NCBI RefSeq assembly: GCF_041248615.1
Contig: NZ_CP158425.1
Length of the DNA stretch: 64,000 nucleotides
DNA from: Escherichia coli
GTDB taxonomy: Bacteria; Pseudomonadota; Gammaproteobacteria; Enterobacterales; Enterobacteriaceae
Reading direction: 5' to 3' (one strand)
Part shown: piece after piece, positions 1 through 64,000 of the stretch
Position numbering within the stretch: the first letter of the stretch is position 1
How the letters are laid out: every line of letters starts with the position of its first letter
Notes under the pieces: generated by a model
What the model saw: the letters and a program-made list of their open reading frames with translations, nothing else
What the model was told of the DNA's origin: nothing
Database searches by the model: none
Made by a program: the position numbers and the translations under genes

Positions 1-133
1 GATTGGGTATCGCCGTGCTTCCGATATGTTCAATGGCTACGGCATGAGAACCGAAAAAATGGAGCAATTTTATTTTCTCTTCTTCAAAATTCTTTGTCCA
101 ATCCGGGTTATATTCCATAATTTCAATTTTCAT
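1..133 (-). CDS. GrpB-family protein, N-terminal part only (gene continues beyond window start)
   Basis: Minus-strand ATG at 133-131; translation MKIEIMEYNPDW..FEEEK..IEHIGSTAIP resembles GrpB N-terminus; no ORF-track entry because partial. Confidence 0.4.
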   Translation of the reverse strand, partial: MKIEIMEYNPDWTKNFEEEKIKLLHFFGSHAVAIEHIGSTAIPN

Positions 134-170
134 GATAGTTTCGTCCTTGCCTCAAAAACCATGTTTGGTA

Positions 171-1034
171 TTATACTCCATATCTCTCCGGTGCAGGAAT
201 AGCCTTTTCTGATGCACGGCTAACAGCTTCCCATTCTTCCCAGGTAGCCATCCGTGCTTTTAAGGTATCCATCGCCAAATCGTATACCATGCTGCCAAGG
301 ATAAGCCTCAAAGGCGGATTATTGCTGGCTACTAATTTCATAAGGGCTTCCGCTGCCAAGGAAGGATCACTATCGACCGAATCTTCGGAATACTGTTTCG
401 CCAGCTCATCGCGCAGTGTACCGTATGAATCTAATGGATTGCTGTAACTCATCGAAGTGTATAAATCTGTCCAATATCCTCCTGGTTCCACCATAGTGAG
501 TTTCACTCCGAAATGTTCCGCTTCTTTTGCTAAGGCTTCACTCATTCCTTCCAGCGCAAATTTACTTGCACTGTAAATACCAGACATCGGACCCGAGATA
601 ATAGCGCCAATGCTTGTAATCTGTATGATATGTCCAGAACGCTGCGACCTCAAATAGGGCATCACTGCCTGACAAACCCAAAGAGCTCCAAAAAAGTTTG
701 TGTCCATTAGTTTCCGAGCATCGGATTCGTTTAGTTCTTCAATCATACCCATAGTCATGATACCCGCATTATTAACAACAATATCAAGCCTACCGAAATG
801 TTTAACTGCTGTTTCAACCGTAGAAAAAACAGCCTCCCTATCTGTAACATCGAGGTTTAATGGCAGTAAGCTCTCTTGATATGTTTCTTCTAGCTTCGCC
901 AAATTATCGATAGTCCTTGCAACTGCAACAACTTTATCCCCGGCTTTCAAGGCGGCGCATGTAAAAGCATAGCCAAGCCCCTTGCTTGCTCCGGTAATAA
1001 ACCATACTCTTTTATTTTCGCTATTAGGTATCAT
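171..1034 (-). CDS. short-chain dehydrogenase/reductase (SDR) family oxidoreductase
   Basis: 287 aa ORF with N-terminal TGASKGLG Rossmann motif and YSASK (YxxxK) catalytic motif. Confidence 0.85.
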   Translation of the reverse strand: MIPNSENKRVWFITGASKGLGYAFTCAALKAGDKVVAVARTIDNLAKLEETYQESLLPLNLDVTDREAVFSTVETAVKHFGRLDIVVNNAGIMTMGMIEELNESDARKLMDTNFFGALWVCQAVMPYLRSQRSGHIIQITSIGAIISGPMSGIYSASKFALEGMSEALAKEAEHFGVKLTMVEPGGYWTDLYTSMSYSNPLDSYGTLRDELAKQYSEDSVDSDPSLAAEALMKLVASNNPPLRLILGSMVYDLAMDTLKARMATWEEWEAVSRASEKAIPAPERYGV

Positions 1035-1179
1035 AGATATTCTCCTTTAGGCTATTATAGAAAGATTATTATAAGCGAAATTAATACCGTTAAACGCCAT
1101 GAGCCCGACAATTTTGAGCACTTTGTTTTGTACTCCCAGAAGCTCACCACTACAAATTATCATCAACCCGGTCCTTTTT

Positions 1180-1439
1180 TCAGTCCACTTGCGGTTTCAT
1201 TGTTACTTTGTCATAGCGTCGTGTCAGAATGCGGCAGAGAACAGCGTTTACTATCAACGCAACACCAGACCAGAAAAACCATGTATTAACACCTATAACC
1301 TCAACAACCGGACCTGCAACAAGTAAGCCTATCGGCATAGAAAGAGTCATGGCGGTCATCAAAAGGGAAAACACCTTGCCCATCATTTCAGGGGCAATGC
1401 TTTCTTGAACATAAGCCATAACAGGAACATTCATAAATG
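1180..1439 (-). pseudogene. MFS-type transporter, C-terminal fragment truncated by IS26
   Basis: Hydrophobic C-terminal segment of a transporter-like ORF; reading frame runs into the IS26 terminal repeat at 1440. Confidence 0.5.
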
Positions 1440-2259
1440 GGCACTGTTGCAAAGTTAGCGATGAGGCAGCCTTTTGTCTTATTCAAAGGCCTTACATTTC
1501 AAAAACTCTGCTTACCAGGCGCATTTCGCCCAGGGGATCACCATAATAAAATGCTGAGGCCTGGCCTTTGCGTAGTGCACGCATCACCTCAATACCTTTG
1601 ATGGTGGCGTAAGCCGTCTTCATGGATTTAAATCCCAGCGTGGCGCCGATTATCCGTTTCAGTTTGCCATGATCGCATTCAATCACGTTGTTCCGGTACT
1701 TAATCTGTCGGTGTTCAACGTCAGACGGGCACCGGCCTTCGCGTTTGAGCAGAGCAAGCGCGCGACCATAGGCGGGCGCTTTATCCGTGTTGATGAATCG
1801 CGGGATCTGCCACTTCTTCACGTTGTTGAGGATTTTACCCAGAAACCGGTATGCAGCTTTGCTGTTACGACGGGAGGAGAGATAAAAATCGACAGTGCGG
1901 CCCCGGCTGTCGACGGCCCGGTACAGATACGCCCAGCGGCCATTGACCTTCACGTAGGTTTCATCCATGTGCCACGGGCAAAGATCGGAAGGGTTACGCC
2001 AGTACCAGCGCAGCCGTTTTTCCATTTCAGGCGCATAACGCTGAACCCAGCGGTAAATCGTGGAGTGATCGACATTCACTCCGCGTTCAGCCAGCATCTC
2101 CTGCAGCTCACGGTAACTGATGCCGTATTTGCAGTACCAGCGTACGGCCCACAGAATGATGTCACGCTGAAAATGCCGGCCTTTGAATGGGTTCATGTGC
2201 AGCTCCATCAGCAAAAGGGGATGATAAGTTTATCACCACCGACTATTTGCAACAGTGCC
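1440..2259 (-). mobile_element. IS26 (IS6 family), 820 bp
   Basis: Terminal inverted repeats GGCACTGTTGCAAA at 1440 and complement ending 2259; encloses Tnp26; flanking 8 bp differ (no target-site duplication). Confidence 0.95.
1492..2196 (-). CDS. tnp26: IS26 transposase Tnp26
   Basis: Protein MNPFKGRHFQRDIILWAVRWYCKYGISYRELQEM... matches remembered Tnp26; ORF-track N-terminal extension ignored. Confidence 0.95.
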   Translation of the reverse strand: MNPFKGRHFQRDIILWAVRWYCKYGISYRELQEMLAERGVNVDHSTIYRWVQRYAPEMEKRLRWYWRNPSDLCPWHMDETYVKVNGRWAYLYRAVDSRGRTVDFYLSSRRNSKAAYRFLGKILNNVKKWQIPRFINTDKAPAYGRALALLKREGRCPSDVEHRQIKYRNNVIECDHGKLKRIIGATLGFKSMKTAYATIKGIEVMRALRKGQASAFYYGDPLGEMRLVSRVFEM

Positions 2260-2605
2260 CCTGCGGGTTCTGACTGGAAAGGGCGCTCAGATCGACACCA
2301 CGACTGCGTCCGGTCGCATGGTGTTCGGAATCTTCGCCACCTTGGCCGAGTTCGAGCGGGATCTGATCCGAGAGCGCACCATGGCGGGTCTCGCCTCCGC
2401 GAGAGCGCGCGGTCGCAAGGGCGGACGAAAATTCGCGCTCACCAAAGCTCAGGTGCGTCTCGCGCAAGCCGCCATGGCCCAGCGCGATACTTCAGTTTCC
2501 GATCTCTGCAAGGAACTCGGCATCGAGCGCGTCACTCTCTACCGATATGTCGGTCCCAAAGGCGAGCTCAGAGACCATGGAAAGCATGTTCTCGGACTTA
2601 CGTAG
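2260..2605 (+). pseudogene. tnpR: Tn5393 resolvase tnpR, 3' fragment (5' end removed by IS26)
   Basis: 346 bp identical in translation to the 3' part of the intact tnpR at 11075-11420; begins directly at the IS26 boundary. Confidence 0.9.
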
Positions 2606-2669
2606 TGGACTTGCCTCGGTTTCGTTCCGGTCTTTTTGAGAGCATTATTTGTTATCAAGGAGACCATAT

Positions 2670-2945
2670 ATGTCATTAAAGCATAGTGATGAATTTAAGC
2701 GTGATGCAGTTCGCATAGCACTCACTAGTGGCTTAACACGCCGTCAAGTTGCGTCAGATTTAAGTATTGGGCTTTCCACGCTTGGGAAATGGATCGCATC
2801 AATTTCCGATGAAACTAAAATTCCTACCCAAGACACTGATCTTCTGCGTGAGAATGAACGTTTACGCAAAGAGAACCGTATCCTTCGGGAGGAGAGGGAG
2901 ATATTAAAAAAGGCAGCAATATTTTTCGCAGTACAAAAGCTGTGA
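2670..2945 (+). CDS. IS1133 transposase OrfA (helix-turn-helix)
   Basis: IS3-family OrfA-like protein with leucine-zipper C-terminus; ATG at 2670 preceded by AAGGAG. Confidence 0.8.
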   Translation: MSLKHSDEFKRDAVRIALTSGLTRRQVASDLSIGLSTLGKWIASISDETKIPTQDTDLLRENERLRKENRILREEREILKKAAIFFAVQKL

Positions 2946-3799
2946 GATTTCAGTTTATTACGGATTACCGTGGCTCTCTCTCACGTTCACGCATATGTCG
3001 TTTGATGGGCGTAACAGATCGTGGTTTACGTGCATGGAAACGCCGTCCTCCATCACTGCGCCAGCGTCGTGATCTTATACTTCTAGCGCATATACGTGAG
3101 CAGCATCGGTTGTGTTTGGGGAGCTATGGTAGGCCGCGTATGACAGAAGAGTTGAAAGCGCTGGGCCTGCAGGTTGGGCAGCGTCGGGTTGGACGTTTGA
3201 TGCGCCAGAATAACATTACAGTTGTTCGAACGCGTAAATTCAAACGGACAACGGATAGTCATCATACCTTCAACATTGCACCGAACCTATTAAAACAAGA
3301 CTTTAGCGCAAGCGCACCCAACCAGAAATGGGCAGGCGATATCACTTATGTTTGGACCAGAGAAGGATGGGTCTATCTTGCTGTTATCCTTGACCTGTAT
3401 TCCCGTCGCGTGATTGGCTGGGCAACAGGTGATCGATTAAAGCAGGATCTTGCATTAAGGGCACTGAATATGGCGTTGGCTTTACGCAAACCACCACCGG
3501 GTTGTATTCAACACACAGACCGTGGGAGCCAATATTGCGCTCATGAATATCAAAAGCTACTGCTCAAACATCAATTGCTGCCGTCCATGAGCGGGAAAGG
3601 CAATTGTTTTGATAACTCCGCAGTAGAAAGCTTCTTTAAATCATTAAAGGCTGAGTTGATTTGGCGCAGACACTGGCAAACAAGGCGAGATATTGAGATT
3701 GCAATCTTCGAATATATAAATGGCTTTTATAATCCACGCCGAAGACATTCAACACTCGGCTGGAAATCGCCGGTGGCATTTGAGAAAAAAGCCGCTTAA
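2942..3799 (+). CDS. IS1133 transposase OrfB (integrase core, DDE)
   Basis: 285 aa ORF overlapping OrfA in typical IS3 frameshift arrangement; DITYV...integrase core. Confidence 0.85.
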   Translation: MRFQFITDYRGSLSRSRICRLMGVTDRGLRAWKRRPPSLRQRRDLILLAHIREQHRLCLGSYGRPRMTEELKALGLQVGQRRVGRLMRQNNITVVRTRKFKRTTDSHHTFNIAPNLLKQDFSASAPNQKWAGDITYVWTREGWVYLAVILDLYSRRVIGWATGDRLKQDLALRALNMALALRKPPPGCIQHTDRGSQYCAHEYQKLLLKHQLLPSMSGKGNCFDNSAVESFFKSLKAELIWRRHWQTRRDIEIAIFEYINGFYNPRRRHSTLGWKSPVAFEKKAA

Positions 3800-3905
3800 A
3801 ATGAGAGATAGACCGGAACACAACCGGTGCAAGTCCATAGCAACTCGTTTCTTTTCGCAGGTTGAGCCACCTCCGCGCTTCATCAGAAAACTGAAGGAAC
3901 CTCCA

Positions 3906-4709
3906 TTGAATCGAACTAATATTTTTTTTGGTGAATCGCATTCTGACTGGTTGCCTGTCAGAGGCGGAGAATCTGGTGATTTTGTTTTTCGACGTGGTGA
4001 CGGGCATGCCTTCGCGAAAATCGCACCTGCTTCCCGCCGCGGTGAGCTCGCTGGAGAGCGTGACCGCCTCATTTGGCTCAAAGGTCGAGGTGTGGCTTGC
4101 CCCGAGGTCATCAACTGGCAGGAGGAACAGGAGGGTGCATGCTTGGTGATAACGGCAATTCCGGGAGTACCGGCGGCTGATCTGTCTGGAGCGGATTTGC
4201 TCAAAGCGTGGCCGTCAATGGGGCAGCAACTTGGCGCTGTTCACAGCCTATCGGTTGATCAATGTCCGTTTGAGCGCAGGCTGTCGCGAATGTTCGGACG
4301 CGCCGTTGATGTGGTGTCCCGCAATGCCGTCAATCCCGACTTCTTACCGGACGAGGACAAGAGTACGCCGCAGCTCGATCTTTTGGCTCGTGTCGAACGA
4401 GAGCTACCGGTGCGGCTCGACCAAGAGCGCACCGATATGGTTGTTTGCCATGGTGATCCCTGCATGCCGAACTTCATGGTGGACCCTAAAACTCTTCAAT
4501 GCACGGGTCTGATCGACCTTGGGCGGCTCGGAACAGCAGATCGCTATGCCGATTTGGCACTCATGATTGCTAACGCCGAAGAGAACTGGGCAGCGCCAGA
4601 TGAAGCAGAGCGCGCCTTCGCTGTCCTATTCAATGTATTGGGGATCGAAGCCCCCGACCGCGAACGCCTTGCCTTCTATCTGCGATTGGACCCTCTGACT
4701 TGGGGTTGA
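3906..4709 (+). CDS. strA: aminoglycoside 3''-phosphotransferase APH(3'')-Ib (streptomycin resistance)
   Basis: Protein from NRTNIFFGESHSDWLPVRGG... to ...LRLDPLTWG matches StrA; TTG start at 3906; ORF-track upstream extension not coding. Confidence 0.95.
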   Translation: MNRTNIFFGESHSDWLPVRGGESGDFVFRRGDGHAFAKIAPASRRGELAGERDRLIWLKGRGVACPEVINWQEEQEGACLVITAIPGVPAADLSGADLLKAWPSMGQQLGAVHSLSVDQCPFERRLSRMFGRAVDVVSRNAVNPDFLPDEDKSTPQLDLLARVERELPVRLDQERTDMVVCHGDPCMPNFMVDPKTLQCTGLIDLGRLGTADRYADLALMIANAEENWAAPDEAERAFAVLFNVLGIEAPDRERLAFYLRLDPLTWG

Positions 4710-5545
4710 TGTTCATGCCGCCTGTTTTTCCTGCTCATTGGCACGTTTCGCAACCTGTTCTCATTGCGGACACCTTTTCCAGCCTCGTTTGGAAAGTTTC
4801 ATTGCCAGACGGGACTCCTGCAATCGTCAAGGGATTGAAACCTATAGAAGACATTGCTGATGAACTGCGCGGGGCCGACTATCTGGTATGGCGCAATGGG
4901 AGGGGAGCAGTCCGGTTGCTCGGTCGTGAGAACAATCTGATGTTGCTCGAATATGCCGGGGAGCGAATGCTCTCTCACATCGTTGCCGAGCACGGCGACT
5001 ACCAGGCGACCGAAATTGCAGCGGAACTAATGGCGAAGCTGTATGCCGCATCTGAGGAACCCCTGCCTTCTGCCCTTCTCCCGATCCGGGATCGCTTTGC
5101 AGCTTTGTTTCAGCGGGCGCGCGATGATCAAAACGCAGGTTGTCAAACTGACTACGTCCACGCGGCGATTATAGCCGATCAAATGATGAGCAATGCCTCG
5201 GAACTGCGTGGGCTACATGGCGATCTGCATCATGAAAACATCATGTTCTCCAGTCGCGGCTGGCTGGTGATAGATCCCGTCGGTCTGGTCGGTGAAGTGG
5301 GCTTTGGCGCCGCCAATATGTTCTACGATCCGGCTGACAGAGACGACCTTTGTCTCGATCCTAGACGCATTGCACAGATGGCGGACGCATTCTCTCGTGC
5401 GCTGGACGTCGATCCGCGTCGCCTGCTCGACCAGGCGTACGCTTATGGGTGCCTTTCCGCAGCTTGGAACGCGGATGGAGAAGAGGAGCAACGCGATCTA
5501 GCTATCGCGGCCGCGATCAAGCAGGTGCGACAGACGTCATACTAG
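4709..5545 (+). CDS. strB: aminoglycoside 6-phosphotransferase APH(6)-Id (streptomycin resistance)
   Basis: Protein MFMPPVFPAHWHVSQPVLIADTFSS... matches StrB; start overlaps strA stop (TGATG). Confidence 0.95.
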   Translation: MFMPPVFPAHWHVSQPVLIADTFSSLVWKVSLPDGTPAIVKGLKPIEDIADELRGADYLVWRNGRGAVRLLGRENNLMLLEYAGERMLSHIVAEHGDYQATEIAAELMAKLYAASEEPLPSALLPIRDRFAALFQRARDDQNAGCQTDYVHAAIIADQMMSNASELRGLHGDLHHENIMFSSRGWLVIDPVGLVGEVGFGAANMFYDPADRDDLCLDPRRIAQMADAFSRALDVDPRRLLDQAYAYGCLSAAWNADGEEEQRDLAIAAAIKQVRQTSY

Positions 5546-5570
5546 ATATCAAGCGACTTCTCCTATCCCC

Positions 5571-5651
5571 TGGGAACACATCAATCTTACCGGAGAATAT
5601 CGTTGGCCAAAGCCTTAGCGTAGGATTTCGCCCTCTCCCGCAAACGACCCC
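5571..5651. repeat. Tn5393 81-bp terminal inverted repeat (IRR)
   Basis: Reverse complement aligns with the IRL at 7762-7842 with a few mismatches. Confidence 0.85.
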
Positions 5652-5880
5652 TTTATTGTAGGTGGGCCAGTTGGTGATTTTGAACTTTTGCTTTGCCACG
5701 GAACGGTCTGCGTTGTCGGGAAGATGCGTGATCTGATCCTTCAACTCAGCAAAAGTTCGATTTATTCAACAAATCCACGTTGTGTCTCAAAATCTCTGAT
5801 GTTACATTGCACAAGATAAAAATATATCATCATGAACAATAAAACTGTCTGCTTACATAAACAGTAATACAAGGGGTGTT

Positions 5881-6696
5881 ATGAGCCATATTCAACGGGA
5901 AACGTCTTGCTCGAGGCCGCGATTAAATTCCAACCTGGATGCTGATTTATATGGGTATAAATGGGCTCGCGATAATGTCGGGCAATCAGGTGCGACAATC
6001 TATCGATTGTATGGGAAGCCCGATGCGCCAGAGTTGTTTCTGAAACATGGCAAAGGTAGCGTTGCCAATGATGTTACAGATGAGATGGTCAGACTAAACT
6101 GGCTGACGGCATTTATGCCTCTTCCGACCATCAAGCATTTTATCCGTACTCCTGATGATGCATGGTTACTCACCACTGCGCTCCCCGGGAAAACAGCATT
6201 CCAGGTATTAGAAGAATATCCTGATTCAGGTGAAAATATTGTTGATGCGCTGGCAGCGTTCCTGCGCCGGTTGCATTCGATTCCTGTTAGTAATTGTCCT
6301 TTTAACAGCGATCGCGTATTTCGTCTCGCTCAGGCGCAATCACGAATGAATAACGGTTTGGTTGATGCGAGTGATTTTGATGACGAGCGTAATGGCTGGC
6401 CTGTTGAACAAGTCTGGAAAGAAATGCATAAGCTTTTGCCATTCTCACCGGATTCAGTCGTCACTCATGGTGATTTCTCACTTGATAACCTTATTTTTGA
6501 CGAGGGGAAATTAATAGGTTGTATTGATGTTGGACGAGTCGGAATCGCAGACCGATACCAGGATCTTGCCATCCTATGGAACTGCCTCGGTGAATTTTCT
6601 CCTTCATTACAGAAACGGCTTTTTCAAAAATATGGTATTGATAATCCTGATATGAATAAATTGCAGTTTCATTTGATGCTCGATGAGTTTTTCTGA
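5881..6696 (+). CDS. aph(3')-Ia: aminoglycoside 3'-phosphotransferase APH(3')-Ia (kanamycin/neomycin resistance)
   Basis: Protein MSHIQRETSCSRPRLNSNLDADLYGYKWARDNVGQSGATIYRLYGK...; upstream leader matches Tn903-type aphA1 context. Confidence 0.95.
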   Translation: MSHIQRETSCSRPRLNSNLDADLYGYKWARDNVGQSGATIYRLYGKPDAPELFLKHGKGSVANDVTDEMVRLNWLTAFMPLPTIKHFIRTPDDAWLLTTALPGKTAFQVLEEYPDSGENIVDALAAFLRRLHSIPVSNCPFNSDRVFRLAQAQSRMNNGLVDASDFDDERNGWPVEQVWKEMHKLLPFSPDSVVTHGDFSLDNLIFDEGKLIGCIDVGRVGIADRYQDLAILWNCLGEFSPSLQKRLFQKYGIDNPDMNKLQFHLMLDEFF

Positions 6697-6849
6697 TAGT
6701 TAGTCTTTGTAGAGACACAAACCTGAAATTCCGGACACCGCGCTTCAGGACATCTCCCTGGACGCCGATATCTGGCAGTATCCGGACGGTACTATCGAAC
6801 GCCGGGCCAACGGTACTCCCCTGCCCTTTATGACTGACGACCGGCTATT

Positions 6850-7758
6850 TCACCCACGCACTTCTCCATGAAATTTAGCATCGTCGCGGTTAATGTCGAA
6901 AATTTGCCACCTGACGTGGTTGGCATCGAGGGTGAAAACTGCCGTGGCGAGGGTGTTCTCCTCATCCGGATCGTCGGCAGCCAGCCGGTAAATTGGCAGT
7001 TCTGCGTCATGGGTATCTGAGAGAATGGTTTTTGCCGCCGCGGCGTCAAACGGAGGTTGCGTTTCCCGCCACTGCACGAGGCGTAACTGCCGCGACGCTG
7101 AACTGTCGGTAACGATCTGCTCAACGCCAGCCAGTGCCGCATGCACCAGATGGTTGGCATGCCCGGTTACCGTCGTCAGGGGTAGAACGGAACAGCCTTG
7201 ACCGGTGGCCTCAACGCTGAACAGCCGCGCATCGCCCAGCTGCCCGAGCGTATGGTGAAACGCCCCGGATCGCGGCTGGCCGGTAAGTATAGTGATGGCC
7301 TCGTCGAGGGTGTTCGCATTCAGCGAGGCGCGAGCCAGGATCTGACGCGGTAATCCCTGCGGACGATACACTGCACGGATGTTATTCACCGTGTTAACGA
7401 TACCTTTTTCATTTACCGCAAAGGTGTGGCCGCAAATCGACCCCGGATAGGCAAAACTCGTAAAGCTCAGACCGCGACTCGGAGTAATGGTAGCCAGCAA
7501 GCATTCATCCCGTAACTGAGGAAAACCGTCTTCATTATGCGCGATAATCCGCTCGCCTGCGGCGTTTACCCCGGCCACCGTCGTACAGCCATCCGACGTT
7601 GAGCGCACCAGATCGCCACGGCAGTTCCAGGCAAAGACCTGATCAACAGTGGCCTCCAGTCCCTGCGCCAGCCCCTCCAGCTCCTGCCAGATGTGCGGAT
7701 AATGCCGCTGCACCTCGGCGCGCATTAACCGGGTCTCAGGGGATGCCTGCAGGGTCAT
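6850..7758 (-). CDS. C45-family autoproteolytic acyltransferase/hydrolase-like protein (tentative)
   Basis: About 302 aa; DGCTTV motif resembles the Gly-Cys self-cleavage site of acyl-CoA:6-APA acyltransferase-like enzymes; ends 3 bp before Tn5393 IRL. Confidence 0.5.
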   Translation of the reverse strand: MTLQASPETRLMRAEVQRHYPHIWQELEGLAQGLEATVDQVFAWNCRGDLVRSTSDGCTTVAGVNAAGERIIAHNEDGFPQLRDECLLATITPSRGLSFTSFAYPGSICGHTFAVNEKGIVNTVNNIRAVYRPQGLPRQILARASLNANTLDEAITILTGQPRSGAFHHTLGQLGDARLFSVEATGQGCSVLPLTTVTGHANHLVHAALAGVEQIVTDSSASRQLRLVQWRETQPPFDAAAAKTILSDTHDAELPIYRLAADDPDEENTLATAVFTLDANHVRWQIFDINRDDAKFHGEVRG

Positions 7759-7761
7759 CAC

Positions 7762-7842
7762 GGGGTCGTTTGCGGGAGGGGGCGGAATCCTACGCTAAGG
7801 CTTTGGCCAGCGATATTCTCCGGTGAGATTGATGTGTTCCCA
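7762..7842. repeat. Tn5393 81-bp terminal inverted repeat (IRL)
   Basis: GGGGTCGTTTGCGGGAGGGGGCGGAATCCTACGCTAAGG...; tnpA reading frame terminates inside it. Confidence 0.85.
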
Positions 7843-10680
7843 TCCGAGCGGCGAAACATGGGCCAAGAGATCGGGCGATAGCAGCTTTCCATCGCGTTTC
7901 TGGTTTGCAACGACCTCGCCGAGCTTCATGGTGTTCCAGAAGATGATGATGGCGGCGAGCAGATTCATGCCGGCGATGCGGTAATGCTGGCCTTCGGCGG
8001 AACGGTCGCGGATTTCACCGCGGCGGTGGAAGCTGATTGCCCGCTTCAGCGCATGATGAGCTTCGCCTTTGTTGAGCCCGATCTGGGCACGCCGTTGGAG
8101 TTCGGCATCCAGAATCCAGTCGATCATGAACAGGGTGCGCTCGACGCGACCGACTTCCCGCAGGGCTGTCGCGAGCTCGTTCTGCCGCGGATAGGAGGCG
8201 AGTTTCCGCAGAATCTGGCTTGGCGCGACGGTCCCGGCAGCAATGGTGGCGGCGATGCGCAGGATGTCGGGCCAATTGCGCTCGATCATGGCTTGGTTGA
8301 CCTTTCCGCCGATCAACGCTCGCAGGTGCGCCGGGGCGGCCGACGGATTGAACGCGTAGAGCCGTTTGGATGGCAGGTCGCGGATGCGCGGAGCGAACCG
8401 GTAGCCGAGAATGGCACATGCGGCAAAGACGTGATCGGTGAAGCCGCCCGTGTCGGTGAACTGCTCGCGGATATGGCGTCCAGCATCGTTCATCAGCAGG
8501 CCATCGAGGATGTAAGGCGCTTCGCTTGCCGTTGCAGGAATCACCTGGGTTGCGAACGGCGCATATTGGTCGGAGACGTGGCTATAGGCTTTCAGGCCCG
8601 GGGTATTGCCATATTTCGCGTTGACCAGGTTCATGGCCTCACCTTGCTCTGTAGCGACGAAGAACTGTCCGTCGCTCGAAGCCGACGTGCCCATGCCCCA
8701 GAACCGGGCCATGGGTAACGCTGCCTGTGCCTCGACCACCATGGCCAGCGCCCGGTCATAGGCTTCGCCCTCGACATGCCACCGTCCAATGCGGATCAAT
8801 TCCCAGAAGGTGTGGGTGTTTGTCGCATCCGCCATTTTGCGCAAGCCGAGGTTGATCCCTTCCGCCAAGATAACGTTCATTAGCCCGATCCGGTCAGCGC
8901 AGGGTGCTCCTGTGCGCAGATGGGTGAACGCTTCGGTGAAGCCGGTCGCCGCATCCACCTCCAGCAGGAGATCGGTGATGCGCGTGGGCGGGATCTGCTT
9001 GTAGAGATCGAGCACCAGATCTTCGGCGCCTGTCGGCGCGGCGGCTTCGAGTTTCTCGATATGCAGAACGCCGTTTTCAATCGACCCGCCCGGGATCGTG
9101 CCTGCGCGAGCGGCACGGCCAAGCTCGCGCAACCGCATGTCGAGGCGAGCTTGCCGGTCTGCCAGCCATTCCTCCGGCCGCAATGGCACAGCGAGACGAC
9201 CGCCTTCCGCGATGGATTGTGCCGGAACGAGTGCGTGTTTCAGATCGCCATAGCGCCGGGACCTAGTAAGCCAGACATCTCCGGAGCGGAACGCATCGCG
9301 CAGATGGAACAGCACCGCGATCTCCCATAGGCGAGCGTCGCCAGCCCTCTGGGCCCGAAGGTGGCGATGCCATTTCGAGCTGGGCCGCAAGAAGCTGGTC
9401 ATCGCGGCATCGTTCAAACCGGTACGAAGGGCCGTCACCGCTTCCAGAAGCGGCAGTGCAACGGGCGCAGCTCGCAGATCGAGCAGGCGCAACATGCGTG
9501 GAGCGTATCGGCGGAAGCGGTGATAACCGTCGAGCACATGATTGAGCGGATCGTCGGCCATGGTGGCGGTCAGCCTGGTTGCCATTGCAACAAGGGTTTT
9601 TAAGCCGTCCCACCCTGACCCACTCGCGATGACATCGCCCAGCGGCTGGCCATCATCCTGTGCATCGACCAGGGCGCCCCCGATCTCGGCGAAGGATTTC
9701 AGGGTGTCACGCACCACCCCCGCTTCGTCTGCGACCTTTGCATGGCAAATACGCTCCGAAGCACGGTAGAGACGGCCGACGATCCGGTCGTGGGTTTCGA
9801 CCACTGCGTCGGCCAACATCGCCTGCCATTCCGAGACGCAAACAGCCAAGATCGCAAGCCGCCTGTCCTCCGGGAGATCGCGCATGCCGTCGGCATAATA
9901 CCGTTCACCCTGCCTGCGCAGACGAGTCACCCGATGGGCAGGAACGCCGGCAAGCAGATCCTCGGGGAGATCGATGCGTTGCAGATATTCGAGCCGGTCG
10001 AGCAGCCGGTTGGCCGACGAAGAGTTCGAGCCAGGCTCGAACTGGCGCAGCCACACAAAACGGGTCACCCGATCATCAGCCGTCTCCTCGAGCAATGCCA
10101 GCAACTGTTCTCGGATCGACATAGGCAGCCGACTGGCGATCCTCGTCTCGATGCGTCGCTCGGCATCGACGAGAGCCGCGGCACAAAGCCGCTCGATCGT
10201 GGATGTCGCGGGAAGGACAGTGCGGGTGCGTCGGCACTCGGCTACGAAGCGACGGGCGATATCCTCGTTCGACACCGCCATCTCGGCTTCTCGGAACAAC
10301 CATTCCTTCAGCTCGCTCGCACCACGTCCGGAGAAGGTGCGGAAGCCGTAGAGCCCCCGTAACTCGGCAAGATGCTCGTGCCGTGTTTCCTCGCGGGCAG
10401 CATAGTCTACGAGATCGTCGGCACCCAGGCCAAGCTGCGCTCCGATAAATTCGATGACCTCTGCAGGGATCAGTTCGCCTGGAGCCAGCACCCGGCCGGG
10501 ATAGCGCAGGACACACAATTGCAGGGCGAAGCCGAACCTGTTGTGAGCGCGCCGACGCAGCCTGATATGCCCAAGGTCTTCATCACTCAGCGTATAGTGC
10601 TTGAGCAAATCCGTCTGTGAAGTCGGCAAGCGCAACAGCGCGTCTTTCTGCCGATCGGTTAGAGTGACGCGACGCGGCAT
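7795..10680 (-). CDS. tnpA: Tn3-family transposase TnpA of Tn5393
   Basis: 961 aa ORF typical of Tn3-family transposases; divergent from tnpR. Confidence 0.95.
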   Translation of the reverse strand: MPRRVTLTDRQKDALLRLPTSQTDLLKHYTLSDEDLGHIRLRRRAHNRFGFALQLCVLRYPGRVLAPGELIPAEVIEFIGAQLGLGADDLVDYAAREETRHEHLAELRGLYGFRTFSGRGASELKEWLFREAEMAVSNEDIARRFVAECRRTRTVLPATSTIERLCAAALVDAERRIETRIASRLPMSIREQLLALLEETADDRVTRFVWLRQFEPGSNSSSANRLLDRLEYLQRIDLPEDLLAGVPAHRVTRLRRQGERYYADGMRDLPEDRRLAILAVCVSEWQAMLADAVVETHDRIVGRLYRASERICHAKVADEAGVVRDTLKSFAEIGGALVDAQDDGQPLGDVIASGSGWDGLKTLVAMATRLTATMADDPLNHVLDGYHRFRRYAPRMLRLLDLRAAPVALPLLEAVTALRTGLNDAAMTSFLRPSSKWHRHLRAQRAGDARLWEIAVLFHLRDAFRSGDVWLTRSRRYGDLKHALVPAQSIAEGGRLAVPLRPEEWLADRQARLDMRLRELGRAARAGTIPGGSIENGVLHIEKLEAAAPTGAEDLVLDLYKQIPPTRITDLLLEVDAATGFTEAFTHLRTGAPCADRIGLMNVILAEGINLGLRKMADATNTHTFWELIRIGRWHVEGEAYDRALAMVVEAQAALPMARFWGMGTSASSDGQFFVATEQGEAMNLVNAKYGNTPGLKAYSHVSDQYAPFATQVIPATASEAPYILDGLLMNDAGRHIREQFTDTGGFTDHVFAACAILGYRFAPRIRDLPSKRLYAFNPSAAPAHLRALIGGKVNQAMIERNWPDILRIAATIAAGTVAPSQILRKLASYPRQNELATALREVGRVERTLFMIDWILDAELQRRAQIGLNKGEAHHALKRAISFHRRGEIRDRSAEGQHYRIAGMNLLAAIIIFWNTMKLGEVVANQKRDGKLLSPDLLAHVSPLGWEHINLTGEYRWPKP

Positions 10681-10805
10681 ACATGTTCCTTTTTCAAAAT
10701 CTGATAGCGTTCAAGACGCTTTGTTTATGAAGCTGGTTGAGATACATTTCCAGAGGTCAATGCAATCGTGGCCGAAGCGCCGCCTCAAACCAACGTTTGT
10801 GATAC
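10681..10805. promoter_or_regulatory. res site / divergent tnpA-tnpR promoter region of Tn5393
   Basis: 125-bp intergenic region between divergently transcribed tnpA and tnpR, the usual position of res in Tn3-family elements. Confidence 0.6.
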
Positions 10806-11420
10806 ATGCTGATCGGATATGCCCGCGTCTCCAAAGCCGATGGCTCGCAGTCTCTCGACCTGCAGCACGACGCCTTGCGCGCCGCAGGTGTCGAACGGGA
10901 CAATATCTATGATGATCTTGCTTCCGGCGGTCGTGATGATCGCCCTGGCTTGACTGCCTGCCTCAAGTCATTGCGTGACGGCGATGTGCTGGTGGTCTGG
11001 AAGCTCGATCGCCTCGGACGATCGCTTGCCCATCTGGTCAACACGGTGAAGGAGCTGTCAGACCGCAAGATCGGCCTGCGGGTTCTGACTGGAAAGGGCG
11101 CTCAGATCGACACCACGACTGCGTCCGGTCGCATGGTGTTCGGAATCTTCGCCACCTTGGCCGAGTTCGAGCGGGATCTGATCCGAGAGCGCACCATGGC
11201 GGGTCTCGCCTCCGCGAGAGCGCGCGGTCGCAAGGGCGGACGAAAATTCGCGCTCACCAAAGCTCAGGTGCGTCTCGCGCAAGCCGCCATGGCCCAGCGC
11301 GATACTTCAGTTTCCGATCTCTGCAAGGAACTCGGCATCGAGCGCGTCACTCTCTACCGATATGTCGGTCCCAAAGGCGAGCTCAGAGACCATGGAAAGC
11401 ATGTTCTCGGACTTACGTAG
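10806..11420 (+). CDS. tnpR: Tn5393 resolvase TnpR (serine recombinase)
   Basis: 204 aa; N-terminal MLIGYARVSKADGSQSLDLQ serine-recombinase motif; C-terminal helix-turn-helix. Confidence 0.95.
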   Translation: MLIGYARVSKADGSQSLDLQHDALRAAGVERDNIYDDLASGGRDDRPGLTACLKSLRDGDVLVVWKLDRLGRSLAHLVNTVKELSDRKIGLRVLTGKGAQIDTTTASGRMVFGIFATLAEFERDLIRERTMAGLASARARGRKGGRKFALTKAQVRLAQAAMAQRDTSVSDLCKELGIERVTLYRYVGPKGELRDHGKHVLGLT

Positions 11421-11450
11421 CAACTCGTTTCTTTTCGCAGGTTGAGCCAC

Positions 11451-11871
11451 AGAGGTGGATCAGGAAATTTGAACAACACTTATAAGTGATATTTTGCTCC
11501 CCAAATGATGTTATAAACATCAATATATGGAGTATTTTATGACACGTAGACCAAGAAGAAATCATTCAAATGACTTTAAAGCTAAGGTAGCACTTGCTGC
11601 GATTAAAGCAGAAAAAACACTTGCTGAATTGAGTGCTGAATTTGATGTTCATCAAAACCAAATTATTGACTGGAAAAATCAACTGATTTCAGCTTCCTCG
11701 CAAGCTTTCGATCAATCAAAAGCTCCAACAGAACCACCCATCGATCTAAAAAAACTACATGCAAAAATCGGTGAGCAGGCATTAGAAATTGATTTTTTAG
11801 AAGGTGTGTTGAAGAAACTGGGTCGCTTCAACCACAAAAGTTAATCGATGACTCACTTCAGATTTCAGTAT
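11451..11871 (+). mobile_element. IS3-family element, left end only (AT-rich), truncated
   Basis: Starts AGAGGTGGATCAGG (similar to ends of the IS at 13781-15064); contains OrfA but no OrfB before the IS5-family element. Confidence 0.55.
11539..11844 (+). CDS. IS3-family transposase OrfA
   Basis: MTRRPRRNHSNDFKAKVALAAIKAEKTL... similar to the OrfA at 14669-14980. Confidence 0.7.
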   Translation: MTRRPRRNHSNDFKAKVALAAIKAEKTLAELSAEFDVHQNQIIDWKNQLISASSQAFDQSKAPTEPPIDLKKLHAKIGEQALEIDFLEGVLKKLGRFNHKS

Positions 11872-11938
11872 CTAGGGTCAGGACCCATTGATTTGAACTG
11901 ACGGCTGTGATTCAGATGGGCGTATAGGAGCCCGACTG

Positions 11939-12289
11939 ATGAGTAATTTGTTTTGGCTGACGGACGAGCAAATGGCTCGTCTTCAGCCCTATTTCCCCAA
12001 GAGCCATGGCCGCCAGCGCGTTGATGATCGACGCGTTCTGAGCGGCATCATCTTCGTCAACCGCAACGGGCTGCGTTGGCGTGATGCGCCGAAGGAATAT
12101 GGCCCGGCGAAGACGCTTTATAACCGCTGGAAACGCTGGGGCGACAAGGGCGTATTTATCCAGATGATGGAAGGTCTGGCCGTGCCTGAAGCCGCAGAGC
12201 ACAAGACCATCATGATCGATGCGACCTATCTCAAGGCCCACCGCACGGCTTCCAGCTTGCGGGTAAAAAAGGGGGCGCGGGCCGCCTGA
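11939..12289 (+). CDS. IS5-family transposase, N-terminal ORF
   Basis: 116 aa MSNLFWLTDEQMARLQPYFP... typical IS5/IS427-group OrfA. Confidence 0.75.
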   Translation: MSNLFWLTDEQMARLQPYFPKSHGRQRVDDRRVLSGIIFVNRNGLRWRDAPKEYGPAKTLYNRWKRWGDKGVFIQMMEGLAVPEAAEHKTIMIDATYLKAHRTASSLRVKKGARAA

Positions 12290-12309
12290 TTGGACGCACG
12301 AAAGGCGGC

Positions 12310-12699
12310 ATGAACACCAAGCTTCATGCCGTAACGGATGCGAGTGGTCGCCCGATCAGCTTCTTCATAACGGCAGGCCAGGTCAGCGATTACACCGGTG
12401 CTGCCGCCTTGCTTGATGAACTTCCCAAGGCCAAATGGTTGCTGGCCGACCGTGGCTATGATGCCGACTGGTATCGTGACGCTTTACAGGCGAAGGGGAT
12501 CACTCCCTGCATTCCAGGTCGAAAATCCCGCAAGAAGACCATCAAATACGACAAACGCCGCTACAAACGGCGCAACCGGATCGAGATCATGTTCGGGCGT
12601 CTCAAAGACTGGCGGCGTGTCGCTACGCGTTACGACCGGTGCCCAATGGCCTTTCTCTCCGCCATCGCTCTCGCTGCGACCGTTATCTTCTGGCTATGA
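12310..12699 (+). CDS. IS5-family transposase, C-terminal ORF (DDE)
   Basis: 129 aa, ...LADRGYDADWYRDAL... DDE-domain portion; likely joined to OrfA by frameshifting. Confidence 0.75.
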   Translation: MNTKLHAVTDASGRPISFFITAGQVSDYTGAAALLDELPKAKWLLADRGYDADWYRDALQAKGITPCIPGRKSRKKTIKYDKRRYKRRNRIEIMFGRLKDWRRVATRYDRCPMAFLSAIALAATVIFWL

Positions 12700-12719
12700 G
12701 CAATGAGTCCTGACCCTAG

Positions 12720-13318
12720 CGCATATCAAGCCAGAGGAGCCTGAGGTACTTGGTCTTTTAGCCCTCATGGAACTCCAGTGCTCTCGGCTGCTTGCCCGAC
12801 AAGATCGTCAAGGCTTGCCAGTGCCGCTCGATCGTCAGGATCGTGGCTTGTGGGATCGATTGCTCATACGTCGAGGTCTGGAGATAGTTGAGCGAGCATG
12901 CCGCATGTCGTCTCCCACTGGATGGTATCTTCTGCAAGCGTTGATTTCTGCTTGTCACGCGCGGGCTGCGAGCTTTCGAGACACCAATTGGCGAGAGATA
13001 CTGGCGAGATATGACGCGCTCTTCCTGTTGAGCCCTACATACGTAGTTGCCCTCAATCGAGCAGTCGCTGTGTCGTGGGCCATGAACCCCGCTGCAGGGA
13101 TGGCGGTCCTTAAGGCGATTGAGGACGAGTGGGACGTGGAGACCTACCCGCTTTTTCACGCGACGCGGGCGGATTTCCTTTCGCGTCTTGGTTTCCAAGA
13201 CCAAGCTGCGGCAGCCTATCAGGCTGCGGCCGTACTCAGCACCAACCTACCTCAAAAGTTGTTCTTGGTCACGCGCGCTGAGGAATGCCTGGCAGGGTCT
13301 CGGACAGATGTTGGATAA
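12720..13318 (+). pseudogene. ECF-type RNA polymerase sigma factor, C-terminal domain fragment (GC-rich)
   Basis: YLLQALISACHARAASFRDTNWREI...VVALNRAVAV resembles C-terminal extension of ECF sigma factors; N-terminal sigma regions absent. Confidence 0.45.
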
Positions 13319-13841
13319 CATCAGTCGATTGACGGTGATTGCGCGCACGTGGACGCGCATCATGACAGGTATGACGAGCCTTTGAACGTCCGCTGGCTGT
13401 GCCGGCGCCATCATATCCGGCTGCACTTCTACGGTGAGGACATGTTTCCTATGTGCAGGCCGCATCACGTATGAACGGCGGCTCTCCGGTTATGCCTCAA
13501 CGCCGCTGAAAGCGTCGCGCGGTCAGTCAGCCATGACGATCATACCTTATTCAGATCATGCGATCGGCGCCCTGCCATCAGGAGGATGAAATGCGTAAAG
13601 ATCAGATCCCGGATTTCGTTGATGAGATCTTCGCCACCGGCTGCCCAATCACCGCAGTAGGACAAGATTGCTATGTTTTGCAGAGAGCGATCTGCTGGCA
13701 GAAGACTTCGACCGTGTTGGTGAGGTGGTCGATAAAATCTGCCAGCGATAAGGAAAGCGTGACCATCTGTTGCTGACATCAGAGGTGGCTCGGTTTGTCT
13801 GAACAGTTTTGGGCGTTTTGCTAAGTGGATTTCCGCCTTGA

Positions 13842-14672
13842 TTATGCCGCCACCATCATTGGTGCCAGCGCGTTGAAGTAGGCCTGATCCGGCGTCTGCC
13901 GGTCAAGGGATGAATGTGGACGTCGGCTATTGTAGAAGGCGAGATAGCGGCCGATGCCAGCGCGAGCCTCGGATACGGTCTTGTAGGCGTGGAGATAGAC
14001 CTCTTCGTATTTGATCGACCGCCAGAGCCGCTCGACGAAGACGTTGTCGCGCCACGCGCCCTTGCCATCCATCGAGATGGCGATCTCCGCCTTCTTCAGC
14101 ACGGCTGTGAAGTCGATGGAGGTGAACTGCGAACCCTGATCGGTGTTGAATATTTCAGGCTTTCCATAGCGGGCCAGCGCGTCCTCGACCGCTTCGATGC
14201 AGAAGTCCGCCTCCATCGTGATCGACAGCCGCCAGGACAGAACCCGCCGGCTAAACCAGTCCACGACGGCGCAGAGATAGACGAATCCCCGCGCCATCGG
14301 CACATACGTTATGTCCATTGCCCAGACCTGGTTGGGCCGGGTGACCGCCAGCTTGCGCAGGAGATAAGGATAGATTTTGTGACCTGGCGCTGGTTTGGAG
14401 GTGTTCGGGCGACGGTAGATTGCCTCGATGCCCATCTTCTTCATCAGCGTGGCGACGTGCAACCGCCCGACCTCGGTCCCTTCACCCCTCAAAAGCCCTT
14501 GCAACATCCGACTTCCGGCGAACGGATAGTCGAGGTGCAGTTCGTCGATCCGCCGCATCAGGTCCAGATCGCCGTCGGACACTTGACGTGGAGAATAGTA
14601 GACACTGCCACGGCTGAAGCCGAGAAGCCTGGCCTGACGTGCGACCGACAGTTTGTGTGTTCGGTCGATCAT
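13842..14672 (-). CDS. IS3-family transposase OrfB (integrase core)
   Basis: 276 aa with DITYV...D...E integrase core; overlaps OrfA by 4 nt. Confidence 0.85.
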   Translation of the reverse strand: MIDRTHKLSVARQARLLGFSRGSVYYSPRQVSDGDLDLMRRIDELHLDYPFAGSRMLQGLLRGEGTEVGRLHVATLMKKMGIEAIYRRPNTSKPAPGHKIYPYLLRKLAVTRPNQVWAMDITYVPMARGFVYLCAVVDWFSRRVLSWRLSITMEADFCIEAVEDALARYGKPEIFNTDQGSQFTSIDFTAVLKKAEIAISMDGKGAWRDNVFVERLWRSIKYEEVYLHAYKTVSEARAGIGRYLAFYNSRRPHSSLDRQTPDQAYFNALAPMMVAA

Positions 14673-14980
14673 TTCTTTCCGCCCAGCAATCCCGCTTTGC
14701 CGAGCGCTCCGGCTAAAAAATCATTCTCCAATGTCAGTTCGCCTATTTTGGCGTGCAGCGTTTTGACATCGACGGTTGGACCTGCCGGTTCCGCCTTCGC
14801 TTCATCGCCGAAAACGCCTGTCGCCCCATCAAGGAGCTGGTCTTTCCACTGTTTGATCTGGTTGGCATGCACGTCGAACTGCTGGGACAATTCCACCAGC
14901 GTCTGCTCACCTCGGATCGCGGCGAGCGCCACTTTTGCCTTGAAAGCCGGGCTGTGGTTCCGGCGCGGTCGTCTTGTCAT
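14669..14980 (-). CDS. IS3-family transposase OrfA
   Basis: MTRRPRRNHSPAFKAKVALAAIRGEQTL... Confidence 0.8.
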   Translation of the reverse strand: MTRRPRRNHSPAFKAKVALAAIRGEQTLVELSQQFDVHANQIKQWKDQLLDGATGVFGDEAKAEPAGPTVDVKTLHAKIGELTLENDFLAGALGKAGLLGGKK

Positions 14981-15226
14981 GGTATCTCCTGTTCCCGGCA
15001 TCTAAGCCGAAGTCAGGCAGAAATTCCACTTATCACCGCTGTGCAGATTTCCCGAGCCACCTCTATCGTCGATCATTTGAGGAGCCTCGGCCGTTTCTAC
15101 GACCTGCGGCTTGAGACACTCCAATAGCGACTATGGGTCGGTCCGCGCTTTAGAATAAGGGATCTAGACCCTGTCGCCAATTTTGGCCTGACGGGGGTTT
15201 CCAGCTACGCCTTCATATGTCGTGCC

Positions 15227-15418
15227 TCAGCCGCGCTGCAAGCGCCGGGCACTGATGCCCAGCATGCTGGTGGTCTTCACCTTTCCGCCGACGCGCCTGA
15301 GGATGATGATTGCCGCGTCCGTGGCCAGCCCGGTGCCGATGGCAGCCAAATGACCCAATTGGAACGGCAGATAGCCCGGCTTGACCACGAGAAGCACTCC
15401 GATGAAGCCGATGACCAC
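15227..15418 (-). pseudogene. possible EamA/DMT transporter fragment
   Basis: 63 aa hydrophobic ORF GFIGVLLVVKPG...; short remnant only. Confidence 0.3.
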
Positions 15419-15999
15419 GGCGGTCCACCGCCGAACCGCGATGCTGAAGCCACAAATCGAGCTTTGCGAGGAGTTTCTTTATCCGTCTCAATGAGATAAG
15501 GGCCAACTTTAGATCAAGTGCGTCGTAGTACGGCGTGCACCTTGGGCTTGATCCAGCTATAGTGTAATTGTATGCTGGAAATATGTGCAACCCTGGTGTC
15601 TAGGCCGTGCGAAGCCAATCAGGCTCGAAAGTCGTTGCGGGTTGTTATCCGTTAAAGGCGGCGACTGTAGCCGCCGCTATTTGGCCCCTTGATACCATTT
15701 AGCATTTGGAGCTTTAGGTTCTATAATTTAACGTTACGCTACAGCCGACACCCCGCTTGCCTGAGCGTTTGGATTTCAATCACTTAGTAGACCAACTTGC
15801 GGGTCGACGGTTCGTGTCCCTTCAAGGCGGAGGCTTCGGCAGCTGGCGTCTCTATGCCGCGGTGGTGCTTTTCCGAAACGGAAGTCGCCCATTCGCGTCA
15901 CGTAAACCGACCGTCAGGCGGTACGGCTTAGGAGAATAATCGCAAAGCAGACTGAGACCACCACCCTCGCGCTACCCTTTGCGCAGGCGTCGAAGGCGA

Positions 16000-16542
16000 T
16001 CAGGTGCGCTGATCGAGTCTGTCGAGCACCATCGCTGCAAGTTCATCGCTGGTGTGTGCACCACTATCGAGAACACGGGTTGTGGACGGAAGCCGTTCCC
16101 TTGCGGCCAAGCATCGGGCGACATTCGCTAATCGCCACTCTCGAATCTCCGCATTCCGATTCGGGTCAGGATGCATGGTCTGGTTCGAGATCCGGTGACG
16201 CAATAGGTCCTCGTTAAGCATCAGAAAGATGTGCAGCAGCTGATCGTCGATCTGCCTTAACCCGTCGAGTATCTCAGTCAGATAGTCCGGGTGCACGAGC
16301 GTCATTGGGATGATGATGTCCTGCGAGTAATTCCTGCGAATCTCGCTGACCGCAGCGATCGTAAGTCCCCTCCACAAGGGGAGATCCTGATAGTCTCCGC
16401 TCGCTGGTATGGGGACCGTTTCTTTCACCACGAACCCGATTTCCTCAGGGTCAAAGATCAGCGATTTCGGACGCCGATCGCGCAGCCGCTCAGCGAGAGT
16501 CGTCTTTCCGGCGCCGAAAGGTCCGTTGATCCAGATTATCAT
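16000..16542 (-). CDS. tmrB: TmrB-like P-loop ATPase (tunicamycin resistance protein family)
   Basis: 180 aa with Walker A GPFGAGKTT; lies immediately downstream of aac(3)-II as in remembered contexts. Confidence 0.8.
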   Translation of the reverse strand: MIIWINGPFGAGKTTLAERLRDRRPKSLIFDPEEIGFVVKETVPIPASGDYQDLPLWRGLTIAAVSEIRRNYSQDIIIPMTLVHPDYLTEILDGLRQIDDQLLHIFLMLNEDLLRHRISNQTMHPDPNRNAEIREWRLANVARCLAARERLPSTTRVLDSGAHTSDELAAMVLDRLDQRT

Positions 16543-16554
16543 TGTCGACGGCCT

Positions 16555-17415
16555 CTAACCGGAAGGCTCGCAAGAGCGCTGGGCGGCTTCGTGTGCTGGC
16601 ACGATCGGAGTGGCTCCGAAGTGCTTCTCAAGATAGGTGACGCCGAACGTCACGATGTCCTGCGCGTCGAACAGGTAGCACTGAGCAAAGCCCACGACAC
16701 CTTCTCGATGGCGACCGAGCTTCACGTAAGCATTTGCTATAGTTTCGACCGCATCCGGCTTTCCTTCGATAGCAAAGCAATCGAGAATGCCGTTTGAATC
16801 GTATTCTGATGCCGTTTTCCAGGCGACTTCACCGTTTCTTCCAAGCATCGGCATCTCATACGTCACCCATCGTTTGTTGGGGATATCCGCAACCGCCTCG
16901 GCGTAGTGCAATGCGGTAACGGAGTTTAGCGGCGCACCCAACAGCAGGGCCTTCCCGCCAAGGCGGACGAACCGCTCGACGGGCGACCCTTCCCCCAAGG
17001 CGTGACCGAGTTCGTGAGGCTCCGTCAGCGTTTCAGCTAGCGGACCAACCGCGACCATCGATGCATCGGGGTGCGCGCTGCGCCGCGCGCCGGGGGCTTG
17101 AACCAGAAATTGATTCAGCAGGCCGAACCCACGGTAAGTCCCGGCCGTTGCGGGATCGAACGGCGGCCAGGTACGGCGGGCTTTGTCATCCAACCGAGCG
17201 CCATTCAGAGTCTCCTCGTAGGGTGATCGGTCCCACGACGCGTATCCCATCACAGTGCCAGTCGGCCCAACCGCGGAGCGTAACGCGGCAACGACCGTCT
17301 CCGCTCCTCCTTCGACCGGACCAATCGCTTTAAGTGAGGCATGCACCATCAACAGGTCACCGGTTTGGACTCCGAGTTTTCGAATTGCCTCCGTTATTGC
17401 CTTCCGCGTATGCAT
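16555..17415 (-). CDS. aac(3)-II: aminoglycoside N-acetyltransferase AAC(3)-II (gentamicin resistance); sub-variant not resolved
   Basis: 286 aa MHTRKAITEAIRKLGVQTGDLLMVHASLKAIGPVEGGAETVVAALR... matches AAC(3)-II family. Confidence 0.92.
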   Translation of the reverse strand: MHTRKAITEAIRKLGVQTGDLLMVHASLKAIGPVEGGAETVVAALRSAVGPTGTVMGYASWDRSPYEETLNGARLDDKARRTWPPFDPATAGTYRGFGLLNQFLVQAPGARRSAHPDASMVAVGPLAETLTEPHELGHALGEGSPVERFVRLGGKALLLGAPLNSVTALHYAEAVADIPNKRWVTYEMPMLGRNGEVAWKTASEYDSNGILDCFAIEGKPDAVETIANAYVKLGRHREGVVGFAQCYLFDAQDIVTFGVTYLEKHFGATPIVPAHEAAQRSCEPSG

Positions 17416-17491
17416 CGCGATATCTCCTTTTAAATTAAAAATGAAGTTTTAAATCAATCTAAAGTATATATGAGTAAACTTGGTCTGACAG

Positions 17492-18364
<873 letters not shown>

Positions 18365-18517
18365 TCAATATTATTGAAGCATTTATCAGGGTTATTGTCT
18401 CATGAGCGGATACATATTTGAATGTATTTAGAAAAATAAACAAATAGGGGTTCCGCGCACATGGTGATGCTGCCAACTTACTGATTTAGTGTATGATGGT
18501 GTTTTTGAGGTGCTCCA

Positions 18518-18793
18518 GTGGCTTCTGTTTCTATCAGCTGTCCCTCCTGTTCAGCTACTGACGGGGTGGTGCGTAACGGCAAAAGCACCGCCGGACATCA
18601 GCGCTATCTCTGCTCTCACTGCCGTAAAACATGGCAACTGCAGTTCACTTACACCGCTTCTCAACCCGGTACGCACCAGAAAATCATTGATATGGCCATG
18701 AATGGCGTTGGATGCCGGGCAACCGCCCGCATTATGGGCGTTGGCCTCAACACGATTTTCCGCCATTTAAAAAACTCAGGCCGCAGTCGGTAA
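18518..18793 (+). CDS. insA: IS1 InsA
   Basis: 91 aa [40 protein letters not shown]... Confidence 0.9.
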
Positions 18794-19215
18794 CCTCGCG
18801 CATACAGCCGGGCAGTGACGTCATCGTCTGCGCGGAAATGGACGAACAGTGGGGATACGTCGGGGCTAAATCGCGCCAGCGCTGGCTGTTTTACGCGTAT
18901 GACAGGCTCCGGAAGACGGTTGTTGCGCACGTATTCGGTGAACGCACTATGGCGACGCTGGGGCGTCTTATGAGCCTGCTGTCACCCTTTGACGTGGTGA
19001 TATGGATGACGGATGGCTGGCCGCTGTATGAATCCCGCCTGAAGGGAAAGCTGCACGTAATCAGCAAGCGATATACGCAGCGAATTGAGCGGCATAACCT
19101 GAATCTGAGGCAGCACCTGGCACGGCTGGGACGGAAGTCGCTGTCGTTCTCAAAATCGGTGGAGCTGCATGACAAAGTCATCGGGCATTATCTGAACATA
19201 AAACACTATCAATAA
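18712..19215 (+). CDS. insB: IS1 InsB reading frame (expressed as InsAB' by frameshift)
   Basis: 167 aa ORF overlapping insA. Confidence 0.9.
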
Positions 19216-19230
19216 GTTGGAGTCATTACC

Positions 19231-20737
19231 CTCCCCTCAAAGCCATATCACGTACGTTAATCCTGACTTCATTAAAATCAGTGGTTTCACTGAGGAAGAA
19301 CTATTAGGCCAGCCTCACAACATCGTAAGACACCCAGATATGCCGCCTGCTGCATTTGAGCATATGTGGAGTACATTAAAATCTGGCCGCTCATGGATGG
19401 GGCTAGTAAAAAATCGCTGTAAAAATGGCGACCACTATTGGGTAAGTGCTTATGTAACGCCAATAGCTAAGAATGGTTCGATTGTTGAATACCAGTCTGT
19501 AAGGACCAAGCCTGAACCTGAGCAGGTTTTGGCTGCGGAAAAATTATATGCTCAATTGAGAAGCGGGAAGGCCGCGAGGCCGAAATTGGCTGCTAGCTTT
19601 TCCGTGAAAATACTCTTGCTCATATGGGGTAGTATTATATCAAGCGCAATGGCTGCCGGCATGCTTACTGATACATCAATAAGCAGCTTATTGTTAGCCA
19701 CTTTAATGTCAGGAAGCTTAAGCTCTGTTAGTGTTTTGGCTATTCTCTCTCCTCTTGGAAGACTGGTTGAAAGAGCCAGGAATATTTCCAATAACCCATT
19801 AAGTCAATCCCTCTACACTGGGCGCACCGATGAGTTTGGCCAAATAGAGTTTGCTTTACGAATGATGCAAGCTGAAACAGGCGCCATAGTAGGTCGCATA
19901 GGTGATGCATCAAATCGGCTTAGCGAACACACCCGAGGCCTACTAAAGGATATTGAGTCAAGCAATGTACTTACAGTTGAGCAGCAGGCAGAGACAGATC
20001 AAATAGCAACGGCAGTAAACCAAATGGTGGCAAGCATTCAAGAGGTTGCGAGCAATGCACAGCATGCTGCAGATGCGGCCGGAAGAGCAGACACTGAGAC
20101 GGCATCTGGCCAGCGTCTGGTAGCCCACACAAGCCAGTCAATCACTGCCCTTGAAGGTGAAATTAGGCAAGCCACTCAGGTTATTCATGAGCTTGAAGGT
20201 CAAAGTAACGAGATATCAAAAGTTCTTGACGTTATACGAGGGATCGCCGAGCAAACGAATTTGTTGGCACTCAACGCAGCAATTGAGGCCGCGCGTGCTG
20301 GTGAGCAGGGGCGTGGTTTTGCTGTTGTCGCCGATGAGGTTCGCAGTCTTGCTGCTCGCACACAGCAATCGACAACGGATATTCAAAGCATGATCAGCGC
20401 TCTACAAGAGCGAGCGCAATCCGCTGTTACAGTCATGGAGCAAAGTAGTCGGCAAGCGCACACGAGTGTAGCTCACGCAGAGGAAGCAGCTACAGCTCTT
20501 GATGGAATTGGCCAACGCGTTAACGAAATTACCGACATGAACGCGCAAATAGCGACTGCGGTCGAGCAGCAGGGAGCAGTAAGTGAAGACATAAACCGCA
20601 GTATTATCAATATACGCGATGCTGCTGATACCAATGTACAGACCGGGCAGAATAATTTGCAAAGTGCGAAATCTGTCGCTCAGTTAACTAGCGCTCTGAG
20701 CGAACTGGCAAAACAGTTTTGGGAAAAACGAGGATAA
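19231..20737 (+). pseudogene. aer: aerotaxis-receptor-like PAS/methyl-accepting chemotaxis protein, 5'-truncated by IS1
   Basis: [16 protein letters not shown] segment and MCP signalling domain resemble Aer; first ~25 codons missing, frame starts at the IS1 boundary. Confidence 0.7.
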
Positions 20738-20870
20738 CGCTTTTCAGTATCTCGACAGGGATAACTTACTTTACCATCGGTTATCCCTTTTAGCCGCACA
20801 AATTTTAGCCATGGCTTTTCAGGAAGTCAGGGCTATCAGAATGGCCTTAGAAAGCCTAGTCAAAGAGCTG

Positions 20871-21671
20871 TCACGAGAACACCGTTAGCTTAGCGTACGA
20901 TTTTTTCCGAATTCTGCGGTTCCCCCTTAAATACCTTCCGATGGACTTAAACCTTGCCGCTGCAACTTCCTCGAAATAGGGCAGCATTCTTTTGCTGGCA
21001 TTAGCGATTGCCTGCGTTCGTTGTGTGATGATTTTGCTGATGGCTGTGCTGATCTGCCCTTCTTTTAAGGCCGCTTCTCTGATTTGTTCAATGCGGGTAT
21101 CTGAAATACCAGAGGACAGAGCATTCTGAACTGATCCAATTGCCAAGGAAGTGACCGCCTGCTGCTCTTGAGAGGGCACTAACGCAACGCTAATGCCCGT
21201 CACAGGGTTTTCACGGTCATCTGTACCTAATTGCTCAATCGCGAGGTCACGGAGCCCCTGAGCATCACTCACGAGGGCTGTAAGCGATGCCTGTAGGCTA
21301 TTCACTTCTTCCTGAGCTTGTCTGAGTTCAGCATCCCGGATTACCTTATGGTCGGGTTCAAATACAAAACTGGACAGAAAATCCTTAACCAGGAAGCGAT
21401 GCTCTCGCATTTCTTTGCCACGTTCCCTACGGTAGCCACTGCTGTCTTCAGTGACAATAGCAACAGTCTGACCGTAAACGCGGGGATGGGCGCGTAGAAT
21501 TACTGTATGCAGCTTATCTTCAACGTAACGCAAAGACGTAATGAGCAGTGTATCCCCTGCCACAATACCCTCTTCAGGGATGCTGTCAGTGGACGTCCAG
21601 TACTGACCCGCCAGCAAAGAATGAAATCGCTCTAAACGGTCAATGCTATTTTTGCTGACCAGGTCACCCAT
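20871..21671 (-). CDS. hypothetical protein (266 aa)
   Basis: ORF with GGAAGGA upstream of the ATG; no recognisable motif. Confidence 0.5.
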   Translation of the reverse strand: MGDLVSKNSIDRLERFHSLLAGQYWTSTDSIPEEGIVAGDTLLITSLRYVEDKLHTVILRAHPRVYGQTVAIVTEDSSGYRRERGKEMREHRFLVKDFLSSFVFEPDHKVIRDAELRQAQEEVNSLQASLTALVSDAQGLRDLAIEQLGTDDRENPVTGISVALVPSQEQQAVTSLAIGSVQNALSSGISDTRIEQIREAALKEGQISTAISKIITQRTQAIANASKRMLPYFEEVAAARFKSIGRYLRGNRRIRKKSYAKLTVFS

Positions 21672-21864
21672 ATACTTTTCCTTCCAGATTCGTGTGTTAG
21701 GTGAATCATACCAGATTGCCCTTGCCGTCTAATAACGCAGAAAACTGTGAATCCAAAATTCCTTAAATTCAAACCTGTCCAATATAAAAGATGGCTCTTT
21801 TTCTTATCCAGTGTTAAGCGATAATGCTCAATTTTATTTCATTATTGTCAGAATCAAAATAATC

Positions 21865-21896
21865 TGAAAATAAAAAAGGCTTCAGAATTGAAGCCT
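21865..21896 (-). terminator. rho-independent terminator after the 118-aa gene
   Basis: Stem AGGCTTCA / TGAAGCCT followed by a T-run on the minus strand. Confidence 0.5.
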
Positions 21897-21921
21897 CTAT
21901 ATTATACAACGTGAATGTATT

Positions 21922-22278
21922 TTATTTATCTTTCACCGGGTTCATTTCCCAGTATCTTTCACGTACGTTTTCTTGGCAATGGTCCGCTCGCTCCGGCGTG
22001 TCCCTTTTACGAGTAGCAAATGCTTCAATTACGGCATTCAAGTCTTTTTCTTTGATTTTAGATCCAACAGGCAAGTTTTCTTCAAACTCAGTCCTTACCA
22101 GTTCTTTCGTTTTTTTATAATCGGTTTCACTTTGGATTTCAGGTTTTAAACAAATATCGGCAACCATCACATCTGATTTGCCCGGGATCGGTTTTTTCCC
22201 GTTTTCAGATGCAAGGACCGCAGAGGAGGTAAAGGCGACAGACAGAGTTGCACATAACAGAAGGTATTTTAATTTCAT
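21922..22278 (-). CDS. hypothetical secreted protein (118 aa, signal peptide)
   Basis: N-terminal MKLKYLLLCATLSVAFTSSAVLA signal-like sequence; GGAG upstream. Confidence 0.5.
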   Translation of the reverse strand: MKLKYLLLCATLSVAFTSSAVLASENGKKPIPGKSDVMVADICLKPEIQSETDYKKTKELVRTEFEENLPVGSKIKEKDLNAVIEAFATRKRDTPERADHCQENVRERYWEMNPVKDK

Positions 22279-22427
22279 GACTCACTCCATGATTATCAAT
22301 GATGGTTGCTCAGACACATCATTTATACCATGCCTGTCACCGAATACGAGATCCCCATATTTTGGCTTTAAATATTATCCAATAGGGTTTCATACACCTG
22401 GCTTCTGAAAGCAAGGTTCAAGGAGCT

Positions 22428-23045
22428 TCAGGGGGAAATCAGATTGTTGTCGACCCAGTACTTGTGCAAACCTACCACCCAATTCCTGGAAATGGACGAA
22501 AGTTCATGCGCCAGTTCACGACAGCATTCAGGCGTAAAAATACGTATGGGTCCTGAAGTACCGATATCAACAGACATGATAAACTCCAGAATGTTGCCAT
22601 GGCATAGGTTGTTTCTCAGCCTGACAATTTCTGCTTCAGGTGTTCTCCCGGCTGCTACCTTAACCAACATATCCTGCTCGGCTGGAAATGAAAGTAATTC
22701 TACCGGCACCCCTTCCTGCTTGGCCTTTCTCAGTAAGGCATTACTCATTACGGAGATACCCTCCAAGTCCACCAGCTCAGGAGCTGCATGCTGATCGTTA
22801 ACTGTTGGTTTCAGCATCAGCGACTTCAACGTAACCATGAGTGATGTTTCAATCCCGTTCAGGAAGCTCGTACAGGCCGGTATCCATAGTTCGTGATGCA
22901 ACGCCTCGGTTGCTTGTTTAAAGAACCAGTCAATCACGGGGACAGTGTGATAATCATAATAGTGATTTATCTCGCTGAATCTTGACATATAAGCATCGTA
23001 CTCAGCCTGGTCTTCAGGAGATAAAAAATTTGGTGGGAGGGGCAT
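22428..23045 (-). CDS. hypothetical protein with HEPN-like Rx4HG motif (205 aa)
   Basis: RNNLCHG motif near C-terminus; otherwise unassigned. Confidence 0.45.
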   Translation of the reverse strand: MPLPPNFLSPEDQAEYDAYMSRFSEINHYYDYHTVPVIDWFFKQATEALHHELWIPACTSFLNGIETSLMVTLKSLMLKPTVNDQHAAPELVDLEGISVMSNALLRKAKQEGVPVELLSFPAEQDMLVKVAAGRTPEAEIVRLRNNLCHGNILEFIMSVDIGTSGPIRIFTPECCRELAHELSSISRNWVVGLHKYWVDNNLISP

Positions 23046-23199
23046 CAGAATCCTTTCATCCTAGCTTGTATACCTTCTTCGTAGGCCAGCTCGCCATTAT
23101 CGGTAAAAGATGGTTTTTGGTGTTTGTGACAAAGCTTAATTTTTCGTCAGGCTCGATAGCGTTACCGGAGAGATTTGATCTTTTCTCTGTAACTCGCAA

Positions 23200-23219
23200 T
23201 ACTGTTTATACATACAGTA
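23200..23219 (+). promoter_or_regulatory. LexA (SOS) box upstream of the umuD-like gene
   Basis: TACTGTTTATACATACAGTA = CTGT-N8-ACAG consensus, 20 bp upstream of the ATG. Confidence 0.75.
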
Positions 23220-23238
23220 TGAGAATTCGAGTGTAGCT

Positions 23239-23673
23239 ATGTCTGTTATCCTTGAGCACATTAGCAACAAGCCTTACGAAATGGCACCTTTTTTCAGTGA
23301 TTTACTGAGCTGTGGAGTGATGAGTCCGTGCGCCGGGCATGAAGATAATGAATTAAATTTGCATGAATATGTAGTCCGTAACCGCCCCTCAACCTTCTTT
23401 GTCAGGGCGGCGGGCCTCAGTATGATCAATGCCGGTATCAATGATGGCGCTATTCTGGTTGTGGATCGGTCTTTAACGGCACGACACGGCTCTATCGTCG
23501 TTGCGCTGGTGGATGGAGAGTTCACGGTAAAGATCTTACACACGTATCCTGAGCTGCTTTTGATGCCTTCTAATCCAGCCTATAAGCCGATACGTGTAAA
23601 TCCCGAATCCCTTGAGATATGGGGCGTCGTCACCTTTGCACTGAATCAGTTTAGCCATGTACATGCACGTTGA
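23239..23673 (+). CDS. umuD: UmuD/MucA-like translesion-synthesis accessory protein (S24 peptidase)
   Basis: 144 aa; Cys-Gly cleavage-site region, Ser in AGLSM and Lys in GEFTVK as in UmuD. Confidence 0.85.
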   Translation: MSVILEHISNKPYEMAPFFSDLLSCGVMSPCAGHEDNELNLHEYVVRNRPSTFFVRAAGLSMINAGINDGAILVVDRSLTARHGSIVVALVDGEFTVKILHTYPELLLMPSNPAYKPIRVNPESLEIWGVVTFALNQFSHVHAR

Positions 23674-24916
23674 TATTAACGGGGCCTATGCGGCATTTGA
23701 GTGTGCGATGGATCCCAAGCTGGCAAAAAAGCCGCTCATCATAGCCAGCAATAACGATTCGTCCGTCATTGCAATGAATAAACTGGCTAAAAGCGTTGGT
23801 ATTAAGCGTGGGACCCCAATTTTTAAGTGCAGGGATTTGATTCAGCAACACCAGATCGAAGTCCGGAGCTCTAACTTTACTTTGTATGAAGACTACTCAA
23901 ATCGCTTCCATGAAACGCTGGAAAGCTTCGCGCCTCAATCGAGTCGATATAGCATAGATGAAAATTTCATGTTATTGAAAAACATGAACAAGATAATAGA
24001 TTATGAAGATTACGGCCGGTTGATCAGAAGTACACTTCTTCATAATCTGTCCCTTACCTGTGGTGTGGGGTGTTCAAGCACCAAAACCCTGGCTAAATTA
24101 TGCACCTATGCGAGCAAACGATGGGCAGCTACAGGCGGGGTTGTAGTTTTGACTGATCAGGCCAGGATCAGGAAGCTCCTGGGCCTTATCAGTACCAGAG
24201 AAATATGGGGTATTGGTCAAAAGATCAGTGAACGCCTGTCGGCTTTCGGGATCATCACTGCCGGTGATTTTTATAATAGCGACGTTCGCTTTTTACGTAA
24301 AAGCTTTGGCGTTGAAATCGAGCGTACCTGGCGGGAACTGCATGGCGAACCATGTTTCCGGCTGCATGAATCCCCTCCTGTCCGGCAACAGATTATCGTT
24401 TCCAGAAGTTTTGGTCAGCGCCTTAATGAGATAGGCAAGCTACATGAGGCAGTTTCATTTTTTACCGCCCGGGCGGCAGAGCAGCTGCGCAAGGATGGCT
24501 CGTGGACCCGTCAAATCACAGTCTTCATTCAGAGCAGCAATTATGCGCAAGGTGAAAACCGCTACAGCAATTGTGGTATCGAGCCGCTTACCGCTACACA
24601 GGACACCCGCGATCTGGTTGATGCAGCCATGACCATCCTGAACCGCATTTACAAACCCGGGATAGCGTATGCGAAAGCTGGGGTAATGCTCTCCGCTATG
24701 ACTGACGGCACAGAGCAACTCAGCCTGTTTGATGAGCGCCCGGCCAGGCCTGGCAGTCAGGCACTGATGAAAGTTATGGACCGGTTCAATAAAGAAAAGC
24801 GCGGAGCTCTGTTTTTGCTGGGGGAAGGCATTCAACAGGATTTTCGTATGAAACAGGCCATGCTATCACCGAGATATACGACCCGCTGGGATGAATTACT
24901 CGTTGTAAAAGCGTAG
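23657..24916 (+). CDS. umuC: UmuC/MucB-like Y-family DNA polymerase
   Basis: 419 aa; N-terminal D..NGAYAA, SIDENF, and C-terminal LSPRYTTRWDELLVVKA resemble UmuC. Confidence 0.9.
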   Translation: MYMHVDINGAYAAFECAMDPKLAKKPLIIASNNDSSVIAMNKLAKSVGIKRGTPIFKCRDLIQQHQIEVRSSNFTLYEDYSNRFHETLESFAPQSSRYSIDENFMLLKNMNKIIDYEDYGRLIRSTLLHNLSLTCGVGCSSTKTLAKLCTYASKRWAATGGVVVLTDQARIRKLLGLISTREIWGIGQKISERLSAFGIITAGDFYNSDVRFLRKSFGVEIERTWRELHGEPCFRLHESPPVRQQIIVSRSFGQRLNEIGKLHEAVSFFTARAAEQLRKDGSWTRQITVFIQSSNYAQGENRYSNCGIEPLTATQDTRDLVDAAMTILNRIYKPGIAYAKAGVMLSAMTDGTEQLSLFDERPARPGSQALMKVMDRFNKEKRGALFLLGEGIQQDFRMKQAMLSPRYTTRWDELLVVKA

Positions 24917-24961
24917 CGGCCATGACCGGCATGGCCGTACTCATCAAAAGTGAAAGTAACT

Positions 24962-25771
24962 TTAGGCCCCGCGAGCTTTTTCGATTGCGCCCTGCAAAGT
25001 TGCTGCGTCCATAGCCCCGGGGATAAATGTGGTAGTCGCCGCATTCGGCTTTTTCATATTCATAATGATGAAGCCGGGTGTGCCGGTGATCCCAAGCGCT
25101 TCGCCCAGCTGCATGTTGCCGGAGATCACGTTTTCATATCGGTTTTTTTCCCTGTCAGAAAACGTGCTGTTAAACCCTGACTTATCCACCACAGTATTAA
25201 AGTCGCTGAGTTCGAATTTGCGTTGAGAGGTCATGAAGGTATGAGCCACAGCCATCAGGTTGTTGTGGTATTTACGATAGGCTTCAGCACCGAAATTCTG
25301 ATAGACGTGCAGACCCGTAGCGGCCCCCATGGCAGATACAGGTTTTGAACCGGCAAAAATCGGGAATTCTTTAAAGAAGAATTTTACATCTTTGCTCTGA
25401 TTCATTACCGATTCAACAACAGGTGTAACCCGCATGCAGTAAATACACTGATAGTCGAAGAACTCGATTACCGCGACGTCGGCGTCATCCGGGCCGATGT
25501 TTGGCGTCTCCTTGGTATCCAGCAGAGCTGGCGCATATGGAATTATTCGTTCCACTGAGGCACTTACGTTCTGATTTTCCAGCGCCTTACCTGCTTCCAC
25601 TAAATAATGGGGATTTTTTACCAGGTAAGTAGCGGCAATTTTGCCAATTTCTTCCTCACTGAGCACCTTCGGTTTAAAATAAGTTGCCGCGATTAACGCC
25701 GAGGCAGCGGTAGCAATTACCGCAGAAATTAAAATCGTGGCCATCGGTTTTAAATAAAATTCTTTAGACAT
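24962..25771 (-). CDS. DsbA-family thiol:disulfide oxidoreductase-like protein
   Basis: 269 aa with CIYC (CxxC) active-site motif and N-terminal membrane anchor. Confidence 0.65.
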   Translation of the reverse strand: MSKEFYLKPMATILISAVIATAASALIAATYFKPKVLSEEEIGKIAATYLVKNPHYLVEAGKALENQNVSASVERIIPYAPALLDTKETPNIGPDDADVAVIEFFDYQCIYCMRVTPVVESVMNQSKDVKFFFKEFPIFAGSKPVSAMGAATGLHVYQNFGAEAYRKYHNNLMAVAHTFMTSQRKFELSDFNTVVDKSGFNSTFSDREKNRYENVISGNMQLGEALGITGTPGFIIMNMKKPNAATTTFIPGAMDAATLQGAIEKARGA

Positions 25772-25877
25772 AGCTACCTTTATGCTTTTCAGCCTGTTAG
25801 TTATTAACCTGCGATGGATTATACTGGCCCGGTAAATCGGAATTATTCGTGAAACAATGCTTTTTGGAGATTAAAGG

Positions 25878-26489
25878 ATGATTAGGCAGGGCTTTATACT
25901 CACAACCGCAATGCTTTTGAGTGGTTGTGGATATCATTTCGCAAACCAGGTAGATGCGTACGATCTAATGCCTCGTCCTGTTACAAATAAAAGGTTTCAG
26001 ATAGTCCCTCCGGACGAAAGTATTCAGTCCAGAATGTTTTCAGGCCGTTTTGCTGATGGATTAGCAAAAAAAGGAGTCATTATTTCCACTCACCAGCCAG
26101 ATTATGTGCTCAGGTTCCGAATGAGCAGCTCACAGGAGAACATGCAGTATAGCGAGCAGCTTCTTACTGGGGTGACAGGCTACGTTGTAGATAAAAAGAC
26201 AACGAGAACTGACAAGCATGGCGAATCGCATACTGACTATGACTACAGGCCGGTCGATGGGGTAATAGGCACTGAGACGATGTCGCAGATGCACTATATG
26301 CGACAGCTGGATGTCGAGGTATACCCGTCAGCGAAAGGAGCAAAGCAGGTTCTGAAAGTGAGTATGCAAAGCAATGCACCTGTGCCGTCAGACAGCATTG
26401 CTTATTCAGCAATGATCGACGCCTTTACTGATAAATTTGATGCGCCGCTGCGTTCCGGAAATTATGTTGCAGTGATCCCCTGGAACTGA
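25878..26489 (+). CDS. hypothetical lipoprotein
   Basis: Lipobox LLSGC at residues 13-17. Confidence 0.5.
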   Translation: MIRQGFILTTAMLLSGCGYHFANQVDAYDLMPRPVTNKRFQIVPPDESIQSRMFSGRFADGLAKKGVIISTHQPDYVLRFRMSSSQENMQYSEQLLTGVTGYVVDKKTTRTDKHGESHTDYDYRPVDGVIGTETMSQMHYMRQLDVEVYPSAKGAKQVLKVSMQSNAPVPSDSIAYSAMIDAFTDKFDAPLRSGNYVAVIPWN

Positions 26490-26548
26490 AAGCAGACGGC
26501 GGGAAGAGAATGTTCAAAAGTGACTTTTGGACACGCACATAAACGTGG

Positions 26549-26971
26549 CTATCGCCCTCCCCCATTAAAATCATAAAGTCGGTAAAGATCGCCCATCGTG
26601 ATGGAATTGGGCTTATTAATGATTAGATACTGTAACTGTTCTTTATGTTGAGTACTGGCGGCTGCATTCATAAGCACTTCCAGGTAGAACTTGTAGCCTA
26701 TGCTTCGCTCTGAATACATATACTGGAACTGCAACAGTAAAATGCCTGACATAACATACAACAGCAGCAGACTGAGTAACACAGTGCTATCAGGCTGTTC
26801 CAGTGCCATACTGACATACCCTGAACCCAGAATGCACAGAAGCCAACCCGTCATTAGAGCAGGCACCCTACGACTCAGACGTTCATAACAACGTTTTATT
26901 ACGGGATCCCGGAGATACTTTTTGTCAGGTATCCCCGTTGCCCTGATGACGAAGTTACTGAGTATCGACAT
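26549..26971 (-). CDS. hypothetical membrane protein
   Basis: 140 aa ORF with hydrophobic segments. Confidence 0.4.
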   Translation of the reverse strand: MSILSNFVIRATGIPDKKYLRDPVIKRCYERLSRRVPALMTGWLLCILGSGYVSMALEQPDSTVLLSLLLLYVMSGILLLQFQYMYSERSIGYKFYLEVLMNAAASTQHKEQLQYLIINKPNSITMGDLYRLYDFNGGGR

Positions 26972-27004
26972 CTTTTTTCCTTCTGGACGCTCTCAGTCAA
27001 TAAA

Positions 27005-27403
27005 TCAGGCCAGGCGCTCATTGAAAGCTACCACGAGCTGCGAATCGGGATTTTTTACCAGTTCGGGCCGGATAACTTTTAGTTGCCTCGTTGGGGCGAG
27101 CTCATCTGTAGGCCTGATGGTGGTATTACCCGGCCCCTTGCGGGTACTGTCGGTGTTTACCTTGAGCTTTTTATTTCCCAGGTAGCTTTCCATCTTTTTA
27201 GAGATGGTGTCACCTGTGGTCGCAACACCAGAGAGTTCCTTTAGTTGTTCACCTTGATCCATTTGTACCGATGACATCAGAAATACGATTCCTGGATCGT
27301 TTTCCGTTCCACAGGCTCCGTACTGACATTGTGCAGCGAAAACGGGCTGTACACCTACAGCAACCAGCATTAACGTACTCAGTAAAGTAGATTTCATACA
27401 CAC
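27005..27403 (-). CDS. hypothetical secreted protein
   Basis: 132 aa, signal-peptide-like N-terminus ending VFA. Confidence 0.45.
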   Translation of the reverse strand: MCMKSTLLSTLMLVAVGVQPVFAAQCQYGACGTENDPGIVFLMSSVQMDQGEQLKELSGVATTGDTISKKMESYLGNKKLKVNTDSTRKGPGNTTIRPTDELAPTRQLKVIRPELVKNPDSQLVVAFNERLA

Positions 27404-27416
27404 CTCTTACAGTCGG

Positions 27417-27429
27417 AAAAGTTACTTTT
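27417..27429. repeat. AAAAGT-N-ACTTTT motif instance (AAAAGTTACTTTT)
   Basis: Perfect; overlaps dsbC-like stop codon, 14 bp upstream of next gene start. Confidence 0.6.
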
Positions 27430-28171
27430 GCGCAGCGCCCATTTGGGTCACCAGGTTTTCCGGGCTCAGCCACCCCGTAAATAACTGCGGTTTGCCGCTT
27501 AGTGTCACCATGGTAGGAGTACCTTGCAGCGGGATTGTTGAGGCCACCTGGAAATGCGATTTGATAATGTTTAAGCAAGCCTCATCAGGACGTCCTTCCG
27601 GGATAGTTGAAACCGGATTCATCGCTGCATCCAGAGCTTCGTTTGGCTTTGCTGAACACCAGATTTTGGCCATGTTCCCGGCTACTACCGAGTTCAGTCC
27701 TGCACGTGGGAATGCAAGAAACTTAATCGAAATACCGGCATCAAGATAAGACTTCAGATCATGATGCAGTTTTTGGCAGTATCCACAGGTTATATCGGTA
27801 AAGATAGCAAGCCGGTATTTTTCGTTTGGTGATTTGTAGTCGATGGATTTTGTTTTGGATGCGAATTCCCGGACGCCCATTAAAATGGCCTGCTCAGTGG
27901 TGTTTACCACATCTTTACCTTTCACGTGGAATAAGCTTCCGGTAAAAATGTAATCTCCGTCTTTGCTCACGTAACTTACCCCCTCCCTGGAAATCACCGT
28001 AAAAATATCTTTTACTGGCGAGGGTTCGACGTGCTCGATTGAAAGCCCAATGGCTTTGAGCTTATCCCGGGCTGCATCTGGCAGTACCATTGTATTAACC
28101 GGCTCGGCATTCATCGTGAAGGCGGTACTTAATGAAAGAAGTAATACCGATGCCTTAATAATTTTTTTCAT
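27422..28171 (-). CDS. dsbC: DsbC-like disulfide isomerase
   Basis: 249 aa; signal peptide; FTDITCGYCQKLH active site and overall similarity to DsbC. Confidence 0.85.
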   Translation of the reverse strand: MKKIIKASVLLLSLSTAFTMNAEPVNTMVLPDAARDKLKAIGLSIEHVEPSPVKDIFTVISREGVSYVSKDGDYIFTGSLFHVKGKDVVNTTEQAILMGVREFASKTKSIDYKSPNEKYRLAIFTDITCGYCQKLHHDLKSYLDAGISIKFLAFPRAGLNSVVAGNMAKIWCSAKPNEALDAAMNPVSTIPEGRPDEACLNIIKSHFQVASTIPLQGTPTMVTLSGKPQLFTGWLSPENLVTQMGAAQK

Positions 28172-28318
28172 TTATGCTCCTTGAATCGAGCACTAATATT
28201 ATCACGCCCAAAAATTCCAGAATTTTGCTTAAACGCTTAAATCAACGGGTAAAGCCGAAAGAAAGTCGATAGATATATGGGAGAATAGATAAAACGTAGA
28301 TTCAGTGGAGAAATCGTT

Positions 28319-28858
28319 GTGTTTACACCACCAGCAGATGATGTGAAACCTATTCCCGTTCCTGATGAGATTTACACTCAGTGCATTACGGATGCCGCCC
28401 GCTTCTTCGGAATTGATGCCGAACTGGTTTTTACGTTGTTTGACAATGAAGGCGGTAAGGTTGGTACTTTCAGCAGGAATACTAACGGCACTTATGATAT
28501 TGGCCCGATGCAGATCAACTCATCCAATCTGCCTGAAATAAAAAAGCATTTCCCGACTGTAACGTGGCGGGTTCTGGCTTACGATGCTTGCGCTAGTTTC
28601 TGGGTTGGAACATGGTGGCTCTACAGAAAAATTGTTGATCGCAAGGGCAATGTGTTTGAAGGGATTGCAGATTACAACAGCAAAACCCCAAAGGTACGTG
28701 CAAAGTACATATTTAACTTCATGGTAAAGTACAATCGCCGGATCCAGCAGCGTAACGGGATGGGTGAGCTTTATCAATGGACCCAACAACCTCCTCGATA
28801 CAATGGCCATATAGCTAAAAATGTCCCGGAGCAAAACCCGACTCCTGTTGTTAAATAA
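28319..28858 (+). CDS. lytic transglycosylase (transfer-associated, Slt domain)
   Basis: NEGG...GPMQIN motifs typical of plasmid X/Orf169/P19-type lytic transglycosylases. Confidence 0.7.
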   Translation: MFTPPADDVKPIPVPDEIYTQCITDAARFFGIDAELVFTLFDNEGGKVGTFSRNTNGTYDIGPMQINSSNLPEIKKHFPTVTWRVLAYDACASFWVGTWWLYRKIVDRKGNVFEGIADYNSKTPKVRAKYIFNFMVKYNRRIQQRNGMGELYQWTQQPPRYNGHIAKNVPEQNPTPVVK

Positions 28859-28940
28859 ATTCAACCTGATATTACAGAAGATCATCGAGTAGCTTGGGTA
28901 CCCCCCCGCAAAAAATTCGCATAGACTCAGGGGTAATAAA

Positions 28941-29507
28941 TTGTCTTTTTCTGCAAGAAATATATTTAAGATTCTCTCTTCTTTCTTGATGCAGAAAAGC
29001 CCTCTTCATGAAGAAGTATGTGTTCCTGAAGAAACAACAGCTGGTTTATGGGGCCCTCTCCCTGATTCGCATGTCGTGCTTTTCTTAGATTTCGATGGGG
29101 TTTGTCACAGGTGCAAAAATGAAACCTTTGAGCGAATGCCATTGGTGGAAAAATTACTGGATAAATGCCCTTCCATGGTGATTGTCATCTCCAGTTCGTG
29201 GCGTGAATGTGCCAGTATAACTTACCTGAAATCTCTTTTCCGGCTACCTTATAGAGACAAAGTCATAGGTGCTACCGATTCGGTATATTTAAAACCTAAT
29301 CAGTCAGGTGTGCGGGCTGCTGAGTGTGAGGACTTTGTATTTTCACATCGAGTTAAAGCATTTATCTGCCTTGATGACGACGAATCATTATTCCCGGTCG
29401 GTTATCCACATTTGCAAAAAACCAATTATTACACCGGCCTCACCGAATCTGATCTTGCAGCTCTTAACACCAGGTATCATCTGCTTATGAAACGTTGGGC
29501 TTCCTGA
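28941..29507 (+). CDS. HAD-superfamily-like hydrolase (tentative)
   Basis: FLDFDGV (DxDG) motif I, SSS motif II and CLDDDE motif IV-like. Confidence 0.4.
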   Translation: MSFSARNIFKILSSFLMQKSPLHEEVCVPEETTAGLWGPLPDSHVVLFLDFDGVCHRCKNETFERMPLVEKLLDKCPSMVIVISSSWRECASITYLKSLFRLPYRDKVIGATDSVYLKPNQSGVRAAECEDFVFSHRVKAFICLDDDESLFPVGYPHLQKTNYYTGLTESDLAALNTRYHLLMKRWAS

Positions 29508-29509
29508 AT

Positions 29510-29522
29510 TAAAGTAACTTTT
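29510..29522. repeat. AAAAGT-N-ACTTTT motif instance (TAAAGTAACTTTT)
   Basis: 12/13; between convergent HAD-like and HNH genes. Confidence 0.5.
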
Positions 29523-29614
29523 ACGGAGAGCATGCCCGCATTATCAGTTCTATGCTTCTCCATTTCTGCCCCGGGTCAAAGCATTGCACAGTTGGAAGAA
29601 AACATGCCGGTCTC

Positions 29615-30904
29615 TTAAGCTTGCTGCTCAGTTTGGTTCCGGTGCTGAAAAACCTGCCAACGGTGCTTTAGGAATTCAGTATTGATGGGTTTACGCAGCG
29701 GCTTAATAAACTCTCCTTGATATGCCGCTAAATCATGATCTACCGCCAAAGCTTCAGCGAGAATGTTAACCTCCAACGTCACCGGATGAATGGCAATCAT
29801 GTTTGCGTCGAAAAGATCGTGTATATCATGGCGTAAGAGCAACCCATTTGTATAATGGTCTACTCCTCCGTTACGATGCTCCATCAGATGAGCAGCCTCA
29901 GTGCGCTGGCGCAGTCTAGAGCCTGTAATCACACATTGGTCATAACAGTTGTTGCGGACGGCTTCTGCAAATGAGGCCTGATCTGGTCGTGTCTCGACAG
30001 TTGTCTTACTACCCTTACGCTTACCCGGTACAGTAGTTTCATCAGGAATATTCGGCTGAAGCTCCTTTTCTTCTATACCATCAGTCTTCATAGCGACCAT
30101 AATCGCGGCCGGTGGAGATTTAGGCTGATCTTCCTGCGATCTTTCGCGGCCACCAACTGGATACCCTAGAAAACCCTCAATGATCTCTAGTGGAGGTAAT
30201 GTAGCGTTTGAACGTGCATAAATAGCGAACTCTGCGGCACGTCCGCCGGGAATATATCTACGTACCAGTATTGGAAGAGAGGCTTCTTCATCTGGTTCCT
30301 CTTTTTCCGACAGGATTATTCGTTCGGTGAGACGGGCTGAATTTTTTTTCATTTCACTCAACAGTCTATTGCGTTCTTTTACCTTTCGGTCATTATCCTC
30401 CAACATCTTACGATGACTAACCTTAGCCAGATGGTCTTCCAGTTCCTGTATATATTCGGGATCGATAGTGTCAATTAGACCGAACGCCATCAACCGCTCC
30501 CCCCTTGTTTTACAAGATTCTAGCCGAACGCGAATGTACTCCTTACGCTTGGCCATCAAATGTTCTTTTTGTTTTTTTTCTCGAATTACACGGAGCTGAG
30601 TATTGTAATTAGAATAAACGGTTTCGCTATTCTGCTCTGTCTCTAGAGCAAATTTTTGTAGGTGTTCACGTAGTTTTTTACGGGTATTTTTGGGGGCATG
30701 CATTACGGTACGCTCAATGTATGAGCCTGTGCAGCGTAAAGAAAGTACAGTTTCAGCATGGGAATAACCAGCATTGAGACGATAGCGGGCAATTTTAAGC
30801 AAATTATTAAAGTGTGCACCATTACATATACCTAGTTCTTCCAAGACACGACGTTCTCTATCATTAATAGATGGATGGTTAATATCTTTTACTTTGTTTG
30901 CCAT
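29615..30904 (-). CDS. HNH endonuclease-domain protein with long coiled-coil N-terminal region
   Basis: C-terminal CVITGSRLRQRTEAAHLMEH...VDHYTNGLLLRHDIHDLFDANMIAIHP matches HNH_2-type motif. Confidence 0.65.
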   Translation of the reverse strand: MANKVKDINHPSINDRERRVLEELGICNGAHFNNLLKIARYRLNAGYSHAETVLSLRCTGSYIERTVMHAPKNTRKKLREHLQKFALETEQNSETVYSNYNTQLRVIREKKQKEHLMAKRKEYIRVRLESCKTRGERLMAFGLIDTIDPEYIQELEDHLAKVSHRKMLEDNDRKVKERNRLLSEMKKNSARLTERIILSEKEEPDEEASLPILVRRYIPGGRAAEFAIYARSNATLPPLEIIEGFLGYPVGGRERSQEDQPKSPPAAIMVAMKTDGIEEKELQPNIPDETTVPGKRKGSKTTVETRPDQASFAEAVRNNCYDQCVITGSRLRQRTEAAHLMEHRNGGVDHYTNGLLLRHDIHDLFDANMIAIHPVTLEVNILAEALAVDHDLAAYQGEFIKPLRKPINTEFLKHRWQVFQHRNQTEQQA

Positions 30905-30983
30905 GTCCTGTGTCTCAGTGCCTATTCAGCCGGAACATCTACTACATAAAGAACGAGATTGTACAGAAATCAGCTAAGTTTAT

Positions 30984-31019
30984 GAATAAAAAAGGCCGCA
31001 AATTTATACTTTGCGGCCT
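30984..31019 (-). terminator. rho-independent terminator downstream of the TraG-like gene
   Basis: Stem GGCCGCAAA / TTTGCGGCC followed by T-run on the minus strand. Confidence 0.6.
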
Positions 31020-31084
31020 TCACTGTTTAACACCATATTTTAGTAAATACGTTTAATTTTCATTAGGTTATATTTGAAACTCAC

Positions 31085-34000
31085 CTACCTTTTATTTTCA
31101 TTAAGCCACTGATCCGCTTTATCGACACGTGACTGGTAAGGCTCATTTGTGTTGCTCAGCTCTGACTTCATGTACTGAATGAATTCATCTGCTTTCTGAG
31201 GCCCAAAGCGTGGGTCATCCGTCAATTGCTGCCGGATAGCCCTTTCAGAGTTCTGCGCTGCATTCGCATAAGTCGAAACGCCGTCGCTGCTAATACTCTG
31301 ATACCGGTCACTTACAGCTGCGACGCCATCAGACATCTGCATGTGATTAAGGACTTTACCCTGGAGAGAATCAGGCATATTTGCAGGGTTAGAGGCATCA
31401 TTTGCTATCGATGTCTGGGTTTGAAGGATGCCCGCTCCCGTAAGCATCTCATTTACCGGTTTCGCCCCAACGCTGGTTAGCGTATCCGAAACAAATTGCT
31501 GGCCCCCGAGTAGCGCACCAGAAATCGCGCCCCGCTCAGTGTTGGCCTCTATCTTTTCCCCAACCAAGCGATCTGTGACGGTCTGAGTGCGGTTACCAAC
31601 GAGACCACCGCCCGACCCACCCTCTCCTAGGTTTGCCCGTACGACTGACTCAAGTGAACCATCAGCTCTGTTATGAGTGTTGAAACTGCTATGGATGCTC
31701 TGAACGTCATTCATACTCCAGTTAACGTTATAGTTACCCAGTTCATTAAGGATCTTCTGGGTATCCGCTTTGAGCTGCTCTCTTTCGGCACCGGTAGCCA
31801 TGGTGCTGGCACCATAGGTAAAGACAGCTTGCTGTGCCAATTCAGCTCGCTTATCGTCCCGGCTTAAGTTCGGGTTGTTGGCAACACGACTAAAGTAGTT
31901 ATCAGTGTTATTAGATAAGCCACGAACTTGACCGCTCTGATACATACTGTTCAAAGCAGTGGCTCGTTGATCCATTCCATCACCAACCACCCGACCTCCG
32001 GTAGCCTTTTCCAGATCGTTAAATGTGCCTTCTGCATTTCTGACATCCTGACCTGAATTGACGACTTTCTCTACACCCTGATTATTCAGTACAGGGCCAT
32101 TCGTTTTGAGAGAATTGAGCACATTCCTTTCTTCATCAGAATAAGTGCGGCCCACGTTGTTGTTATGTATTCCCTGAATATCGCCTTTGCCCGCGTTATC
32201 AAGGTTATACGGAGTAAAGCCAGCTTCACTTTTTCCAGGGACACGCTGAGTCGCGTCCTGAGCGTTGGAGGAAAGACCGAGTTTAGCCTGCGAATCAACA
32301 CTTCCACCCAGTTCCCCTACGCGTGACGCACTCATCACGCCAGACGTATTTACGCTGTCAGGAGTTCTATCCTGTGCCTGAGTGATAGTATTAATTCCTG
32401 ACCCTTCGCCTGAAATTCTGTCGAGCTGATTGGTGATAGGTAGCAGCTGCTGTGCATTACCACCGAAGTCGGAAACCAGACTTTTAAGCAGGCTGGAGGT
32501 TTCACGGAGATCCTGTTTATTACTTTCGGCCGTCTCTCCCCGGGCGGTATCAATCGCAATTTTTTGCTCACTGAAATCTCGTGTTGCAGCCACAAGCGCG
32601 TCAGTACGTTGAAGCTGCGAACCAAGCTGATTACTGGCCTTGAAGGTATCGTTATAGGAGTTAAATTTCTCCATAAACGCATTCTCATCCAGCCCATTCT
32701 TACGAGCAAAATTCCTTACATCATCATCACTGAAGTTTTTGTTGCGAATAGAATCGGAGAACCTGTCCAGGTTAATGCTTTGTTTAGAATCAAGGCTCAT
32801 TCCACTATTGGAGCTGGCGTTAGTCGATACCGATGTAGAAATGTTTTGCGCCATCGTCTGTGTCGCCTGGTTCATTTTCGACGATGCTTCTTTAAACGCA
32901 TTAGTATTGGATATCTGATCGCTGCTTACCTGAGACGCCGCTTTACTGAACTGGTCAGTCAAAGCAGAATCCTGGCTAAGCTGATTCGTGATTGCTTTTG
33001 AAAGGTCATTTGAAAGCGAGTCACTGCCTGTATTGGTCTTAGATGCGCCGCTACTCAATTGCCCTGCTACAGCTGCTTTCAGCCCGGCTCCGTTGCCAGT
33101 TCCAGCACCTCCATTAAGCCCAGCGTTTAGAATAACATTTGAAGCAATGCTGGCCATCTGAGACGCACTCACCCCATGTTTCGTTGCAATACCTTCTGCT
33201 ACAGAGGCACCAATCTTATCCGAGATCTGCTTCATTGTTTGCAGGTTGGTTGAGAACTGCTGGCTCGACTGTCCTGACCTTCCAATTTCACTCATCTGAC
33301 TGTAACCAGCCTGGAATGAATTACTTGCCGCACTCATAACTGATGAGGTTACAGCTGATCCTTGCCCCTGGCTGTTAGCGATACTTGAACCAGCATTCCA
33401 CATTCCAAGACGGAAATTACTTGAATCAACTGCGCCGCCATCGCTGTATCCCTGACCGGTACTGGTCAAGGCGGTTCGTGTCACGTCACCAAATGAAGAT
33501 TTACCGCTGTTAGGGCCATCCCATACTTTGGGCGTTACATGACCAGTATCCACCGGCGCATCGGGGGTCACTCCCTTAACCGCATTCATCATCGGGTGAA
33601 TCGACTGTGTCATCAGGAATAATGTGAGTACCGGAATCAGAGCATAAAGCGCGGAAGCAACAGACAGGTATGAACTGTATGTTTCCGCAAGCCCTGGGAG
33701 CCCCATCCACGTGACGGCATTATTCTGGCTGTTGAGGGTGCTCCAGGTATCCAGATCGGCCGTCGCGACTTTCTTCACATACGCGTTGACCATTACTGCC
33801 GTAAGCGGCCACATATTCACGAAGAGAATAAGTTGCAAATATTTCGCCGCAGCGGCAACACCATTACCACCTAACGCCAGCAGCATAAGCAAAGCAAATG
33901 GAGCAACCATGTAAGCAAACATCTCAAGGAATGCGATTGCTGCTCCAGACAGTTGTAACCACAACTGGCCCTGTGAAGCCATTGTGTTGGTTCGCTTCAG

Positions 34001-35038
34001 AGAAGCCTCAAACAACTGCATATCGGAAGCCAGACCGAGTGGGGTCTTATATTTGCTTGCGCCATTTCTGAGCTCATTCATTATGAACAGGTTCAGGGTG
34101 GCGTCATACGAACCAATAGCCTTACCGTACATACCATTTGCTGACGCCATAACATCAGTAAAACTTGCGCCGGTAGGTGCACCATTTGCTTCGTCTGGAG
34201 TAAGGATGCCGTTTGTCTGTCCTATAAGGGAAATAGTCTGGCGAGCTTCAGCTGTACTGGTAACCTGTTTCACAGTTGACCAGACCTCATCACACGTACC
34301 AGATTTTGAACCGTTAGCGCCAACAATACTGGCAGAGGCATTCTTCAGTGCGCCTTTCATCGCCTGATTAATCCGGTCCATGCTATCTGCCAGATTAGCT
34401 GAGAAAATATCGTTAAAAATAGTTTCTTTACCGGCAATATTTGCGCTTGAGTTTTGGGTAGCCTTCAGGCAGTTGTATGCAAGAGACTGAACGGTAGCAC
34501 ATACGTTCATTGGCCCTAGCCCGCTGGCCGGTTCAGGAAATGCAGAACAGTAGCCCTGGCTATCGCCGCCCCATTGCAAAAACTTCACGAATCGGATCAT
34601 CGGACCGAGGGTGATGTCATCGTCCAGAGTTGTTGCAGACAGGTCCACCGGAGAAAGCGGATCAAACGCAGTTTTATAATCCTTCAGCAAACCCTGGCTT
34701 AAGTTAGTGGTGACGGTGGCCATCGCAGCAATAAAAATTGGAATTCCGTCGACGTTTCTGACCTCTCCCGACTTTACAGATTCAATAGTTACATCCACTC
34801 GAACCATTGCCATCATGAAAAGGATCAACCCCAAAAACCAGGAGAAAAACGGTAATTCATTTTTGGTCGGAGCCTGAAGCCATAGCCACGTTTTATAGAA
34901 TAGGCTCACACCTGCTACAACGGCGGCCGTGGTCAGGAACTCTTTTACACCAGTATATTGAGAAAAGATTAGGGCAATACCGGTAAAAGCCGACCAGACA
35001 AAATCAATATCACCCAGGGTATATATGTTGTAATCCAT
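31085..35038 (-). CDS. traG: F-type conjugative mating-pair stabilisation protein TraG/TrhG (large, N-terminal polytopic membrane domain)
   Basis: 1317 aa; N-terminal multi-TM TraG_N-like region; follows TraH as in F-like/IncHI systems. Confidence 0.85.
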   Translation of the reverse strand: MDYNIYTLGDIDFVWSAFTGIALIFSQYTGVKEFLTTAAVVAGVSLFYKTWLWLQAPTKNELPFFSWFLGLILFMMAMVRVDVTIESVKSGEVRNVDGIPIFIAAMATVTTNLSQGLLKDYKTAFDPLSPVDLSATTLDDDITLGPMIRFVKFLQWGGDSQGYCSAFPEPASGLGPMNVCATVQSLAYNCLKATQNSSANIAGKETIFNDIFSANLADSMDRINQAMKGALKNASASIVGANGSKSGTCDEVWSTVKQVTSTAEARQTISLIGQTNGILTPDEANGAPTGASFTDVMASANGMYGKAIGSYDATLNLFIMNELRNGASKYKTPLGLASDMQLFEASLKRTNTMASQGQLWLQLSGAAIAFLEMFAYMVAPFALLMLLALGGNGVAAAAKYLQLILFVNMWPLTAVMVNAYVKKVATADLDTWSTLNSQNNAVTWMGLPGLAETYSSYLSVASALYALIPVLTLFLMTQSIHPMMNAVKGVTPDAPVDTGHVTPKVWDGPNSGKSSFGDVTRTALTSTGQGYSDGGAVDSSNFRLGMWNAGSSIANSQGQGSAVTSSVMSAASNSFQAGYSQMSEIGRSGQSSQQFSTNLQTMKQISDKIGASVAEGIATKHGVSASQMASIASNVILNAGLNGGAGTGNGAGLKAAVAGQLSSGASKTNTGSDSLSNDLSKAITNQLSQDSALTDQFSKAASQVSSDQISNTNAFKEASSKMNQATQTMAQNISTSVSTNASSNSGMSLDSKQSINLDRFSDSIRNKNFSDDDVRNFARKNGLDENAFMEKFNSYNDTFKASNQLGSQLQRTDALVAATRDFSEQKIAIDTARGETAESNKQDLRETSSLLKSLVSDFGGNAQQLLPITNQLDRISGEGSGINTITQAQDRTPDSVNTSGVMSASRVGELGGSVDSQAKLGLSSNAQDATQRVPGKSEAGFTPYNLDNAGKGDIQGIHNNNVGRTYSDEERNVLNSLKTNGPVLNNQGVEKVVNSGQDVRNAEGTFNDLEKATGGRVVGDGMDQRATALNSMYQSGQVRGLSNNTDNYFSRVANNPNLSRDDKRAELAQQAVFTYGASTMATGAEREQLKADTQKILNELGNYNVNWSMNDVQSIHSSFNTHNRADGSLESVVRANLGEGGSGGGLVGNRTQTVTDRLVGEKIEANTERGAISGALLGGQQFVSDTLTSVGAKPVNEMLTGAGILQTQTSIANDASNPANMPDSLQGKVLNHMQMSDGVAAVSDRYQSISSDGVSTYANAAQNSERAIRQQLTDDPRFGPQKADEFIQYMKSELSNTNEPYQSRVDKADQWLNENKR

Positions 35039-35046
35039 GTCAGACC

Positions 35047-36462
35047 TCAGTTACGTGTGCCACGAATACTTTCAGTGAAAGCCTTCCGTTGCAGGCGACG
35101 GTTATCCCAGGTTGAAATGACGTCCGAGCTGGTACCGACCTGGCTGTGCGATAGCTCATAGGCGGCTTTAACCTGTTTTGAGAGATTGTCTGTTAATCGG
35201 TTGAGATCATCCCTTTTACCCGACAGCGACTCACTCGGTATGCTCATGGTTGAAATTTTGGCCTCAACCTGGCGCAACATGTTGATTACGAGGCTCGTCG
35301 CAGCAATAGTGCTTATGTCCTGAATGTATGCGTACCCTTCCGGTGCTTCGAATGTTTGCAAAGAGTCGATAATGGTCGGGATGCCGATATAGGAGATAAT
35401 GCGTAATTCATCATCTGAAACACGAACGTCGTTGATGATTTTTTTCTGTACGTTTAAAAGAAGATCAGAAATGGTATCCTTCAATCCCTTAAAACCACCG
35501 TCATTAACTTCTGACATGACAAGGCACTGAGCCTTTCGTGGGGATGATGGATCTGGTGCCGGAGAACACTTGAGCATTTTAATTGATCCGCCAGCTGGTG
35601 GCCCCATGATGTAATCCGTGACAGTCATGGTAGACGGGCGGACTTCCATTCCCGCTTTTTCGCCTTTGCTATCCCAGTTGATAATGACAGTACCCACGAG
35701 AGACATAAGTTGTTCTGCCAATTTATAACCGGATAACTCCGTTACCCCTCCGATGTTCATTGTTCCCTTATCAATATCCATGAACGACATATAGAAGAGG
35801 TTACCACTGAATTTTTCAGCGAACTCTTCGGGATCCTTTGCTTTAACCTGAGAAGTGACAGCTTCAGGTGACTTTGTCATCGATGAGCCAAAATCAGGAA
35901 TGAGACCATTAATCGATCCCAGAATTGAGGCTGGTCCAGAGCTAACTGAGTTAGCGAACTGGCTTGGCGTACCCACGTTTTCAGAAAGGAAAGAGTAAGT
36001 TGCATTGCATGAATCTTTCGCAAATTTATTTAGCGCTTGCAGTTTGTTTTGGATGTCATTAATCGTTGCAGCACAGTCAGCACAAATAGCTGAAACAGCA
36101 ACGTTAAAAGCATAGATAGCCGCACCCTGGGCAATACCACGGGCCACCTGCACAAGCTGGTCCCCGTTGATCATGCTGAAGGACCCAAGAAAAACGTCAA
36201 TACCATTACAACCGACAGAAGCTTTTGGAAACGACATGGAAACAAGGTTGGTATTAACGTTTGTTGTTCGGTAAGACATTGACCCGCCAACTATGCCTGT
36301 ACGGGTTGCTGTGGAAAAGGTGGCCGGGCTGGTAGACGTCATCATGCCATTGAAAATGTTACGCATTGCGTTGTCTGCATTTGCAGTCGGGGCTAAAATT
36401 GCAGCACAAACAGAAAGAGACAAAAGTAACTTTTTGAAGTTGAAAACGGCATTACTGCGCAT
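35047..36462 (-). CDS. traH: F-type conjugative pilus assembly protein TraH/TrhH
   Basis: Signal peptide MRSNAVFNFKKLLLSLSVCAAILA; TraH-like sequence; ATG at 36462 has GGAGG upstream. Confidence 0.85.
   Translation of the reverse strand: MRSNAVFNFKKLLLSLSVCAAILAPTANADNAMRNIFNGMMTSTSPATFSTATRTGIVGGSMSYRTTNVNTNLVSMSFPKASVGCNGIDVFLGSFSMINGDQLVQVARGIAQGAAIYAFNVAVSAICADCAATINDIQNKLQALNKFAKDSCNATYSFLSENVGTPSQFANSVSSGPASILGSINGLIPDFGSSMTKSPEAVTSQVKAKDPEEFAEKFSGNLFYMSFMDIDKGTMNIGGVTELSGYKLAEQLMSLVGTVIINWDSKGEKAGMEVRPSTMTVTDYIMGPPAGGSIKMLKCSPAPDPSSPRKAQCLVMSEVNDGGFKGLKDTISDLLLNVQKKIINDVRVSDDELRIISYIGIPTIIDSLQTFEAPEGYAYIQDISTIAATSLVINMLRQVEAKISTMSIPSESLSGKRDDLNRLTDNLSKQVKAAYELSHSQVGTSSDVISTWDNRRLQRKAFTESIRGTRN
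36422..36434. repeat. AAAAGT-N-ACTTTT motif instance (AAAAGTAACTTTT)
   Basis: Perfect; inside the traF/traH overlap (traH signal-peptide codons). Confidence 0.5.
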
Positions 36463-37498
36463 AAGTGCCTCCAAAACTGCCGCCAGCATTGAGATAATTG
36501 ACCGGATCGGCCGTAGGCATGTCATAGCCTTCGAGTTTTTGGTCCATTATTTTTTGAAGTAAGAATGGGTCTGATTCCATTTCGGATTTATTAACGGTAA
36601 TAACGCCATCATCACCGATGGTATATTGCCTTTTAATATCTAGAGTTGACTGAAACGAAGCGTCATCGATCAGATTCATGCCCTTCGCGGCAAGTATAAT
36701 AGTGTTCTTTAATTCATCAGCGGAGATCATGCCTTCACTAATGCGCTGAGCTGATGTCCCATCCTTTGAAACCAGGAAAATTGTAGGTACCTCTCGAATT
36801 TTAAATTGATCAATAATTTGTGCATTGGGGATGTTAAAATCCTGAAAAAGGCCATTATGCAATGGCCTTCCATCCATACTGATTGGAAGAATATCTACCG
36901 AATAATAGTTCTGCATAAATTGAAGTATTTGGCTCTCTTCGTGGCAAAACTGGCAAGTACTCTGGAAAAAGAAAAATAAACCTGACTTAGTAAAGATATC
37001 TTTCATTACCGTTTGCTGATTTTTTTCAACAACAGTGCGGTGAGCATCCAGTGCCACCTTTTCCACTGGTTGCCTGCGTTTTTCAGACATCATCGGGTTT
37101 TTAAGAAAATAATCTTTTGATTTGTCAGAAAAACGCGTACTGATATCCAGCATTAACCTTTGCGCCGTGTAATAACGTGATAGATTTTCTGCGGTAGGGT
37201 TATCCATTGCCTGCGTTAACAGTCGAGGCATATTCTCTTTTAGCCATTTTGAATTTAAATCTACCTTTTCCTCTTTTGAAGGCGAGCTAGCAGCACCGGT
37301 TGGTGGCAAAACCTTTTCTTCTTCAGCTTCGCTTTTTTTAGCAGGATCGTCATACCAGAAGAAACCCTTCTTATAAGCCTGGCCTGATACAAAGGGCGTA
37401 TCTTTTATTAGGGGTTGCTCAGGGCTGGCGTGGGCACCAGTAATTACCAAAGACATAAGCAAAACCATCTTTGAAGGCGCTAATGCAATACGAGTCAT
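36452..37498 (-). CDS. traF: F-type TraF/TrbB-like thioredoxin-fold pilus assembly protein (CxxC)
   Basis: 348 aa with CQFC motif in a thioredoxin-like C-terminal domain; AAGGAG upstream of the ATG. Confidence 0.8.
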   Translation of the reverse strand: MTRIALAPSKMVLLMSLVITGAHASPEQPLIKDTPFVSGQAYKKGFFWYDDPAKKSEAEEEKVLPPTGAASSPSKEEKVDLNSKWLKENMPRLLTQAMDNPTAENLSRYYTAQRLMLDISTRFSDKSKDYFLKNPMMSEKRRQPVEKVALDAHRTVVEKNQQTVMKDIFTKSGLFFFFQSTCQFCHEESQILQFMQNYYSVDILPISMDGRPLHNGLFQDFNIPNAQIIDQFKIREVPTIFLVSKDGTSAQRISEGMISADELKNTIILAAKGMNLIDDASFQSTLDIKRQYTIGDDGVITVNKSEMESDPFLLQKIMDQKLEGYDMPTADPVNYLNAGGSFGGTYAQ

Positions 37499-38091
37499 AG
37501 ACCGTTCTCCTTTTCTGATGCGGTTATGATGGCATACAAAAAAAAGGTTAGAGCTCGTATAGCATGGTCGTTTTTATGTTGAAAAGGACGGAAAAGGAGT
37601 GCTGACTAAGAAGATAGTCTCGGTGATGGAAAGATCATCCATCTTGCACATTGTGAAAAATCCGGTGTAACAAAAACATGGTTTTATCGAATATCTAAAA
37701 GCAAATATTGCTTTGAAAACAGGTGTATTAAGAGCTGAAAAAAATCATCACCAGTAACGCTGTTTCTATATTTCAAAGAAGGAATAGCTAAGGATCAAAG
37801 AAGCGAACTTAGGCAAGAATATAAAATATATTAATTGAAAGCGATTAAGAAGTCGTCATGCATAGAAGGTTTTAGAGAACCTAAGTAGTTTTACGTTTTC
37901 AACAGAAAAAAAGGTGAACATTTTTTGGAACGAAGAAAGACTGTATAAAGAAAAATCAAATTATATCTTTACTTGTCAAGAGTTAATATTTAAGTTGTAA
38001 CTAATATTTGATTGTAAAGCAAACAACAGAATTTGACTTAAGTCAATATTTAGATTCAGACAAGGCAAGTTTCGCGATATCTTTTTTAAAT

Positions 38092-38604
38092 TTAATCTAA
38101 TTCTTCTTGAGAATACCTCTCTATGGCTGAAGCAGTTGAAGATAATCTGCAACGTGGACAATAAGCATCATTTGTCACTGGCACAATGTATGGGCGTTTA
38201 CATTTTTCGCAGGCACCTAGTTCTTCAATTTCTTTCATAGAAGTAAGGATTTCTATTATTTTATTAACTTCCGGTGCGCATACAAAGTATCCCAGATTAT
38301 GAAGGACACTCATTATTCGGTTGAAGTCAATTTGCCGAAAACTCGCTTCCGGATTTATTGGATCAAAACCAAAATAGTTAACTGCGACATCAATAACAGC
38401 AGAAAAAGCTCGGCGGTTATCTGTGCGTTTGCTCCAGCCCCGGATACCTTTTTTGAGTTTTGTTTTTGCACCAGGCTCAAAATCGATATTTTCAGCAACA
38501 TGATTACCGTACAAAATTCGTATTGTATTTTTATTTGCCCCAAGCGACATAGTCCTTGCTGCTCGCAATAGAGCATTAGCTTTTGTTTGATCGACCTTTG
38601 CCAT
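38092..38604 (-). CDS. hypothetical protein with C-terminal zinc ribbon (possible transfer regulator)
   Basis: 170 aa; CEKC...CPRC motif; position equals trhR/trhY-like genes next to oriT in IncHI Tra1 (assignment not verified). Confidence 0.5.
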   Translation of the reverse strand: MAKVDQTKANALLRAARTMSLGANKNTIRILYGNHVAENIDFEPGAKTKLKKGIRGWSKRTDNRRAFSAVIDVAVNYFGFDPINPEASFRQIDFNRIMSVLHNLGYFVCAPEVNKIIEILTSMKEIEELGACEKCKRPYIVPVTNDAYCPRCRLSSTASAIERYSQEELD

Positions 38605-38605
38605 A

Positions 38606-39406
38606 TTAATAATCCTTTAACATAACTTTATTTGTTAAAGTGTTGAACACATCCTGACGGTGACTGGTGAACATAGTGTCATAACGTAATAGTTCCATCA
38701 AATCATCACTAACTTTTCCTAACCGGATGTCAGCAGACAATTCATAAGCCCAGGCAAAAACTTTCGTTTTAAGTGAAACACTCTCTTCAATATGCCCTTG
38801 TGAGAAAGCAATTGTACGTGGGAAAAGAACGACATCGTTAATTGTTTTTAACGATGAATAACCAATGTCTTTAATAGCATCAGCTGTAGTTGGTTTTAAA
38901 CCAAAGAAAACACTTACAAACTCTGGTGCGAGCATTGAGATAAAGAACACCTGCATAAAGTAGTCATTCTGTATATCAACACATTTAGAACGCAACTCAT
39001 GAATCTTCTTGGGATTATAGATATCCACTGTACCATTCAGAAAAGTCACTTTTTCACCGGCATCGTAAATACCATAGTCAATATCATTTGTATCATATTC
39101 ACGAATTACATTGGAATCACCGTCCAAGACCGCAGAAAAAAACCTCTCCCATGTAATTTCCTTTCCGAGTGTACGCGGAACCAAAAAACTACCTGGACGT
39201 GTTTCCACTTCAAAAGCTAAATCAGCGGCTGTACTAAATCCTTTCCCAAATAGGCGACGCTGGAGAAGAGGAGTCCCAGTTTGATATGCAGAAGATCCAT
39301 GCACAGGCAATAACATTAAAAATGCACGGTAACTACGAATAAGCGAAATCTCAGTGCGGAAAAGTTTACCGAGTAAGCTACGAGTTAAATTATCAGATTC
39401 TGACAT
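38606..39406 (-). CDS. hypothetical protein (266 aa)
   Basis: ORF separated by 1 nt from the following gene; no motif recognised. Confidence 0.5.
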   Translation of the reverse strand: MSESDNLTRSLLGKLFRTEISLIRSYRAFLMLLPVHGSSAYQTGTPLLQRRLFGKGFSTAADLAFEVETRPGSFLVPRTLGKEITWERFFSAVLDGDSNVIREYDTNDIDYGIYDAGEKVTFLNGTVDIYNPKKIHELRSKCVDIQNDYFMQVFFISMLAPEFVSVFFGLKPTTADAIKDIGYSSLKTINDVVLFPRTIAFSQGHIEESVSLKTKVFAWAYELSADIRLGKVSDDLMELLRYDTMFTSHRQDVFNTLTNKVMLKDY

Positions 39407-39481
39407 GTGCTGATTGTCCTTGCGCCATTACAATTGTTCAAATCTTCAACATGGATTTTTTGTTAGGTGTTCGGTAGGGTG

Positions 39482-39494
39482 AAAAGTAACTTTT
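39482..39494. repeat. AAAAGT-N-ACTTTT motif instance (AAAAGTAACTTTT)
   Basis: Perfect; oriT-candidate intergenic region. Confidence 0.6.
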
Positions 39495-39733
39495 AGTATT
39501 TTCTTAAGGCTTGAATAAGCCTTAAATCTATCCCTTCAACCACACCGCTTACTTGTAACACTTTTTAACCAAACTGACCAGAATTTTATCAAAATTTCTT
39601 CGCATGCTAACGAAATGTGAAGCGATTAAAAAAAAACCTAAATCCAGCCCCTCCCAACGTTGGATTAGAATAACGACGTCTTTCACTGACCGTCATAAAC
39701 TGACATTTTTACTTTTCATCAACCTCATGCTTA

Positions 39734-39898
39734 CATAGGATCACTAAACAAAGAAAAGTGACCCTATGAATGCCTCACATAGGGTCACTTATGTTTGAAA
39801 AGTGACCCTATGTAATGTCGTCATAGGGTCACTTTTTATAAAAGTGTCACTATGGACAAAGTTCCATAGGGTCATTTTTTTTGGAAAAGTGGCACTAG
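39734..39898. repeat. array of about 43-bp-periodic imperfect palindromes (AAAAGTGACCCTATG-N9-CATAGGGTCACTTTT); candidate oriT/operator region
   Basis: Three full palindromes at 39754-39790, 39797-39837, 39841-39880 plus half-sites at 39734-39745 and 39883-39898, in the 760-bp divergent intergenic region before the relaxase operon. Confidence 0.5.
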
Positions 39899-39966
39899 AT
39901 ATATGTATAACTTTAATAGAGCAATGCACATTATCAAAAGCAATAATCCACAATGGTCATTCCCTC

Positions 39967-39979
39967 AAAAGTAACTTTA
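39967..39979. repeat. AAAAGT-N-ACTTTT motif instance (AAAAGTAACTTTA)
   Basis: 12/13; oriT-candidate intergenic region, other side of the palindrome array. Confidence 0.55.
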
Positions 39980-40164
39980 GAGGGTAGCGATGGAAGTGAG
40001 GCTAAACTCGCTGTTACTGTTTCTGAAGGCCCCTCCCGAATGGGGGAAACAGCGAGTGCATTACATCTGTTCAATTCCCTCATCAAAGAGCATTCAAAAA
40101 TCTTCTGTTCGTGAAAAAAAACGGAAATTTCCTCCGGTATAGTAATTTCACATCAGGAGGCGTC

Positions 40165-40650
40165 ATGAGTAATTCGAATCTTATAAGTTCTATAGAGCTA
40201 ACACGTAAAAATTTACGTGCTCAGATTGAAGGTTTGCGTGTTGAGGCTGAAGATCTCATTACAAAATACTGGATCAAGTGGAAGGAACGAAACCACCAAG
40301 AGATTAACCTTACCCGACATAGCAAAGTTCCAAAGAGGGAGTATCTGGGTTCTTACGCACCAAAAGTTGAGCTAATTGGTAATGCCAGAAAAGTAACGAT
40401 CACTTGGCATCAGTTCAGCCCTTATAAAACAAGAGCGCCTAGTCACATGTCAAAACGGGTGCAACCAATGAAAAGTGGAAAATATTCTAAGAACTGTTTT
40501 GTAAACCATGCCAGCTGGGAATACGAAATGATTTCTGAAACGGAAGCATTGCTGGAGCCTTACAGAGAAATGCTTGAGCTCTATCATTCAGCATATATCG
40601 AACTTGGACGAAAAATCCGTCAATACTCAAAAACTAAGGTGGCACAATGA
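40165..40650 (+). CDS. hypothetical protein, first gene of relaxase operon (possible relaxosome accessory)
   Basis: ATG at 40165 with AGGAGG 6 nt upstream; ORF-track start 40111 less likely. Confidence 0.5.
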   Translation: MSNSNLISSIELTRKNLRAQIEGLRVEAEDLITKYWIKWKERNHQEINLTRHSKVPKREYLGSYAPKVELIGNARKVTITWHQFSPYKTRAPSHMSKRVQPMKSGKYSKNCFVNHASWEYEMISETEALLEPYREMLELYHSAYIELGRKIRQYSKTKVAQ

Positions 40651-41384
40651 CCGACGCAATTATCACGGACAATGAGCGTATTAACATTGAACCAAAAGAT
40701 GTAATGGTAAAAGGTTCAAATAAAAAGCAAGGCGTAAACGCTCAAACTTCTACTCAACGTAGACCAGAGCACCAGGGTATGGCCAAAGTTATTATTAACC
40801 CCGGCACCCCAGATTTTAACCGGTTTTTAACTGCCAGAAATGGAGCAGTCATCAGAGGTTTTGATGATGTGAGTATCGCTATTTCCTCTCTCTTTAAAAC
40901 GGTTGATGCAGTTAAACATCCTGACCTTGTTCAGGCTATTCAGGATTGGTTCAACGAGCTGCATGAAGAAAACAATAAGATGAAAGAAAATCTTGTTGCT
41001 TATATTAAGTCAATTGAGTTCGACAAGAATGACTCATTCATGTCATCAACTCAGTTTGTACCTTTCAGTTTTGAACCAGTACAACTCAACTTCAATAACC
41101 ACAACACCATGAGGTTTTACAAGTACATCTTCGAGATGAACCAGCTCATGAACACAATGTATGAGTACAACTCATTGGGTTTACTGGCTGTAAGCGACTA
41201 TCCGGTTATGTCTCACAACATTATAAAGAGTATTAATTTATATGTTGAGAATGTGAAAAAGACTCTGAATGTTTCTCGCCGTAAGGATGGGCCATACAGT
41301 CCAGCAGAGTTCATCACCAAAGTAATGCAATATAAAAGTGTGCAGGCATACATTGCAGCCGAACTGTCAGGCAAACGTCGATAA
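40647..41384 (+). CDS. hypothetical protein (245 aa)
   Basis: Overlaps upstream stop by 4 nt (operon coupling). Confidence 0.5.
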   Translation: MTDAIITDNERINIEPKDVMVKGSNKKQGVNAQTSTQRRPEHQGMAKVIINPGTPDFNRFLTARNGAVIRGFDDVSIAISSLFKTVDAVKHPDLVQAIQDWFNELHEENNKMKENLVAYIKSIEFDKNDSFMSSTQFVPFSFEPVQLNFNNHNTMRFYKYIFEMNQLMNTMYEYNSLGLLAVSDYPVMSHNIIKSINLYVENVKKTLNVSRRKDGPYSPAEFITKVMQYKSVQAYIAAELSGKRR

Positions 41385-41387
41385 GGT

Positions 41388-44300
41388 ATGATGATGAATT
41401 TCAGGGCGCTGTATTTATGTATTAAACGGATTTTGGGGATATTCTCATCTCAGGAGAATGATGCAACCTCTGTAATGATTGAGGATATATCAAGCCTCTC
41501 TCCTTTTGCGCAGATTCTAGGAGATCAGAAGTACACTGTTCCTGATCATCCAAATCCAGAAGTCCTGAAATTCATCGAGTATCCAACTCGTCCGACGGGC
41601 ATACAGACATTTAATGAACAGTCAATCCTGTCTCTGTATCGGGAAAAGCTGCACTCAATTTCAATGATGTTAGCTATCAGCGATAGCGACATCAGGGACG
41701 ATGCATATACATTTACTAATTTAGTATTAAAGCCCTTGGTTGAATATGTTCGCTGGATACATCTTTTGCCAGCTTCCGAAAATCATCATCATAATGGTAT
41801 TGGTGGGTTACTTTCTCACAGCCTGGAAGTGGCCATACTCTCTTTAAAAAATGCGCATCACTCAGAACTGAGACCAATCGGATATCAAGATGAAGAAGTA
41901 GTCCGTAGAAAAGTATATCTCTATGCTGCGTTTATCTGTGGTTTAGTCCATGATGCCGGAAAGGTTTACGATCTCGATATTGTAAGCCTGAATTTAGCTA
42001 GTCCGATCATTTGGACGCCAAGCTCACAAAGTCTTCTTGACTGGGCACGTGAAAATGACGTGGTTGAATACGAAATCCACTGGCGAAAGCGTATTCATAA
42101 TCAACATAATATCTGGTCCAGCGTTTTCCTTGAGCGAATCCTAAACCCGGTATGTCTTGCATTTTTGGATCGGGTAAATAAAGAACGTGTTTATTCAAAA
42201 ATGATCACCGCCCTAAACGTTTATACTGATGGGAATGACTTTTTGTCTAAATGCGTGAGGACCGCTGATTTCTATTCTACTGGTACAGACCTTAATGTTT
42301 TACGTGACCCTATCATGGGTCTGCGTTCTAATGATGCAGCAGCAAGGGCCATTAGTACCATCAAGCACAACTTTACCAGTATCAATATCAACAATTACAA
42401 TGCTAAGCCTATGCACATCATTATCGTAAATGGTGAGGTATACCTTAACGAGAACGCATTCCTTGATTTTGTTCTCAATGATTTCGAATTACATAAATAT
42501 AACTTCCCTCAGGGAGAGGCTGGTAAGACGGTATTGGTAGAATCCCTAGTTCAACGTGGTTACGTCGAGCCCTATGATGATGAGCGTGTCGTTCACTACT
42601 TCATTCCGGGTATCTATTCGGAAAACGAAATATCAAACATCTTTAGAAATGGGATAGGGAAACTAGAATTCTATAACCTTCTTAAGCTAAGGTGGATTGG
42701 TTTAATCTTTGATTCCTATAAAATCCCTGACTCAGTGCCGGGTCTTTTTAGCGTTAATGCCAATAAAGACTTTATTTACATTGACGAGCAAAAAACAGTT
42801 ACTGAATACAGAAGACCAGTGCCCGGTCGGGACGCTATAACTAAAATTACTGATACTGTTGAGACGGCTGTTCTTAAGGTTAATGATTTAGGCCGCTCCA
42901 CTGCCTCTATTGATGTTGATATACATTCTAAGAAAAATGAAGGCTCATCCGACGATTTTGAGAAGAAAGCCGAAAGTGATAATGAAATTGATAATGACAC
43001 GCAGATAGTTAAATCTGAGGGTGAGGAAGCAGCTGATCCTGTCATTCCTGATATAGAAGAAAGTGAAGATGAATCGGCAAAGGACACGGAATCCCATGTC
43101 CTGGTCAACCAACTTCATGAACTCCTTTTAAGCGCTCCACTTTCCAATGACTATATAGTGTGTGTAGATGCTGTCCCCTACCTCAACATAGATGCCACTA
43201 TGGCATTGCTGCCGGGATTAGATGAAAAAGCATTTAGTGAAGAGCCCTATTTCCAACTGACATTCAGAGAAGGCTCTCTCGATGGAATGTGGATAGTAAG
43301 GGACATTGACGATCTGCGTTTAGTCCAGCTCGGCGATAACTGCGCCGGGTTCCAGCTCACCTATCATGAGCCAAGAAGGCCAACAACTTTAAAGTCACTT
43401 TTCAATACTTCTATGTATCAGGCATTAGTGATTAATGATGAGTCTTCTGTTGAAAACTCTGCCCCACGTCCAAAGCAAACGCTTGAGCTGCCTCCCCCAC
43501 GTGTAAATGCACTCGAAGAACATTCTGGCGACGTGGAATATCATGGAACCGATAGTGCATCCGCGACTGGTCCGCTGAAAACTGAGGCTGTGGAATATGA
43601 ACATTATCAACATCTTTTTGAGGAAGAAGATGAAGAGCATGAGATCATTGATTATACCGATTTCACACAGCTTAGTGTTTCTCGGCCAGAAGTCGGTAGT
43701 TGTGCAACAAGCTCTTCGGTCCATAATGAAAAGCTTCTCCCCGAGCCGTCAGAATTACCAGAACTTAACCGAGAACAGAACGCTGATCCCCAGGGTACGA
43801 TTGAACGCTCTATGGATGTTTCTGTAGGACAAGAAAACTCAGAACCAGATACTGAGGGTAACTGCCCACCACCAGCTGAAGTTGTGTATTCCCAGACCGA
43901 AGCAGCCGCAACCAGTGTGATGGCAAGTGAAGAGCCCGCCTTACCTCCTGTACTTGAAGAATCAAATGGAGAGCATGCGCCCACAGACGCTAAGGGGCAT
44001 CATCTTTCGCCAGCACTGGCCAGACTGTTCGCCCCAACAGCACCGGTAGAAAAACAAAATCCCAAGCGCAACCGGAATAAATCATCGGACAAAGCAGAAG
44101 TACAAAAACCAGCATCACCTGTTTCTGGTCACAATCTGAACAGTAAAGTCTTTGCAACTACTGAATCAGACCAAAATGGTGAATTCTCGCTTATAAGCGA
44201 AGGTGACGTTACAGAGCTTGAATTTGTAGAAATTGCGTCAGTACTGCATCAAATTCTGTCCAAAATGGAGGTGGCGTTTAAAAGAAAGCGCAAAAACAGA

Positions 44301-44540
44301 TTTATGGTAAGTACTCCTAATACTCTCTATCTGACCCAATCTTGCGTGGAAAAATTTGGGTCGCAGTTAGAGGCTCAAGATCTTTTCAATAAGCTTCCTC
44401 AGTACCTCGTTAATTCTGGTGCTGTGATCAATACAAAATGCCATGCATTTAACATGCCTACTTTGCTGGCCGCATCAGACCGGGCGAAAGTGGACATTGA
44501 ACGAATTATCAATAACCTGAAAGAGGCTGGGAACCTATAA
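41388..44540 (+). CDS. traI: MOB-H-family relaxase TraI-like (HD-hydrolase motif)
   Basis: 1050 aa; HHHNG and LVHDAGK motifs consistent with MOB-H relaxases; precedes coupling protein; acidic low-complexity C-terminal half. Confidence 0.65.
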   Translation: MMMNFRALYLCIKRILGIFSSQENDATSVMIEDISSLSPFAQILGDQKYTVPDHPNPEVLKFIEYPTRPTGIQTFNEQSILSLYREKLHSISMMLAISDSDIRDDAYTFTNLVLKPLVEYVRWIHLLPASENHHHNGIGGLLSHSLEVAILSLKNAHHSELRPIGYQDEEVVRRKVYLYAAFICGLVHDAGKVYDLDIVSLNLASPIIWTPSSQSLLDWARENDVVEYEIHWRKRIHNQHNIWSSVFLERILNPVCLAFLDRVNKERVYSKMITALNVYTDGNDFLSKCVRTADFYSTGTDLNVLRDPIMGLRSNDAAARAISTIKHNFTSININNYNAKPMHIIIVNGEVYLNENAFLDFVLNDFELHKYNFPQGEAGKTVLVESLVQRGYVEPYDDERVVHYFIPGIYSENEISNIFRNGIGKLEFYNLLKLRWIGLIFDSYKIPDSVPGLFSVNANKDFIYIDEQKTVTEYRRPVPGRDAITKITDTVETAVLKVNDLGRSTASIDVDIHSKKNEGSSDDFEKKAESDNEIDNDTQIVKSEGEEAADPVIPDIEESEDESAKDTESHVLVNQLHELLLSAPLSNDYIVCVDAVPYLNIDATMALLPGLDEKAFSEEPYFQLTFREGSLDGMWIVRDIDDLRLVQLGDNCAGFQLTYHEPRRPTTLKSLFNTSMYQALVINDESSVENSAPRPKQTLELPPPRVNALEEHSGDVEYHGTDSASATGPLKTEAVEYEHYQHLFEEEDEEHEIIDYTDFTQLSVSRPEVGSCATSSSVHNEKLLPEPSELPELNREQNADPQGTIERSMDVSVGQENSEPDTEGNCPPPAEVVYSQTEAAATSVMASEEPALPPVLEESNGEHAPTDAKGHHLSPALARLFAPTAPVEKQNPKRNRNKSSDKAEVQKPASPVSGHNLNSKVFATTESDQNGEFSLISEGDVTELEFVEIASVLHQILSKMEVAFKRKRKNRFMVSTPNTLYLTQSCVEKFGSQLEAQDLFNKLPQYLVNSGAVINTKCHAFNMPTLLAASDRAKVDIERIINNLKEAGNL

Positions 44541-46624
44541 TGTCAGATTCGAAGAGGACTAACCTCCATGCACAAGAGAATTTTTATCGGCCTATTCTTG
44601 AGTATCGTAGTGCCTCAATACTTTTGATTTGTTCGGTTTCTATGCTTTATATGGGACTTTCTTCAGACGGACTGGACATCGCCCCAATAGTTCTGTTCAC
44701 CTCAATATTGCTTTTTTTGCTGTGCCTTTATCGTTGCAAAACAGCAGCGCCATTCTTGATGGCTCATTGGCGTGTATTCAAGCGACATTTCATGTTCGTT
44801 AGTCTTGATTCACTGCGTGTAATTAACAAAAGTAACTTTTTCTCCAATGAGCGAAAGTATCGTCAACTGGTTCAGGATTATCAAAATAAAAATAAGGATA
44901 TACCCGAGCGAAAGTCCTATTTTTGTGATGGGTTTGAGTGGGGCCCGGAACATGCGGATCGGGCATATCAAATAGCTAACCTCTCCAGTGATAAACGTGA
45001 GATCGAGTTGCCATTCGTCTTCAACCCAATTAAGAGACATTTTGACGCAATGGCTCGTAAGATGGGCGGCAGCAATGCAATTTTTGCTGTGGAACGTAGG
45101 GAACCCATATTTGTAACTGAAGACAATTGGTTTGGTCATACTCTGATAACCGGAAACGTGGGTACCGGGAAAACGGTGCTACAGCGTTTACTAAGCATTA
45201 GCATGCTTCATCTTGGTCATGTTGTTGTTGTCATAGATCCAAAGAACGATGCAGAGTGGCGAGAATCTCTAATGGAAGAGGCTAAGACCCTCGGTCTTCC
45301 TTTCTATAAATTTCATCCTGGCCAGCCAGCATCTTCGGTCTGTATTGATGTCTGCAACACCTATACTAATGTTTCTGACCTAACATCTCGTCTTTTGAGC
45401 TTGGTGACAGTTCCCGGTGAGGTTAACCCATTCGTTCAGTATGCCAAGGCTCTCGTTTCCAATGTGATTTCCGGGCTTTCTTACATAGAGAAAAAGCCTT
45501 CTATTTATCTGATTCACAAGAACATGAAAAGCCACATGTCTATTGTGAATCTTACAGTCAAGGTAATGGAGTCATGTTACGCGAGATATTATGGTTACGA
45601 TGTCTGGACCGAAAAAGTTAAGTACGTCGCTAACGAAACCTTGCCGGTACGTTTCAAGCGTCTCGCTGAATGGTTTACGGCTCATTTCATGAATTACGAG
45701 GGGTCCGAACAAATAGACTGGTTAGATACTGTTTCCCAGCTTATTGATTACTCAATGTCCGACCCAGAGCATATGGCTAAAATGACCGCAGGTATTATGC
45801 CTGTTTTCGATATGCTCATTGAAAAACCTTTAAATGAGCTTTTATCTCCTAACCCGAACTCAGTATCATCAAGAGAAATTGTAACAAGCGAAGGGATGTT
45901 CAGCACTGGCGGGGTGCTATACATTTCGCTTGATGGCCTTTCAAACCCCGATACAGCAGCTGCTATTTCTCAATTAATAATGTCAGATCTGACCTCCTGT
46001 GCCGGTAGTCGCTACAACGCTCAGGATGGTGATATGTCAGCTAATTCCAGGATAAGTATTTTTGTTGATGAGGCACACTCAGCCATTAACAACCCTATGA
46101 TTAACCTTCTGGCGCAGGGTCGTGCAGCGAAAATTGCACTGTTTATTTGCACCCAAACCATCTCCGACTTTATTGCTGCGGCAAGTGTTGAAACTGCCAA
46201 TCGAATTACGGGGCTCTGCAACAATTATATAAGCTTGCGAGTCAACGATACTCCTACTCAGACGCTTGTTGTAGAGAACTTTGGTAAGAGTGCGATAAGC
46301 ACAAATATGGTCACTTATACGACCGGTTCAGAAACATCTTTGCCGCATAATAACTTCTCAGGTTCAATCTCAGAAAGAAAGCAGACAACTTTAGAAGAGA
46401 GTATTCCAAAGGATCTCTTGGGTCAGGTCCCTATGTTTCACATAGTTGCCAGGCTTCAAGATGGCAGGAAGGTTGTAGGCCAAATCCCTATTGCTGTTGC
46501 TGAGAAACAAATGAAGCCAAACACAACTCTGTCGGAAATGCTTTTCAAGAAGGCCGGAAAAGTTACTTTGCGTCAAAATCTCGATATCAAAAATCTTAAT
46601 AAATTTCTAAGGAAGTTGCATTGA
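44540..46624 (+). CDS. type IV coupling protein (TraG/TraD/VirD4 family)
   Basis: 694 aa; N-terminal TM segments; Walker A GNVGTGKT; start overlaps traI stop. Confidence 0.85.
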   Translation: MSDSKRTNLHAQENFYRPILEYRSASILLICSVSMLYMGLSSDGLDIAPIVLFTSILLFLLCLYRCKTAAPFLMAHWRVFKRHFMFVSLDSLRVINKSNFFSNERKYRQLVQDYQNKNKDIPERKSYFCDGFEWGPEHADRAYQIANLSSDKREIELPFVFNPIKRHFDAMARKMGGSNAIFAVERREPIFVTEDNWFGHTLITGNVGTGKTVLQRLLSISMLHLGHVVVVIDPKNDAEWRESLMEEAKTLGLPFYKFHPGQPASSVCIDVCNTYTNVSDLTSRLLSLVTVPGEVNPFVQYAKALVSNVISGLSYIEKKPSIYLIHKNMKSHMSIVNLTVKVMESCYARYYGYDVWTEKVKYVANETLPVRFKRLAEWFTAHFMNYEGSEQIDWLDTVSQLIDYSMSDPEHMAKMTAGIMPVFDMLIEKPLNELLSPNPNSVSSREIVTSEGMFSTGGVLYISLDGLSNPDTAAAISQLIMSDLTSCAGSRYNAQDGDMSANSRISIFVDEAHSAINNPMINLLAQGRAAKIALFICTQTISDFIAAASVETANRITGLCNNYISLRVNDTPTQTLVVENFGKSAISTNMVTYTTGSETSLPHNNFSGSISERKQTTLEESIPKDLLGQVPMFHIVARLQDGRKVVGQIPIAVAEKQMKPNTTLSEMLFKKAGKVTLRQNLDIKNLNKFLRKLH
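44828..44840. repeat. AAAAGT-N-ACTTTT motif instance (AAAAGTAACTTTT)
   Basis: Perfect; inside coupling-protein gene about 290 bp from its start. Confidence 0.5.
46558..46570. repeat. AAAAGT-N-ACTTTT motif instance (AAAAGTTACTTTG)
   Basis: 12/13; near 3' end of coupling-protein gene. Confidence 0.45.
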
Positions 46625-47733
46625 TGGATGAAAAAATTGTCCTGACGCGCCAGCAAATTTTAAGCTCTGCACTAAAAGTCAGCAAATGTCGCTCGCTCGT
46701 AAAAAGGCGCTTTCAGTCTTTGGGTTTAAAGTACGCAGATTCTCAGGAAGTTCGAGATCGGCTAACTAAGATAGAAAAAAACGCGTTTCATCATTTGGGA
46801 AAATTTTGTCAGAGCAACGATATCGATTCCCTATTCTCCATGGCAAATACCCTGTCTGAGCTTTTCCTTTTAAAGGGAGAGTTGATCACGACTGATCCCT
46901 TTGGGGACCGTGAAACCAGCTACTGGTCGGTACCACAAGGTTCATGCCATGAATGGATTCAATCGCTGACCACCAGCGAAGGTCCTGAACGTAAATTCGT
47001 TAGTTTCCGTATTTCTTTCGATAACAATGACGAACGGTGTGATCTTGTAAAGAAGAATGCCCGTATGCTTGGTTGTTATCTTTTGCCTTATTTCGTCGAT
47101 TTGACACGCACGGTGGGCGCATTCATTAATTTGCCAGGTAGTGTCTCTTTTAAACAAGTACAGCGCATCAAACCCCAGATTCATCCAGAAACAACACATA
47201 GTCATATAGTTACTATTGAGGACTCTCCCTTTCTTTCTCGGTTAAAATTTAAAATCATTACTGCCATAGATCGGCTTCCTGACCCTAATGGCCTTTATAC
47301 AAACACCTTTAACAGCATTATTGACCGTGCACTGCTGACTCATCTCAAAACCGAACAGGAAAAAATAGATAGTCCAAGAGTCTGCAAAAATGTGATTTCG
47401 GCTTTTGCCGACTCAACTCTTTCTCTGCCGGTGTTTAACATCGGCCTAAACGAGCAGTACAGATACTGGACGCCGTGGGGCATCAACTTTATAGAATTTT
47501 CCCGCCAGGCCGCAAAAGCAAGGACCGCTGTATTTGTTCCTGATGTGGGACAGATCGAGTGGAAAAGCGCAGAGCATAAAGAACTGGCGGAGTTAAGCCT
47601 CATCGACCAAATCATACCTAAACAGTACCACTGGCTCCTGGGTATCCCGACGATGTGGCGTAACAACTATTGCAATCACGATCAGAGGCTAGCTCTTTTT
47701 CGTGAATGGAGGGAAAGCAATGGCTGCGGATAA
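46621..47733 (+). CDS. hypothetical transfer-associated protein (370 aa)
   Basis: Overlaps coupling-protein stop; no motif recognised. Confidence 0.45.
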   Translation: MMDEKIVLTRQQILSSALKVSKCRSLVKRRFQSLGLKYADSQEVRDRLTKIEKNAFHHLGKFCQSNDIDSLFSMANTLSELFLLKGELITTDPFGDRETSYWSVPQGSCHEWIQSLTTSEGPERKFVSFRISFDNNDERCDLVKKNARMLGCYLLPYFVDLTRTVGAFINLPGSVSFKQVQRIKPQIHPETTHSHIVTIEDSPFLSRLKFKIITAIDRLPDPNGLYTNTFNSIIDRALLTHLKTEQEKIDSPRVCKNVISAFADSTLSLPVFNIGLNEQYRYWTPWGINFIEFSRQAAKARTAVFVPDVGQIEWKSAEHKELAELSLIDQIIPKQYHWLLGIPTMWRNNYCNHDQRLALFREWRESNGCG

Positions 47734-48382
47734 TACAAGCAGAGCAGCAGTGCTCAGAACAATGCTTTTTTTTGGCATGGTCATTTATTTTGGTTACAGC
47801 CTGGCTTTCCAGAATACTGAGGAGCTCAAATATCAGATTACTCAGGAGGTTAATGCAAGCCGGTCCATCATATCAAATGACCGTTGGAAGTCTGTTATTG
47901 CAAATAGTGAAGCGACTTTAAATTGGTTGGTACATGACTATAAGTTAATTGACTATCTGAATACTATTCTGATCCCTGACACCAAAAAACCAGCCAGAGG
48001 TATTAACATTGTTGCTGAAAAATTTACCTCTATTAATTACACTATGGCCAAAAACATACCCCTCTTACTTTATCAGTCCATTTTCCGGTGGAACTTAATC
48101 CTGGGGTGGCTAATCGTTTTTCTGCCCTATCTATTTGCCATGCTAGCAGATGGAATGTACCAGTGGAAATTGAAGAGGTACGTATTTGGTAAGGTTACAG
48201 TTCAGTTTTATCGTATTTGGTTTCGAGCATTTTGGGTGATCAGTGCTTTAACGATGGTCTACCTGGTCATGCCGAATATGTCACTATTTAACAATATCGC
48301 TCAACTTTTCCCACCAGTCGCTTTATTGATACTGGGAATTGCATTGAATCGCTTGTGGTCTAACTTTCAAAAACTCATGTAA
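47720..48382 (+). CDS. integral membrane protein (TraJ-like candidate)
   Basis: ATG at 47720 with GGAGGG upstream; several hydrophobic helices. Confidence 0.5.
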   Translation: MAADNTSRAAVLRTMLFFGMVIYFGYSLAFQNTEELKYQITQEVNASRSIISNDRWKSVIANSEATLNWLVHDYKLIDYLNTILIPDTKKPARGINIVAEKFTSINYTMAKNIPLLLYQSIFRWNLILGWLIVFLPYLFAMLADGMYQWKLKRYVFGKVTVQFYRIWFRAFWVISALTMVYLVMPNMSLFNNIAQLFPPVALLILGIALNRLWSNFQKLM

Positions 48383-48392
48383 AGGTGGTCAG

Positions 48393-49574
48393 ATGTTAAG
48401 CAGTAAAAAAAGGAAGTCCCCTACAAATATCAAAGAATCGCTCAATGATAACGCTGACCGTTTTTATAAGATGTTTCGCATTCATACCACGGCAAAAGTT
48501 GCTATGTCGCTAATTGCCATGACCGCTGTAGGGTTTTCTTTCTACAATCTTTACGAACAATGGCAGGACGCTGAAGGGAAGAAAGACCATATAGCTGTAA
48601 TACGGATTTCTGGCGAGATGGGTACCGGCTCGGAAACGGGCGATGGAACAGTGATCGCAACAGCTCTTGCCAAAGCTTACAATAATCCCCATGCCAAAGC
48701 AGTTATTATCGAGGCAGAGTCAGGTGGTGGTGGTCCCTCTGACGCCATCATTATTTACCGCCAGATAAACGCGCTTAAAAACCACCAGCCACAGATTGAA
48801 CGCGTATCAGATGCCGGTTGCTCTCTTTCATCTGTAGCCGCTGACAAGAGTAACAAAACCGGGAGCACAGAACGTGGCGATGAAGCACGGTCGAAGCAAA
48901 ACTCCCTCGAAGTACTCTCCAGCGGTACCGGTCGTTTTTTCTCTGATATCGCAGACTCATATAAACCAATCATCGTTAGTGTGAAAGGCATATGCGCATC
49001 CGCATGCTATTACGCGGTATCGCCCGCTGATGCAATTTATGCCGACAGTAATGCCCTGATCGGTTCTATCGGTGTGCGTATGGACCACTGGAATCTGTCA
49101 GAGATCATGAGCACAGTAGGCGTCAAGAATGAGCCCCTTACGGCCGGTGAGTTCAAAGATGCTCTTGACCCCTTCCACCCATTGTCCGATTCAACGAGGG
49201 AGTTCATGCAGAAGGAGATCCTGAACACGATGCATGAAAAATTTATAACTGATGTTGAACTTGGACGGGGTAAAAAGCTTCTCTCGCGTCATGATGCCGA
49301 TGCTGTTTCTCTCTATTCAGGCCGTGTATGGCCAACACCTCAGGCAGTTAAGTACGGCCTGGTGGATGGAGATCTTACGTCAGTAGAGATCCGTACACGT
49401 CTTTCAAAAATGTACTCCACTGACACGTTCAAAAACTACAATGAGCCTCATCGTAATCTCCGTTCTGCACTCGGCATGCTGATGAGCCTGTCTTCAAATA
49501 TTGAGAGCCTTACCGGTACCACTACCCGCTTGGTAGAATCTGTTAATGCCACCAGCTACCCCTCTGTGAGGTAA
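48393..49574 (+). CDS. S49-family peptidase (SppA-like)
   Basis: IAVIRISGEM... and CASACYYAVSPADAIYADSNALIGSIGV resemble the SppA/ClpP-fold signature. Confidence 0.6.
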   Translation: MLSSKKRKSPTNIKESLNDNADRFYKMFRIHTTAKVAMSLIAMTAVGFSFYNLYEQWQDAEGKKDHIAVIRISGEMGTGSETGDGTVIATALAKAYNNPHAKAVIIEAESGGGGPSDAIIIYRQINALKNHQPQIERVSDAGCSLSSVAADKSNKTGSTERGDEARSKQNSLEVLSSGTGRFFSDIADSYKPIIVSVKGICASACYYAVSPADAIYADSNALIGSIGVRMDHWNLSEIMSTVGVKNEPLTAGEFKDALDPFHPLSDSTREFMQKEILNTMHEKFITDVELGRGKKLLSRHDADAVSLYSGRVWPTPQAVKYGLVDGDLTSVEIRTRLSKMYSTDTFKNYNEPHRNLRSALGMLMSLSSNIESLTGTTTRLVESVNATSYPSVR

Positions 49575-49575
49575 C

Positions 49576-50307
49576 ATGGATGCTTTCAATCTGCTGTGGA
49601 GCATTACGGGGGTAGCTTTCATTATCCTTATTTTCGTCGTGTTGCTGTGTCTGTTGGGTTTTATGACCTCTGCCATAGCGGAACGGCGGACTGCAAAGGC
49701 AATTGAATCTGGGCTTCCTGAAGAAGCTCAGGGGCTACTTAGTGATCTCACCTTTCAGTTGTCGGCTCATAGCACTACTCAGGTTGATCACATTCTCGTA
49801 GCCCCACATGGTATATACGTCATAGAGCAGAAAAACTACGTAGGCAAGCTCTACGGTACTCTGGAGGAAAGCCACTGGCGGAAATGGACTCAGTCCCGAA
49901 CCCTCAAGTTGCAGAACCCGTTTAAGCAAAACCAGGGGCACATCAGGGCTATTCAGTCTGCTCTTAAGGCTAGAGAACTGGAATGTATCAATGTCGTCAT
50001 CATAAACGGACGTTGTAAGTTTGATGGCATCAAGCCGGAATGGTTATGTATGGGGATGGACGATTTTATCCATAAAGTCAAACAACGACGAGGGCTACGG
50101 TTGTTCACACCGGAGTCTGTTCAGCACATCTGTTCGGTGTTGAAGTCAACAAGGAAGTCGCCAGGGCTCTATACGGACCTTACTCATATTCACAACATAA
50201 CGACAAAGTACAAAGCCCCGATGAAATTCGAGCAACGAGTAACATACATTCTGCTCAACTTTATCCATTATCTGTGGGCAAGTCTGTTCACTAAGCAGAA
50301 GCCTTAG
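49576..50307 (+). CDS. NERD-domain protein with N-terminal membrane anchor
   Basis: DHILVAPHGIYVIEQKNYVGKLYG matches the NERD core; ATG one nucleotide after the peptidase stop. Confidence 0.65.
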   Translation: MDAFNLLWSITGVAFIILIFVVLLCLLGFMTSAIAERRTAKAIESGLPEEAQGLLSDLTFQLSAHSTTQVDHILVAPHGIYVIEQKNYVGKLYGTLEESHWRKWTQSRTLKLQNPFKQNQGHIRAIQSALKARELECINVVIINGRCKFDGIKPEWLCMGMDDFIHKVKQRRGLRLFTPESVQHICSVLKSTRKSPGLYTDLTHIHNITTKYKAPMKFEQRVTYILLNFIHYLWASLFTKQKP

Positions 50308-50345
50308 CGCTCTATCATTGGTAAGGCTGTAAAATGTCTGCAAAA

Positions 50346-50378
50346 GGCCCCATCGGTAAATTGTTGGGGCTTTTTCTT
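50346..50378 (+). terminator. rho-independent terminator ending the relaxase/coupling operon
   Basis: GCCCCA-loop-TGGGGC followed by TTTTTCTTT. Confidence 0.6.
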
Positions 50379-50593
50379 TGCGTAGTTCTGATACGGTTTA
50401 TCCTGTGGAGCATTATGGCCACCAGCCAGCTGGTGACTGGCCAACGCTTTGTATGACGTAGCCTACTCAGGGCAGGCTATTTTAGAGGGACCGATTTTTA
50501 TCCGGGCTAATTTAGAAAGAGATAATTTGAACTTAGGCGGGCTGACCACCAGCAGAGAGGTAAATCACTAGCCGGTGATATTGACAGAAGTCG

Positions 50594-50956
50594 TCAGGGG
50601 TTTAACGCCGGAATATTTTGCCAGGCCTCCTGCAAGGTCTGCAAGACTTCTACAAGTGATAGTGACGGCCACAGGACTGTTTCCGTCATTATCACTCCAG
50701 GTGGCTCGCACTCTACTGGTACCAGAATTAAAACAACACGAGTTCCTTTTACCTGGTAGGCAAGGTTTACTGCCGGTTGGCGGTAGGAGGCCAGTACACC
50801 CTCACCATATTGAGCAGGGTTACTTGCCCAGTTCCGCACCATTGCATACACCTGAGGCATATACCGACTATCCAGATCCCCTTTGGGCCGTCTGAACGGC
50901 ACGATTTCTTCTGAGCGGTAGGTGGTCGTTGTTGTATTGGTTGTCATCTTTGTCAC
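50594..50956 (-). CDS. hypothetical protein (120 aa)
   Basis: ORF only. Confidence 0.35.
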   Translation of the reverse strand: MTKMTTNTTTTTYRSEEIVPFRRPKGDLDSRYMPQVYAMVRNWASNPAQYGEGVLASYRQPAVNLAYQVKGTRVVLILVPVECEPPGVIMTETVLWPSLSLVEVLQTLQEAWQNIPALNP

Positions 50957-51012
50957 CTCCCCTGTTCGTCCATTTAGAGTTTTAAGCTGCTTTACACATC
51001 ACACTCAACTGA

Positions 51013-51297
51013 TTATTTAAGCTGGTCATCGTCTCTGGCCAGCATAGCCCAACCATTCGACTGGTTTTCGCGGGAGTAAGGATTCATTTCAAAATAACTA
51101 TCTACCGCGTCGCTGTCCGCAACAGAACTGTTGTTAGCTCTCTTTGAACCCTGAACCACTACAGCATCAACCTCTGCGGCTTTCCCGTTGCGCTGTACCA
51201 GGATTTTAACCGTCTTGGGCTTACGTCTTGCGAGCAGTTTGTTGGCGATAAAAAGCACAACAATCCAGGCCAAAAGCACGTATAAAAATTTATTCAT
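51013..51297 (-). CDS. small membrane protein (94 aa)
   Basis: N-terminal TM helix MNKFLYVLLAWIVVLFIANKLL. Confidence 0.4.
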   Translation of the reverse strand: MNKFLYVLLAWIVVLFIANKLLARRKPKTVKILVQRNGKAAEVDAVVVQGSKRANNSSVADSDAVDSYFEMNPYSRENQSNGWAMLARDDDQLK

Positions 51298-51451
51298 AAT
51301 GCCCTCCTTTGTATGTGATTATTATACCTGCTTCCATTGCAGGCCAAACAGGTTCGGTGTATGAAAAATAGACTTCTCTCCGGCGTATAGCAATCTACTT
51401 ACTGATCTGTTTTCGTATCAAACTGTATGGCATAACCGAGGGGCGTACGTG

Positions 51452-51464
51452 GTGAGTCAGAAAG
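51452..51464. repeat. AAAAGT-N-ACTTTT motif instance (GAAAGTTACTTTT, followed by CCG)
   Basis: 12/13; intergenic, 155 bp upstream of 51297 gene start. Confidence 0.55.
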
Positions 51465-51653
51465 TTACTTTTCCGTAATAGTTAATTTCAGATCCTTCTT
51501 CCAGTTACGCTTCAGTATAAAACCGATACCCTCTAATTCAGCATCCTTCACGTTTAATACGCTTCACTTTAAGGCAGGGCTTTTCGGTTGATATGAATTC
51601 TTTTTCCGGTTGCTGGACATGGGTTTCATCCTGATAGTTAAAATTGCAGGCTA

Positions 51654-51956
51654 TCAGTCACCACCACCACCTCCTCCTCCTCCTCCTCCACCGCCACCAT
51701 CACAACCACCAGCTATGCTATTTTCACCATTACAATCACCTCCGAGGGGGTTCAAATGGCTGCTCCCCTGTAGATGGTGTCCTTGCCAGATCGAACCCGA
51801 ACCAGCGCCTCCTGAGCGTCTTTGCTTGCCCTGAGGCAATTGTGCAGGCTCACCAGCACCGGCGGTCCCAAAAATGTCCCGGGCAATTTTATAAAGAAGG
51901 TAAAAAGGTACGCCCAGCATCATAAAAAAGATTACTGAAAATATTACACGTTCCAT
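51654..51956 (-). CDS. small membrane protein with C-terminal poly-glycine tail
   Basis: N-terminal TM helix; C-terminus GGCDGGGGGGGGGGGGGD encoded by the GGN repeat tract; strand chosen by neighbours. Confidence 0.35.
   Translation of the reverse strand: MERVIFSVIFFMMLGVPFYLLYKIARDIFGTAGAGEPAQLPQGKQRRSGGAGSGSIWQGHHLQGSSHLNPLGGDCNGENSIAGGCDGGGGGGGGGGGGGD
51661..51707. repeat. CCN/GGN trinucleotide repeat tract
   Basis: caccaccaccacctcctcctcctcctccaccgccaccatcacaaccacc. Confidence 0.8.
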
Positions 51957-52388
51957 TGATGATCTCCTGTCTTGTGAGAGACCAGTTATATCAGGGTGAT
52001 TCAGTATTTCCGTTTAGAAAAGAGTACTAATTTGGCCCTGTTCGATCTTAATTTGCCATCCGGGAAAAAGTCATAGGGATAGGCCTGCCAGAGTCAATAA
52101 CTTCCAGTGATCTGGAGGAGACCCCGGCTCTCTGAGCCCTCATGGATGGTACGGCTTTACCCCCTGTAAACAGATTCACGTTCCGCAGGACAAACATCGA
52201 CTACTGACGTCTCATATTTGCTGACGCTAATCCGACGTCTCATTGCCGTCTGCTTGTTTTCTTTAAAGGGTGTATTAGACGAATATCAAATCGGAATGGT
52301 AGGGGATGTGTGGGCACCATGCCCGGCCCTCTTTGAGCATCTGAGAGATTGGAGACCTAGCCGGGTAAGATAGCTACTTTCTTACGGG

Positions 52389-52757
52389 TTACCCTTCAAA
52401 TCCAAAGACGAAACGGACGCTGCCGTTCTCCACGTGGAGACGCTTTACTTCTTCGACAAATTCCTGGATCACCTCTCCGGCGTTATCGGGTGGTATGGCT
52501 GACAAAATTTCTTCCGAAGTCAGCCATGAGTATGAATGTTCACCGAATAAATCATCATCTTCGGACGGTATATCATCAGGTAATCCGCGTAATGCGTGGA
52601 TAAAAACTGCTGATGTGCTCGCCCTTTCACGATCTACATCAAATCCGAGCCAGGCAAAGTGGAGATATGATCGGTCCCCTTTATAATTGCTTGATAAATT
52701 AATCCATTTACCAGGCTTTTCTTCCCTTTGAAATCGCCAGCAGATATCAACGCCCAT
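52389..52757 (-). CDS. hypothetical protein (122 aa)
   Basis: ORF only. Confidence 0.35.
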   Translation of the reverse strand: MGVDICWRFQREEKPGKWINLSSNYKGDRSYLHFAWLGFDVDRERASTSAVFIHALRGLPDDIPSEDDDLFGEHSYSWLTSEEILSAIPPDNAGEVIQEFVEEVKRLHVENGSVRFVFGFEG

Positions 52758-52921
52758 TAAGAAACTCCATTACTATCGTTCGTATGAGATAACTATCATT
52801 TCAGAATACTATGACTTCTTCCCGTATAGAACTAATCGCTCACGCCAACTGGGCGAAGCCAACCGGTTCCGCCACTTCGCTCATTGGTTTTTAGGCGTAA
52901 GCACTGAAGCCAGTCTCCATG

Positions 52922-53464
52922 CTAACTGGCGAGCCTGCGAAAGTCAGACTCGTTGTTATAAAGCGGCATATCGTAAGCGGTGTCTGAAATGAACATGCGG
53001 ATCTGCTCAAGCGTCATGCCACAATGAAAACGGTTTACGCTCACATTGGCCCGGGGGAAGTCAGCACAAAACGCATTCAAAACATTTTCATGGACAATGC
53101 CAATGTTGATCAACGCAGCTGGCCCGTTGTCACGGAAGGATACGACACGGAATCCCCCATACCAGCCTGAATGGGAGAAAAATGAAAATGCGCCGGATGC
53201 CAGACCATTAGACAGGTCATAGCGCAATTTCCCGCACAGAGACTGGCTGTCTTTGCTGTACACGCGATTAATGAAAATACCGGGACCAACTTCTACCGGC
53301 TGCTTGTTGCTTGCTAAACACGGAAAGCCCACCAGCGAAACCTCCCTTTCTCCTGACCAGTTTACCTGATACCCGGCAGTGAGAAAGTCCGTCAGTTCTA
53401 CGCCAGAAAGAGCATTAATGGCCGCGATATCGGTAGTCAAAATATTTACGTTTTTCATATTCAT
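52922..53464 (-). CDS. hypothetical protein (180 aa)
   Basis: ORF only. Confidence 0.4.
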   Translation of the reverse strand: MNMKNVNILTTDIAAINALSGVELTDFLTAGYQVNWSGEREVSLVGFPCLASNKQPVEVGPGIFINRVYSKDSQSLCGKLRYDLSNGLASGAFSFFSHSGWYGGFRVVSFRDNGPAALINIGIVHENVLNAFCADFPRANVSVNRFHCGMTLEQIRMFISDTAYDMPLYNNESDFRRLAS

Positions 53465-53525
53465 CTCATCTTTATTCTAAAGTGCGTTTTTTGTCTATCA
53501 GCCCGAGGATTGAAAATTTGAATAT

Positions 53526-53963
53526 TTAATGTGACAGATAAATACCTGTCACTTTTTCAAAAACAGCCTGTAATTGAATATCGAGAGAGTTCATTTTAAA
53601 ATCCACCAGCTCACCTTTATTATCGCAAACCAAATAAAAATAGGAGTCAAATGCGTCTGTATCTTCATCTTTAAAAATACGGAAGGAATTAATTTTATCA
53701 TGCCCTTCAAATTCGGCATGAATACCATAGCGAACCGAGCCGTCATCGAACTGAACAACCCGTCGTACAGAATTAATCCGGACGTACTGTTTTAAGGCCC
53801 TCGCGAAATCGGCATTTAACGCCAACGCTCGTAAGATTGAATCAGCGGTTTCATTCTGCTTTTTACGATCGTATTCAAATATCCCACAGCCGGTGTTACG
53901 AAAGACCGGCTGAAGAGCATTAACCAGGTTGAAGGAATCCACGTTTCTGTCGTTTCTGTACAT
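53526..53963 (-). CDS. hypothetical protein (145 aa)
   Basis: ORF only. Confidence 0.4.
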   Translation of the reverse strand: MYRNDRNVDSFNLVNALQPVFRNTGCGIFEYDRKKQNETADSILRALALNADFARALKQYVRINSVRRVVQFDDGSVRYGIHAEFEGHDKINSFRIFKDEDTDAFDSYFYLVCDNKGELVDFKMNSLDIQLQAVFEKVTGIYLSH

Positions 53964-54007
53964 GAGATATCTCCTGCCCCTCCGCTATACGAAGGGGCTT
54001 GATAGGG

Positions 54008-54304
54008 TTACTGCCAGGCTGCGATCACTTCTTCGCACTGGAAATGAGATAAGCACTGCTGGAGTAGAAGAGCCAGCACCGCTGTGTTAGGGACGCGATT
54101 GTTACACCACGCGTTGAAAAGCAGCTGCCATGGACCGGCATAATACCCGGCCAGTTTCTTTTTTTGTTTAGCTGTACGGCAGCGGGAAATGGCCTGCTGA
54201 TAAAGGCTTTCATTCTCATCACCAGCCCGTTTTTGCAGAGTGCGATAAATATACGAATAAAGACTGTCAGAACAGTTTGAAGCGTACGCCAGTTGTTTTT
54301 TCAT
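54008..54304 (-). CDS. hypothetical protein (98 aa)
   Basis: ORF only. Confidence 0.35.
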   Translation of the reverse strand: MKKQLAYASNCSDSLYSYIYRTLQKRAGDENESLYQQAISRCRTAKQKKKLAGYYAGPWQLLFNAWCNNRVPNTAVLALLLQQCLSHFQCEEVIAAWQ

Positions 54305-54424
54305 AATACCTCCTGTTTAGAAGTATTATATGTAAACAGCCTCAGCGGCTAATAACCCGTAGCAATATAATTTGCATTTTTTCTATTTCTGAAGACGCTT
54401 TTTAAATTAATATTTACTGAGTTA

Positions 54425-54703
54425 TCACAACTTATTATTCTTCCCGTCTGCTGTTTTATTAATCCCCCAGTTAGTAATCACGCCAAGTCGGCGCAATTTT
54501 TCACGTTGTTCATAAATAAAAAAATCGCCAAGGCAGTCTTTTAAAACTTCACTATCCTGATATTTTATTTTTTGAAGCATCCTCGCAACTATGGCGCGTT
54601 TCAGGAATATGGCTGCATCAGACTCAAGCATTTGTGAGGACTGTCTGACGGTCTCCTGCATGTCGACGATACTGCTGAGCTTTCGTCTGACCACGCTTAG
54701 CAT
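54425..54703 (-). CDS. hypothetical protein (92 aa)
   Basis: ORF only. Confidence 0.35.
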   Translation of the reverse strand: MLSVVRRKLSSIVDMQETVRQSSQMLESDAAIFLKRAIVARMLQKIKYQDSEVLKDCLGDFFIYEQREKLRRLGVITNWGINKTADGKNNKL

Positions 54704-54887
54704 AGTGTCCGGGAACCGCTTAGCGGCTGAATGTAACCCGCAACAACGTTACGCATTGTTTTACTCACTGCAATTTTCCATTTAAGTCTGTTTGTTCCAC
54801 CAGCTGCTAACATCAGCGTTATTCATCCTGAGGTTTCGCCCGCGATTGACAGATCAGAGGCAGCATGGATGAAATTGCCAGAGTAGA

Positions 54888-55169
54888 TCACTGCATACGC
54901 GAATAGTGGTTTGTATTCAGTTCTGCGTTTGCCTGCTTTTCCAGTGCTGTCATAACCCGGCGGAGCATCGCCAGAGCCTGAACAGGCGAGCTCCCAAACT
55001 GCACTTTCACTTCAGCCGTATCATGATCCTGAATCAGGTCGAGTATATTCACTTCGATCCCTGCCCCGTTTTCATCTTTTGCCGTGCACTGAATACTTAC
55101 CCGGGTCACCGAATCCGTCAGGACTGGCAGTGGGTTAGTTTTGTCTACGTTGATAACAGCCTTCTTCAT
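54888..55169 (-). CDS. hypothetical protein (93 aa)
   Basis: ORF only. Confidence 0.35.
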   Translation of the reverse strand: MKKAVINVDKTNPLPVLTDSVTRVSIQCTAKDENGAGIEVNILDLIQDHDTAEVKVQFGSSPVQALAMLRRVMTALEKQANAELNTNHYSRMQ

Positions 55170-55188
55170 TGCCCTGTTTCCCCTTGTC

Positions 55189-55232
55189 CTGAAAAAGTTA
55201 CCGACCCGTCCGGATGGAGGGGTCGGTCAGAA
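55189..55232 (-). terminator. terminator-like hairpin after the ParB-like gene
   Basis: GACCGACCC / GGGTCGGT stem followed by T-run on the minus strand. Confidence 0.45.
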
Positions 55233-55234
55233 AA

Positions 55235-56419
55235 TCATGACTGTCCCTTGTTCATCTTATCAGCATGCTTACGCAGGTACTCTTTCAGGTCAGCATGAGC
55301 GTTGATGATATCGTTCATTTCATCATTGGTCAGAACAAGCGTGTAAGTATCAGTACTGACAGATTCACCTTCTTTAAGCTTGGCTTCTTCAGCAATACGT
55401 TCAAAAATCGGGATCGCGGTGTCTGCAATGACGGTCACAGTCTTTTTGTTCAGAACGCTGGACATGGAAGGTGCTTTACCTGCCGGGTTCTGTTTAGGAG
55501 CGCTGTCCTTTGGAGCTGGAGCCGGTTCCTGTACCGGTGGCGTATCCAGCGTCTCCGTATTGCTTTCATCGTTCAGTTGATCCGGTACCGGGGTGTTATC
55601 GGTAGTATCATCTGCCGGTTGCTCAGCACCGATGTTTTCCGGAGTCTGCGGATCTGCCATGCGCTCTTCTACCTTGGCAGCTTTGACGAATTTCAGCGTG
55701 TTTTTCGTCGCCTTGCCATAGATGGAGATCGCTTTGTTGATGTTATCTACCGCATCCTCACCGCTGTACATATACTCGTCCAGTGCAACGTACATGCTCA
55801 CCTGATCGCTCACAAGCATGGTCTGTAGTTCAGAAGGCAGGTCCAGTACGCGAACCATCTGGCGAAGATGCTGCTCTGATTTACCACGTTTTTTTGCCAG
55901 TTCCGCAAAGGTCTTAGGCTCTTCTTTATCTTCAACCAGACGCTTAATTGAAAGCGCTTCAGCTACGACAGACAGCGCCAGGTTGGAGTTGCCGGTCAGG
56001 GTGAAGAGTTCTGCTTTTGAAGCGCTACCGCGAAACTCTTCGCAGCGAATACGAGTAATGCGTTCACGCCCTTCTGCTTCCAGCTGGCGGTTTGCAATAG
56101 CGATGGAACGGATACGGCAAGCCCCCTGACGCAGTACAGGTACGCCATTAACCATCTGAACAACGATAGGCGTCACGCTGAACGGGTCTTCCATGTAGGC
56201 ATCGGCCAGGCTGTTCAGGTGTTCCACAACGTGAGGCATTGAATAGTAGAGCTCGCCCATACCGGCCGTGCGGGTGTTAAAGCCTTCCTGCTCTACAACA
56301 ACCGAAGGGTCAATGATAAGGCCGTTGCCTTTACGGGCACCGTTACCAGTGCGTTCCAGGTAACCACGAAGGCTGATTTCGTTGCTGTTGTTTTTTACTT
56401 CAGTTTCGATTGCGGACAT
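55235..56419 (-). CDS. ParB/Srx-domain protein (ParB-like, orphan)
   Basis: N-terminal IIDPSVV..NTR and GACRIRS (GxxRxR[AS]) ParB-box-like motifs; acidic linker; no parA partner adjacent. Confidence 0.55.
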   Translation of the reverse strand: MSAIETEVKNNSNEISLRGYLERTGNGARKGNGLIIDPSVVVEQEGFNTRTAGMGELYYSMPHVVEHLNSLADAYMEDPFSVTPIVVQMVNGVPVLRQGACRIRSIAIANRQLEAEGRERITRIRCEEFRGSASKAELFTLTGNSNLALSVVAEALSIKRLVEDKEEPKTFAELAKKRGKSEQHLRQMVRVLDLPSELQTMLVSDQVSMYVALDEYMYSGEDAVDNINKAISIYGKATKNTLKFVKAAKVEERMADPQTPENIGAEQPADDTTDNTPVPDQLNDESNTETLDTPPVQEPAPAPKDSAPKQNPAGKAPSMSSVLNKKTVTVIADTAIPIFERIAEEAKLKEGESVSTDTYTLVLTNDEMNDIINAHADLKEYLRKHADKMNKGQS

Positions 56420-56508
56420 TTTTGTTCTCTTTTTTGGTTGGTTGTTTAACTGCGCTACAACACAACAATACCAGGTTCGACATTTTTCCTAATAGGTTGC
56501 GGAGAAGA

Positions 56509-56521
56509 AAAAGTAACTTTT
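56509..56521. repeat. AAAAGT-N-ACTTTT motif instance (AAAAGTAACTTTT)
   Basis: Perfect; 90 bp upstream of ParB-like gene start. Confidence 0.6.
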
Positions 56522-56634
56522 TTTAAAAATTTTCCTGAGGCAATACTACTCGATCCGTCCGTTTTAAATCTTCACAACAGTGGGCCGTTTTTACGTTTAA
56601 GCAAAATAACTGGTTCAGAAGGTGACTCAGAGAG

Positions 56635-56647
56635 AAAAGTTACTTTT
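56635..56647. repeat. AAAAGT-N-ACTTTT motif instance (AAAAGTTACTTTT, followed by CCGG)
   Basis: Perfect; 216 bp upstream of ParB-like gene start. Confidence 0.6.
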
Positions 56648-56834
56648 CCGGTTGTCTGGGCCAGTGATGGGAGAGTGGCAGGACAGGAATGGCTAAACCG
56701 GTGCGGGTCTCTTGTAAGTCGCAGGGGATTCAGGAGATATAGAGGTAAACTGGTACGTTCAGTTTTTGGATTGAGCCGGGCTTTTGGCCCGGGCTTAAGG
56801 AAGCAGAAATTTGAACGAACTGGCAGGTAATGCT

Positions 56835-57011
56835 TTATGCCGCCGACAGCTGGCCGTCAGTGCTTTGCTGTTCTGGTTTGACAGTTGGGGGATAACCGGC
56901 AGTTAGCCGCTGGCATTCCGCATCACAGAAAGCCCTGAGGTTGCTGAAGACGGACTCCATGAAATCAGCATGAGCATACGAGTCTACAGGACGTGTCTTG
57001 TTATCTTTCAT
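56835..57011 (-). CDS. small hypothetical protein (58 aa)
   Basis: ATG preceded by GAGGAGAA; shorter than ORF-track entry. Confidence 0.3.
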   Translation of the reverse strand: MKDNKTRPVDSYAHADFMESVFSNLRAFCDAECQRLTAGYPPTVKPEQQSTDGQLSAA

Positions 57012-57520
57012 CTTGTTCTCCTCAATCATTATTAAAACCAGCGGATTTAGTTTCTGGCGCTCCATCTGCTGACCGGCTTTCCCAGAGAGCAGCGATGTGT
57101 CGGGTTCTTTTTCTCATTTTATCGTTTTCATCGGGCCCATCCGGGCGTATAAGAGACCGATTTGGCATGTTTAGGAAACGTACTGGCGTAATTAAAAGCT
57201 GAGGTTGGATTTGGAATAAAAGGATGCTTTTCCCGTTTGTCGGGTCTTTCGCCACCGCTGCACGATGATTCTGTCAGGCATTCTGCGCCCTCCCAGGCTG
57301 CACATCTGGAAACAAGCGTTGGGATGTTCCCTTCCCCTGCTCACCGTAGAAAGATCGGCAAGTCCCGACGGTCGTTCCGTACGAGCCGGGTCCAAATAAT
57401 GAATAAATAAAACGCCGCTTCAATTGTATTGACAATAGAAGTCAGGAGGATCATAGTGTCATTCATGGTGCGGCTTTCGCACCACCGCCCCGGCGGTACC
57501 GGGCAGAACTGGAGTACCTC

Positions 57521-58465
57521 ATGAAACTTTCCCGTCAGACGACTTCTGATACTTCTGTTGATGGCCGTTCACGCGCATATGCCTGGGGCCGTGTCCATTA
57601 TTTCATTATCGAACATGCACCAATGGCTGAGCTGGTCGCTATTGACGAGCTGCTGGAAAAAGCTGGCTGGAGCAATGACGGCTGTCCGAACTATGAGAAA
57701 GATGACGAGTTTGGTAATGCTGGTTACAGCTGTGGTTACTGGATCGATATTGACAGCGTGGGAAGCTTCAAGGCTGACTACAAACGTCTTAAGGGGGAGA
57801 TTAGTGCGCATATCGCCTCAAAGGCGGCAGAGGTGGAGATCCGCGTACTGGACTCGATGTCCGACAAAGAATGTAAAGATGTTGCCTCGGTGGCATCTAC
57901 TGTTCGCCGTGACTTACGTACGCAGTCCGAATCGCTTCATTCACTGCGTACAATCGTAACGGTTGATCATTACAATCCCTATGTGACCACCAGCCGCCCG
58001 CTGAGCATTTCCGCCTGGACACTTATCCACGACTGTCTGAAAACAGGCACCATCAATGACGTCTGTTCACGGTTGAGTTCATTAATCCTGCACTCTGAAG
58101 CCGCGATTGCCCGTTGTAAGGGAAGCTCCGACTACTCTTCGGAACACGCTCAGCTATCGTTTTTTGCTGGTAACGACTATGTCACCAGACGCACCCTTGT
58201 TGATGCAGCTCACGAAGAGGCTCTGCGAATGAACCGCCGCTTTGATGAACGCATTGCAATGAACGCGGATTCTGATGCCAGAAGGCTCCAGTGCGAATTC
58301 AACCTTAGCAACCATGTCGTACAGCGTAGGACCGTTGAATCTGCTCATATCCAGGCACTCAATGAAGACGTCACCCGTTCACAGGCGGAACCACGCTGCC
58401 CTGGAAAGCTTCTTCTGAATATGACCAGTCATGAGGAAGTGCGGGACTCACTGAGCGCCTGTTAG
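57521..58465 (+). CDS. hypothetical protein (314 aa)
   Basis: GGAG upstream of the ATG. Confidence 0.45.
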   Translation: MKLSRQTTSDTSVDGRSRAYAWGRVHYFIIEHAPMAELVAIDELLEKAGWSNDGCPNYEKDDEFGNAGYSCGYWIDIDSVGSFKADYKRLKGEISAHIASKAAEVEIRVLDSMSDKECKDVASVASTVRRDLRTQSESLHSLRTIVTVDHYNPYVTTSRPLSISAWTLIHDCLKTGTINDVCSRLSSLILHSEAAIARCKGSSDYSSEHAQLSFFAGNDYVTRRTLVDAAHEEALRMNRRFDERIAMNADSDARRLQCEFNLSNHVVQRRTVESAHIQALNEDVTRSQAEPRCPGKLLLNMTSHEEVRDSLSAC

Positions 58466-58561
58466 TCCAGCGACACCCCCTGCGGCTCTACTACCGGGCC
58501 GCAGTCTGCTCCTGCCCAGATGGTGCCAGTGGTGTAATGAATTTGTTTAATAAGGCTAAGT

Positions 58562-59164
58562 ATGATGAATAAAGAACAACTAATCGACAAACTGGAACGC
58601 GTGGTATGTGGTCAGTACTCCTACGAAATGCAGGAGCTTGCGTATTCGGCCCTCTGCTGCATTAAAGGCACCCCGGACGACTGCGCTAAGTTCCCTGTTA
58701 CGCGTCCGCTGCCTGACACCTTAGTGGACGTATGGGACGAAATCGGGCAATACCTTGGCACAGGCAAAGCCATTGAAACTCGCAGTTGCGGCGTTTCGCT
58801 TCTGCTTCATGGACACTGCTACGATTCAAATCATGTGCTTTACTGGCGCAATGCTGGCGCACTTCCAGCAGCTTGCGATACGCCACTGGCTGGTGGGTCT
58901 CGCAAACTGTTCACCTGCTCAGCCTGTGGAGTGGACGGTCTGGATGAACCACCTGAAACCAGTTGCCACTGCTGCACAGAGGGGGCCCACTGGGTTGAGA
59001 GCAGGCTCTTCACCTCCGGGCAGGCAGACCCTGAAGAATTTAGACCCGTGGCGGTCGTGAAAGAGTGTGCAGGCTCAACGCCGGATGATCGGCTCATCTG
59101 GAGTGTGATTGAACAGCTCAACGGCGAACTGGCGGAAGGCGATAAACTATTTAAGCGACGCTGA
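58562..59164 (+). CDS. hypothetical Cys-rich protein (200 aa)
   Basis: Multiple Cys pairs. Confidence 0.4.
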   Translation: MMNKEQLIDKLERVVCGQYSYEMQELAYSALCCIKGTPDDCAKFPVTRPLPDTLVDVWDEIGQYLGTGKAIETRSCGVSLLLHGHCYDSNHVLYWRNAGALPAACDTPLAGGSRKLFTCSACGVDGLDEPPETSCHCCTEGAHWVESRLFTSGQADPEEFRPVAVVKECAGSTPDDRLIWSVIEQLNGELAEGDKLFKRR

Positions 59165-59217
59165 CAGATCACGGCAGCATTTATAACAGACGAACTCCAG
59201 AATAATTTAAAGCAACC

Positions 59218-59574
59218 ATGAACATGAAAAAGCCCAAAGCTGCATTACAGAATGCCATGAAAGAAGATGTGCCAGCTGTGACACAGATTCAGATGCGATC
59301 TACGGTTTCCAGAAAGGTTCGCTATGTAAAACAGGCAAATCGAGAGGGTCTGAAATTATCTGAGTGGATGTCGCGGCATCTCGACGCTGTCTGTGATACC
59401 GCAGATGAGATTCATAAAGGCAAACGCTCAACTCCGGTTGCGCCTGGGAAGATTCCCCCAGAGGTATACCAGGTGATATACGATCAGTGCGGCGGGTTCG
59501 TGGAGTGTGATGCTAATGCCCAGGTTATCTGGGAAGCCTGCCGTAATGCCATTCTTAACGGAGACAAAGGGTAA
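59218..59574 (+). CDS. hypothetical protein (118 aa)
   Basis: ORF only. Confidence 0.4.
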   Translation: MNMKKPKAALQNAMKEDVPAVTQIQMRSTVSRKVRYVKQANREGLKLSEWMSRHLDAVCDTADEIHKGKRSTPVAPGKIPPEVYQVIYDQCGGFVECDANAQVIWEACRNAILNGDKG

Positions 59575-59604
59575 ACGGCAGGTATCGCCTGTCATTTTAC
59601 CCTT

Positions 59605-59823
59605 GTGAGGACAATACTGATGAACCATGAGAGCCGAACTGTATACCTGAACACGGCCATTGAGGCCCTGCTGAAAGCTGAGGCGGCTCTGAACGATCTG
59701 GCATTAGCCTATGAGCTTAAACCTGATGAAAAGGCAAGCGCATGCCATCCCAGAACCGGCACACTTTCCACTGCGTCCCAGGTAAAAAAACTCCGCCGTG
59801 TCCTTGAGAAGCAGAAGGTATGA
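59605..59823 (+). CDS. hypothetical small protein
   Basis: ORF only. Confidence 0.3.
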   Translation: MRTILMNHESRTVYLNTAIEALLKAEAALNDLALAYELKPDEKASACHPRTGTLSTASQVKKLRRVLEKQKV

Positions 59824-60199
59824 AGGGCTGCATCAGCCAGGCCCGGATATAAATACATGCTCTGCCAGGTGAGTACCACTGCCCGGTAGCCGAATGATAA
59901 GTTTTGATTTCACGGTTGCAATTTCTCCCTCTGGCATCACTGCTCCACGATGCACCCCGATCAGCTTAGCGTCTGAAAATGAAGATGCACCGGACCTGCA
60001 TGAAGCGGAACGGTGCCCAGCTGAGTGTTTGTGGGCACAATGAACCGCAATTTCATGATGGGAATGAAAGATGGCTGGTGGCCCGCTGATATGAACGCTT
60101 ACCCTGCATAACGTTACTAACCACAATCTTTTCACTAAAAGAAAAAAGGGTTCCTCCGCTTTAGAGGAACCCTTTCAAAAGGTGCCGATGGCATACTAA

Positions 60200-60232
60200 T
60201 CCACACCCTGAAAAGAGGGGGGTTGCCCCCCT
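60200..60232 (-). terminator. strong GC hairpin immediately 3' of hok-like gene
   Basis: AGAGGGGGG-TTG-CCCCCCTCT followed by T-run on the minus strand. Confidence 0.6.
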
Positions 60233-60241
60233 CTTTGTCAG

Positions 60242-60400
60242 CTACTTACCGGATTCGTAGGCCAGGATAGCAAATACCTCCCTTGTTCCGTCTTTCATCC
60301 GCAACTCGCAAAGCGAGTTTCGTGTGAGCCAGGTGAATATCAACAGCGTTAAACAAACTATTAATATGCACAAAACAATGGGTTGGTTCGGCATTTTCAT
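60242..60400 (-). CDS. hok: Hok/Gef-family membrane toxin (type I toxin-antitoxin)
   Basis: 52 aa [52 protein letters not shown] closely resembles Hok; in-frame upstream extension is mok-like. Confidence 0.85.
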
Positions 60401-60754
60401 GGCCTTCTTCTCCTTGCATTTAAGCAGGCAAGAGGCTACGCTGTGTGTGACTAGCATACAGGGGCCTCGGGTTAATTGAAAAATTACTCGGGGCTTTCTG
60501 CTTTTACCACAGTCAAACAGTGTTACCGCTGGCTGGGGCAAAAGCCTCCAGCACCAGCGTCATTATATCACTCTGCCCTGATCAGCCAAACACCCTGCCT
60601 GCATAAATCATTGATTTATAATTTATTTGACATGAGTCACTTCCGGTTGTCGGAGACAGTCTTTTTACACTAAAGAAAAGGGTAACGGGCAGCTGCTTGG
60701 TCGGAACATACAGTGCAGTTCCTGCCCGTTTAATTTCCGGATGCAATGGTAGGA

Positions 60755-61360
60755 TCAGGAGGCACTGGTTCCGTTGATTAGGGAAAGCTTATGTGCCTGA
60801 ATACGGCTGTATTCGAGATGGGATGGAATATTACAGATGCGCTCCAGTCGATCATGCAGCCTCGTGTAGGTCAGTCGATGAATACCGGACATTTCATCAA
60901 GTAGCCAGCGCTTGATGTAAGGGTTACAGGAAAGCCGGGCAAGATCGTCGTCATCCACTTCGTCAAAGAACCAGTACTGCTCCATCGGGACTACCTGAAA
61001 TATCCACGGCCGGGGATAGTCCCCTGTGACAACCAAAAACCATGCGAGAAAGCATAGACACAGCTCAACGATCATCAGCATCGAAAATTGCGAATAACTT
61101 AGACCAGGCACATAGGGTGAACTATCCGCAACATACCCCCTGAACAATTCCGCCACAAGGTAGCCCAATAGCGACAAGGCCAGCATCAGGGTCAGGATTA
61201 ATCCCCCATTAAACGCTACCGAAGCCTTTTGAACCCGATCAGGTGCTGTCCGGCTGCGATAGTTGGTCACTACTCTTTCTACAAGTGCCCTTATGGCAGC
61301 CTGTTCTTTACTGACATCAGCTCCGGAAAAACCGGACGGGCTTTTATTTAATTCAGTCAT
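60755..61360 (-). CDS. hypothetical membrane protein (201 aa)
   Basis: Two hydrophobic helices. Confidence 0.45.
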   Translation of the reverse strand: MTELNKSPSGFSGADVSKEQAAIRALVERVVTNYRSRTAPDRVQKASVAFNGGLILTLMLALSLLGYLVAELFRGYVADSSPYVPGLSYSQFSMLMIVELCLCFLAWFLVVTGDYPRPWIFQVVPMEQYWFFDEVDDDDLARLSCNPYIKRWLLDEMSGIHRLTYTRLHDRLERICNIPSHLEYSRIQAHKLSLINGTSAS

Positions 61361-61575
61361 ACCCCACTCCTGTTATGTGCTCTACTGAACAAACACGTAG
61401 ATCATACAGAGCTCACGGACGCACTCCTGCCAGATAAAGGAGGGAATTTGGCTGTAAGACGGTTAGCCAACAGTTCAGGTTATGCGTGGGATCCGGCCAG
61501 TCAGAAAGGATTCCGTTATTAACAGGCAAGGTTAAAGGCAGATGGACGTTGAAATTGTGGATGCTAAAAGGGGTA

Positions 61576-61857
61576 TTACTCTTTTTCCTGCATAGCGGCT
61601 TTTTCAGCCCGGGTGGCCAGGCGAGCATTTCCGAAAGGTTCACGGACAAGCAGGGGCTTCTCCTTCTTCCAGCCCCTGATAGCCGTTTCTCCAAAACGAC
61701 GTGGTGCATTGCCGTTCCAGCGAGCAATCACATGATTATCATGAATTTCTATAATGACAACGGGGTGGACAATGACCGTTGTAATGGTGGTATTTCCCAT
61801 TTTGGTACGGGTTACAGACCAAACCTGCATCCCGGATTCCAGCTGGCTGATTTTCAT
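61576..61857 (-). CDS. hypothetical protein (93 aa)
   Basis: ORF only. Confidence 0.35.
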   Translation of the reverse strand: MKISQLESGMQVWSVTRTKMGNTTITTVIVHPVVIIEIHDNHVIARWNGNAPRRFGETAIRGWKKEKPLLVREPFGNARLATRAEKAAMQEKE

Positions 61858-62231
61858 ATTATATCCTTAAGCCAACACGAACTGCGCCACAAAAATTAAT
61901 GTGGCGCAATTTACCATAAACAATAAACATCAGATACCCGTGAAGAGATTTCCCTTTATTTTAAAATTCTTCTGGAGAAAAAATGATATTTCCAGAAGAA
62001 GTCAGCGAAATTCAGAAACGGCCATCACAATGGTGCTGCGCTGACGCTGGCGTTCTGCCTTGCGCTGCCTGCGGCGATAGATCTATTTTGCGCTGACGTA
62101 AGGGCAGTCCTCACGGGTATACCAGCAGCAGCCGCAAGGTTCGGGCCGGGGTTTTCCGGCAAGTCCAAATGGTTTCATCAAGTCACCTTTTTAATATTTT
62201 TAATGGCAAGATACTTCCCTAACACATTGTT

Positions 62232-62543
62232 TTATCGCATATAACGCTGTTGCATAAACAGATACAGATAACCCTCAGGAGAAAACATGCAAAGGTTATC
62301 AGTGATAACCGCATCCAGATACCGAGTGTCAGTCTGTAAACGTTTTATCACCAGAAAATGTGCTGCCGCAGCCTTAATGCCAGAACTACCGTTTACAACA
62401 TTATGTATACCCGCTTCGAATAACGAACGAGCATGAATTACCTTTTCCCGGGCCGCTTCGATCTCCGCATTAATAACGCATTGCCGCGCCTGGATGACTG
62501 CCTCTCCGGTTAAATCGCGGAAATTCATTAGAGATGTGATCAT
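62232..62543 (-). CDS. hypothetical protein (103 aa)
   Basis: ORF only. Confidence 0.35.
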   Translation of the reverse strand: MITSLMNFRDLTGEAVIQARQCVINAEIEAAREKVIHARSLFEAGIHNVVNGSSGIKAAAAHFLVIKRLQTDTRYLDAVITDNLCMFSPEGYLYLFMQQRYMR

Positions 62544-62765
62544 GATTAACTCTCCAGATTATGTGGAATCATTATAACAACTGGCATCCCGCCACAAATA
62601 ACCTGAGAAAAATTCTTTGAAATATTCCTATATATAAGGAATTACAGTCGGAAAAGAAACGATGAAATAGCGCCGACCGCTTAAAATCGATAAATTAAAA
62701 TGGACGGCACTGGAATGAAAAACTGAAAGTAGTAAGACCGTAATTATCCTTCACGGATGTAAGCT

Positions 62766-62966
62766 TTATAAGAGGAGTACTGGCAAAGCTTTGCCAAGTA
62801 CTTCGGCGGTTGTGTCTACGATTTTACGGATGTCATCGATCTGCGAAGGCTTATTCAACACCACCGTAAAAAGCTCTCCTTCGTTATCAGCCTGCTCGCA
62901 GTTTCCGTATCGGCTCCCGTCGTACAGCTGCACAATACGTGACATAGAAGACTTTGTTTGTTTCAT
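62766..62966 (-). CDS. hypothetical small protein (66 aa)
   Basis: ORF only. Confidence 0.3.
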   Translation of the reverse strand: MKQTKSSMSRIVQLYDGSRYGNCEQADNEGELFTVVLNKPSQIDDIRKIVDTTAEVLGKALPVLLL

Positions 62967-63005
62967 GGCTTTGCACCTGCTTTTAGGCAGTTTGGTTACT
63001 GGTTA

Positions 63006-63230
63006 TCAGAAGCTGGTTTCATGCGCTTCCGGCTGGGACACGAACTGGTATTTGACGCCGCCAGGCACACCTACTGCTTCGGCAATAGAGTCGCAAAGCC
63101 GCGATAAATCATTTAGTGTCATCGGATATTCAATATCTACAGAATATAAAGCACCTGCATTTTCAGCATCTTCGATGTTTTTATACTGGGCACTAAATAT
63201 AGCAATGGTCTGAATTTCGTGGTTATGCAT
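63006..63230 (-). CDS. hypothetical small protein (74 aa)
   Basis: ORF only. Confidence 0.3.
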   Translation of the reverse strand: MHNHEIQTIAIFSAQYKNIEDAENAGALYSVDIEYPMTLNDLSRLCDSIAEAVGVPGGVKYQFVSQPEAHETSF

Positions 63231-63284
63231 GAACCGGTCCTTATTAAATTATAAAAGCCACCCGAGAGTGGCCTGAGTTGAAAC

Positions 63285-63488
63285 TTAAATCTGTGAAGTA
63301 TTTTTGAGAGATTTTTTGCGATCCAGATGCCGGGCAACAATGGTTCCGATAACAAGTAGCATGATGACCGCACTGAAGAAGGTGCTGTCAGGGACGCCCT
63401 GGAAAAAATCACTGAAACTGTAAACAATAAAAATCAATGCGCAAAAATAGAAAACGATACGAACATAAGGGGTAAAAAACATTTTCAT
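63285..63488 (-). CDS. small membrane protein (67 aa)
   Basis: Single TM helix. Confidence 0.35.
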   Translation of the reverse strand: MKMFFTPYVRIVFYFCALIFIVYSFSDFFQGVPDSTFFSAVIMLLVIGTIVARHLDRKKSLKNTSQI

Positions 63489-63627
63489 CGGTTGCCTTCC
63501 ATTCAGGGAGAATTCTCAGTAATTACATCACACCTGAAGAGAAACTATTTTCGTATAAATGAGCATTTTCGACATATCAGAGGGGGGGTTTACTCATAAA
63601 TGAGGTAGTAAGGGTCACACTTGAGGT

Positions 63628-63640
63628 GAAAGTTACTTTC
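63628..63640. repeat. AAAAGT-N-ACTTTT motif instance (GAAAGTTACTTTC)
   Basis: 11/13; intergenic, 140 bp upstream of 63488 gene start. Confidence 0.45.
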
Positions 63641-63667
63641 CTGGCTGCGAACGAACTATCTCAAATG

Positions 63668-63961
63668 TTAGAGGTGTGCGTTCGCCTTGAGAGCCTCATG
63701 CCCTGAGGAGCTCAACTTGAGCCGATAGTATAAACCTGGCTCCAGATGGCTTGCTGGCTGGCATAACTCCACGAGGCCGAGCCGGAACAGGACCGGAGAG
63801 CTCCTGCACGTCACATCATCAGGATTCCCCATAAACGTACGCCGTTCTCTGGCCCGTCTGAAATTGCCAGAGATATCATAGACCGTGCCGGATGCCATCC
63901 GTCGTAACACGTAAATCTGTGCCATTGTAAGCTTCTGGGCGGAACTGCTTAAACCTGACAT
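63668..63961 (-). CDS. hypothetical protein (97 aa)
   Basis: ORF only. Confidence 0.3.
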   Translation of the reverse strand: MSGLSSSAQKLTMAQIYVLRRMASGTVYDISGNFRRARERRTFMGNPDDVTCRSSPVLFRLGLVELCQPASHLEPGLYYRLKLSSSGHEALKANAHL

Positions 63962-64000
63962 ACCTTCCCCTCCTTATATAAAACAATCCGCCAGCAGCTC

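Follow-up and report, generated by a model that had tools for sequence, protein, structure and literature searches.

An S49 peptidase gene and a NERD nuclease-like gene that close the DNA-transfer operon of an IncHI2 plasmid

The 64,000-nt stretch of Escherichia coli DNA analysed here (the window) is identical to the E. coli IncHI2 plasmid p14408_M1 (100% identity) over both stretches compared, 1–25000 and 46600–50600, and positions 47720–50378 form the 3'-terminal part of the DNA-transfer (Dtr) operon, within Tra1 of an IncHI2 resistance plasmid (Table 1). The gene order is mobI(traH)-orf245-traI-traG-orf370-traJ-S49-NERD-terminator, and both synteny and sequence identity to R27/R478-type plasmids identify it as an IncHI Tra1 Dtr operon. 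The S49, NERD and TraJ/DtrJ genes are already known and annotated, the first two under the RefSeq names “S49 family peptidase” and “nuclease-related domain-containing protein”. Upstream of mobI/traH, whose reading frame also has an alternative GTG start at 40111, lies an intergenic region (39407–40164) which we take to contain oriT, a placement that follows Lawley 2002. No significant match to orf245 was found in Pfam or NCBIfam, and orf370, with 29–66% identity among IncHI-like lineages, had no family match in Pfam, NCBIfam or PADLOC-DB v2. The initial annotation had counted two further ORFs after the coupling protein, however only orf370 precedes the membrane protein gene.

Table 1. Genes and features of the Dtr operon in the window.
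Feature	Position	Strand	Basis or remark
mobI/traH, Dtr operon gene 1	40165..40650	+	Pfam MobI 79 bits; RefSeq name mobI
orf245, conserved gene without assigned function	40647..41384	+	Found in every IncHI-like and related MOBH operon
MOBH relaxase TraI	41388..44540	+	Pfam TraI_2 114 bits; annotated as MobH family relaxase
Type IV coupling protein TraG/TraD	44540..46624	+	Pfam TrwB_AAD_bind and TraG-D_C
orf370 (370 aa), conserved, without assigned function	46621..47733	+	14-nt overlap with traJ
TraJ/DtrJ (DUF4400) membrane protein	47720..48382	+	Pfam PF14348 48.2 bits, cutoff 27
S49 (SppA-like) serine peptidase, N-terminal anchor	48393..49574	+	Pfam PF01343 (Peptidase_S49) 99.2 bits, cutoff 24.9
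S49 insertion, IncHI-clade-specific (residues 131–188)	48783..48956	+	About 58 residues extra relative to SppA and non-IncHI S49 proteins
Coupling junction	49568..49578	+	SD-like GAGG, TAA stop, one base, NERD ATG
NERD (PD-(D/E)xK) nuclease-like protein, N-terminal membrane anchor	49576..50307	+	Pfam PF08378 77.8 bits, cutoff 22.1
Terminator-like hairpin and U-run	50342..50380	+	RNAfold

Genes are tightly packed throughout this eight-gene operon, with overlaps of 4, 1, 4 and 14 nt and gaps of 3, 10 and 1 nt, and the junctions are all alike in this respect. Between S49 and NERD, the peptidase stop codon TAA (49572–49574) is separated by a single C (49575) from the NERD ATG (49576), exactly as first described, and a Shine–Dalgarno-like GAGG (49568–49571) is embedded in the last two S49 codons. 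The spacing varies little between lineages, with a gap of 1–4 nt in six of them and a 4-nt overlap in L103, and a Shine–Dalgarno sequence inside the S49 codons is kept at this junction in all IncHI-clade lineages. The terminator reported after NERD was also recovered, as an 11-bp RNAfold hairpin AAAAGGCCCCA...UGGGGCUUUUU (50342–50375) followed by CUUU, with an energy of −18.6 kcal/mol (z = −3.2) that none of 200 shuffled sequences equalled. A simple terminator scan did not call this hairpin because its loop is longer than 8 nt.

The membrane protein with which the operon was said to continue is TraJ/DtrJ, recognised by its PF14348 match together with its location downstream of the coupling protein gene in a MOBH operon. 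A polytopic protein already known from DNA transfer, it contains three hydrophobic segments and had no match in PADLOC-DB v2; the ORF starts with ATG at 47720, with an alternative GTG at 47702. This is the same protein as the DtrJ/TraJ (DUF4400) of IncC (where it is named DtrJ), SXT, Rts1 and R27, but IncC, SXT and Rts1 have no S49 gene after dtrJ/traJ, unlike the window. Transfer of Rts1 depends on its TraJ/DtrJ homologue, according to a study that also cites SXT and R27 (PMC10838148).

The next gene encodes the SppA-like peptidase of the initial annotation, placed in peptidase family S49 by its Pfam score, a Ser/Lys dyad and a ClpP/crotonase-type fold. The core of the AF2 model (pLDDT > 90) was matched by Foldseek to B. 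subtilis SppA (3RST/4KWB) with a TM score of 0.85–0.89 and E of 2e-18. S203, which aligns with the nucleophile motif of B. subtilis SppA, and the GG oxyanion loop (G112, G113) are invariant in a 44-sequence alignment, where S110 and K255, the latter within a G-x-[FY]-K-x-x-x-x-P motif of the E. coli K209 type, are at least 90% conserved; all five residues are invariant among the eight closest sequences, and the peptidase looks active. It shares the fold, Ser nucleophile, Lys general base and GG oxyanion loop with SppA (36K type; B. subtilis 3RST/4KWB, E. coli 3BF0) and SohB, and would, by its predicted topology, resemble them in having a catalytic domain held outside the cytoplasm by an N-terminal anchor. 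Unlike these proteins, to which its identity is only ~21%, it is plasmid-borne and syntenic with dtrJ, and it carries a 58-residue insertion, largely disordered and in part predicted helix, and a low-confidence C-terminal tail. An assignment as SppA or SohB orthologue was rejected, with scores below the NCBIfam equivalog cutoffs (TIGR00706, 121 against 155; TIGR00705, 96 against 311; SohB, 55 against 259). Judged by its sequence, the protein is a divergent S49 subfamily. With 72/65/55/51/46% identity between lineages whose synonymous sites are saturated, it ranks third in conservation among the proteins encoded in the operon, and none of the PADLOC-DB v2 models matched it.

The insertion is missing from the S49 proteins of IncC and Aliivibrio and from the 310-aa dtrJ-linked S49 proteins, and is shorter in Motilimonas. 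It is hypervariable, with residues 132–157 modelled at pLDDT < 50 and residues 158–177 as a helix. The insertion had been described as Ser/Gly-rich; it is real, polar and Ser-rich (19% Ser), but with only 9% Gly the second half of that description does not hold. A GGGG run at residues 111–114 is the conserved oxyanion loop and lies outside the insertion.

The last gene encodes the NERD protein, which belongs to PF08378 by its Pfam score and a D...(D/E)-x-K motif, and whose N-terminal transmembrane (TM) helix bears out the membrane anchor noted at first. The model (pLDDT 95.7) has a PD-(D/E)xK / restriction-endonuclease-like fold, D71, E84 and K86 are invariant in a 56-sequence alignment, and the nuclease appears active. 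Its conservation (63/52/42/44/30% identity) parallels that of the essential relaxase and MobI. The closest folds are those of the defence nucleases Can2, Shedu SduA and McrC. PADLOC-DB v2 returned weak, domain-level matches only, to PglW and MkoA (E 2e-6 and 1.5e-5), short of a catalogued system; the domain-level matches fall on the NERD parts of PglW, MkoA and MADS6.

The NERD domain family is said to have been first described on pXO1, by Grynberg and Godzik in 2004. With other TM-NERD proteins (~210–260 aa, PF08378) the window protein has in common a TM helix at the N-terminus and the D...E-x-K core, and its invariant residues recur in 55 relatives. It lacks, however, the C-terminal Cys-rich zinc-ribbon-like tail found in the relatives' consensus and in a Methylomonas plasmid homologue, and has a long amphipathic helix (218–239) in its place; unlike this widespread family, it is also located in a Dtr operon. 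SmdA of S. aureus (TM and NERD) is built in the same way and has the same predicted topology: its short N-terminus is external, and a single TM helix leads to a NERD-like domain in the cytoplasm. SmdA is, however, missing several conserved NERD residues and is involved in cell-wall and division control, whereas the IncHI protein retains the full catalytic set.

TraJ, S49 and NERD are all inner-membrane proteins. The S49 anchor has a basic N-flank and an acidic C-flank; the charge bias fits an N-in/C-out orientation in 34 homologues. In IncHI2 the hydrophobicity of this anchor is only moderate (KD 1.39). NERD possesses a single, very hydrophobic N-terminal helix, and its charge flanks are likewise consistent with the positive-inside rule in 34 homologues. 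From hydropathy and the positive-inside rule, the sole basis of this topology, we infer that S49 is anchored N-in with a periplasmic catalytic domain and NERD N-out with its catalytic domain on the cytoplasmic face.

Approximately 980 IncHI2 plasmids (PLSDB records) carry the traJ-S49-NERD block, and in about 956–967 of these 980 records the proteins are kept at ≥99% identity. The same eight-gene operon is present in R27 (IncHI1), in IncHI3-like Klebsiella plasmids and in five further IncHI-like lineages, several of them metagenomic. Gene order is the same in R27 and the R478/IncHI2 equivalents, with R27 showing 72% (S49) and 63% (NERD) identity to the window, which is the IncHI2 copy and shows no essential difference from the R27/R478 ORFs. 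Numbering from gene order, the R27 counterparts are probably R0116 (S49) and R0115 (NERD), and a comparative study lists R0115, R0116 and R0118 among the conserved IncHI Tra1 genes (bioRxiv 10.1101/334409).

S49 and NERD are adjacent and never split in all eight IncHI-clade lineages. Each gene is also found without the other. In four non-IncHI MOBH lineages (L097, L098, L100 and L105) S49 directly follows dtrJ without NERD; an HMM search detected no NERD within 10 kb of dtrJ-S49 in the first three, and genes called within 9 kb in L105 gave no NERD Pfam match. Three of the dtrJ-S49 lineages without NERD show a small two-helix ORF after S49, with a sub-threshold match to TrbC/VirB2 pilin (E 0.003), followed by traL/E/K/B. 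S49 without NERD also occurs in IncC, Aliivibrio and L099, in two cases beside a periplasmic partner (DsbA in IncC, an OmpA-like protein in L099). Conversely, at none of the 78 genome loci with distant NERD relatives did S49 or a tra gene lie nearby; among other MOBH plasmids, NERD is found after traU (IncP-7-like) or after a thermonuclease gene (V. tubiashii p123). The co-occurrence of the pair across MOBH elements, proposed at the outset as a check, thus holds in the eight IncHI-clade lineages but fails in the four non-IncHI lineages. As S49 follows dtrJ without NERD in non-IncHI MOBH plasmids and distant NERD relatives occur without S49, S49 was linked to TraJ first and NERD was added later. 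The comparison therefore shows that traJ followed by S49 is the older and wider linkage, shared with non-IncHI MOBH plasmids, and that NERD and the long disordered S49 insertion are additions in the IncHI clade. Simple vertical inheritance explains the co-conservation of the pair within this clade equally well.

We lean towards the view that S49 and NERD are two separate accessory inner-membrane enzymes at the transfer site and do not form a dedicated pair. Co-expressed with the relaxase and coupling protein, both would be located at the membrane where transfer occurs. S49 would probably serve the transfer machinery on the periplasmic side as a housekeeping or processing protease, the candidate substrates being TraJ, Mpf membrane proteins and remnants of signal or propilin leader peptides. 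NERD would probably cleave nucleic acid at the cytoplasmic mouth of the channel. The two are unlikely to be protease and substrate of each other. Lawley et al. 2002 reportedly found only nine of 14 Tra1 ORFs essential for R27 transfer, four of the nine being named Dtr genes; if the S49 and NERD ORFs are among the other five, then any role would be accessory or conditional. The idea of pilin leaders as substrates is circumstantial, the IncHI pilin gene being located in Tra2, far from S49. No experiments on activity, substrate, localisation or phenotype of S49 or NERD were found in the literature searched, where, as the initial annotation had stated, the role of NERD proteins in conjugation is largely unexplored. 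As a counterpoint to separate enzymes, the pair is unsplit in IncHI with the Shine–Dalgarno sequence kept, and a physical S49–NERD complex may form via the TM helices.

The initial annotation had read the tight coupling as a sign of a functional pair. Such a dedicated two-protein module, in which the protease might for instance control, mature or release a membrane-tethered nuclease for exclusion, DNA processing or defence, appears unlikely to us. The constant adjacency in eight IncHI-like lineages, the 1–4 nt gap or 4-nt overlap and the Shine–Dalgarno sequence within S49 codons would fit it, as would purifying selection on both genes and the appearance of the S49 insertion and NERD in the same clade. 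SppA substrates are also membrane-embedded peptides, and the NERD helix is very hydrophobic. Against this, every operon junction is equally tight, the two catalytic domains are predicted to face different compartments, S49 lacks any PADLOC model match, and each gene occurs alone: S49 in the four sister lineages, IncC, Aliivibrio and L099, NERD in MOBH plasmids of other kinds as well as at the 78 distant loci. The genes for EexA and EexB lie in Tra2. These two are the reported R27 exclusion factors (cited in PMC11493245).

We give still less weight to NERD as a sentinel nuclease guarding donor cells that carry pili, where it would cut nucleic acid entering through the pilus or T4SS, such as pilus-specific ssRNA or ssDNA phages and redundant or competing plasmid DNA. 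Made together with the coupling protein and tethered to the inner membrane on its cytoplasmic side, the TM-NERD protein would destroy nucleic acids arriving by this route, and the TraJ-linked S49 would be a periplasm-side component of DtrJ/T4CP assembly and no generic signal peptide peptidase; both parts of this scheme seem to us quite improbable. If true, it would offset the phage-receptor cost of pili. The RNA phage pilH-alpha is specific to the H pilus, which speaks for such a role, but H-pilus phages do infect IncHI hosts. The resemblance to defence nucleases and to the NERD parts of PglW, MkoA and MADS6 is in its favour, as is the recurrence of TM-NERD genes at different positions on MOBH/MPF_F plasmids, although the same family is common in chromosomes without nearby pilus genes. 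In P. aeruginosa, the RNA endonuclease ZwsA (Zowangsin), which is predicted to contain a NERD domain, blocks pilus-dependent ssRNA phages and requires its D/E/K residues, which the window protein also has (bioRxiv 10.64898/2026.04.06.716636). ZwsA is, however, a large soluble multidomain protein (VHS, DUF647, NERD, S4) with only one domain in common with the window protein.

A role for S49 at the core of the transfer system, as a maturation protease that processes pilin or Mpf proteins and is required for conjugation, is very unlikely. The conserved catalytic dyad would agree with this, as would the three lineages in which S49 lies immediately ahead of a probable pilin gene and traL/E/K/B, and two plasmid peptidases are needed for Rts1 mating-pair formation; the pilin peptidases of Rts1 and R27 are, however, of the S26 type (TrhF/TrhP), not S49 (PMC10838148). 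S49 is also located in the Dtr operon, and SppA and SohB of the host could stand in for it. Going by the essentiality counts reported by Lawley et al. 2002, the S49 ORF probably falls outside the essential set.

That S49 and NERD are dispensable passengers in slow decay is hardly credible: NERD is interrupted by IS3 (pYD786-1 and two others) or ISApl1 (pSA186_MCR1) in some transfer-complete IncHI2 plasmids (conjugative by MOB-suite) and truncated in variants P0009 and P0017, but interruptions are rare among the IncHI2 records, the catalytic residues of both proteins are conserved, and both genes are retained across lineages despite saturated synonymous divergence.

Eight genes on the plus strand, closed by a terminator-like hairpin with a U-run, make up the Dtr operon of the IncHI2 Tra1 region, in the order given in the table. 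The initial annotation had placed an S49 peptidase gene and a NERD gene a single base apart and ahead of a terminator, all of which is borne out by the ORFs, Pfam matches and RNA folding. Its membrane protein is likewise present and is the known transfer protein TraJ/DtrJ, while one ORF (370 aa), not two, lies between it and the coupling protein. The S49 stop codon (TAA, 49572–49574) is separated by one base from the NERD ATG, and a Shine-Dalgarno-like GAGG lies within the final two S49 codons. Folded directly, the hairpin region gave −18.6 kcal/mol (z = −3.2 against shuffles); the simple terminator scan run beforehand made no call there because the loop is longer than 8 nt.

Features of the Dtr operon, its surroundings and compared plasmid loci
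Feature	Location	Coordinates	Strand	Remarks
mobI/traH	window	40165-40650	+	
orf245	window	40647-41384	+	no Pfam, NCBIfam or PADLOC family match
MOBH relaxase TraI	window	41388-44540	+	
coupling protein TraG/TraD	window	44540-46624	+	
orf370	window	46621-47733	+	no Pfam, NCBIfam or PADLOC family match
DUF4400/DtrJ-like membrane protein TraJ	window	47720 (ATG)-48382	+	
S49 peptidase	window	48393-49574	+	Pfam
NERD protein	window	49576-50307	+	Pfam
hairpin, then U-run	window	50342-50375	+	
resistance mosaic	window	1-19200		IS26-flanked mef(B) fragment, aph(3'')-Ib, aph(6)-Id, aph(3')-Ia, Tn3-family transposase, aac(3)-IIe, blaTEM-1, IS1B
HNH endonuclease-motif protein, 429 aa	window	29615-30904	-	between HAD-domain gene and trhG
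~115-aa ORF	window	50594-50947	-	converges on NERD gene; no Pfam match
100-aa ORF	window	51654-51956	-	
CCN trinucleotide tract	window	51659-51711		17.7 copies
small two-helix ORF	L098	11120-11458		after S49
small two-helix ORF	L100	11186-11515		after S49
small two-helix ORF	L105	10120-10497		after S49
TM-NERD gene, 239 aa	L008 (P. veronii pPVG21; also pCAR1-type NC_014124, NC_011838)	7797-8516		immediately 3' of traU
thermonuclease-family gene	L102 (V. tubiashii p123)	6351-7696		directly 5' of NERD, 4-nt overlap
thermonuclease-family gene	L005 (IncC)	11904-12431		few kb from S49-DsbA genes

The tight S49–NERD coupling had been taken to imply a functional pair, which is a weak argument: junctions across the operon are overlaps of 4, 1, 4 and 14 nt or gaps of 3, 10 and 1 nt, comparably short, so that the S49–NERD junction is no tighter than the rest, and outside the IncHI clade the two genes are found separately. 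Within the clade they do stay together. The eight-gene operon, with S49 and NERD adjacent, is shared by IncHI1 plasmids such as R27, IncHI3-like plasmids of Klebsiella and five more lineages known from metagenomes and genomes. Their NERD proteins are 30–63% identical to that of the window in the six lineages measured; in PLSDB, the 60–80% identity band holds 268 records for S49 and 268 for NERD. Both family-less ORFs, orf245 and orf370, are kept in every IncHI-like Dtr operon, and the ORF between TraD and DtrJ in related non-IncHI operons is shorter (190–233 aa) or, in one lineage (L105), absent. Synonymous sites are saturated between IncHI-like lineages and ratios were not computable for most genes, hence dN and percent identity were used. 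By these measures S49 ranks third in protein conservation within the operon, after TraG and TraJ, and NERD diverges at about the rate of TraI and MobI.

Outside the clade, S49 relatives of approximately 30% identity lie directly 3' of dtrJ and close MobI–orf–TraI–TraD–(orf)–DtrJ–S49 operons in Motilimonas and three metagenomic plasmid lineages. No NERD gene was found within 10 kb of dtrJ–S49 in three of these four lineages (L097, L098 and L100), nor a NERD Pfam match among the genes called within 9 kb in the fourth (L105). In L098, L100 and L105 the S49 gene is followed by a small two-helix ORF, with a sub-threshold match to TrbC/VirB2 pilin (E 0.003), and then by traL/E/K/B, the same order as traA-traL-traE-traK-traB of F, hence S49 directly precedes a probable propilin gene there. 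Elsewhere S49 adjoins dsbA (IncC) or follows an OmpA-like gene (one lineage, L099).

The NERD gene is similarly independent of S49. Among 80 NERD loci from a scan of one genome per species, S49 or tra genes lay within 10 kb only at the two IncHI2 copies. Other TM-NERD genes sit behind traU (IncP-7-like plasmids), behind a thermonuclease gene (V. tubiashii p123) and at further sites in pAQU-like Vibrio plasmids, and a NERD locus on a Methylomonas plasmid (L007) was unannotated, with no obvious tra context. In the IncP-7-like MOBH/MPF_F plasmids, which have no S49 gene, NERD closes a traC–S26 peptidase–trbC–traU block, a second, independent placement at the end of a transfer operon. With thermonuclease-family genes also present (table), nuclease genes appear to be recurrent in MOBH plasmid backbones. 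Since S49 follows dtrJ without NERD, and NERD occurs without S49, the linkage that is conserved runs from traJ to S49; the IncHI clade has added NERD and the long S49 insertion. The expected co-occurrence of peptidase and NERD across MOBH elements therefore stands throughout IncHI and fails beyond it. The most useful new point of this analysis is that S49 has traJ/dtrJ, and not NERD, as its conserved partner. The feature itself is real, already known and annotated, and a backbone element rather than a discovery.

The S49 protein retains its catalytic residues and fold. Across an alignment of 44 relatives with identities down to 23%, S203 and both glycines of the GG loop (G112, G113) never vary, and K255 and S110 are at least 90% conserved; all five residues are invariant in an eight-sequence alignment. 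S203 aligns with the nucleophile motif of Bacillus subtilis SppA and K255 falls within the G-x-[FY]-K-x-x-x-x-P motif, where the E. coli general base sits; the nucleophile and base roles follow the SppA structures. The core of the AF2 model (pLDDT > 90) superposes on SppA with TM 0.85–0.89. The protein is a divergent member of S49; orthology to SppA or SohB was rejected, with scores under the NCBIfam cutoffs for both. A Ser/Gly-rich insertion noted earlier is present as approximately 58 extra residues (131–188) relative to B. subtilis SppA, E. coli SppA and non-IncHI plasmid S49 proteins, although it is 19% Ser and only 9% Gly; in the AF2 model residues 132–157 are disordered and 158–177 form a helix.

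The NERD protein is equally intact: D71, E84 and K86, as well as H72, Q69, W101, Q118, N119 and H122, do not vary among 56 sequences, and the AF2 model (pLDDT 95.7) comprises a helix (2–46), a PD-(D/E)xK core and a C-terminal part that is helical. Assignment to a known defence system was rejected on a PADLOC search. Interruptions occur, though rarely: IS3-family (L014, pYD786-1) and ISApl1 (L016, pSA186_MCR1) elements have inserted in or beside the NERD gene of two IncHI2 plasmids that retain the complete transfer gene set, providing natural NERD knock-outs.

Charges flanking the membrane helices suggest that the two enzymes face opposite sides of the inner membrane. The 15 residues preceding the S49 anchor, which in IncHI2 is only moderately hydrophobic (KD 1.39), are net positive in 33 of 34 relatives and those following are mostly net negative or neutral, so the protein is probably N-in/C-out, as in SppA, with a periplasmic protease domain. 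The NERD N-terminal flank carries no net positive charge and the flank past its very hydrophobic helix is mostly basic (34 relatives), which indicates an N-out/C-in protein with a predicted cytoplasmic nuclease domain; the topology predicted for the Staphylococcus aureus TM-NERD protein SmdA is the same (PMC9040797).

S49 and NERD are, we infer, accessory enzymes of the inner membrane that act separately and are produced along with the relaxosome and coupling protein. The favoured role for S49 would be proteolysis on the periplasmic side, tied to TraJ and the transfer machinery, where it might clear or process leader peptides or components of the membrane, and NERD may cut nucleic acids on the cytoplasmic side of the transfer site. 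A dedicated protease–nuclease pair held by contacts between transmembrane helices would fit the constant adjacency of the genes in IncHI; with the two apart elsewhere, it is improbable compared with separate enzymes. Still more doubtful is a sentinel nuclease directed against invaders that use the pilus route. The NERD domain is poorly understood; one protein predicted to contain it, ZwsA, is an RNA endonuclease active against ssRNA phages that depend on pili (bioRxiv 10.64898/2026.04.06.716636).

In Rts1, SXT and R27, TraJ/DtrJ homologues are essential for DNA transfer but dispensable for pilus formation (PMC10838148); the name DtrJ for the IncC protein comes from Hancock et al. (2021). R27 loci R0115, R0116 and R0118 are among the conserved IncHI Tra1 genes of a comparative study (bioRxiv 10.1101/334409), and by gene order would be NERD, S49 and the orf370 homologue. 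Our literature searches returned nothing on S49 or NERD in conjugation and no functional study of the IncHI copies, and these genes go unmentioned in papers on the IncHI1 proteome and tet(X4). Lawley et al. (2002) reportedly found nine of 14 Tra1 ORFs essential for R27 transfer, including four Dtr genes upstream of oriT which we take to be traH, traI, traG and traJ; on that set, the S49 and NERD ORFs would be non-essential in standard matings.

IncHI plasmids are among the main vehicles of multidrug and colistin resistance, and the window itself holds several aminoglycoside resistance genes and TEM-1. In the IncHI transfer operon, four genes are conserved yet lack an assigned role: orf245, orf370, S49 and NERD. 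The last two are predicted to be active enzymes and are kept as strongly as the relaxase. Working out what they do next to the coupling protein could bring to light a new accessory step in MOBH-type conjugation or, alternatively, plasmid-borne protection against pilus-specific phages or a mechanism of plasmid competition.

Window positions 1–25000 are 100% identical to 128001–153000 of plasmid p14408_M1 from E. coli NRZ14408 (IncHI2A, MOBH, MPF_F), hence the whole window corresponds to 128001–192000 of that record. Hundreds of IncHI2 plasmids, pAPEC-O1-R among them, are 100% identical to the window over a 4-kb stretch around the feature, and as this stretch matched 980 PLSDB records (978 at ≥99% identity) this is a well-sequenced backbone. 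The window opens with a multidrug-resistance mosaic, much of it at 55–63% GC compared with approximately 38–48% in the Tra1 backbone further along. On the opposite strand, upstream of the Dtr operon, are the regulatory and mating-pair formation genes of Tra1, and the R27 annotation shows no gene where the 429-aa HNH protein sits.

Beyond the operon, homologues of the ~115-aa ORF facing NERD occur in seven of eight IncHI-like lineages (26–73% identity) with a conserved C-terminal W-Q-x-I/V-P-E/Y-L-N-P; in the IncHI-like lineage L103 this place is taken by an ORF of comparable size, which gave no BLAST match but has the R-Y and L-N-P motifs in common. It is absent from all four dtrJ–S49 lineages without NERD, and its co-occurrence with NERD may be plain backbone synteny. 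The region from 50.5 to 64 kb is a long series of small ORFs without assigned function, all on the minus strand, including a Hok-family toxin gene, as judged from the matching pAPEC-O1-R annotation; the syntenic regions of three related IncHI-like plasmids (L002, L010 and L012) have a DUF905 gene as well. In content the region is similar to the leading regions found in other conjugative plasmids, although here the 10-kb Dtr operon separates it from oriT. Within it, a possibly slippage-prone CCN tract encodes a C-terminal run of 13 Gly in the 100-aa minus-strand ORF and would read as a Pro run on the plus strand.

Follow-up and report, generated by a model that had tools for sequence, protein, structure and literature searches.

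The locus described here is a conserved module of the IncHI plasmid backbone, composed of two palindromic operators, an orphan gene of the ParB family (referred to as PBL1) and an array of co-oriented small genes that varies between lineages. We assign a probability of about 0.55 to the reading in which, judging from its sequence and that of its relatives, PBL1 would act in the manner of KorB, as a site-specific regulator that controls its own gene and a set of operators spread over the whole plasmid. The DNA analysed (the window, 64,000 nucleotides) is part of the IncHI2 multidrug-resistance plasmid p14408_M1, and all coordinates refer to it (Table 1).

A palindrome dispersed over the IncHI backbone

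The palindrome has the perfect form AAAAGT-N-ACTTTT; its mismatches fall almost only at the outermost base, which leaves AAAGT-N-ACTTT as the constrained core. Where chance would give about 0.3 copies of this core, the IncHI2 plasmid carries 51, R27 carries 46 and a Klebsiella IncHI1B plasmid carries 86; copies of the perfect form number 24, 26 and 44, respectively. Within the window, eight perfect copies were counted, versus none in 100 shuffles. The core is the sole over-represented palindrome of the 5-N-5 or 6-N-6 type. Core copies are confined to backbone DNA, the 46-kb resistance region of the IncHI2 plasmid containing no copy of the motif, and they are mostly intergenic (about one third are intragenic): in the window, 10 of the 15 lie between genes, non-coding DNA representing 20% of the sequence (P = 1e-4).

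The motif is invariant in IncHI2, IncHI1 (R27), Klebsiella IncHI1B and the Yersinia and Leclercia relatives, and several of its positions are conserved as well, namely upstream of (i) PBL1, (ii) trhR/trhY, (iii) the mobI–relaxase operon and (iv) the pilus (trhA) operon. More specifically, each lineage has two or three sites on the flanks of oriT; the R27 counterparts of the two copies in the oriT intergenic region lie 81 bp upstream of the R operon and 192 bp upstream of mobI, and R27 also has a core copy upstream of R0113, at a position equivalent to that of the copy preceding ORF2. Attempts to position a sigma-70-like promoter with respect to the motif sites were unsuccessful.

Table 1. Motif copies and genes of the module and its surroundings (window coordinates).
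Feature	Coordinates	Strand	Remarks
Core motif	24953..24963	.	between umuC and DsbA-family gene
Core motif	26517..26527	.	intergenic, genes convergent
Core motif	27418..27428	.	24-bp gap upstream of gene 27005-27397
Core motif	29511..29521	.	just beyond end of HAD-domain gene
Core motif	36423..36433	.	trhF/trhH junction, intragenic; copy also in IncHI1
Core motif	39042..39052	.	within first R-operon gene
Core motif, oriT intergenic	39483..39493	.	82 bp upstream of trhR/trhY (R) operon
Core motif, oriT intergenic	39968..39978	.	192 bp upstream of mobI (H operon)
Core motif	43391..43401	.	within MobH relaxase gene
Core motif	44829..44839	.	within coupling-protein gene; copy also in IncHI1
Core motif	46559..46569	.	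coupling-protein gene, near 3' end
ORF1	50594..50956	-	120 aa; start annotated at 50947; IncHI1 orthologue (73%)
ORF2	51013..51297	-	94 aa; N-terminal hydrophobic helix; R27 orthologue R0113
Core motif AAAGTNACTTT	51461..51471	.	~165 bp upstream of ORF2
ORF3	51654..51956	-	100 aa; N-terminal hydrophobic helix; IncHI2-specific
ORF4	52389..52757	-	122 aa, pI 4.6; IncHI2-specific at block
ORF5	52922..53464	-	180 aa; annotated start 53458; family limited to IncHI1/IncHI2
ORF6	53526..53963	-	145 aa; conserved in IncHI1 (52%); dN/dS 0.10
ORF7	54008..54304	-	98 aa; conserved in IncHI1 (72%)
ORF8	54425..54703	-	92 aa, basic; IncHI2-specific
ORF9	54888..55169	-	93 aa; 65 bp downstream from PBL1; IncHI1 orthologue R0105 (58%)
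PBL1	55235..56419	-	394 aa, orphan ParB-family protein; R27 orthologue R0104
Proximal operator (putative) AAAAGTAACTTTT	56509..56521	.	centre 96 bp upstream of PBL1 ATG
Distal operator (putative) AAAAGTTACTTTT	56635..56647	.	centre 222 bp upstream of PBL1 ATG
hok + sok antisense RNA	60242..60556	-	context marker
Core motif	63629..63639	.	intergenic, right of hok region

PBL1 is an orphan member of the ParB family

The initial annotation described the PBL1 product as ParB-like and devoid of a ParA partner, and both points were borne out. Pfam HTH_ParB (E 1.5e-5), PHROG 1033 'ParB-like partition protein' (E 1.6e-21, residues 24–255), the comparison of the PBL1 family profile with solved Spo0J/ParB (E 4e-12), in which RQGACRIRA aligns on the GERRFRA motif, and Foldseek all agree on the assignment. 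The protein consists of a ParB N-terminal fold, an HTH, a disordered linker (residues 256–323) and a helical C-terminal module. Foldseek, used with the AlphaFold model (pLDDT above 90 for residues 13–255), retrieved ParB, KorB and Noc, the best matches being CTP-bound ParB and KorB (TM 0.64–0.66 with the KorB–KorA complex 8qa9). For at least 10 kb to the left and right of PBL1 there is no ParA gene, nor does one adjoin it in any lineage compared; elsewhere, the plasmid carries a canonical parAB as well as two more ParB-like orphan paralogues, PBL2 and PBL3.

The PBL1 orthologues of five lineages share 35–65% protein identity, and all five keep the S-x-x-H-phi-R pattern in the recognition helix. 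Note that this pattern also occurs in an IncC orphan homologue and resembles that of canonical ParB, and may therefore characterise the family in general instead of marking specificity; the 40.6 kb of IncC plasmid examined in this connection contained no copy of the motif. As for the nucleotide-switch boxes, the arginines of Box I and Box II are kept, but Box III reads GN..L instead of EN..R and the Glu/Arg pair of Box II is replaced by Ala/Cys, which makes a CTP switch uncertain. Donor cells express R0104 constitutively and at a high level, as expected for a housekeeping regulator.

Association between PBL1 and the palindrome

PBL1 had been proposed to bind the plasmid-wide motif, two perfect copies of which had been reported upstream of its gene. 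Both copies are present, and comparative evidence supports the proposed binding well, albeit by association rather than proof. PBL1 is the only ParB-family gene preceded by the motif in all five lineages tested, with two copies in IncHI2 (at 96 and 222 bp), two in R27 (100 and 218 bp), one (+1) in Yersinia (104 bp), two in Leclercia (252 and 285 bp) and six in the Klebsiella plasmid, all perfect and within 864 bp. The motif stands there as a phylogenetic footprint within otherwise divergent DNA: when the upstream regions of three lineages are aligned, the proximal site forms an island without variation, and IncHI1 has a core-intact copy at about the same distance as the distal site.

If the motif were bound by another protein, PBL1 would merely be one of the regulated targets, a possibility that we regard as real but rather unlikely. 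The candidates are PBL2 (R0042), the TrhR/TrhY activators, the HtdA repressor, the canonical ParB and a host factor. PBL2, which is highly expressed and thermoregulated in R27, has motif copies 86–112 bp upstream in the Klebsiella plasmid and, in imperfect form, in IncHI2 and a Citrobacter plasmid, but neither PBL2 nor PBL3 has an upstream core site in R27, and the recognition helix of PBL2 varies whereas the motif is invariant. Likewise, the motif precedes three tra operons (R, H and AC) under TrhR/TrhY–HtdA control, and loss of htdA derepresses 139 of the 181 expressed R27 genes; yet the TrhR/TrhY-dependent F operon has no motif, nor does htdA in IncHI2 or R27, the R operon has the motif but is not HtdA-regulated according to the R27 study, and TrhR, TrhY and HtdA display neither an NCBIfam family match nor a recognisable HTH. 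The case for the canonical ParB comes from IncC plasmids, whose scattered sites are bound by the ParB of the canonical system. In IncHI plasmids, however, canonical parAB is served by a palindromic operator unique to it and by an adjoining 249-bp tandem array, and its matches to the motif all have at least two mismatches; the canonical system is accounted for by other cis elements. Finally, the lack of the motif in the accessory DNA of the same plasmids argues against a host-driven bias.

The array of small genes

The nine small minus-strand ORFs reported at 50594–55169 do exist: all nine are CDSs in the identical RefSeq record NZ_LT599829.1, with only two differing start codons (50947 and 53458). 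Neither do they contain recognisable domains, as NCBIfam and PADLOC searches gave no match and PHROGs only weak matches to families of unknown function. The dN/dS ratios of ORFs 1, 6 and 9 relative to their IncHI1 orthologues range from 0.05 to 0.19, and these ORFs therefore behave as real genes; for ORF2 (dN 0.51) and ORF5 (dN 0.28), dS is saturated. ORF1, which is weakly conserved (27%) in the Klebsiella IncHI1B plasmid, is convergent with the NERD gene, the last of the relaxase operon. The products of ORF2 and ORF3 have the look of exported or membrane proteins, the poly-Gly tail of ORF3 arising from a (CAC)n tract (51659–51711), and ORF4 belongs to a broad family of uncharacterised proteins, remotely similar in fold to YfbM/DUF1877. 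Among the R27 orthologues, R0113 (ORF2) is highly expressed and R0110 (ORF5) is up 6.5-fold in an htdA mutant. Most small ORFs are silent in R27 donors, which is compatible with an establishment or accessory role.

The initial annotation likened this layout to leading-region establishment loci, in which genes against restriction and other defences are grouped. On such a view, the block would enter the recipient early and be transiently expressed, its proteins countering restriction, CRISPR or SOS; on balance, this is not supported and seems improbable to us. The nearby hok-like toxin is indeed present (hok at 60242–60361, with sok, Rfam RF01794, 81 bits), and the content echoes the F leading region, where hok, a ParB-like gene and DUF905 (found here in IncHI1) all face oriT, with orphan methylases further out. 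Moreover, gene content downstream of PBL1 turns over between lineages to the point of being wholly different, and in R27 donor cells no expression was scored for R0106–R0109 and R0111. All block genes point toward oriT, so that, were mobI transferred first, the incoming strand would serve them as template, but genes left of oriT, past the tra operons, do so too, and orientation therefore does not discriminate. The block sits on the relaxase side of oriT, from which it is separated by the 10-kb mobI–relaxase operon; by the usual operational rule (leading region opposite the relaxase/accessory genes) it would be transferred among the last. Searches revealed neither Frpo-type long inverted repeats or ssDNA-promoter hairpins nor homology of the block proteins to known families of anti-restriction, anti-CRISPR, SSB or Psi proteins; the fold of ORF4 is not informative on this point, the likely membrane or exported nature of ORF2 and ORF3 does not fit, and donors in which the plasmid is already established express R0104 and R0113 at high levels.

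Least probable of all is a structural or segregation function, the dispersed sites being extra centromere-like loading points for plasmid condensation, positioning or presentation to the transfer apparatus rather than transcriptional control elements: the ParB fold with its Box I and Box II arginines, the centromere-like cluster of six Klebsiella sites, the sites flanking oriT and the intragenic ones, reminiscent of KorB class III or chromosomal parS sites, would fit, but PBL1 has no adjoining ParA partner, the plasmids already have ParAB and ParMR systems, the sites are enriched in promoter-proximal intergenic DNA and the spacing of the Klebsiella cluster is irregular.

A model for PBL1 function

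In the KorB-like reading, PBL1 dimers would bind the palindrome via the HTH and regulate their own promoter. Like KorB, the global regulator of IncP plasmids, PBL1 may either exert global regulation through sites spread over the plasmid or load onto DNA at them, the precedent being the scattered palindromes of IncP and IncC plasmids, which are bound by ParB/KorB-type proteins. Its operator set would include the oriT-flanking and pilus-operon promoters; the outcome could be repression or VirB-like counter-silencing of H-NS, and PBL1 may use a nucleotide switch, in spite of the degenerate Box III. ORF9 is probably co-transcribed with PBL1, and the genes from ORF9 to ORF4/5 are probably transcribed from the PBL1 promoter because the gaps are short and devoid of terminators, while ORF2–ORF1 would have a separate promoter that also bears the motif.

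Neither the motif nor its link with PBL1 appears to have been described in the accessible literature. Altogether, a motif present in 46–86 copies, together with PBL1, is better read as the sign of an undescribed system of control over the whole plasmid than as a demonstrated anti-defence island.

Setting of the locus

The window is identical to positions 128001–192000 of p14408_M1 (NZ_LT599829.1), a 238,073-bp E. coli plasmid of type IncHI2A that carries mcr-1, a MOBH relaxase and an MPF_F system, and the 7.5-kb region of interest recurs at ≥95% identity in more than 900 PLSDB plasmids. The Tra1 transfer region lies directly to the left of the block, which is composed of nine small genes (ORF1–ORF9) and, upstream of them, the gene for an orphan ParB-like protein (PBL1). 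The four genes present between PBL1 and hok in IncHI2 (a DUF5417 gene and three hypotheticals) look like an IncHI2-specific insertion, since they are missing from the equivalent position in IncHI1/R27. From window position 50.6 kb onward (~178.6–214.4 kb in NZ_LT599829.1), some 36 kb of small, almost exclusively minus-strand genes form a long "dark" region of the IncHI backbone, which holds hok, HNH nucleases, a PAPS-reductase-family gene, RelE and an orphan DNA methyltransferase.

The hok-like toxin placed nearby by the initial annotation corresponds to a RefSeq Hok-family toxin accompanied by a sok antisense RNA (81 bits in Rfam, where the gathering threshold is 59). For the 170-aa protein encoded by the second gene of trhR/trhY, NCBIfam gives no match; its C-terminal, zinc-ribbon-like CxxC...CxxC motif recalls the FlhC/SetC/AcaC-type activators of related MOBH elements. 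Within the oriT-type gap, a sub-threshold Rfam match to MIR7696, a plant microRNA precursor (E 0.04), was rejected as a chance, spurious family call; it may flag a hairpin-forming oriT inverted repeat.

Coordinates of the features discussed, in the window unless another record is named
Feature	Position	Strand	Remark
trhG, trhH, trhF, then trhR/trhY counterparts	38092–39406 (trhR/trhY counterparts)	−	Tra1
Second gene of the trhR/trhY operon	38092–38604	−	170-aa product
MIR7696 match	39731–39815		In the oriT gap
oriT-type gap			758 bp, between the trhR/trhY genes and mobI
mobI, MobH relaxase, coupling protein, three further genes, S49 peptidase, NERD-domain gene	End 50307	+	
ORF1–ORF9	50594–55169	−	Nine small genes
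Core copy upstream of ORF2	51461		~165 bp upstream
(CAC)n tract, 3′ end of ORF3	51659–51711		~18 units
ORF4	52389–52757	−	
PBL1	55235–56419	−	394 aa
Motif sites upstream of PBL1, IncHI2	56509 and 56635		96 and 222 bp upstream
Motif sites upstream of PBL1, R27			100 and 218 bp upstream
Motif sites upstream of PBL1, Klebsiella plasmid			Six perfect copies within 864 bp
Motif site upstream of PBL1, Yersinia			104 bp upstream
Motif sites upstream of PBL1, Leclercia			252 and 285 bp upstream, one mismatch each
DUF5417 gene and three hypotheticals	57521–59823	+	Four genes
Hok-family toxin	60242–60361		
hok and sok	60.2–60.6 kb		
PBL2, IncHI2 plasmid	232168–233331 of the record (L006:27168–28331)		387 aa
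PBL3, IncHI2 plasmid	236542–237597 of the record (L006:31542–32597)		351 aa
~249-bp tandem array	NZ_LT599829.1, L003:12064–15500		≥12 copies, directly upstream of canonical parA, outside the window
24-bp palindrome, Klebsiella plasmid	NZ_OY978235.1, ~200700–201100 (L014)		Upstream of canonical parA
R0153, R27	NC_002305.1, 140402–140917 (L022)		Beside a cytosine methyltransferase gene
IncC parS copies, pR55 (L010)	3435, 3894, 9218, 12554, 33013, 36427		

Fold and family of PBL1

The assignment of the tenth gene of the block to the ParB-like proteins rests on the agreement of Pfam, PHROGs, profile comparison and Foldseek. Pfam gives HTH_ParB alone (PF17762, residues 149–209, E 1.5e-5), in a region that aligns with the HTH of Caulobacter ParB, and no KorB domain; PHROG 1033 matches residues 24–255 (E 1.6e-21), and the family profile matches solved Spo0J/ParB/Noc proteins over residues 67–210 (E 4e-12). 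In the AlphaFold model, residues 13–255 are predicted with confidence and followed by a disordered linker (256–323) and a helical C-terminal module. Foldseek searches with this model predict the N-terminal ParB/Srx fold (probability 1.00 to ParB, KorB and Noc), with CTP-bound ParB and RK2 KorB leading the matches.

The Box II of PBL1, RQG(A/H)CRxR, aligns on GERRFRA; residues G99 and R102 are invariant in 27 family members, and compared to the canonical GxxRxxA the Glu is replaced by Ala/His and the first Arg by Cys. The Box III motif ENxxR, involved in Mg2+/phosphate contacts, is not kept: PBL1 reads G-N-S-N-L and the family GN..L, with the Asn alone retained, so that the nucleotide pocket is partly degenerate. 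The motifs GFNxR and RQGxCRxR are common to PBL1 and to two further orphan ParB-like paralogues, PBL2 and PBL3.

PBL1 orthologues share ~65% identity with it in IncHI1, 44–51% in plasmids of Leclercia and Yersinia and 35% in Klebsiella IncHI1B plasmids. No ParA gene lies near PBL1 in IncHI2, as first reported, and none adjoins it in the IncHI1/R27, Klebsiella, Yersinia and Leclercia loci. A conserved downstream partner gene, KorA- or BisC-like, was also sought and rejected, the neighbours being unrelated across lineages.

A palindrome dispersed over IncHI plasmids

The motif AAAAGT-N-ACTTTT (AAAAGTAACTTTT; a designed core mutant would read AAACTNAGTTT) is present in eight perfect copies in the window, versus none in 100 shuffles, and in 24 perfect copies in the whole of p14408_M1, versus 0.025 expected from base composition. 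Another 22 copies in this plasmid carry one mismatch, and in 18 of them, as in 32 of 41 in the Klebsiella relative, only the outermost base is altered; the constraint therefore bears on an 11-bp core, AAAGT-N-ACTTT, in which the centre is preferentially A or T. The core occurs 51 times in the IncHI2 plasmid, 46 times in R27 (IncHI1) and 86 times in the Klebsiella IncFIB/IncHI1B plasmid, for ~0.3 expected in each, and no other short palindrome is over-represented in any of these three complete plasmids. The IncHI2 resistance region, 46 kb long, is free of core copies. Of the 15 copies in the window's backbone DNA, 10 fall between genes, for a non-coding fraction of ~20% (P = 1e-4). No description of the motif was found in the searchable literature, a search with its sequence returning unrelated papers only. 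We discarded the possibility that it acts as an RNA hairpin because the one-base loop should be unable to form.

In both IncHI1 and IncHI2, core copies are located 81–82 bp upstream of the trhR/trhY operon and 192 bp upstream of mobI, both within the oriT intergenic region, and others precede the pilin (trhA) operon by ~250–290 bp; in the Klebsiella plasmid, the oriT gap contains three copies and the DNA upstream of trhA five. Further perfect copies are found upstream of Ig-like surface-protein genes, beside a replication gene of the RepB family and within several tra genes. The KorB-type trait of many dispersed palindromic operators, some at transfer-gene promoters, is thus present, the operons concerned being those of trhR/trhY (R), of mobI and the relaxase (H) and of the pilus (AC).

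Candidate binders of the motif

The IncHI2 plasmid has four ParB-family genes, namely the canonical parAB, PBL1, PBL2 and PBL3. The motif stands upstream of PBL1 in every one of the five lineages tested, in one to six copies depending on the lineage and with irregular spacing, in addition to the copies dispersed plasmid-wide; the two perfect sites that had been noticed in the IncHI2 promoter region are indeed there. In a three-lineage alignment of the DNA upstream of PBL1, the proximal site forms an island of invariant columns. The recognition helix, S-x-x-H-phi-R, is kept in PBL1 of all five lineages and varies in PBL2. It is also found in an orphan PBL1 homologue of IncC plasmids; therefore, helix conservation argues only moderately for PBL1 as the predicted motif binder.

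PBL2 is the next candidate: its gene is preceded by copies in the Klebsiella plasmid and by imperfect copies in IncHI2 and a Citrobacter plasmid, while the region upstream of PBL2 in R27 and that upstream of PBL3 contain no copy. The canonical ParB is an unlikely binder because parAB has its own cis elements, a unique operator palindrome (ACGCATTATGCGT) and a tandem array of ~249-bp units, and the motif matches upstream of canonical parA carry two or more mismatches. The conserved core of these repeats is GATTTAACCCCCTTAATCGCCA, the PLSDB gene table shows no CDS there, and the array is a plausible sopC-like centromere of the Par1 system. Upstream of its canonical parA, the Klebsiella plasmid has a 24-bp palindrome, AAAAGTGCATTGTAATGCACTTTT, whose outer arms are the IncHI motif half-sites, and further upstream a run of ~13 GGGCA pentamers. 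The transfer regulators TrhR/TrhY and HtdA were rejected as binders: they have no recognisable HTH and their regulons do not match the site distribution, the TrhR/TrhY-dependent F operon having no motif site and the R operon, which is not HtdA-regulated, having one 82 bp upstream.

Of the initial proposal that the ParB-like protein binds the plasmid-wide motif, the link between protein and motif is borne out by strong comparative evidence, whereas binding itself is inferred. PBL1 as the partner of the motif is the best explanation, to which we assign a probability of about 0.55.

Expression in R27

When genes are counted inward from both ends (flmA/hok being R0101 and the NERD gene R0115), PBL1 would correspond to R0104 of R27, for which expression values are available in the supplement of a microarray study. 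R0104 is expressed at ~2,200 units at 25 and 37°C alike and is 2.6-fold up in the htdA mutant; with R0113 (ORF2, ~2,600), it is highly expressed in donors. R0105 (ORF9) and R0110 (ORF5) are low in the wild type and 6.5-fold up in the htdA mutant, and R0106–R0109 and R0111 were scored "not expressed" in R27 donors. R0042, which corresponds to PBL2 and is called a "partition protein" by the authors, is very high and 25°C-induced (6,132 vs 2,278). Another "partition protein", R0153, was rejected as a ParB paralogue: it is a thermonuclease-family gene with no ParB fold.

Small ORFs and position of the block relative to oriT

All nine small ORFs are present at the sizes first reported, each as an annotated CDS, and their description as lacking recognisable domains holds: NCBIfam and PADLOC give no match, and PHROGs only weak ones to families of unknown function. 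ORFs 1, 2, 5, 6, 7 and 9 are kept in order in IncHI1 at 52–73% identity. Where synonymous divergence can be estimated, dN/dS is 0.05–0.19; the small ORFs concerned are therefore real genes. ORF2 and ORF3 each start with a strongly hydrophobic helix, and the core copy upstream of ORF2 has an equivalent upstream of R0113 in R27. The (CAC)n tract of ORF3 encodes a run of at least 12 glycines, with a proline run on the other strand, and slippage there could alter the length of the glycine run in frame.

ORF4 is the sole small ORF with a broad family, which is uncharacterised and comprises 147 clusters from many phyla and some phages; one of its AFDB relatives is annotated "integron gene cassette protein". 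Its fold is predicted with confidence, and the model matches only uncharacterised proteins, with a remote link to YfbM/DUF1877; a Pfam search of the family was empty and fold searches were uninformative. ORF5 homologues are restricted to IncHI1/IncHI2, in an alignment too shallow for modelling.

The initial annotation likened the block to leading-region establishment loci, in which anti-defence genes cluster. This reading finds some echo in the F leading region, which has a similar mix of hok, the ParB-like HerB/YfjB and DUF905, and in the genes downstream of PBL1, which are wholly different in IncHI2/IncHI1, Klebsiella, Yersinia, Leclercia and IncC plasmids; the pattern is one of small cargo that varies behind an anchor gene that is conserved. 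However, no small ORF resembles a known anti-defence protein, homologues of ArdA/B, KlcA, PsiB, SSB and Acr being absent from NCBIfam, PHROGs and PADLOC results. Frpo-like hairpin, promoter and terminator signals do not exceed chance: no Frpo/ssi-type long hairpin is found in 50300–57600, where the longest inverted repeats are 12–18 nt. Gene orientation does not discriminate, since non-tra genes on both sides of oriT point to it.

As for transfer polarity, neither the nic site nor the polarity of MobI/MOBH origins is given in Samuel 2024, Westra 2013, Hegyi 2017, Poulin-Laprade 2015 or a 2026 preprint. The nic site could not be mapped in the related IncA/C oriT, and MOBH was left out of a protospacer study for want of annotated origins. 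According to the 2026 preprint, MOBH elements lack experimental data; its operational definition places the leading region across from the relaxase and accessory genes, and by this definition the block falls on the lagging, relaxase side. Altogether, the leading-region reading received no support from our tests, is at odds with the operational rule and appears unlikely.

Comparison with known systems

Functionally, PBL1 and its putative operator come closest to KorB/O_B of IncP plasmids and to the ParB of IncC plasmids with its 14 scattered parS sites. KorB of RK2/RP4 combines a ParB fold and an HTH, as does PBL1, and the PBL1 model gives its best global superposition with KorB (8qa9), for a sequence identity of ~19%. 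The KorB operator O_B is palindromic over 13 bp around an odd central base (TTTAGCSGCTAAA), comparable to the putative PBL1 operator, and in both cases at least a dozen copies are dispersed at promoters, upstream of promoters and in genes, transfer control regions included. In contrast to KorB, which doubles as partition ParB beside the IncC protein (a ParA) and acts with KorA, PBL1 has no adjacent ParA or conserved neighbour and its plasmid has a separate ParAB; the IncHI sites are 4–7 times as numerous, and PBL1 shows neither a KorB Pfam domain nor an intact Box III nucleotide-pocket motif.

In IncC/IncA plasmids, a sister MOBH/MPF_F family, a ParB/KorB-type protein binds 14 scattered 22-bp parS sites (Kiss lab, NAR 2024, PMC10954446). 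As in IncHI, these palindromes are spread across the conserved backbone, mostly intergenic and some by transfer promoters; one lies in the promoter of the binder itself (PMC10954446), as the putative operator does for PBL1. The IncC binder is the canonical ParB of parAB-053, with a role in partition and incompatibility (PMC10954446), whereas the IncHI motif tracks an orphan paralogue and the canonical IncHI ParAB has other cis elements. The two sequences are unrelated (TTTCACATGTGAAA for IncC parS vs AAAGTNACTTT for the IncHI motif), and no such site lies upstream of the IncC orphan PBL1 homologue. A de novo palindrome search of pR55 recovered IncC parS with the core TTTCACATGTGAAA, five copies extending to ACTTTCACATGTGAAAGT. 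Note that the outer bases of IncC parS, ACTTT...AAAGT, are the two half-sites of the IncHI motif in an everted arrangement.

VirB of the Shigella virulence plasmid is described as an orphan, CTP-dependent anti-silencer of the ParB family that has no ParA function and whose palindromic site is centred on a single base. It is described as deriving from a P1-type ParB and as working from few sites on AT-rich, H-NS-silenced DNA. IncHI plasmids, which are under H-NS/Hha control and encode an H-NS and a Hha themselves, offer a parallel setting; R0104 is not thermoregulated, and PBL1 is not known to counteract H-NS as VirB does.

HerB/YfjB of the F plasmid is a 652-aa protein with an extra dimerisation domain that is zygotically induced and binds the host chromosome with no consensus motif (bioRxiv 2026, PMC13370423). 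Like PBL1, HerB is an orphan ParB-like protein from a conjugative plasmid, and its gene faces oriT in the vicinity of hok and small genes of the DUF905 type. PBL1 was rejected as a HerB orthologue: BLASTP finds nothing significant and hhalign aligns only the N-terminal domain and HTH (E 1e-4, 20% identity), so that the kinship is at the superfamily level, the 394-aa PBL1 lacking the D3–D4 dimerisation domains. Unlike HerB, PBL1 is constitutive in donors and tied to a sharp plasmid-borne motif. Finally, BisD of ICEclc, a ParB-like regulator of conjugative-transfer genes that we set beside PBL1 by description, is presented as a CTP clamp acting as a long-range activator of transfer-competence genes and pairing with BisC; no conserved partner adjoins PBL1. 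The IncHI case differs from the known systems in that an orphan candidate binder coexists with complete ParAB and ParMR systems, without a conserved partner gene, with a partly degenerate pocket and with a much larger site set.

Significance

IncHI plasmids rank among the chief vehicles of resistance to colistin (mcr-1) and tigecycline and of multidrug resistance in typhoid. A circuit of TrhR/TrhY, HtdA and H-NS/Hha places their transfer under thermal control, and HtdA loss derepresses three quarters of the expressed plasmid genes. The motif, with 46–86 copies in IncHI1, IncHI2 and IncHI1B-type plasmids, provides a concrete cis element, for which PBL1 is the first trans candidate and PBL2 the second. 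A more speculative proposal, which we regard as possible but on balance doubtful, is that PBL1/R0104, as an orphan ParB-like nucleotide switch, loads at the 46–86 AAAGT-N-ACTTT sites and, with or against the thermoregulated PBL2/R0042, sets the oriT-flanking, pilus and many backbone operons, forming an unrecognised IncHI-wide control layer. Site occupancy by PBL1 and PBL2 could then be the missing cis/trans mechanism for the plasmid-wide derepression of the htdA mutant and for thermosensitive transfer. If PBL1 binds the motif, the KorB/VirB/BisD theme of ParB-fold regulators would reach an orphan beside a complete partition system, and PBL1 would offer one target through which titration or inactivation might impair the transfer or maintenance of this whole plasmid group.

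Follow-up and report, generated by a model that had tools for sequence, protein, structure and literature searches.

The question raised by this locus was whether a 100-aa ORF that runs out into a long tract of glycine codons is a real gene, and what the repeat within it does to its product. The ORF lies at 51654..51956 on the minus strand of the window, that is, the whole stretch of 64,000 nucleotides that was analysed; it begins with ATG and is annotated in RefSeq as a "hypothetical protein" (WP_000442694.1). Its 13 Gly codons formed a compound microsatellite, GGT GGC GGT (GGA)6 (GGT)4, at 51660..51698 (minus strand), with the GGT GGC GGT block at 51690-51698, the (GGA)6 block at 51672-51689, and the (GGT)4 block at 51660-51671. 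These codons were followed by GAC and then TGA, so that the protein terminates in Asp. The preliminary description of this DNA had recognized the 13 consecutive Gly and their coding by a mixed GGT/GGA/GGC tract; its statement that the protein ends in glycine did not hold, as the end is Gly13-Asp, and its coordinates for the tract, 51661-51707, also took in the preceding GGT GGT TGT GAT. The Gly tract was the sole period-3 tandem array within the 64-kb window and the only run of at least five GGN codons on either strand, and a run of at least eight GGN codons was found in none of 200 shuffles. The tract is a feature that did not arise by chance.

The sequence of the protein can be written as MERVIFSVIFFMMLGVPFYLLYKIARDIFG...NPLGGDCNGENSIAGGCD-G13-D, with an N-terminal membrane helix, a G/S/Q-rich disordered region, and a tail reading ...AGGCD-G13-D. 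The hydrophobic segment VIFSVIFFMMLGVPFYLLY, encoded by codons 4-22 (51891..51947, minus strand), contained the Kyte-Doolittle maximum of the protein (2.24), and AlphaFold, run without an alignment, predicted a helix over residues 2-32 (pLDDT approximately 90) and disorder in the rest (pLDDT <55). The hydropathy peak and the AlphaFold helix supported the N-terminal transmembrane helix previously proposed for the 100-aa ORF, and the product is most likely a very small single-pass membrane protein of predicted topology. Ahead of the Gly run, the Cys75-Cys85 segment (GGDC NGENSIAGG C; 51702..51734, minus strand) held two Gly-Gly-x-Cys modules. Upstream of the ORF, on the same strand, a Shine-Dalgarno sequence, AGGAG, was read 7 nt 5' of the ATG (51964..51968). 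An extended -10-like element, TGATATAAC, located approximately 30 nt 5' of the ATG (51985..51993), was picked out by comparison with IncHI1-type plasmids as a putative promoter from which the ORF would be expressed. A promoter and terminator scan found neither a full consensus sigma-70 site nor a terminator serving the ORF. An Rfam search gave a match to Mu-gpT-DE at 51954-51996 (minus strand), over the ribosome-binding site and the start codon; it was below threshold (24.4 bits against a gathering score of 49, E = 0.035) and was treated as a chance match. A GGTCTC...GAGATC hairpin was seen by eye in the same interval and could partly sequester the predicted Shine-Dalgarno sequence. Approximately 250 nt 5' of the ORF, a 10-nt direct repeat, ATGAGACGTC, occurred twice, 28 nt apart (52206-52215 and 52234-52243, minus strand), and its second copy was mostly kept as GCGAGACGTC in the diverged relative L010 described below; this repeat could be due to chance or could be a binding site. 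A repeat search of the surrounding array of small genes found no common operator-like motif.

The window was 100% identical to many IncHI2A/MOBH/MPF_F plasmids of 210-300 kb, such as pSTM6-275, and the matching plasmids, with 976-978 records in PLSDB, came from Escherichia, Salmonella, Enterobacter, and other hosts. Judged by its sequence, the window is IncHI2 plasmid backbone adjoining the Tra1 relaxase block. The Gly-tail ORF was located within a minus-strand array of small hypothetical genes (394, 93, 92, 98, 145, 180, 122, 100, 94, and 120 aa), which heads toward the end of the Tra1 block on the opposite strand, where the genes for mobI, the MobH relaxase, TraD, DUF4400, an S49 peptidase, and a NERD protein were found. 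Weak PADLOC matches, with E-values of approximately 1e-5 to 1e-6, were obtained between the terminal NERD-domain protein of Tra1 (49576-50307, plus strand) and nuclease-related regions of PglW and MkoA. The downstream neighbour of the ORF encodes a 94-aa single-helix membrane protein (51013..51297, minus strand) and stands conserved beside the Gly-tail ORF in all IncHI types. Approximately 90 nt 5' of this 94-aa gene (51298-51390, minus strand) were strongly conserved between IncHI2 and IncHI1, with the remaining spacer scrambled, and the conserved block contained GGTATAAT and a AAAGGAGGGCAT ribosome-binding region. The block is probably the 94-aa gene's own promoter, in which case the Gly-tail ORF would be a separate transcription unit. 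The upstream neighbour encodes a 122-aa hypothetical protein (52389..52757, minus strand). In IncHI1-type plasmids its slot holds a DUF905 gene, and a homologue with 45% identity to the 122-aa protein was found at another place in IncHI1 plasmids; the protein also gave weak matches to two uncharacterised PHROG families. The plasmid pSTM6-275 has been typed as IncHI2 ST3 (PMC5923156), and a proteomics paper is available for IncHI1 (PMC5390554). Literature searches on the accession, on IncHI2 transcriptomes, and on pSTM6-275 yielded no mention of the Gly-tail ORF.

To judge whether the ORF is a real gene, the same position was compared in IncHI1-type plasmids. The genes flanking the ORF in the window had 45-58% identical homologues in IncHI1-type plasmids, and eight flanking genes were orthologous between IncHI2 and IncHI1-type plasmids with 53-78% identity. 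In the same slot, an ORF of 77-91 aa was found in pHCM1, R27, IncHI1B-type plasmids, and two further lineages. The R27/pHCM1 counterpart was a 77-aa hypothetical protein (WP_000925846.1), whose gene lies between the 181-aa/DUF905 genes and a 104-aa membrane-protein gene and is convergent with the NERD-S49-DUF4400 genes of Tra1. The IncHI1-type counterparts carried the same CAGGAG-N7-ATG start context as the window ORF, and their loci had TGATATAAA or TAATATAAA, a T(G/A)ATATAA element, at the position equivalent to TGATATAAC in the window. Their products consisted of an N-terminal membrane helix, a basic juxtamembrane stretch, and a Gly/Ser-rich region, followed by a tail of one or two Gly-Gly-Cys modules with the invariant end ...AGGGCGGGGD. 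Within the IncHI1-type family (61-74% protein identity), every indel was in frame, the last 12 residues were invariant, and DNA divergence began directly 3' of the stop codon. In this family dN/dS was 0.40-0.81; the corresponding ranges were 0.31-0.44 in the membrane protein encoded next to it and 0.06-0.33 in two further neighbours. The syntenic IncHI1-type ORFs, the in-frame indels, and the invariant C-terminus together gave good, though indirect, evidence that the Gly-tail ORF encodes a real, rapidly evolving protein with a constrained C-terminus.

The IncHI2 and IncHI1-type proteins showed no significant similarity by BLASTP (E = 2.2), hhalign aligned the glycine tail alone, and a search with an IncHI1 profile did not retrieve the IncHI2 proteins; the common ancestry that we infer for the two groups therefore draws only on position (synteny) and architecture. 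The R27 WP_000925846.1 group shared with the window ORF the syntenic slot, the start context, the helix, the basic juxtamembrane stretch, and a Gly/Cys tail ending in Gly-n-Asp, but differed in being shorter (77-91 aa) and in having a length-invariant tail with no microsatellite; it is equally uncharacterised. If the ancestry is accepted, the IncHI2 tail A-G-G-C-D-(G)n-D would correspond to an ancestral A-G-G-G-C-G-G-G-G-D in which Gly4 has been expanded. In most IncHI1 PLSDB records the counterpart was unannotated (2953-3186 in locus L027), and in IncHI1B-type plasmids the Gly-rich DNA was assigned by PGAP to a 46-aa ORF of a different frame, WP_154591402.1 (3501-3776 and 3682-3822 in locus L028), whereas the RefSeq record of R27 does annotate the 77-aa form. 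The IncHI1-type counterpart, the dispensability of the gene, and the lineage-specific origin of the pure repeat were points absent from the preliminary description.

The alternative that survived best, although we consider it unlikely, was that the ORF is not a gene and is a chance ORF over intergenic DNA holding a GGN microsatellite, stop-free in several frames. In its favour, searches of Pfam, NCBIfam, PADLOC, PHROGs, and PDB sequences gave no family match for the ORF or its small neighbours, and when the protein without its Gly tail was searched exhaustively with phmmer against 1.84 billion representatives, only IncHI2 variants and compositional matches in long low-complexity proteins were retrieved, and no relatives beyond IncH plasmids. 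The high dN/dS, the frequency of frameshifted or truncated versions in assemblies, the failure of PGAP to call most IncHI1 counterparts and its choice of another frame in IncHI1B-type plasmids, and the two ORFs open on the opposite strand would also fit such a chance ORF. However, the start context, helix, Gly/Cys tail, and terminal Asp persisted in at least five diverged lineages with in-frame indels only, conservation ended at the stop codon, and codon usage favoured the annotated frame alone: the codon-usage score was positive only in that frame (0.12 bits per codon, similar to the neighbours) and was negative in every frame of the flanking spacers. The two opposite-strand ORFs, one encoding poly-Pro and the other a His/Leu-rich product, were rejected as genes on their negative codon scores.

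Considered within IncHI2 alone, the case for a gene was thin. The only clearly diverged relative there was L010 (Logan SRR26673770, 424-744), with approximately 95% DNA identity. It differed from the window ORF by seven non-synonymous and four synonymous changes, and the ORF and its flanks were equally conserved; by this comparison, selection on the ORF within IncHI2 is weak. In L010, a 1-base deletion upstream of the tail, either real or an assembly error, placed the tail out of frame, and the tail was shorter and interrupted (GGT GGC GAT GGA GGA GGT GAC GGT GGC GGT GAC).

It had been proposed that the trinucleotide repeat could expand or contract in frame, and that tract length should be compared among related plasmids. 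For this comparison, PLSDB was searched by BLAST with a 161-base query centred on the tract together with synthetic alleles, both longer and shorter, which brought rare variants to the top of the ranking. Ten length alleles were read in representative records, with 9-17 Gly and proteins of 96-104 aa. Expressed as numbers of (GGA, GGT) units, these were 6,4 (13 Gly, the window allele), 9,4 (16 Gly), 8,4 (15 Gly), 5,4 (12 Gly), 4,4 (11 Gly), 2,4 (9 Gly), 3,10 (16 Gly), 3,11 (17 Gly), 5,6 (14 Gly), and 4,7 (14 Gly), and the GGA and GGT blocks were thus each variable in copy number. An additional 90-aa allele with just three Gly was found in the protein collection. The proposed in-frame expansion and contraction was thereby confirmed among related IncHI2 plasmids, and invariance of the tract was not seen. 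Allele counts were taken from BLAST span lengths, with reading confined to representatives, and the records lack phylogenetic independence; on this basis there were approximately 471 modal, 23 longer, and 21 shorter records. Approximately 44 of approximately 515 pure-tract plasmids (~8.5%) were non-modal, usually with identical flanks, and 13 Gly was a strong single mode (~91% of pure-tract plasmids). Between plasmids differing in the tract, the flanking ~920 bp showed 0-3 substitutions, indicating that the tract is a mutational hot spot.

Hundreds of short-read contigs of 20-68 kb terminated exactly inside the Gly tract (loci L021-L025), leaving "partial" proteins of 86-94 aa at contig ends, among them P0040 (205 contigs), P0041 (136 contigs), and P0042 (127 contigs). 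With only 18 nt of pure GGA, a graph cycle is not the cause of the contig breaks, which reflect either difficulty in sequencing the G-rich repeat or genuine differences in tract length within a culture. The two commonest alleles, the 100-aa form of the window and a 99-aa form of the R478 type, were absent by exact look-up from a collection of 15 billion proteins, although both occurred in hundreds of PLSDB plasmids each and rarer variants were present in the collection.

The variability depended on the purity of the repeat. Approximately half of the IncHI2 records, mostly from Enterobacter and related hosts, belonged to an R478-type lineage with an interrupted tract, GGA GGA GGT GAC GGA (GGT)4, encoding GGGGGGDGGGGGD; this tract had one modal length in approximately 450 records, and seven records were one codon shorter. 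In the IncHI1 counterpart, which has a non-repetitive Gly-rich tail, all 50 sampled records had a span of 191-192 bases, and identity was at least 99% in 207 of 217 records. Interruption of simple repeats stabilises them against slipped-strand mispairing, and instability is expected to track purity; the observed relation between instability and purity therefore fits replication slippage. The unit is one codon, so slippage leaves the frame intact and switches nothing on or off. All alleles being in frame follows from the 3-base unit, and hence is no evidence of selection. We propose that, in the IncHI2 lineage, the few Gly residues separating the last Cys from the terminal Asp (Gly4 in the IncHI1-type) may have grown into a pure (GGA)n(GGT)n run, in which slipped-strand mispairing during replication would gain or lose whole codons, giving tails of 9-17 Gly with a mode of 13 and the frame retained. 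The length changes would then be tolerated slippage in a spacer-like tail, presumably neutral, and not a regulatory switch.

With bacterial SSR contingency loci, the tract shared a pure short in-gene repeat that mutates far faster than its flanks (at least ten length alleles on near-identical flanks) and that is stabilised by interruptions. It differed from them in its three-base unit, which alters protein length and never the frame, the alleles read being in frame and encoding 96-104 aa. With other homopolymer tracts encoded by trinucleotide repeats it shared the length polymorphism of a disordered tract caused by gain and loss of codon repeats; here, the tract forms the very C-terminal part of a membrane protein of 100 aa. 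To our knowledge, homopolymer tracts encoded by codon repeats are rare in enterobacterial plasmids.

Natural knock-outs of the gene were widespread. In R478 and many other IncHI2 plasmids, IS10/Tn10 cut the ORF after codon 49 with duplication of the 9-bp target CGCTCAGGA, which is intact in the window (51810..51818, minus strand) and which we take to be close to the Tn10 hot-spot consensus GCTNAGC. The Tn10-truncated 64-aa product was found in 717 index blocks of the assembly collection. An IS3-family element interrupted the counterpart in one IncHI1A plasmid (L029). Plasmids with an interrupted ORF were typed as conjugative by PLSDB. The gene is dispensable, as shown by the Tn10 insertions in R478 and hundreds of assemblies, and it is evidently unneeded for maintenance, transfer, or spread of the plasmid. 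Overall, we favour as fairly probable that the Gly-tail ORF is a real, fast-evolving IncH accessory gene, dispensable to its plasmid, in which tail length reflects tolerated slippage in a spacer-like tail.

An adaptive role of tail length was weighed against tolerated slippage. A tail exposed at the surface or in the periplasm might be under diversifying selection, with the repeat sampling lengths that could affect mating, exclusion, or phage/host recognition. The tract is a true mutational hot spot, at which plasmids that are otherwise identical carry many different alleles, and this is compatible with such tuning; the retention of the C-terminal Cys-Gly-n-Asp across IncH types suggests that the tail matters somehow, and the hundreds of contigs ending in the tract could reflect within-culture heterogeneity. 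However, sequencing trouble on G-rich repeats is well known and explains the contig breaks equally well. The lengths were concentrated in one strong mode, the changes were in frame with no on/off switching, half of the IncHI2 plasmids carried a stabilised interrupted tract, IncHI1 plasmids had no repeat, and Tn10 knock-outs were widespread, all of which made adaptive tuning quite unlikely. A more specific proposal, which we regard as speculative and improbable, is that the Cys-Gly-n-Asp end is the functional tail of a new IncH family of small membrane proteins, the repeat giving heritable and reversible length tuning. Such a tail might be modified, or might dock onto a partner linked to Tra1, for example the S49 peptidase encoded next to it or the disulfide enzymes of the plasmid itself, and within-culture length heterogeneity would then explain why assemblies break there.

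A type I toxin-antitoxin-like module, with the ORF encoding a small membrane toxin whose helix is active and whose tail is irrelevant, was very improbable. The N-terminal hydrophobic helix, which is kept in the Tn10-truncated 64-aa form, and the long, conserved upstream untranslated region would suit a toxin of this kind. Typical type I toxins such as Hok are hydrophobic peptides shorter than about 60 aa and are paired with a cis antisense RNA. The Gly-tail protein, at 100 aa, is longer than these and had no similarity to Hok or other toxin families; an Rfam search and a terminator scan detected no antisense RNA family or terminator, the sole RNA match being sub-threshold and unrelated to antitoxins.

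The suggestion in the preliminary description that the Gly-rich C-terminus recalls microcin precursors fared worst, as every decisive test was against it, and a microcin or other ribosomally made modified peptide precursor is largely refuted and extremely improbable. The tail does carry a long glycine run and Gly-Cys dipeptides, in presumed likeness to McbA of microcin B17, and small size, a glycine run, and Gly-Cys dipeptides are features that we take to be common to McbA and class II precursors; only two Gly-Cys motifs were present, when compared with a microcin B17-type core. In place of a leader, the N-terminus formed a 19-residue hydrophobic helix with no double-glycine or McbA-type leader, residues 1-32 containing no Gly-Gly cleavage motif of the class II type. 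No immunity, ABC/C39-exporter, YcaO, or McbBCD-type (cyclodehydratase, dehydrogenase) gene was found within ~6 kb, which upholds the earlier remark that no maturation genes are adjacent, and no immunity, C39 exporter, or cyclodehydratase gene was found in the annotated 64-kb equivalent. The protein also showed no similarity to solved microcin or McbA chains.

IncHI2 plasmids are major vehicles for mcr, ESBL, and metal-resistance genes, and most of their backbone genes are uncharacterised. The present locus has no bearing on any major open question, but it has practical consequences: the (GGA, GGT) counts of the tract are a fast-evolving length marker that could separate sub-types among IncHI2 plasmids that are otherwise identical when outbreaks are traced, and the tract accounts for the repeated breaking of contigs at this point when these plasmids are assembled from short reads. 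The variation of the Gly run looks like repeat slippage that a dispensable gene tolerates, rather than a switch or the mark of a microcin. The Gly tail is encoded by a microsatellite that is real but unremarkable, in a small, predicted membrane protein of IncH plasmids, and the locus points to an unannotated small-protein family, common to IncHI1, IncHI1B-type, and IncHI2 plasmids, that annotation pipelines have missed or miscalled.

Follow-up and report, generated by a model that had tools for sequence, protein, structure and literature searches.

Among described hok loci, those closest to the one analyzed here are parB of plasmid R1, together with its IncF relatives, and the hokC (gef)/mokC/sokC locus of Escherichia coli K-12. 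In R1, hok is driven by a promoter with a TATGAT −10 box, mutation of which abolishes hok transcription, and mutations in GAGG, the Shine-Dalgarno (SD) sequence of mok, abolish toxicity (PMC9841398). Further experiments with R1 indicated that ribosomes need to translate mok no further than the hok start, the Mok protein itself not being what matters, and that the terminal 3′ stem (G345/C358) protects the processed hok mRNA from 3′ exonucleases (PMC9841398). As the R1 reference, we used a fetched R1-type locus (L003) in which Hok is identical to R1 Hok and mok is annotated. In K-12, hokC is reportedly regarded as inactivated.

For IncHI plasmids, PCR addiction typing and several plasmid papers treat pure IncHI2 backbones as lacking hok-sok, and papers on the stability of IncHI2 plasmids attribute it to other systems, hipAB and higBA among them. 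Our literature search found no description of a Sok gene, a correct Hok start or a regulatory map for these plasmids, the matches being to IncF-derived hok-sok or to author names. Similarly, paper searches returned no report of toxicity, killing or stabilization by an IncHI hok/sok locus. We analyzed a 64-kb stretch of E. coli DNA, hereafter the window, in which an earlier reading of the letters alone had noticed a hok-like toxin gene. Judged from its sequence, the minus-strand region from 60590 to 60138 very probably constitutes an intact hok/mok/sok-type type I toxin–antitoxin (post-segregational killing) module in an IncHI plasmid backbone. It is an ordinary but complete copy of the classic "plasmid addiction" module, in which an antisense RNA silences the gene for a small membrane toxin, and is carried in the backbone of an IncHI2 resistance plasmid.

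A hok-type locus in the IncHI backbone

The locus is compact, spanning about 60590 to 60138 on the minus strand. Its hok coding sequence runs from ATG 60400 to a stop codon at 60242 and specifies a hydrophobic peptide of 52 aa. This peptide matched the Pfam Hok/Gef family (PF01848) with an E-value of 6.4e-18 and a score of 64.5 bits (cut-off 22) and shares 69% identity with R1 Hok, bearing out the earlier assignment of a minus-strand gene to the Hok family. The hok SD, AAGGAG (60410–60415, minus strand), is part of GCAAGGAGAAGAAGGCCATGAA, a stretch of 22 nt without a single difference between the window, the R1-type locus and 10 genome loci of other Enterobacterales. The PGAP annotation calls a shortened Hok of 39 aa that starts at ATA 60361. 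This call and the accompanying DUF5431 "pseudogene", described below, are annotation artefacts.

Many large conjugative plasmids of E. coli and Salmonella, such as pAPEC-O1-R (NC_009838.1), match the 541 bases that surround the locus at 100% identity, and the related plasmids that we fetched typed as IncHI2A. Enterobacter IncHI2 plasmids carry a version with 96% identity, and an IncHI1 plasmid carries a syntenic version with 84% identity. Because of this series of versions, we consider the locus to be a member of the IncHI backbone. The identical sequence was found in plasmids from several genera. According to a Pfam scan, the flanking genes are uncharacterized hypotheticals without a Pfam domain, and neither an Rfam scan nor a tblastn search with HokC found a second hok copy in the 64-kb window. 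A 100-aa ORF just downstream of the terminator (59833–60135) has no Pfam match, is unannotated in pAPEC-O1-R and was treated as spurious. A phage origin was rejected, as a phage collection gave only weak partial matches to other hok/mok genes.

In public records of IncHI2 plasmids that carry the identical sequence, the toxin is already labeled "Hok family toxin". Since the toxin is thus annotated and the leader is caught by Rfam, both the kind of system and this member of it are known to databases, and the present result is an annotation refinement rather than a discovery. Better annotation is its main value: in the public records, Hok is truncated, the mok "pseudogene" is spurious and Sok is missing. 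With all elements placed, there is also a testable map for work on the stability and curing of IncHI2 plasmids that carry mcr and ESBL genes.

Promoter and leader of the hok mRNA

A consensus scan of 60000–60800 yielded a sole promoter-like site, which matches 10 of 12 consensus positions and precedes hok. This hok/mok mRNA promoter (60562–60589, minus strand) comprises a −35 box, TTGGCT (60589–60584), a 16-nt spacer with a TG, and a −10 box, TATAAT (60567–60562), that aligns with the TATGAT box of R1. From homology to the R1 start site, the hok mRNA is predicted to begin at G60555, 6 nt after the −10 box. Based on alignment to the R1-type locus and on folding, the primary transcript is predicted to be about 414 nt long (60142–60555, minus strand).

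The sequence-only reading had proposed a covariance-model search for hok/sok RNA elements. Scanning the whole window against Rfam at the gathering threshold, we obtained a single match, to RF01794 ("sok"), with a score of 81.1 bits (gathering score 59) and an E-value of 1.9e-16. The match covers the full model (1–157) and lies on the minus strand at 60556–60398. The same model also matches the leaders of the R1-type, IncHI1 and K-12 hokC loci. Despite its "sok antitoxin" label, RF01794 has the orientation of the hok mRNA, its consensus running from the mRNA 5′ end to the hok AUG. In K-12, the match is on the hokC/mokC strand (L002, 602–754, minus) and the annotated sokC ncRNA is on the opposite strand (653–711, plus). 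We therefore rejected the match as the Sok gene itself: being in mRNA orientation, it proves a hok-type leader but does not alone locate Sok.

Reading frames upstream of hok

Upstream of hok, its frame stays open as far as 60541, and within this extension an ATG lies at 60457–60455, 57 nt (19 codons) before the hok ATG. The putative mok SD, GAGG (60465–60468, minus strand), lies 7 nt upstream of this ATG, in the motif and spacing of the R1 GAGG-N7-AUG. Together, the SD and ATG (60468–60455) form the mok initiation motif of the hok/sok family, and the mok-equivalent leader frame that begins with this ATG (60401–60457, minus strand) is open through the hok start, the mokC-type in-frame variant. 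An in-frame, mok-like extension upstream of hok had already been noticed from the letters, and it proved to be the known mokC/hokC layout. The frame follows from the distance: with the mok AUG 57 nt, and not 58 nt, upstream of the hok AUG, mok falls in the hok frame. Read-through of the leader frame would yield a 71-aa Mok–Hok protein.

Besides K-12 mokC/hokC, the IncHI1 version, the Enterobacter version and loci of three other genera have mok in frame, and the in-frame and out-of-frame (R1) layouts alternate among close relatives. A reading of the extension as an anomaly or a sequencing frameshift was rejected, as it is identical in many plasmids and shared with IncHI1, the three other genera and K-12 mokC. 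Because R1 requires mok translation only up to the hok start, an in-frame mok is compatible with the established mechanism.

The −1 frame contains an ORF of 57 aa (60246–60419, minus strand) with similarity to R1-type Mok. It matches PF17496 (DUF5431) only at profile positions 14–70 (E 2.3e-18). A full-length, 70-aa DUF5431 Mok running in the −1 frame from the mok start is not present, the homologous start at 60457 being in the hok frame. The label that PGAP gives the −1 frame ORF, an incomplete DUF5431 pseudogene, is an artefact that arises because mok is expected in its R1 frame. We rejected 60419–60246 as a functional mok, as it lacks an SD, has a UAA directly before its ATG and lies outside the Sok-covered region; it probably stays open only because the hok nucleotide sequence is conserved. 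By its sequence, then, the leader ORF is mokC-like and not a DUF5431 protein.

A predicted antisense gene opposite the leader

To place the antisense gene, we used homology to the R1-type locus and to K-12 SokC. The sequence-only reading had expected a Sok-like gene on the plus strand within 60400–60540, and the homologous features fall at 60414–60505. The predicted Sok promoter (60414–60442, plus strand) comprises a −35 box, TTGCAT (60414–60419), a 17-nt spacer and a −10 box, TACGCT (60437–60442). The predicted transcript, of about 57 nt (60449–60505, plus strand), would consist of a 5′ tail, a hairpin (60459–60500) and a U-run, its 3′ end being placed by analogy to K-12 SokC. The proposed start, G60449, lies 8 nt inside mok and corresponds in the alignment to the 5′ end annotated for K-12 SokC. 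The predicted RNA folds at −20.4 kcal/mol (z −3.2), and its complementarity to the hok leader is complete across the mok SD and AUG. Its 10-nt tail, GACUAGCAUA, is single-stranded in the predicted fold and complementary to the mok start and AUG.

We compared 13 homologous loci: that of the window, those of IncHI2 Enterobacter, IncHI1, an IncFIB Salmonella plasmid and the R1 type, and eight genome loci. In all 13, the promoter geometry TTGCNN-17-TANNCT-6-G is invariant, and the spacer sequence varies. Each of the two Sok hexamers matches the consensus at only three of six positions, and the consensus promoter scan returned nothing above threshold at this site. This weakness explains why no promoter had been seen by eye.

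The undetected promoter could also be read as a sign that there is no Sok, the folding of the mRNA alone controlling Hok and the plus-strand hairpin merely mirroring the SD/anti-SD hairpin of the leader, inasmuch as any leader hairpin automatically generates one on the opposite strand. We regard this as extremely improbable. The TTGC-17-TAnnCT-6-G spacing and key bases are invariant in the 13 loci although the spacer varies, the plus-strand hairpin is followed by a U-run, and the homologous position in K-12 is the annotated ncRNA sokC. The data favor a plus-strand antisense Sok gene, with a predicted promoter at 60414–60442 and a predicted transcript at about 60449–60505.

Fold of the predicted hok mRNA

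The sequence-only reading had also described two strong hairpins behind hok, at 60200–60232 and 60146–60173, as resembling the folded 3′ end of hok mRNAs. Both were recovered with small shifts. Hairpin 1, AAAGAGGGGGG-CAA-CCCCCCUCUUU (60236–60212, minus strand), has an 11-bp, G/C-rich stem (−19.6 kcal/mol, z −3.3) and is homologous to the terminal 3′ stem of the processed R1 hok mRNA. Hairpin 2 (60176–60144) has a 14-bp stem (−21.8 kcal/mol, z −5.6) and is followed by a U-run; according to a terminator scan and the fold, the combined element (60138–60176, minus strand) is an intrinsic terminator of the hok transcript. By analogy to R1, hairpin 1 would be the protective 3′ stem of the processed mRNA and hairpin 2 the terminator, with the fbi (fold-back inhibition) region between them.

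The predicted 414-nt mRNA has an MFE of −169.2 kcal/mol (z −7.8), and none of 100 shuffles folded as well. Together with the Rfam score, this puts the observed elements well outside what chance would produce. In this full-length MFE structure, nt 1–10 of the transcript, corresponding to the tac (translational activator) box 5′-GGUGCUGGAG (60555–60546, minus strand), pair with 60190–60181, 39 nt from the 3′ end. The latter segment belongs to the fbi region (60181–60204, minus strand), the remainder of which, 60204–60191, pairs with the mok start region (60446–60459), to which it is complementary. AGCCCC, the ucb/anti-SD element (60490–60495, minus strand), sequesters the mok SD in a hairpin. 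This closed fold matches the published closed form of R1, and the match extends to the A·C mismatch opposite the SD adenine and to the third tac nucleotide, which is unpaired in the tac/anti-SD stem (PMC9841398).

Shorter versions of the RNA were folded in silico. The first 40 nt form a local tac hairpin, like the metastable nascent structure of R1. In RNAs ending at 60192 or 60197, the MFE structure has tac paired with the anti-SD and the SD free. For ends at 60205–60209, the open tac/anti-SD fold lies 1.9–5.4 kcal/mol above the MFE (about 2 at 60205), so the switch from SD sequestration to tac capture of the anti-SD is plausible but not demonstrated by thermodynamics alone. By analogy to R1, the full-length mRNA must include the fbi and so reach 60181 or beyond, and processing would yield an active form whose end lies just after hairpin 1, at about 60205.

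When each of the 13 homologues was folded independently, nt 1–10 paired with a box 38–43 nt from the 3′ end in every case. The tac–fbi helix (helix 1) is 94% paired across the set and has two compensatory columns: one is C-G in 10 sequences and U-A in the three IncH sequences, and the other is U-A versus G-C. As nt 3 is paired only in tac–fbi and not in tac/anti-SD, the IncH-specific U3-A change speaks specifically for the pairing of the RNA ends. The whole structure, projected onto the homologues, is 76% paired, compared with 40–46% in controls in which the partners were slid; the covariation score is 0.168, compared with at most 0.094 for the slid controls. Terminator helices 16 and 17 carry compensatory changes, and hairpin 1 corresponds to helix 15. 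Together with the Pfam domain, the Rfam leader, the 78% identity to the R1-type locus and the mok initiation region, the tac/fbi pairing with its compensatory changes supports the overall hok/mok/sok reading.

Integrity of the locus in related plasmids

In most related plasmids, the locus is broken by IS150, by an IS186-family element or by a relBE segment. In sister plasmids, IS150 sits at 60470–60473, inside the Sok hairpin and the hok leader. Hairpin 1 is a hot spot for IS186-family insertion: in pSA186_MCR1, it contains an IS421/IS186-family element flanked by a 12-bp duplication, GGGGCAACCCCC (60218–60229). The IS186A behind K-12 hokC occupies the same relative site and adjoins it by the same IS end. 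Some Enterobacter IncHI2 plasmids have a relBE-carrying segment in place of everything upstream of 60414, which leaves an orphan hok, its ORF and SD intact, lacking the hok promoter, the mok start and sok. That hok/sok genes of E. coli and Klebsiella lie close to IS hot spots has already been noted in a preprint (10.1101/527788). Recurrent insertion of IS150 and of IS186-family elements mirrors the chromosomal hok loci of K-12 and provides a small extra data point for hok loci as insertion hot spots.

Counted per record and not per event, 807 of 1016 PLSDB records are uninterrupted over 60150–60290, at most 509 of about 1026 over 60400–60540 and at most 400 of about 1040 over the whole locus. 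The last figure indicates that the locus is dispensable and possibly counter-selected. Clonal inheritance may explain much of the pattern.

That more than half of the related plasmids tolerate disruption by IS150, an IS186-family element or the relBE-containing replacement might suggest that the locus is a decaying relic, similar to hok/sok in appearance and no longer able to kill or stabilize, either because Hok is non-toxic or because the mRNA cannot be activated. The shortened, 39-aa PGAP call with its mok "pseudogene" and the weak consensus of the Sok promoter point the same way. Nevertheless, we consider a relic very unlikely: the window retains an intact ORF, the hok and Sok promoters, the SDs of mok and hok, tac/fbi, the anti-SD and the two hairpins; the compensatory tac–fbi change of the IncH clade indicates that the RNA fold is still under selection; many plasmids, from several genera, carry the sequence unchanged; and the "pseudogene" stems from the expected R1 mok frame.

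That plasmid lineages persist although the locus is often lost from them, and that IncHI2 plasmids carry several other maintenance systems, could instead be taken to mean that the locus is active and mainly serves a purpose other than plasmid maintenance. Phage exclusion (abortive infection) and growth arrest in stress or persistence have been proposed for other hok loci, and R1 hok/sok is reported to reduce the propagation of phage T4. Such a role is unlikely in our view, as the sequence holds nothing that distinguishes it from that of a canonical locus and the neighboring hypotheticals lack Pfam domains. The preferred reading remains an intact module for post-segregational killing.

A more tentative proposal concerns the IncHI in-frame leader. 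The coupling ribosomes may make a 71-aa Mok–Hok fusion; if this fusion had an activity of its own, toxic or protective, the control logic would differ from that of R1. In addition, lineages in which the killer is active may have been selected to lose it, so that IS target preference would not be the sole cause of the disruptions seen in more than half of the sequenced IncHI2 plasmids. We consider this proposal doubtful.

Proposed mode of action

The analysis shows the sequence homology of each element, the predicted folds and their conservation, with compensatory changes, among relatives; from these and by homology to R1, we infer transcription of both RNAs, 3′ processing, cleavage by RNase III, toxicity and plasmid stabilization. 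According to this model, which follows R1 parB, a constitutive promoter would produce a stable hok mRNA of about 414 nt starting at G60555. In the nascent mRNA, the 5′ tac box would fold locally. Once the mRNA is complete, tac would pair with the fbi at 60181–60190, the adjacent 3′ sequence would cover the mok start, and AGCCCC would hold the mok SD, GAGG. Locked in this way, the full-length mRNA would be neither translated nor bound by Sok.

Slow trimming from the 3′ end back to hairpin 1 would then remove the fbi, and tac would capture the anti-SD, freeing the mok SD and AUG. Ribosomes starting at ATG 60457 would read through the hok SD region, here in the hok frame, which would allow Hok to be synthesized. 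As long as the cell carries the plasmid, the short-lived Sok RNA would use its free 5′ tail to pair with the start region of mok, leading to destruction of the duplex. In plasmid-free segregants, Sok would decay first and Hok would be made, resulting in membrane damage and cell death.

Comparison with described systems

The locus and K-12 hokC(gef)/mokC/sokC have the same arrangement of reading frames: in both, mok is in the hok frame, starts at exactly −57 nt and shares one common stop with hok. The Rfam leader model matches both, and the Sok 5′ end is at a homologous G, 8 nt inside mok. In K-12, IS186 occupies the GC-rich hairpin behind hok, and an IS186-family element occupies the same hairpin of the sister IncHI2 plasmids with the same IS end adjoining. 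The two loci differ in their toxins, HokC being about 30% identical to the Hok of the window by tblastn, and in their context: the K-12 locus is chromosomal, whereas the window copy is on a plasmid and uninterrupted.

The nucleotide sequence aligns with R1 parB and its IncF relatives at 78% identity over the promoter, leader, ORF and 3′ UTR. Hok has 52 aa in both R1 and the window (69% identity), and the elements follow the same order: promoter, tac, anti-SD, mok SD/AUG, hok SD, hok, GC hairpin, fbi and terminator. The geometry of the Sok promoter is shared, and the fbi is 39–40 nt from the 3′ end in both. By contrast, the R1 mok AUG is 58 nt upstream of that of hok and in another frame, which stops 4 nt before the hok stop, whereas mok of the window starts 57 nt upstream in the hok frame. 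The tac and fbi sequences are GGUGCUGG and ..GGCACC in the window but GGCGCUUG and ..AAGCGCC in R1, a compensatory change. Finally, the leader in the window is about 17 nt shorter, and the host plasmid is IncHI and not IncF.

No description of the IncHI1 homologue (for example, CP099202.1, locus L018) was found in the searchable literature. It is syntenic, lying behind the same gene for a 201-aa hypothetical protein, and is 84% identical to the locus of the window. The two share the same tac/fbi variant, the in-frame mok and the layout of the Sok promoter, and they differ in sequence divergence only.

Annotation of the hok locus in public records

The canonical 52-residue Hok is obtained from an ATG at position 60400, which is preceded by an AAGGAG SD sequence. 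In an IncHI2 plasmid that carries the identical locus (L001, 6222–6399, corresponding to window 60242–60419), the RefSeq/PGAP annotation gives Hok as a protein of 39 residues that starts at an ATA codon, corresponding to position 60361 of the window. The same record also lists an ‘incomplete DUF5431’ pseudogene at the locus.

The window matched the Rfam model RF01794, ‘sok antitoxin’, at 60398–60556 on the minus strand. This model runs in the same sense as the hok mRNA leader and stops at the hok AUG. In E. coli K-12, the RF01794 match within the hokC/mokC/sokC region (L002, 602–754) lies on the strand opposite that of the annotated sokC. The strand given by RF01794 matches should not be taken as that of the antitoxin.

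A Hok identical to that of R1 is encoded on short contigs attributed to Streptomyces morookaense (contig164; L006) and to an Oscillibacter metagenome-assembled genome (L007). These loci most likely represent contamination of the assemblies with enterobacterial plasmid DNA. Separately, a 93-residue hypothetical backbone gene upstream of hok in a sister IncHI2 plasmid (L014, 671–952), whose counterpart in the window lies at roughly 61575–61856 on the minus strand, is labelled ‘Brucella suis mprF, defensin resistance, identity 100%’ by PLSDB/RGI. The mprF label on this 282-bp CDS looks like a spurious resistance call.

Rearrangements at the locus

In sister IncHI2 plasmids, the Sok hairpin and hok leader are split by IS150 (window 60470–60473; L014, 2059–3500), and the GC hairpin 3′ of hok carries an IS421/IS186-family element (L015, 3924–5260) with a 12-bp duplication corresponding to window 60218–60229. 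In E. coli K-12, IS186A occupies the same relative site 3′ of hokC as this second insertion, with the same IS end next to it. Overall, the locus is uninterrupted in at most ∼400 of ∼1040 related PLSDB records.

In plasmid pOSUEC_D of Enterobacter hormaechei (L016, 2917–3772), all DNA upstream of window position 60414 has been swapped for a segment that encodes a cytochrome b and a cation-diffusion transporter and also contains relBE. The hok ORF and its SD sequence are intact directly downstream of relE, leaving an orphan hok without its promoter, sok or the start of mok.

In the window, the ∼315 bp directly beyond the hok terminator (59826–60141) hold only an unsupported 100-residue ORF. In the Enterobacter variant, this stretch is replaced by unrelated DNA containing a 106-residue CDS; one breakpoint coincides exactly with position 60141, where the U-run of the terminator ends, and the other lies at 59826.

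Comparison with described hok/sok systems

In PCR-based addiction-system typing, plasmids with an IncHI2 replicon alone score hok-sok-negative, and genome papers assign hok-sok to co-integrated IncFII segments (PMC4855149, PMC6306219, PMC10547704). The native IncHI hok/sok, which is ∼78% identical to an R1-type locus, seems to have been missed by R1-based primers and descriptions.
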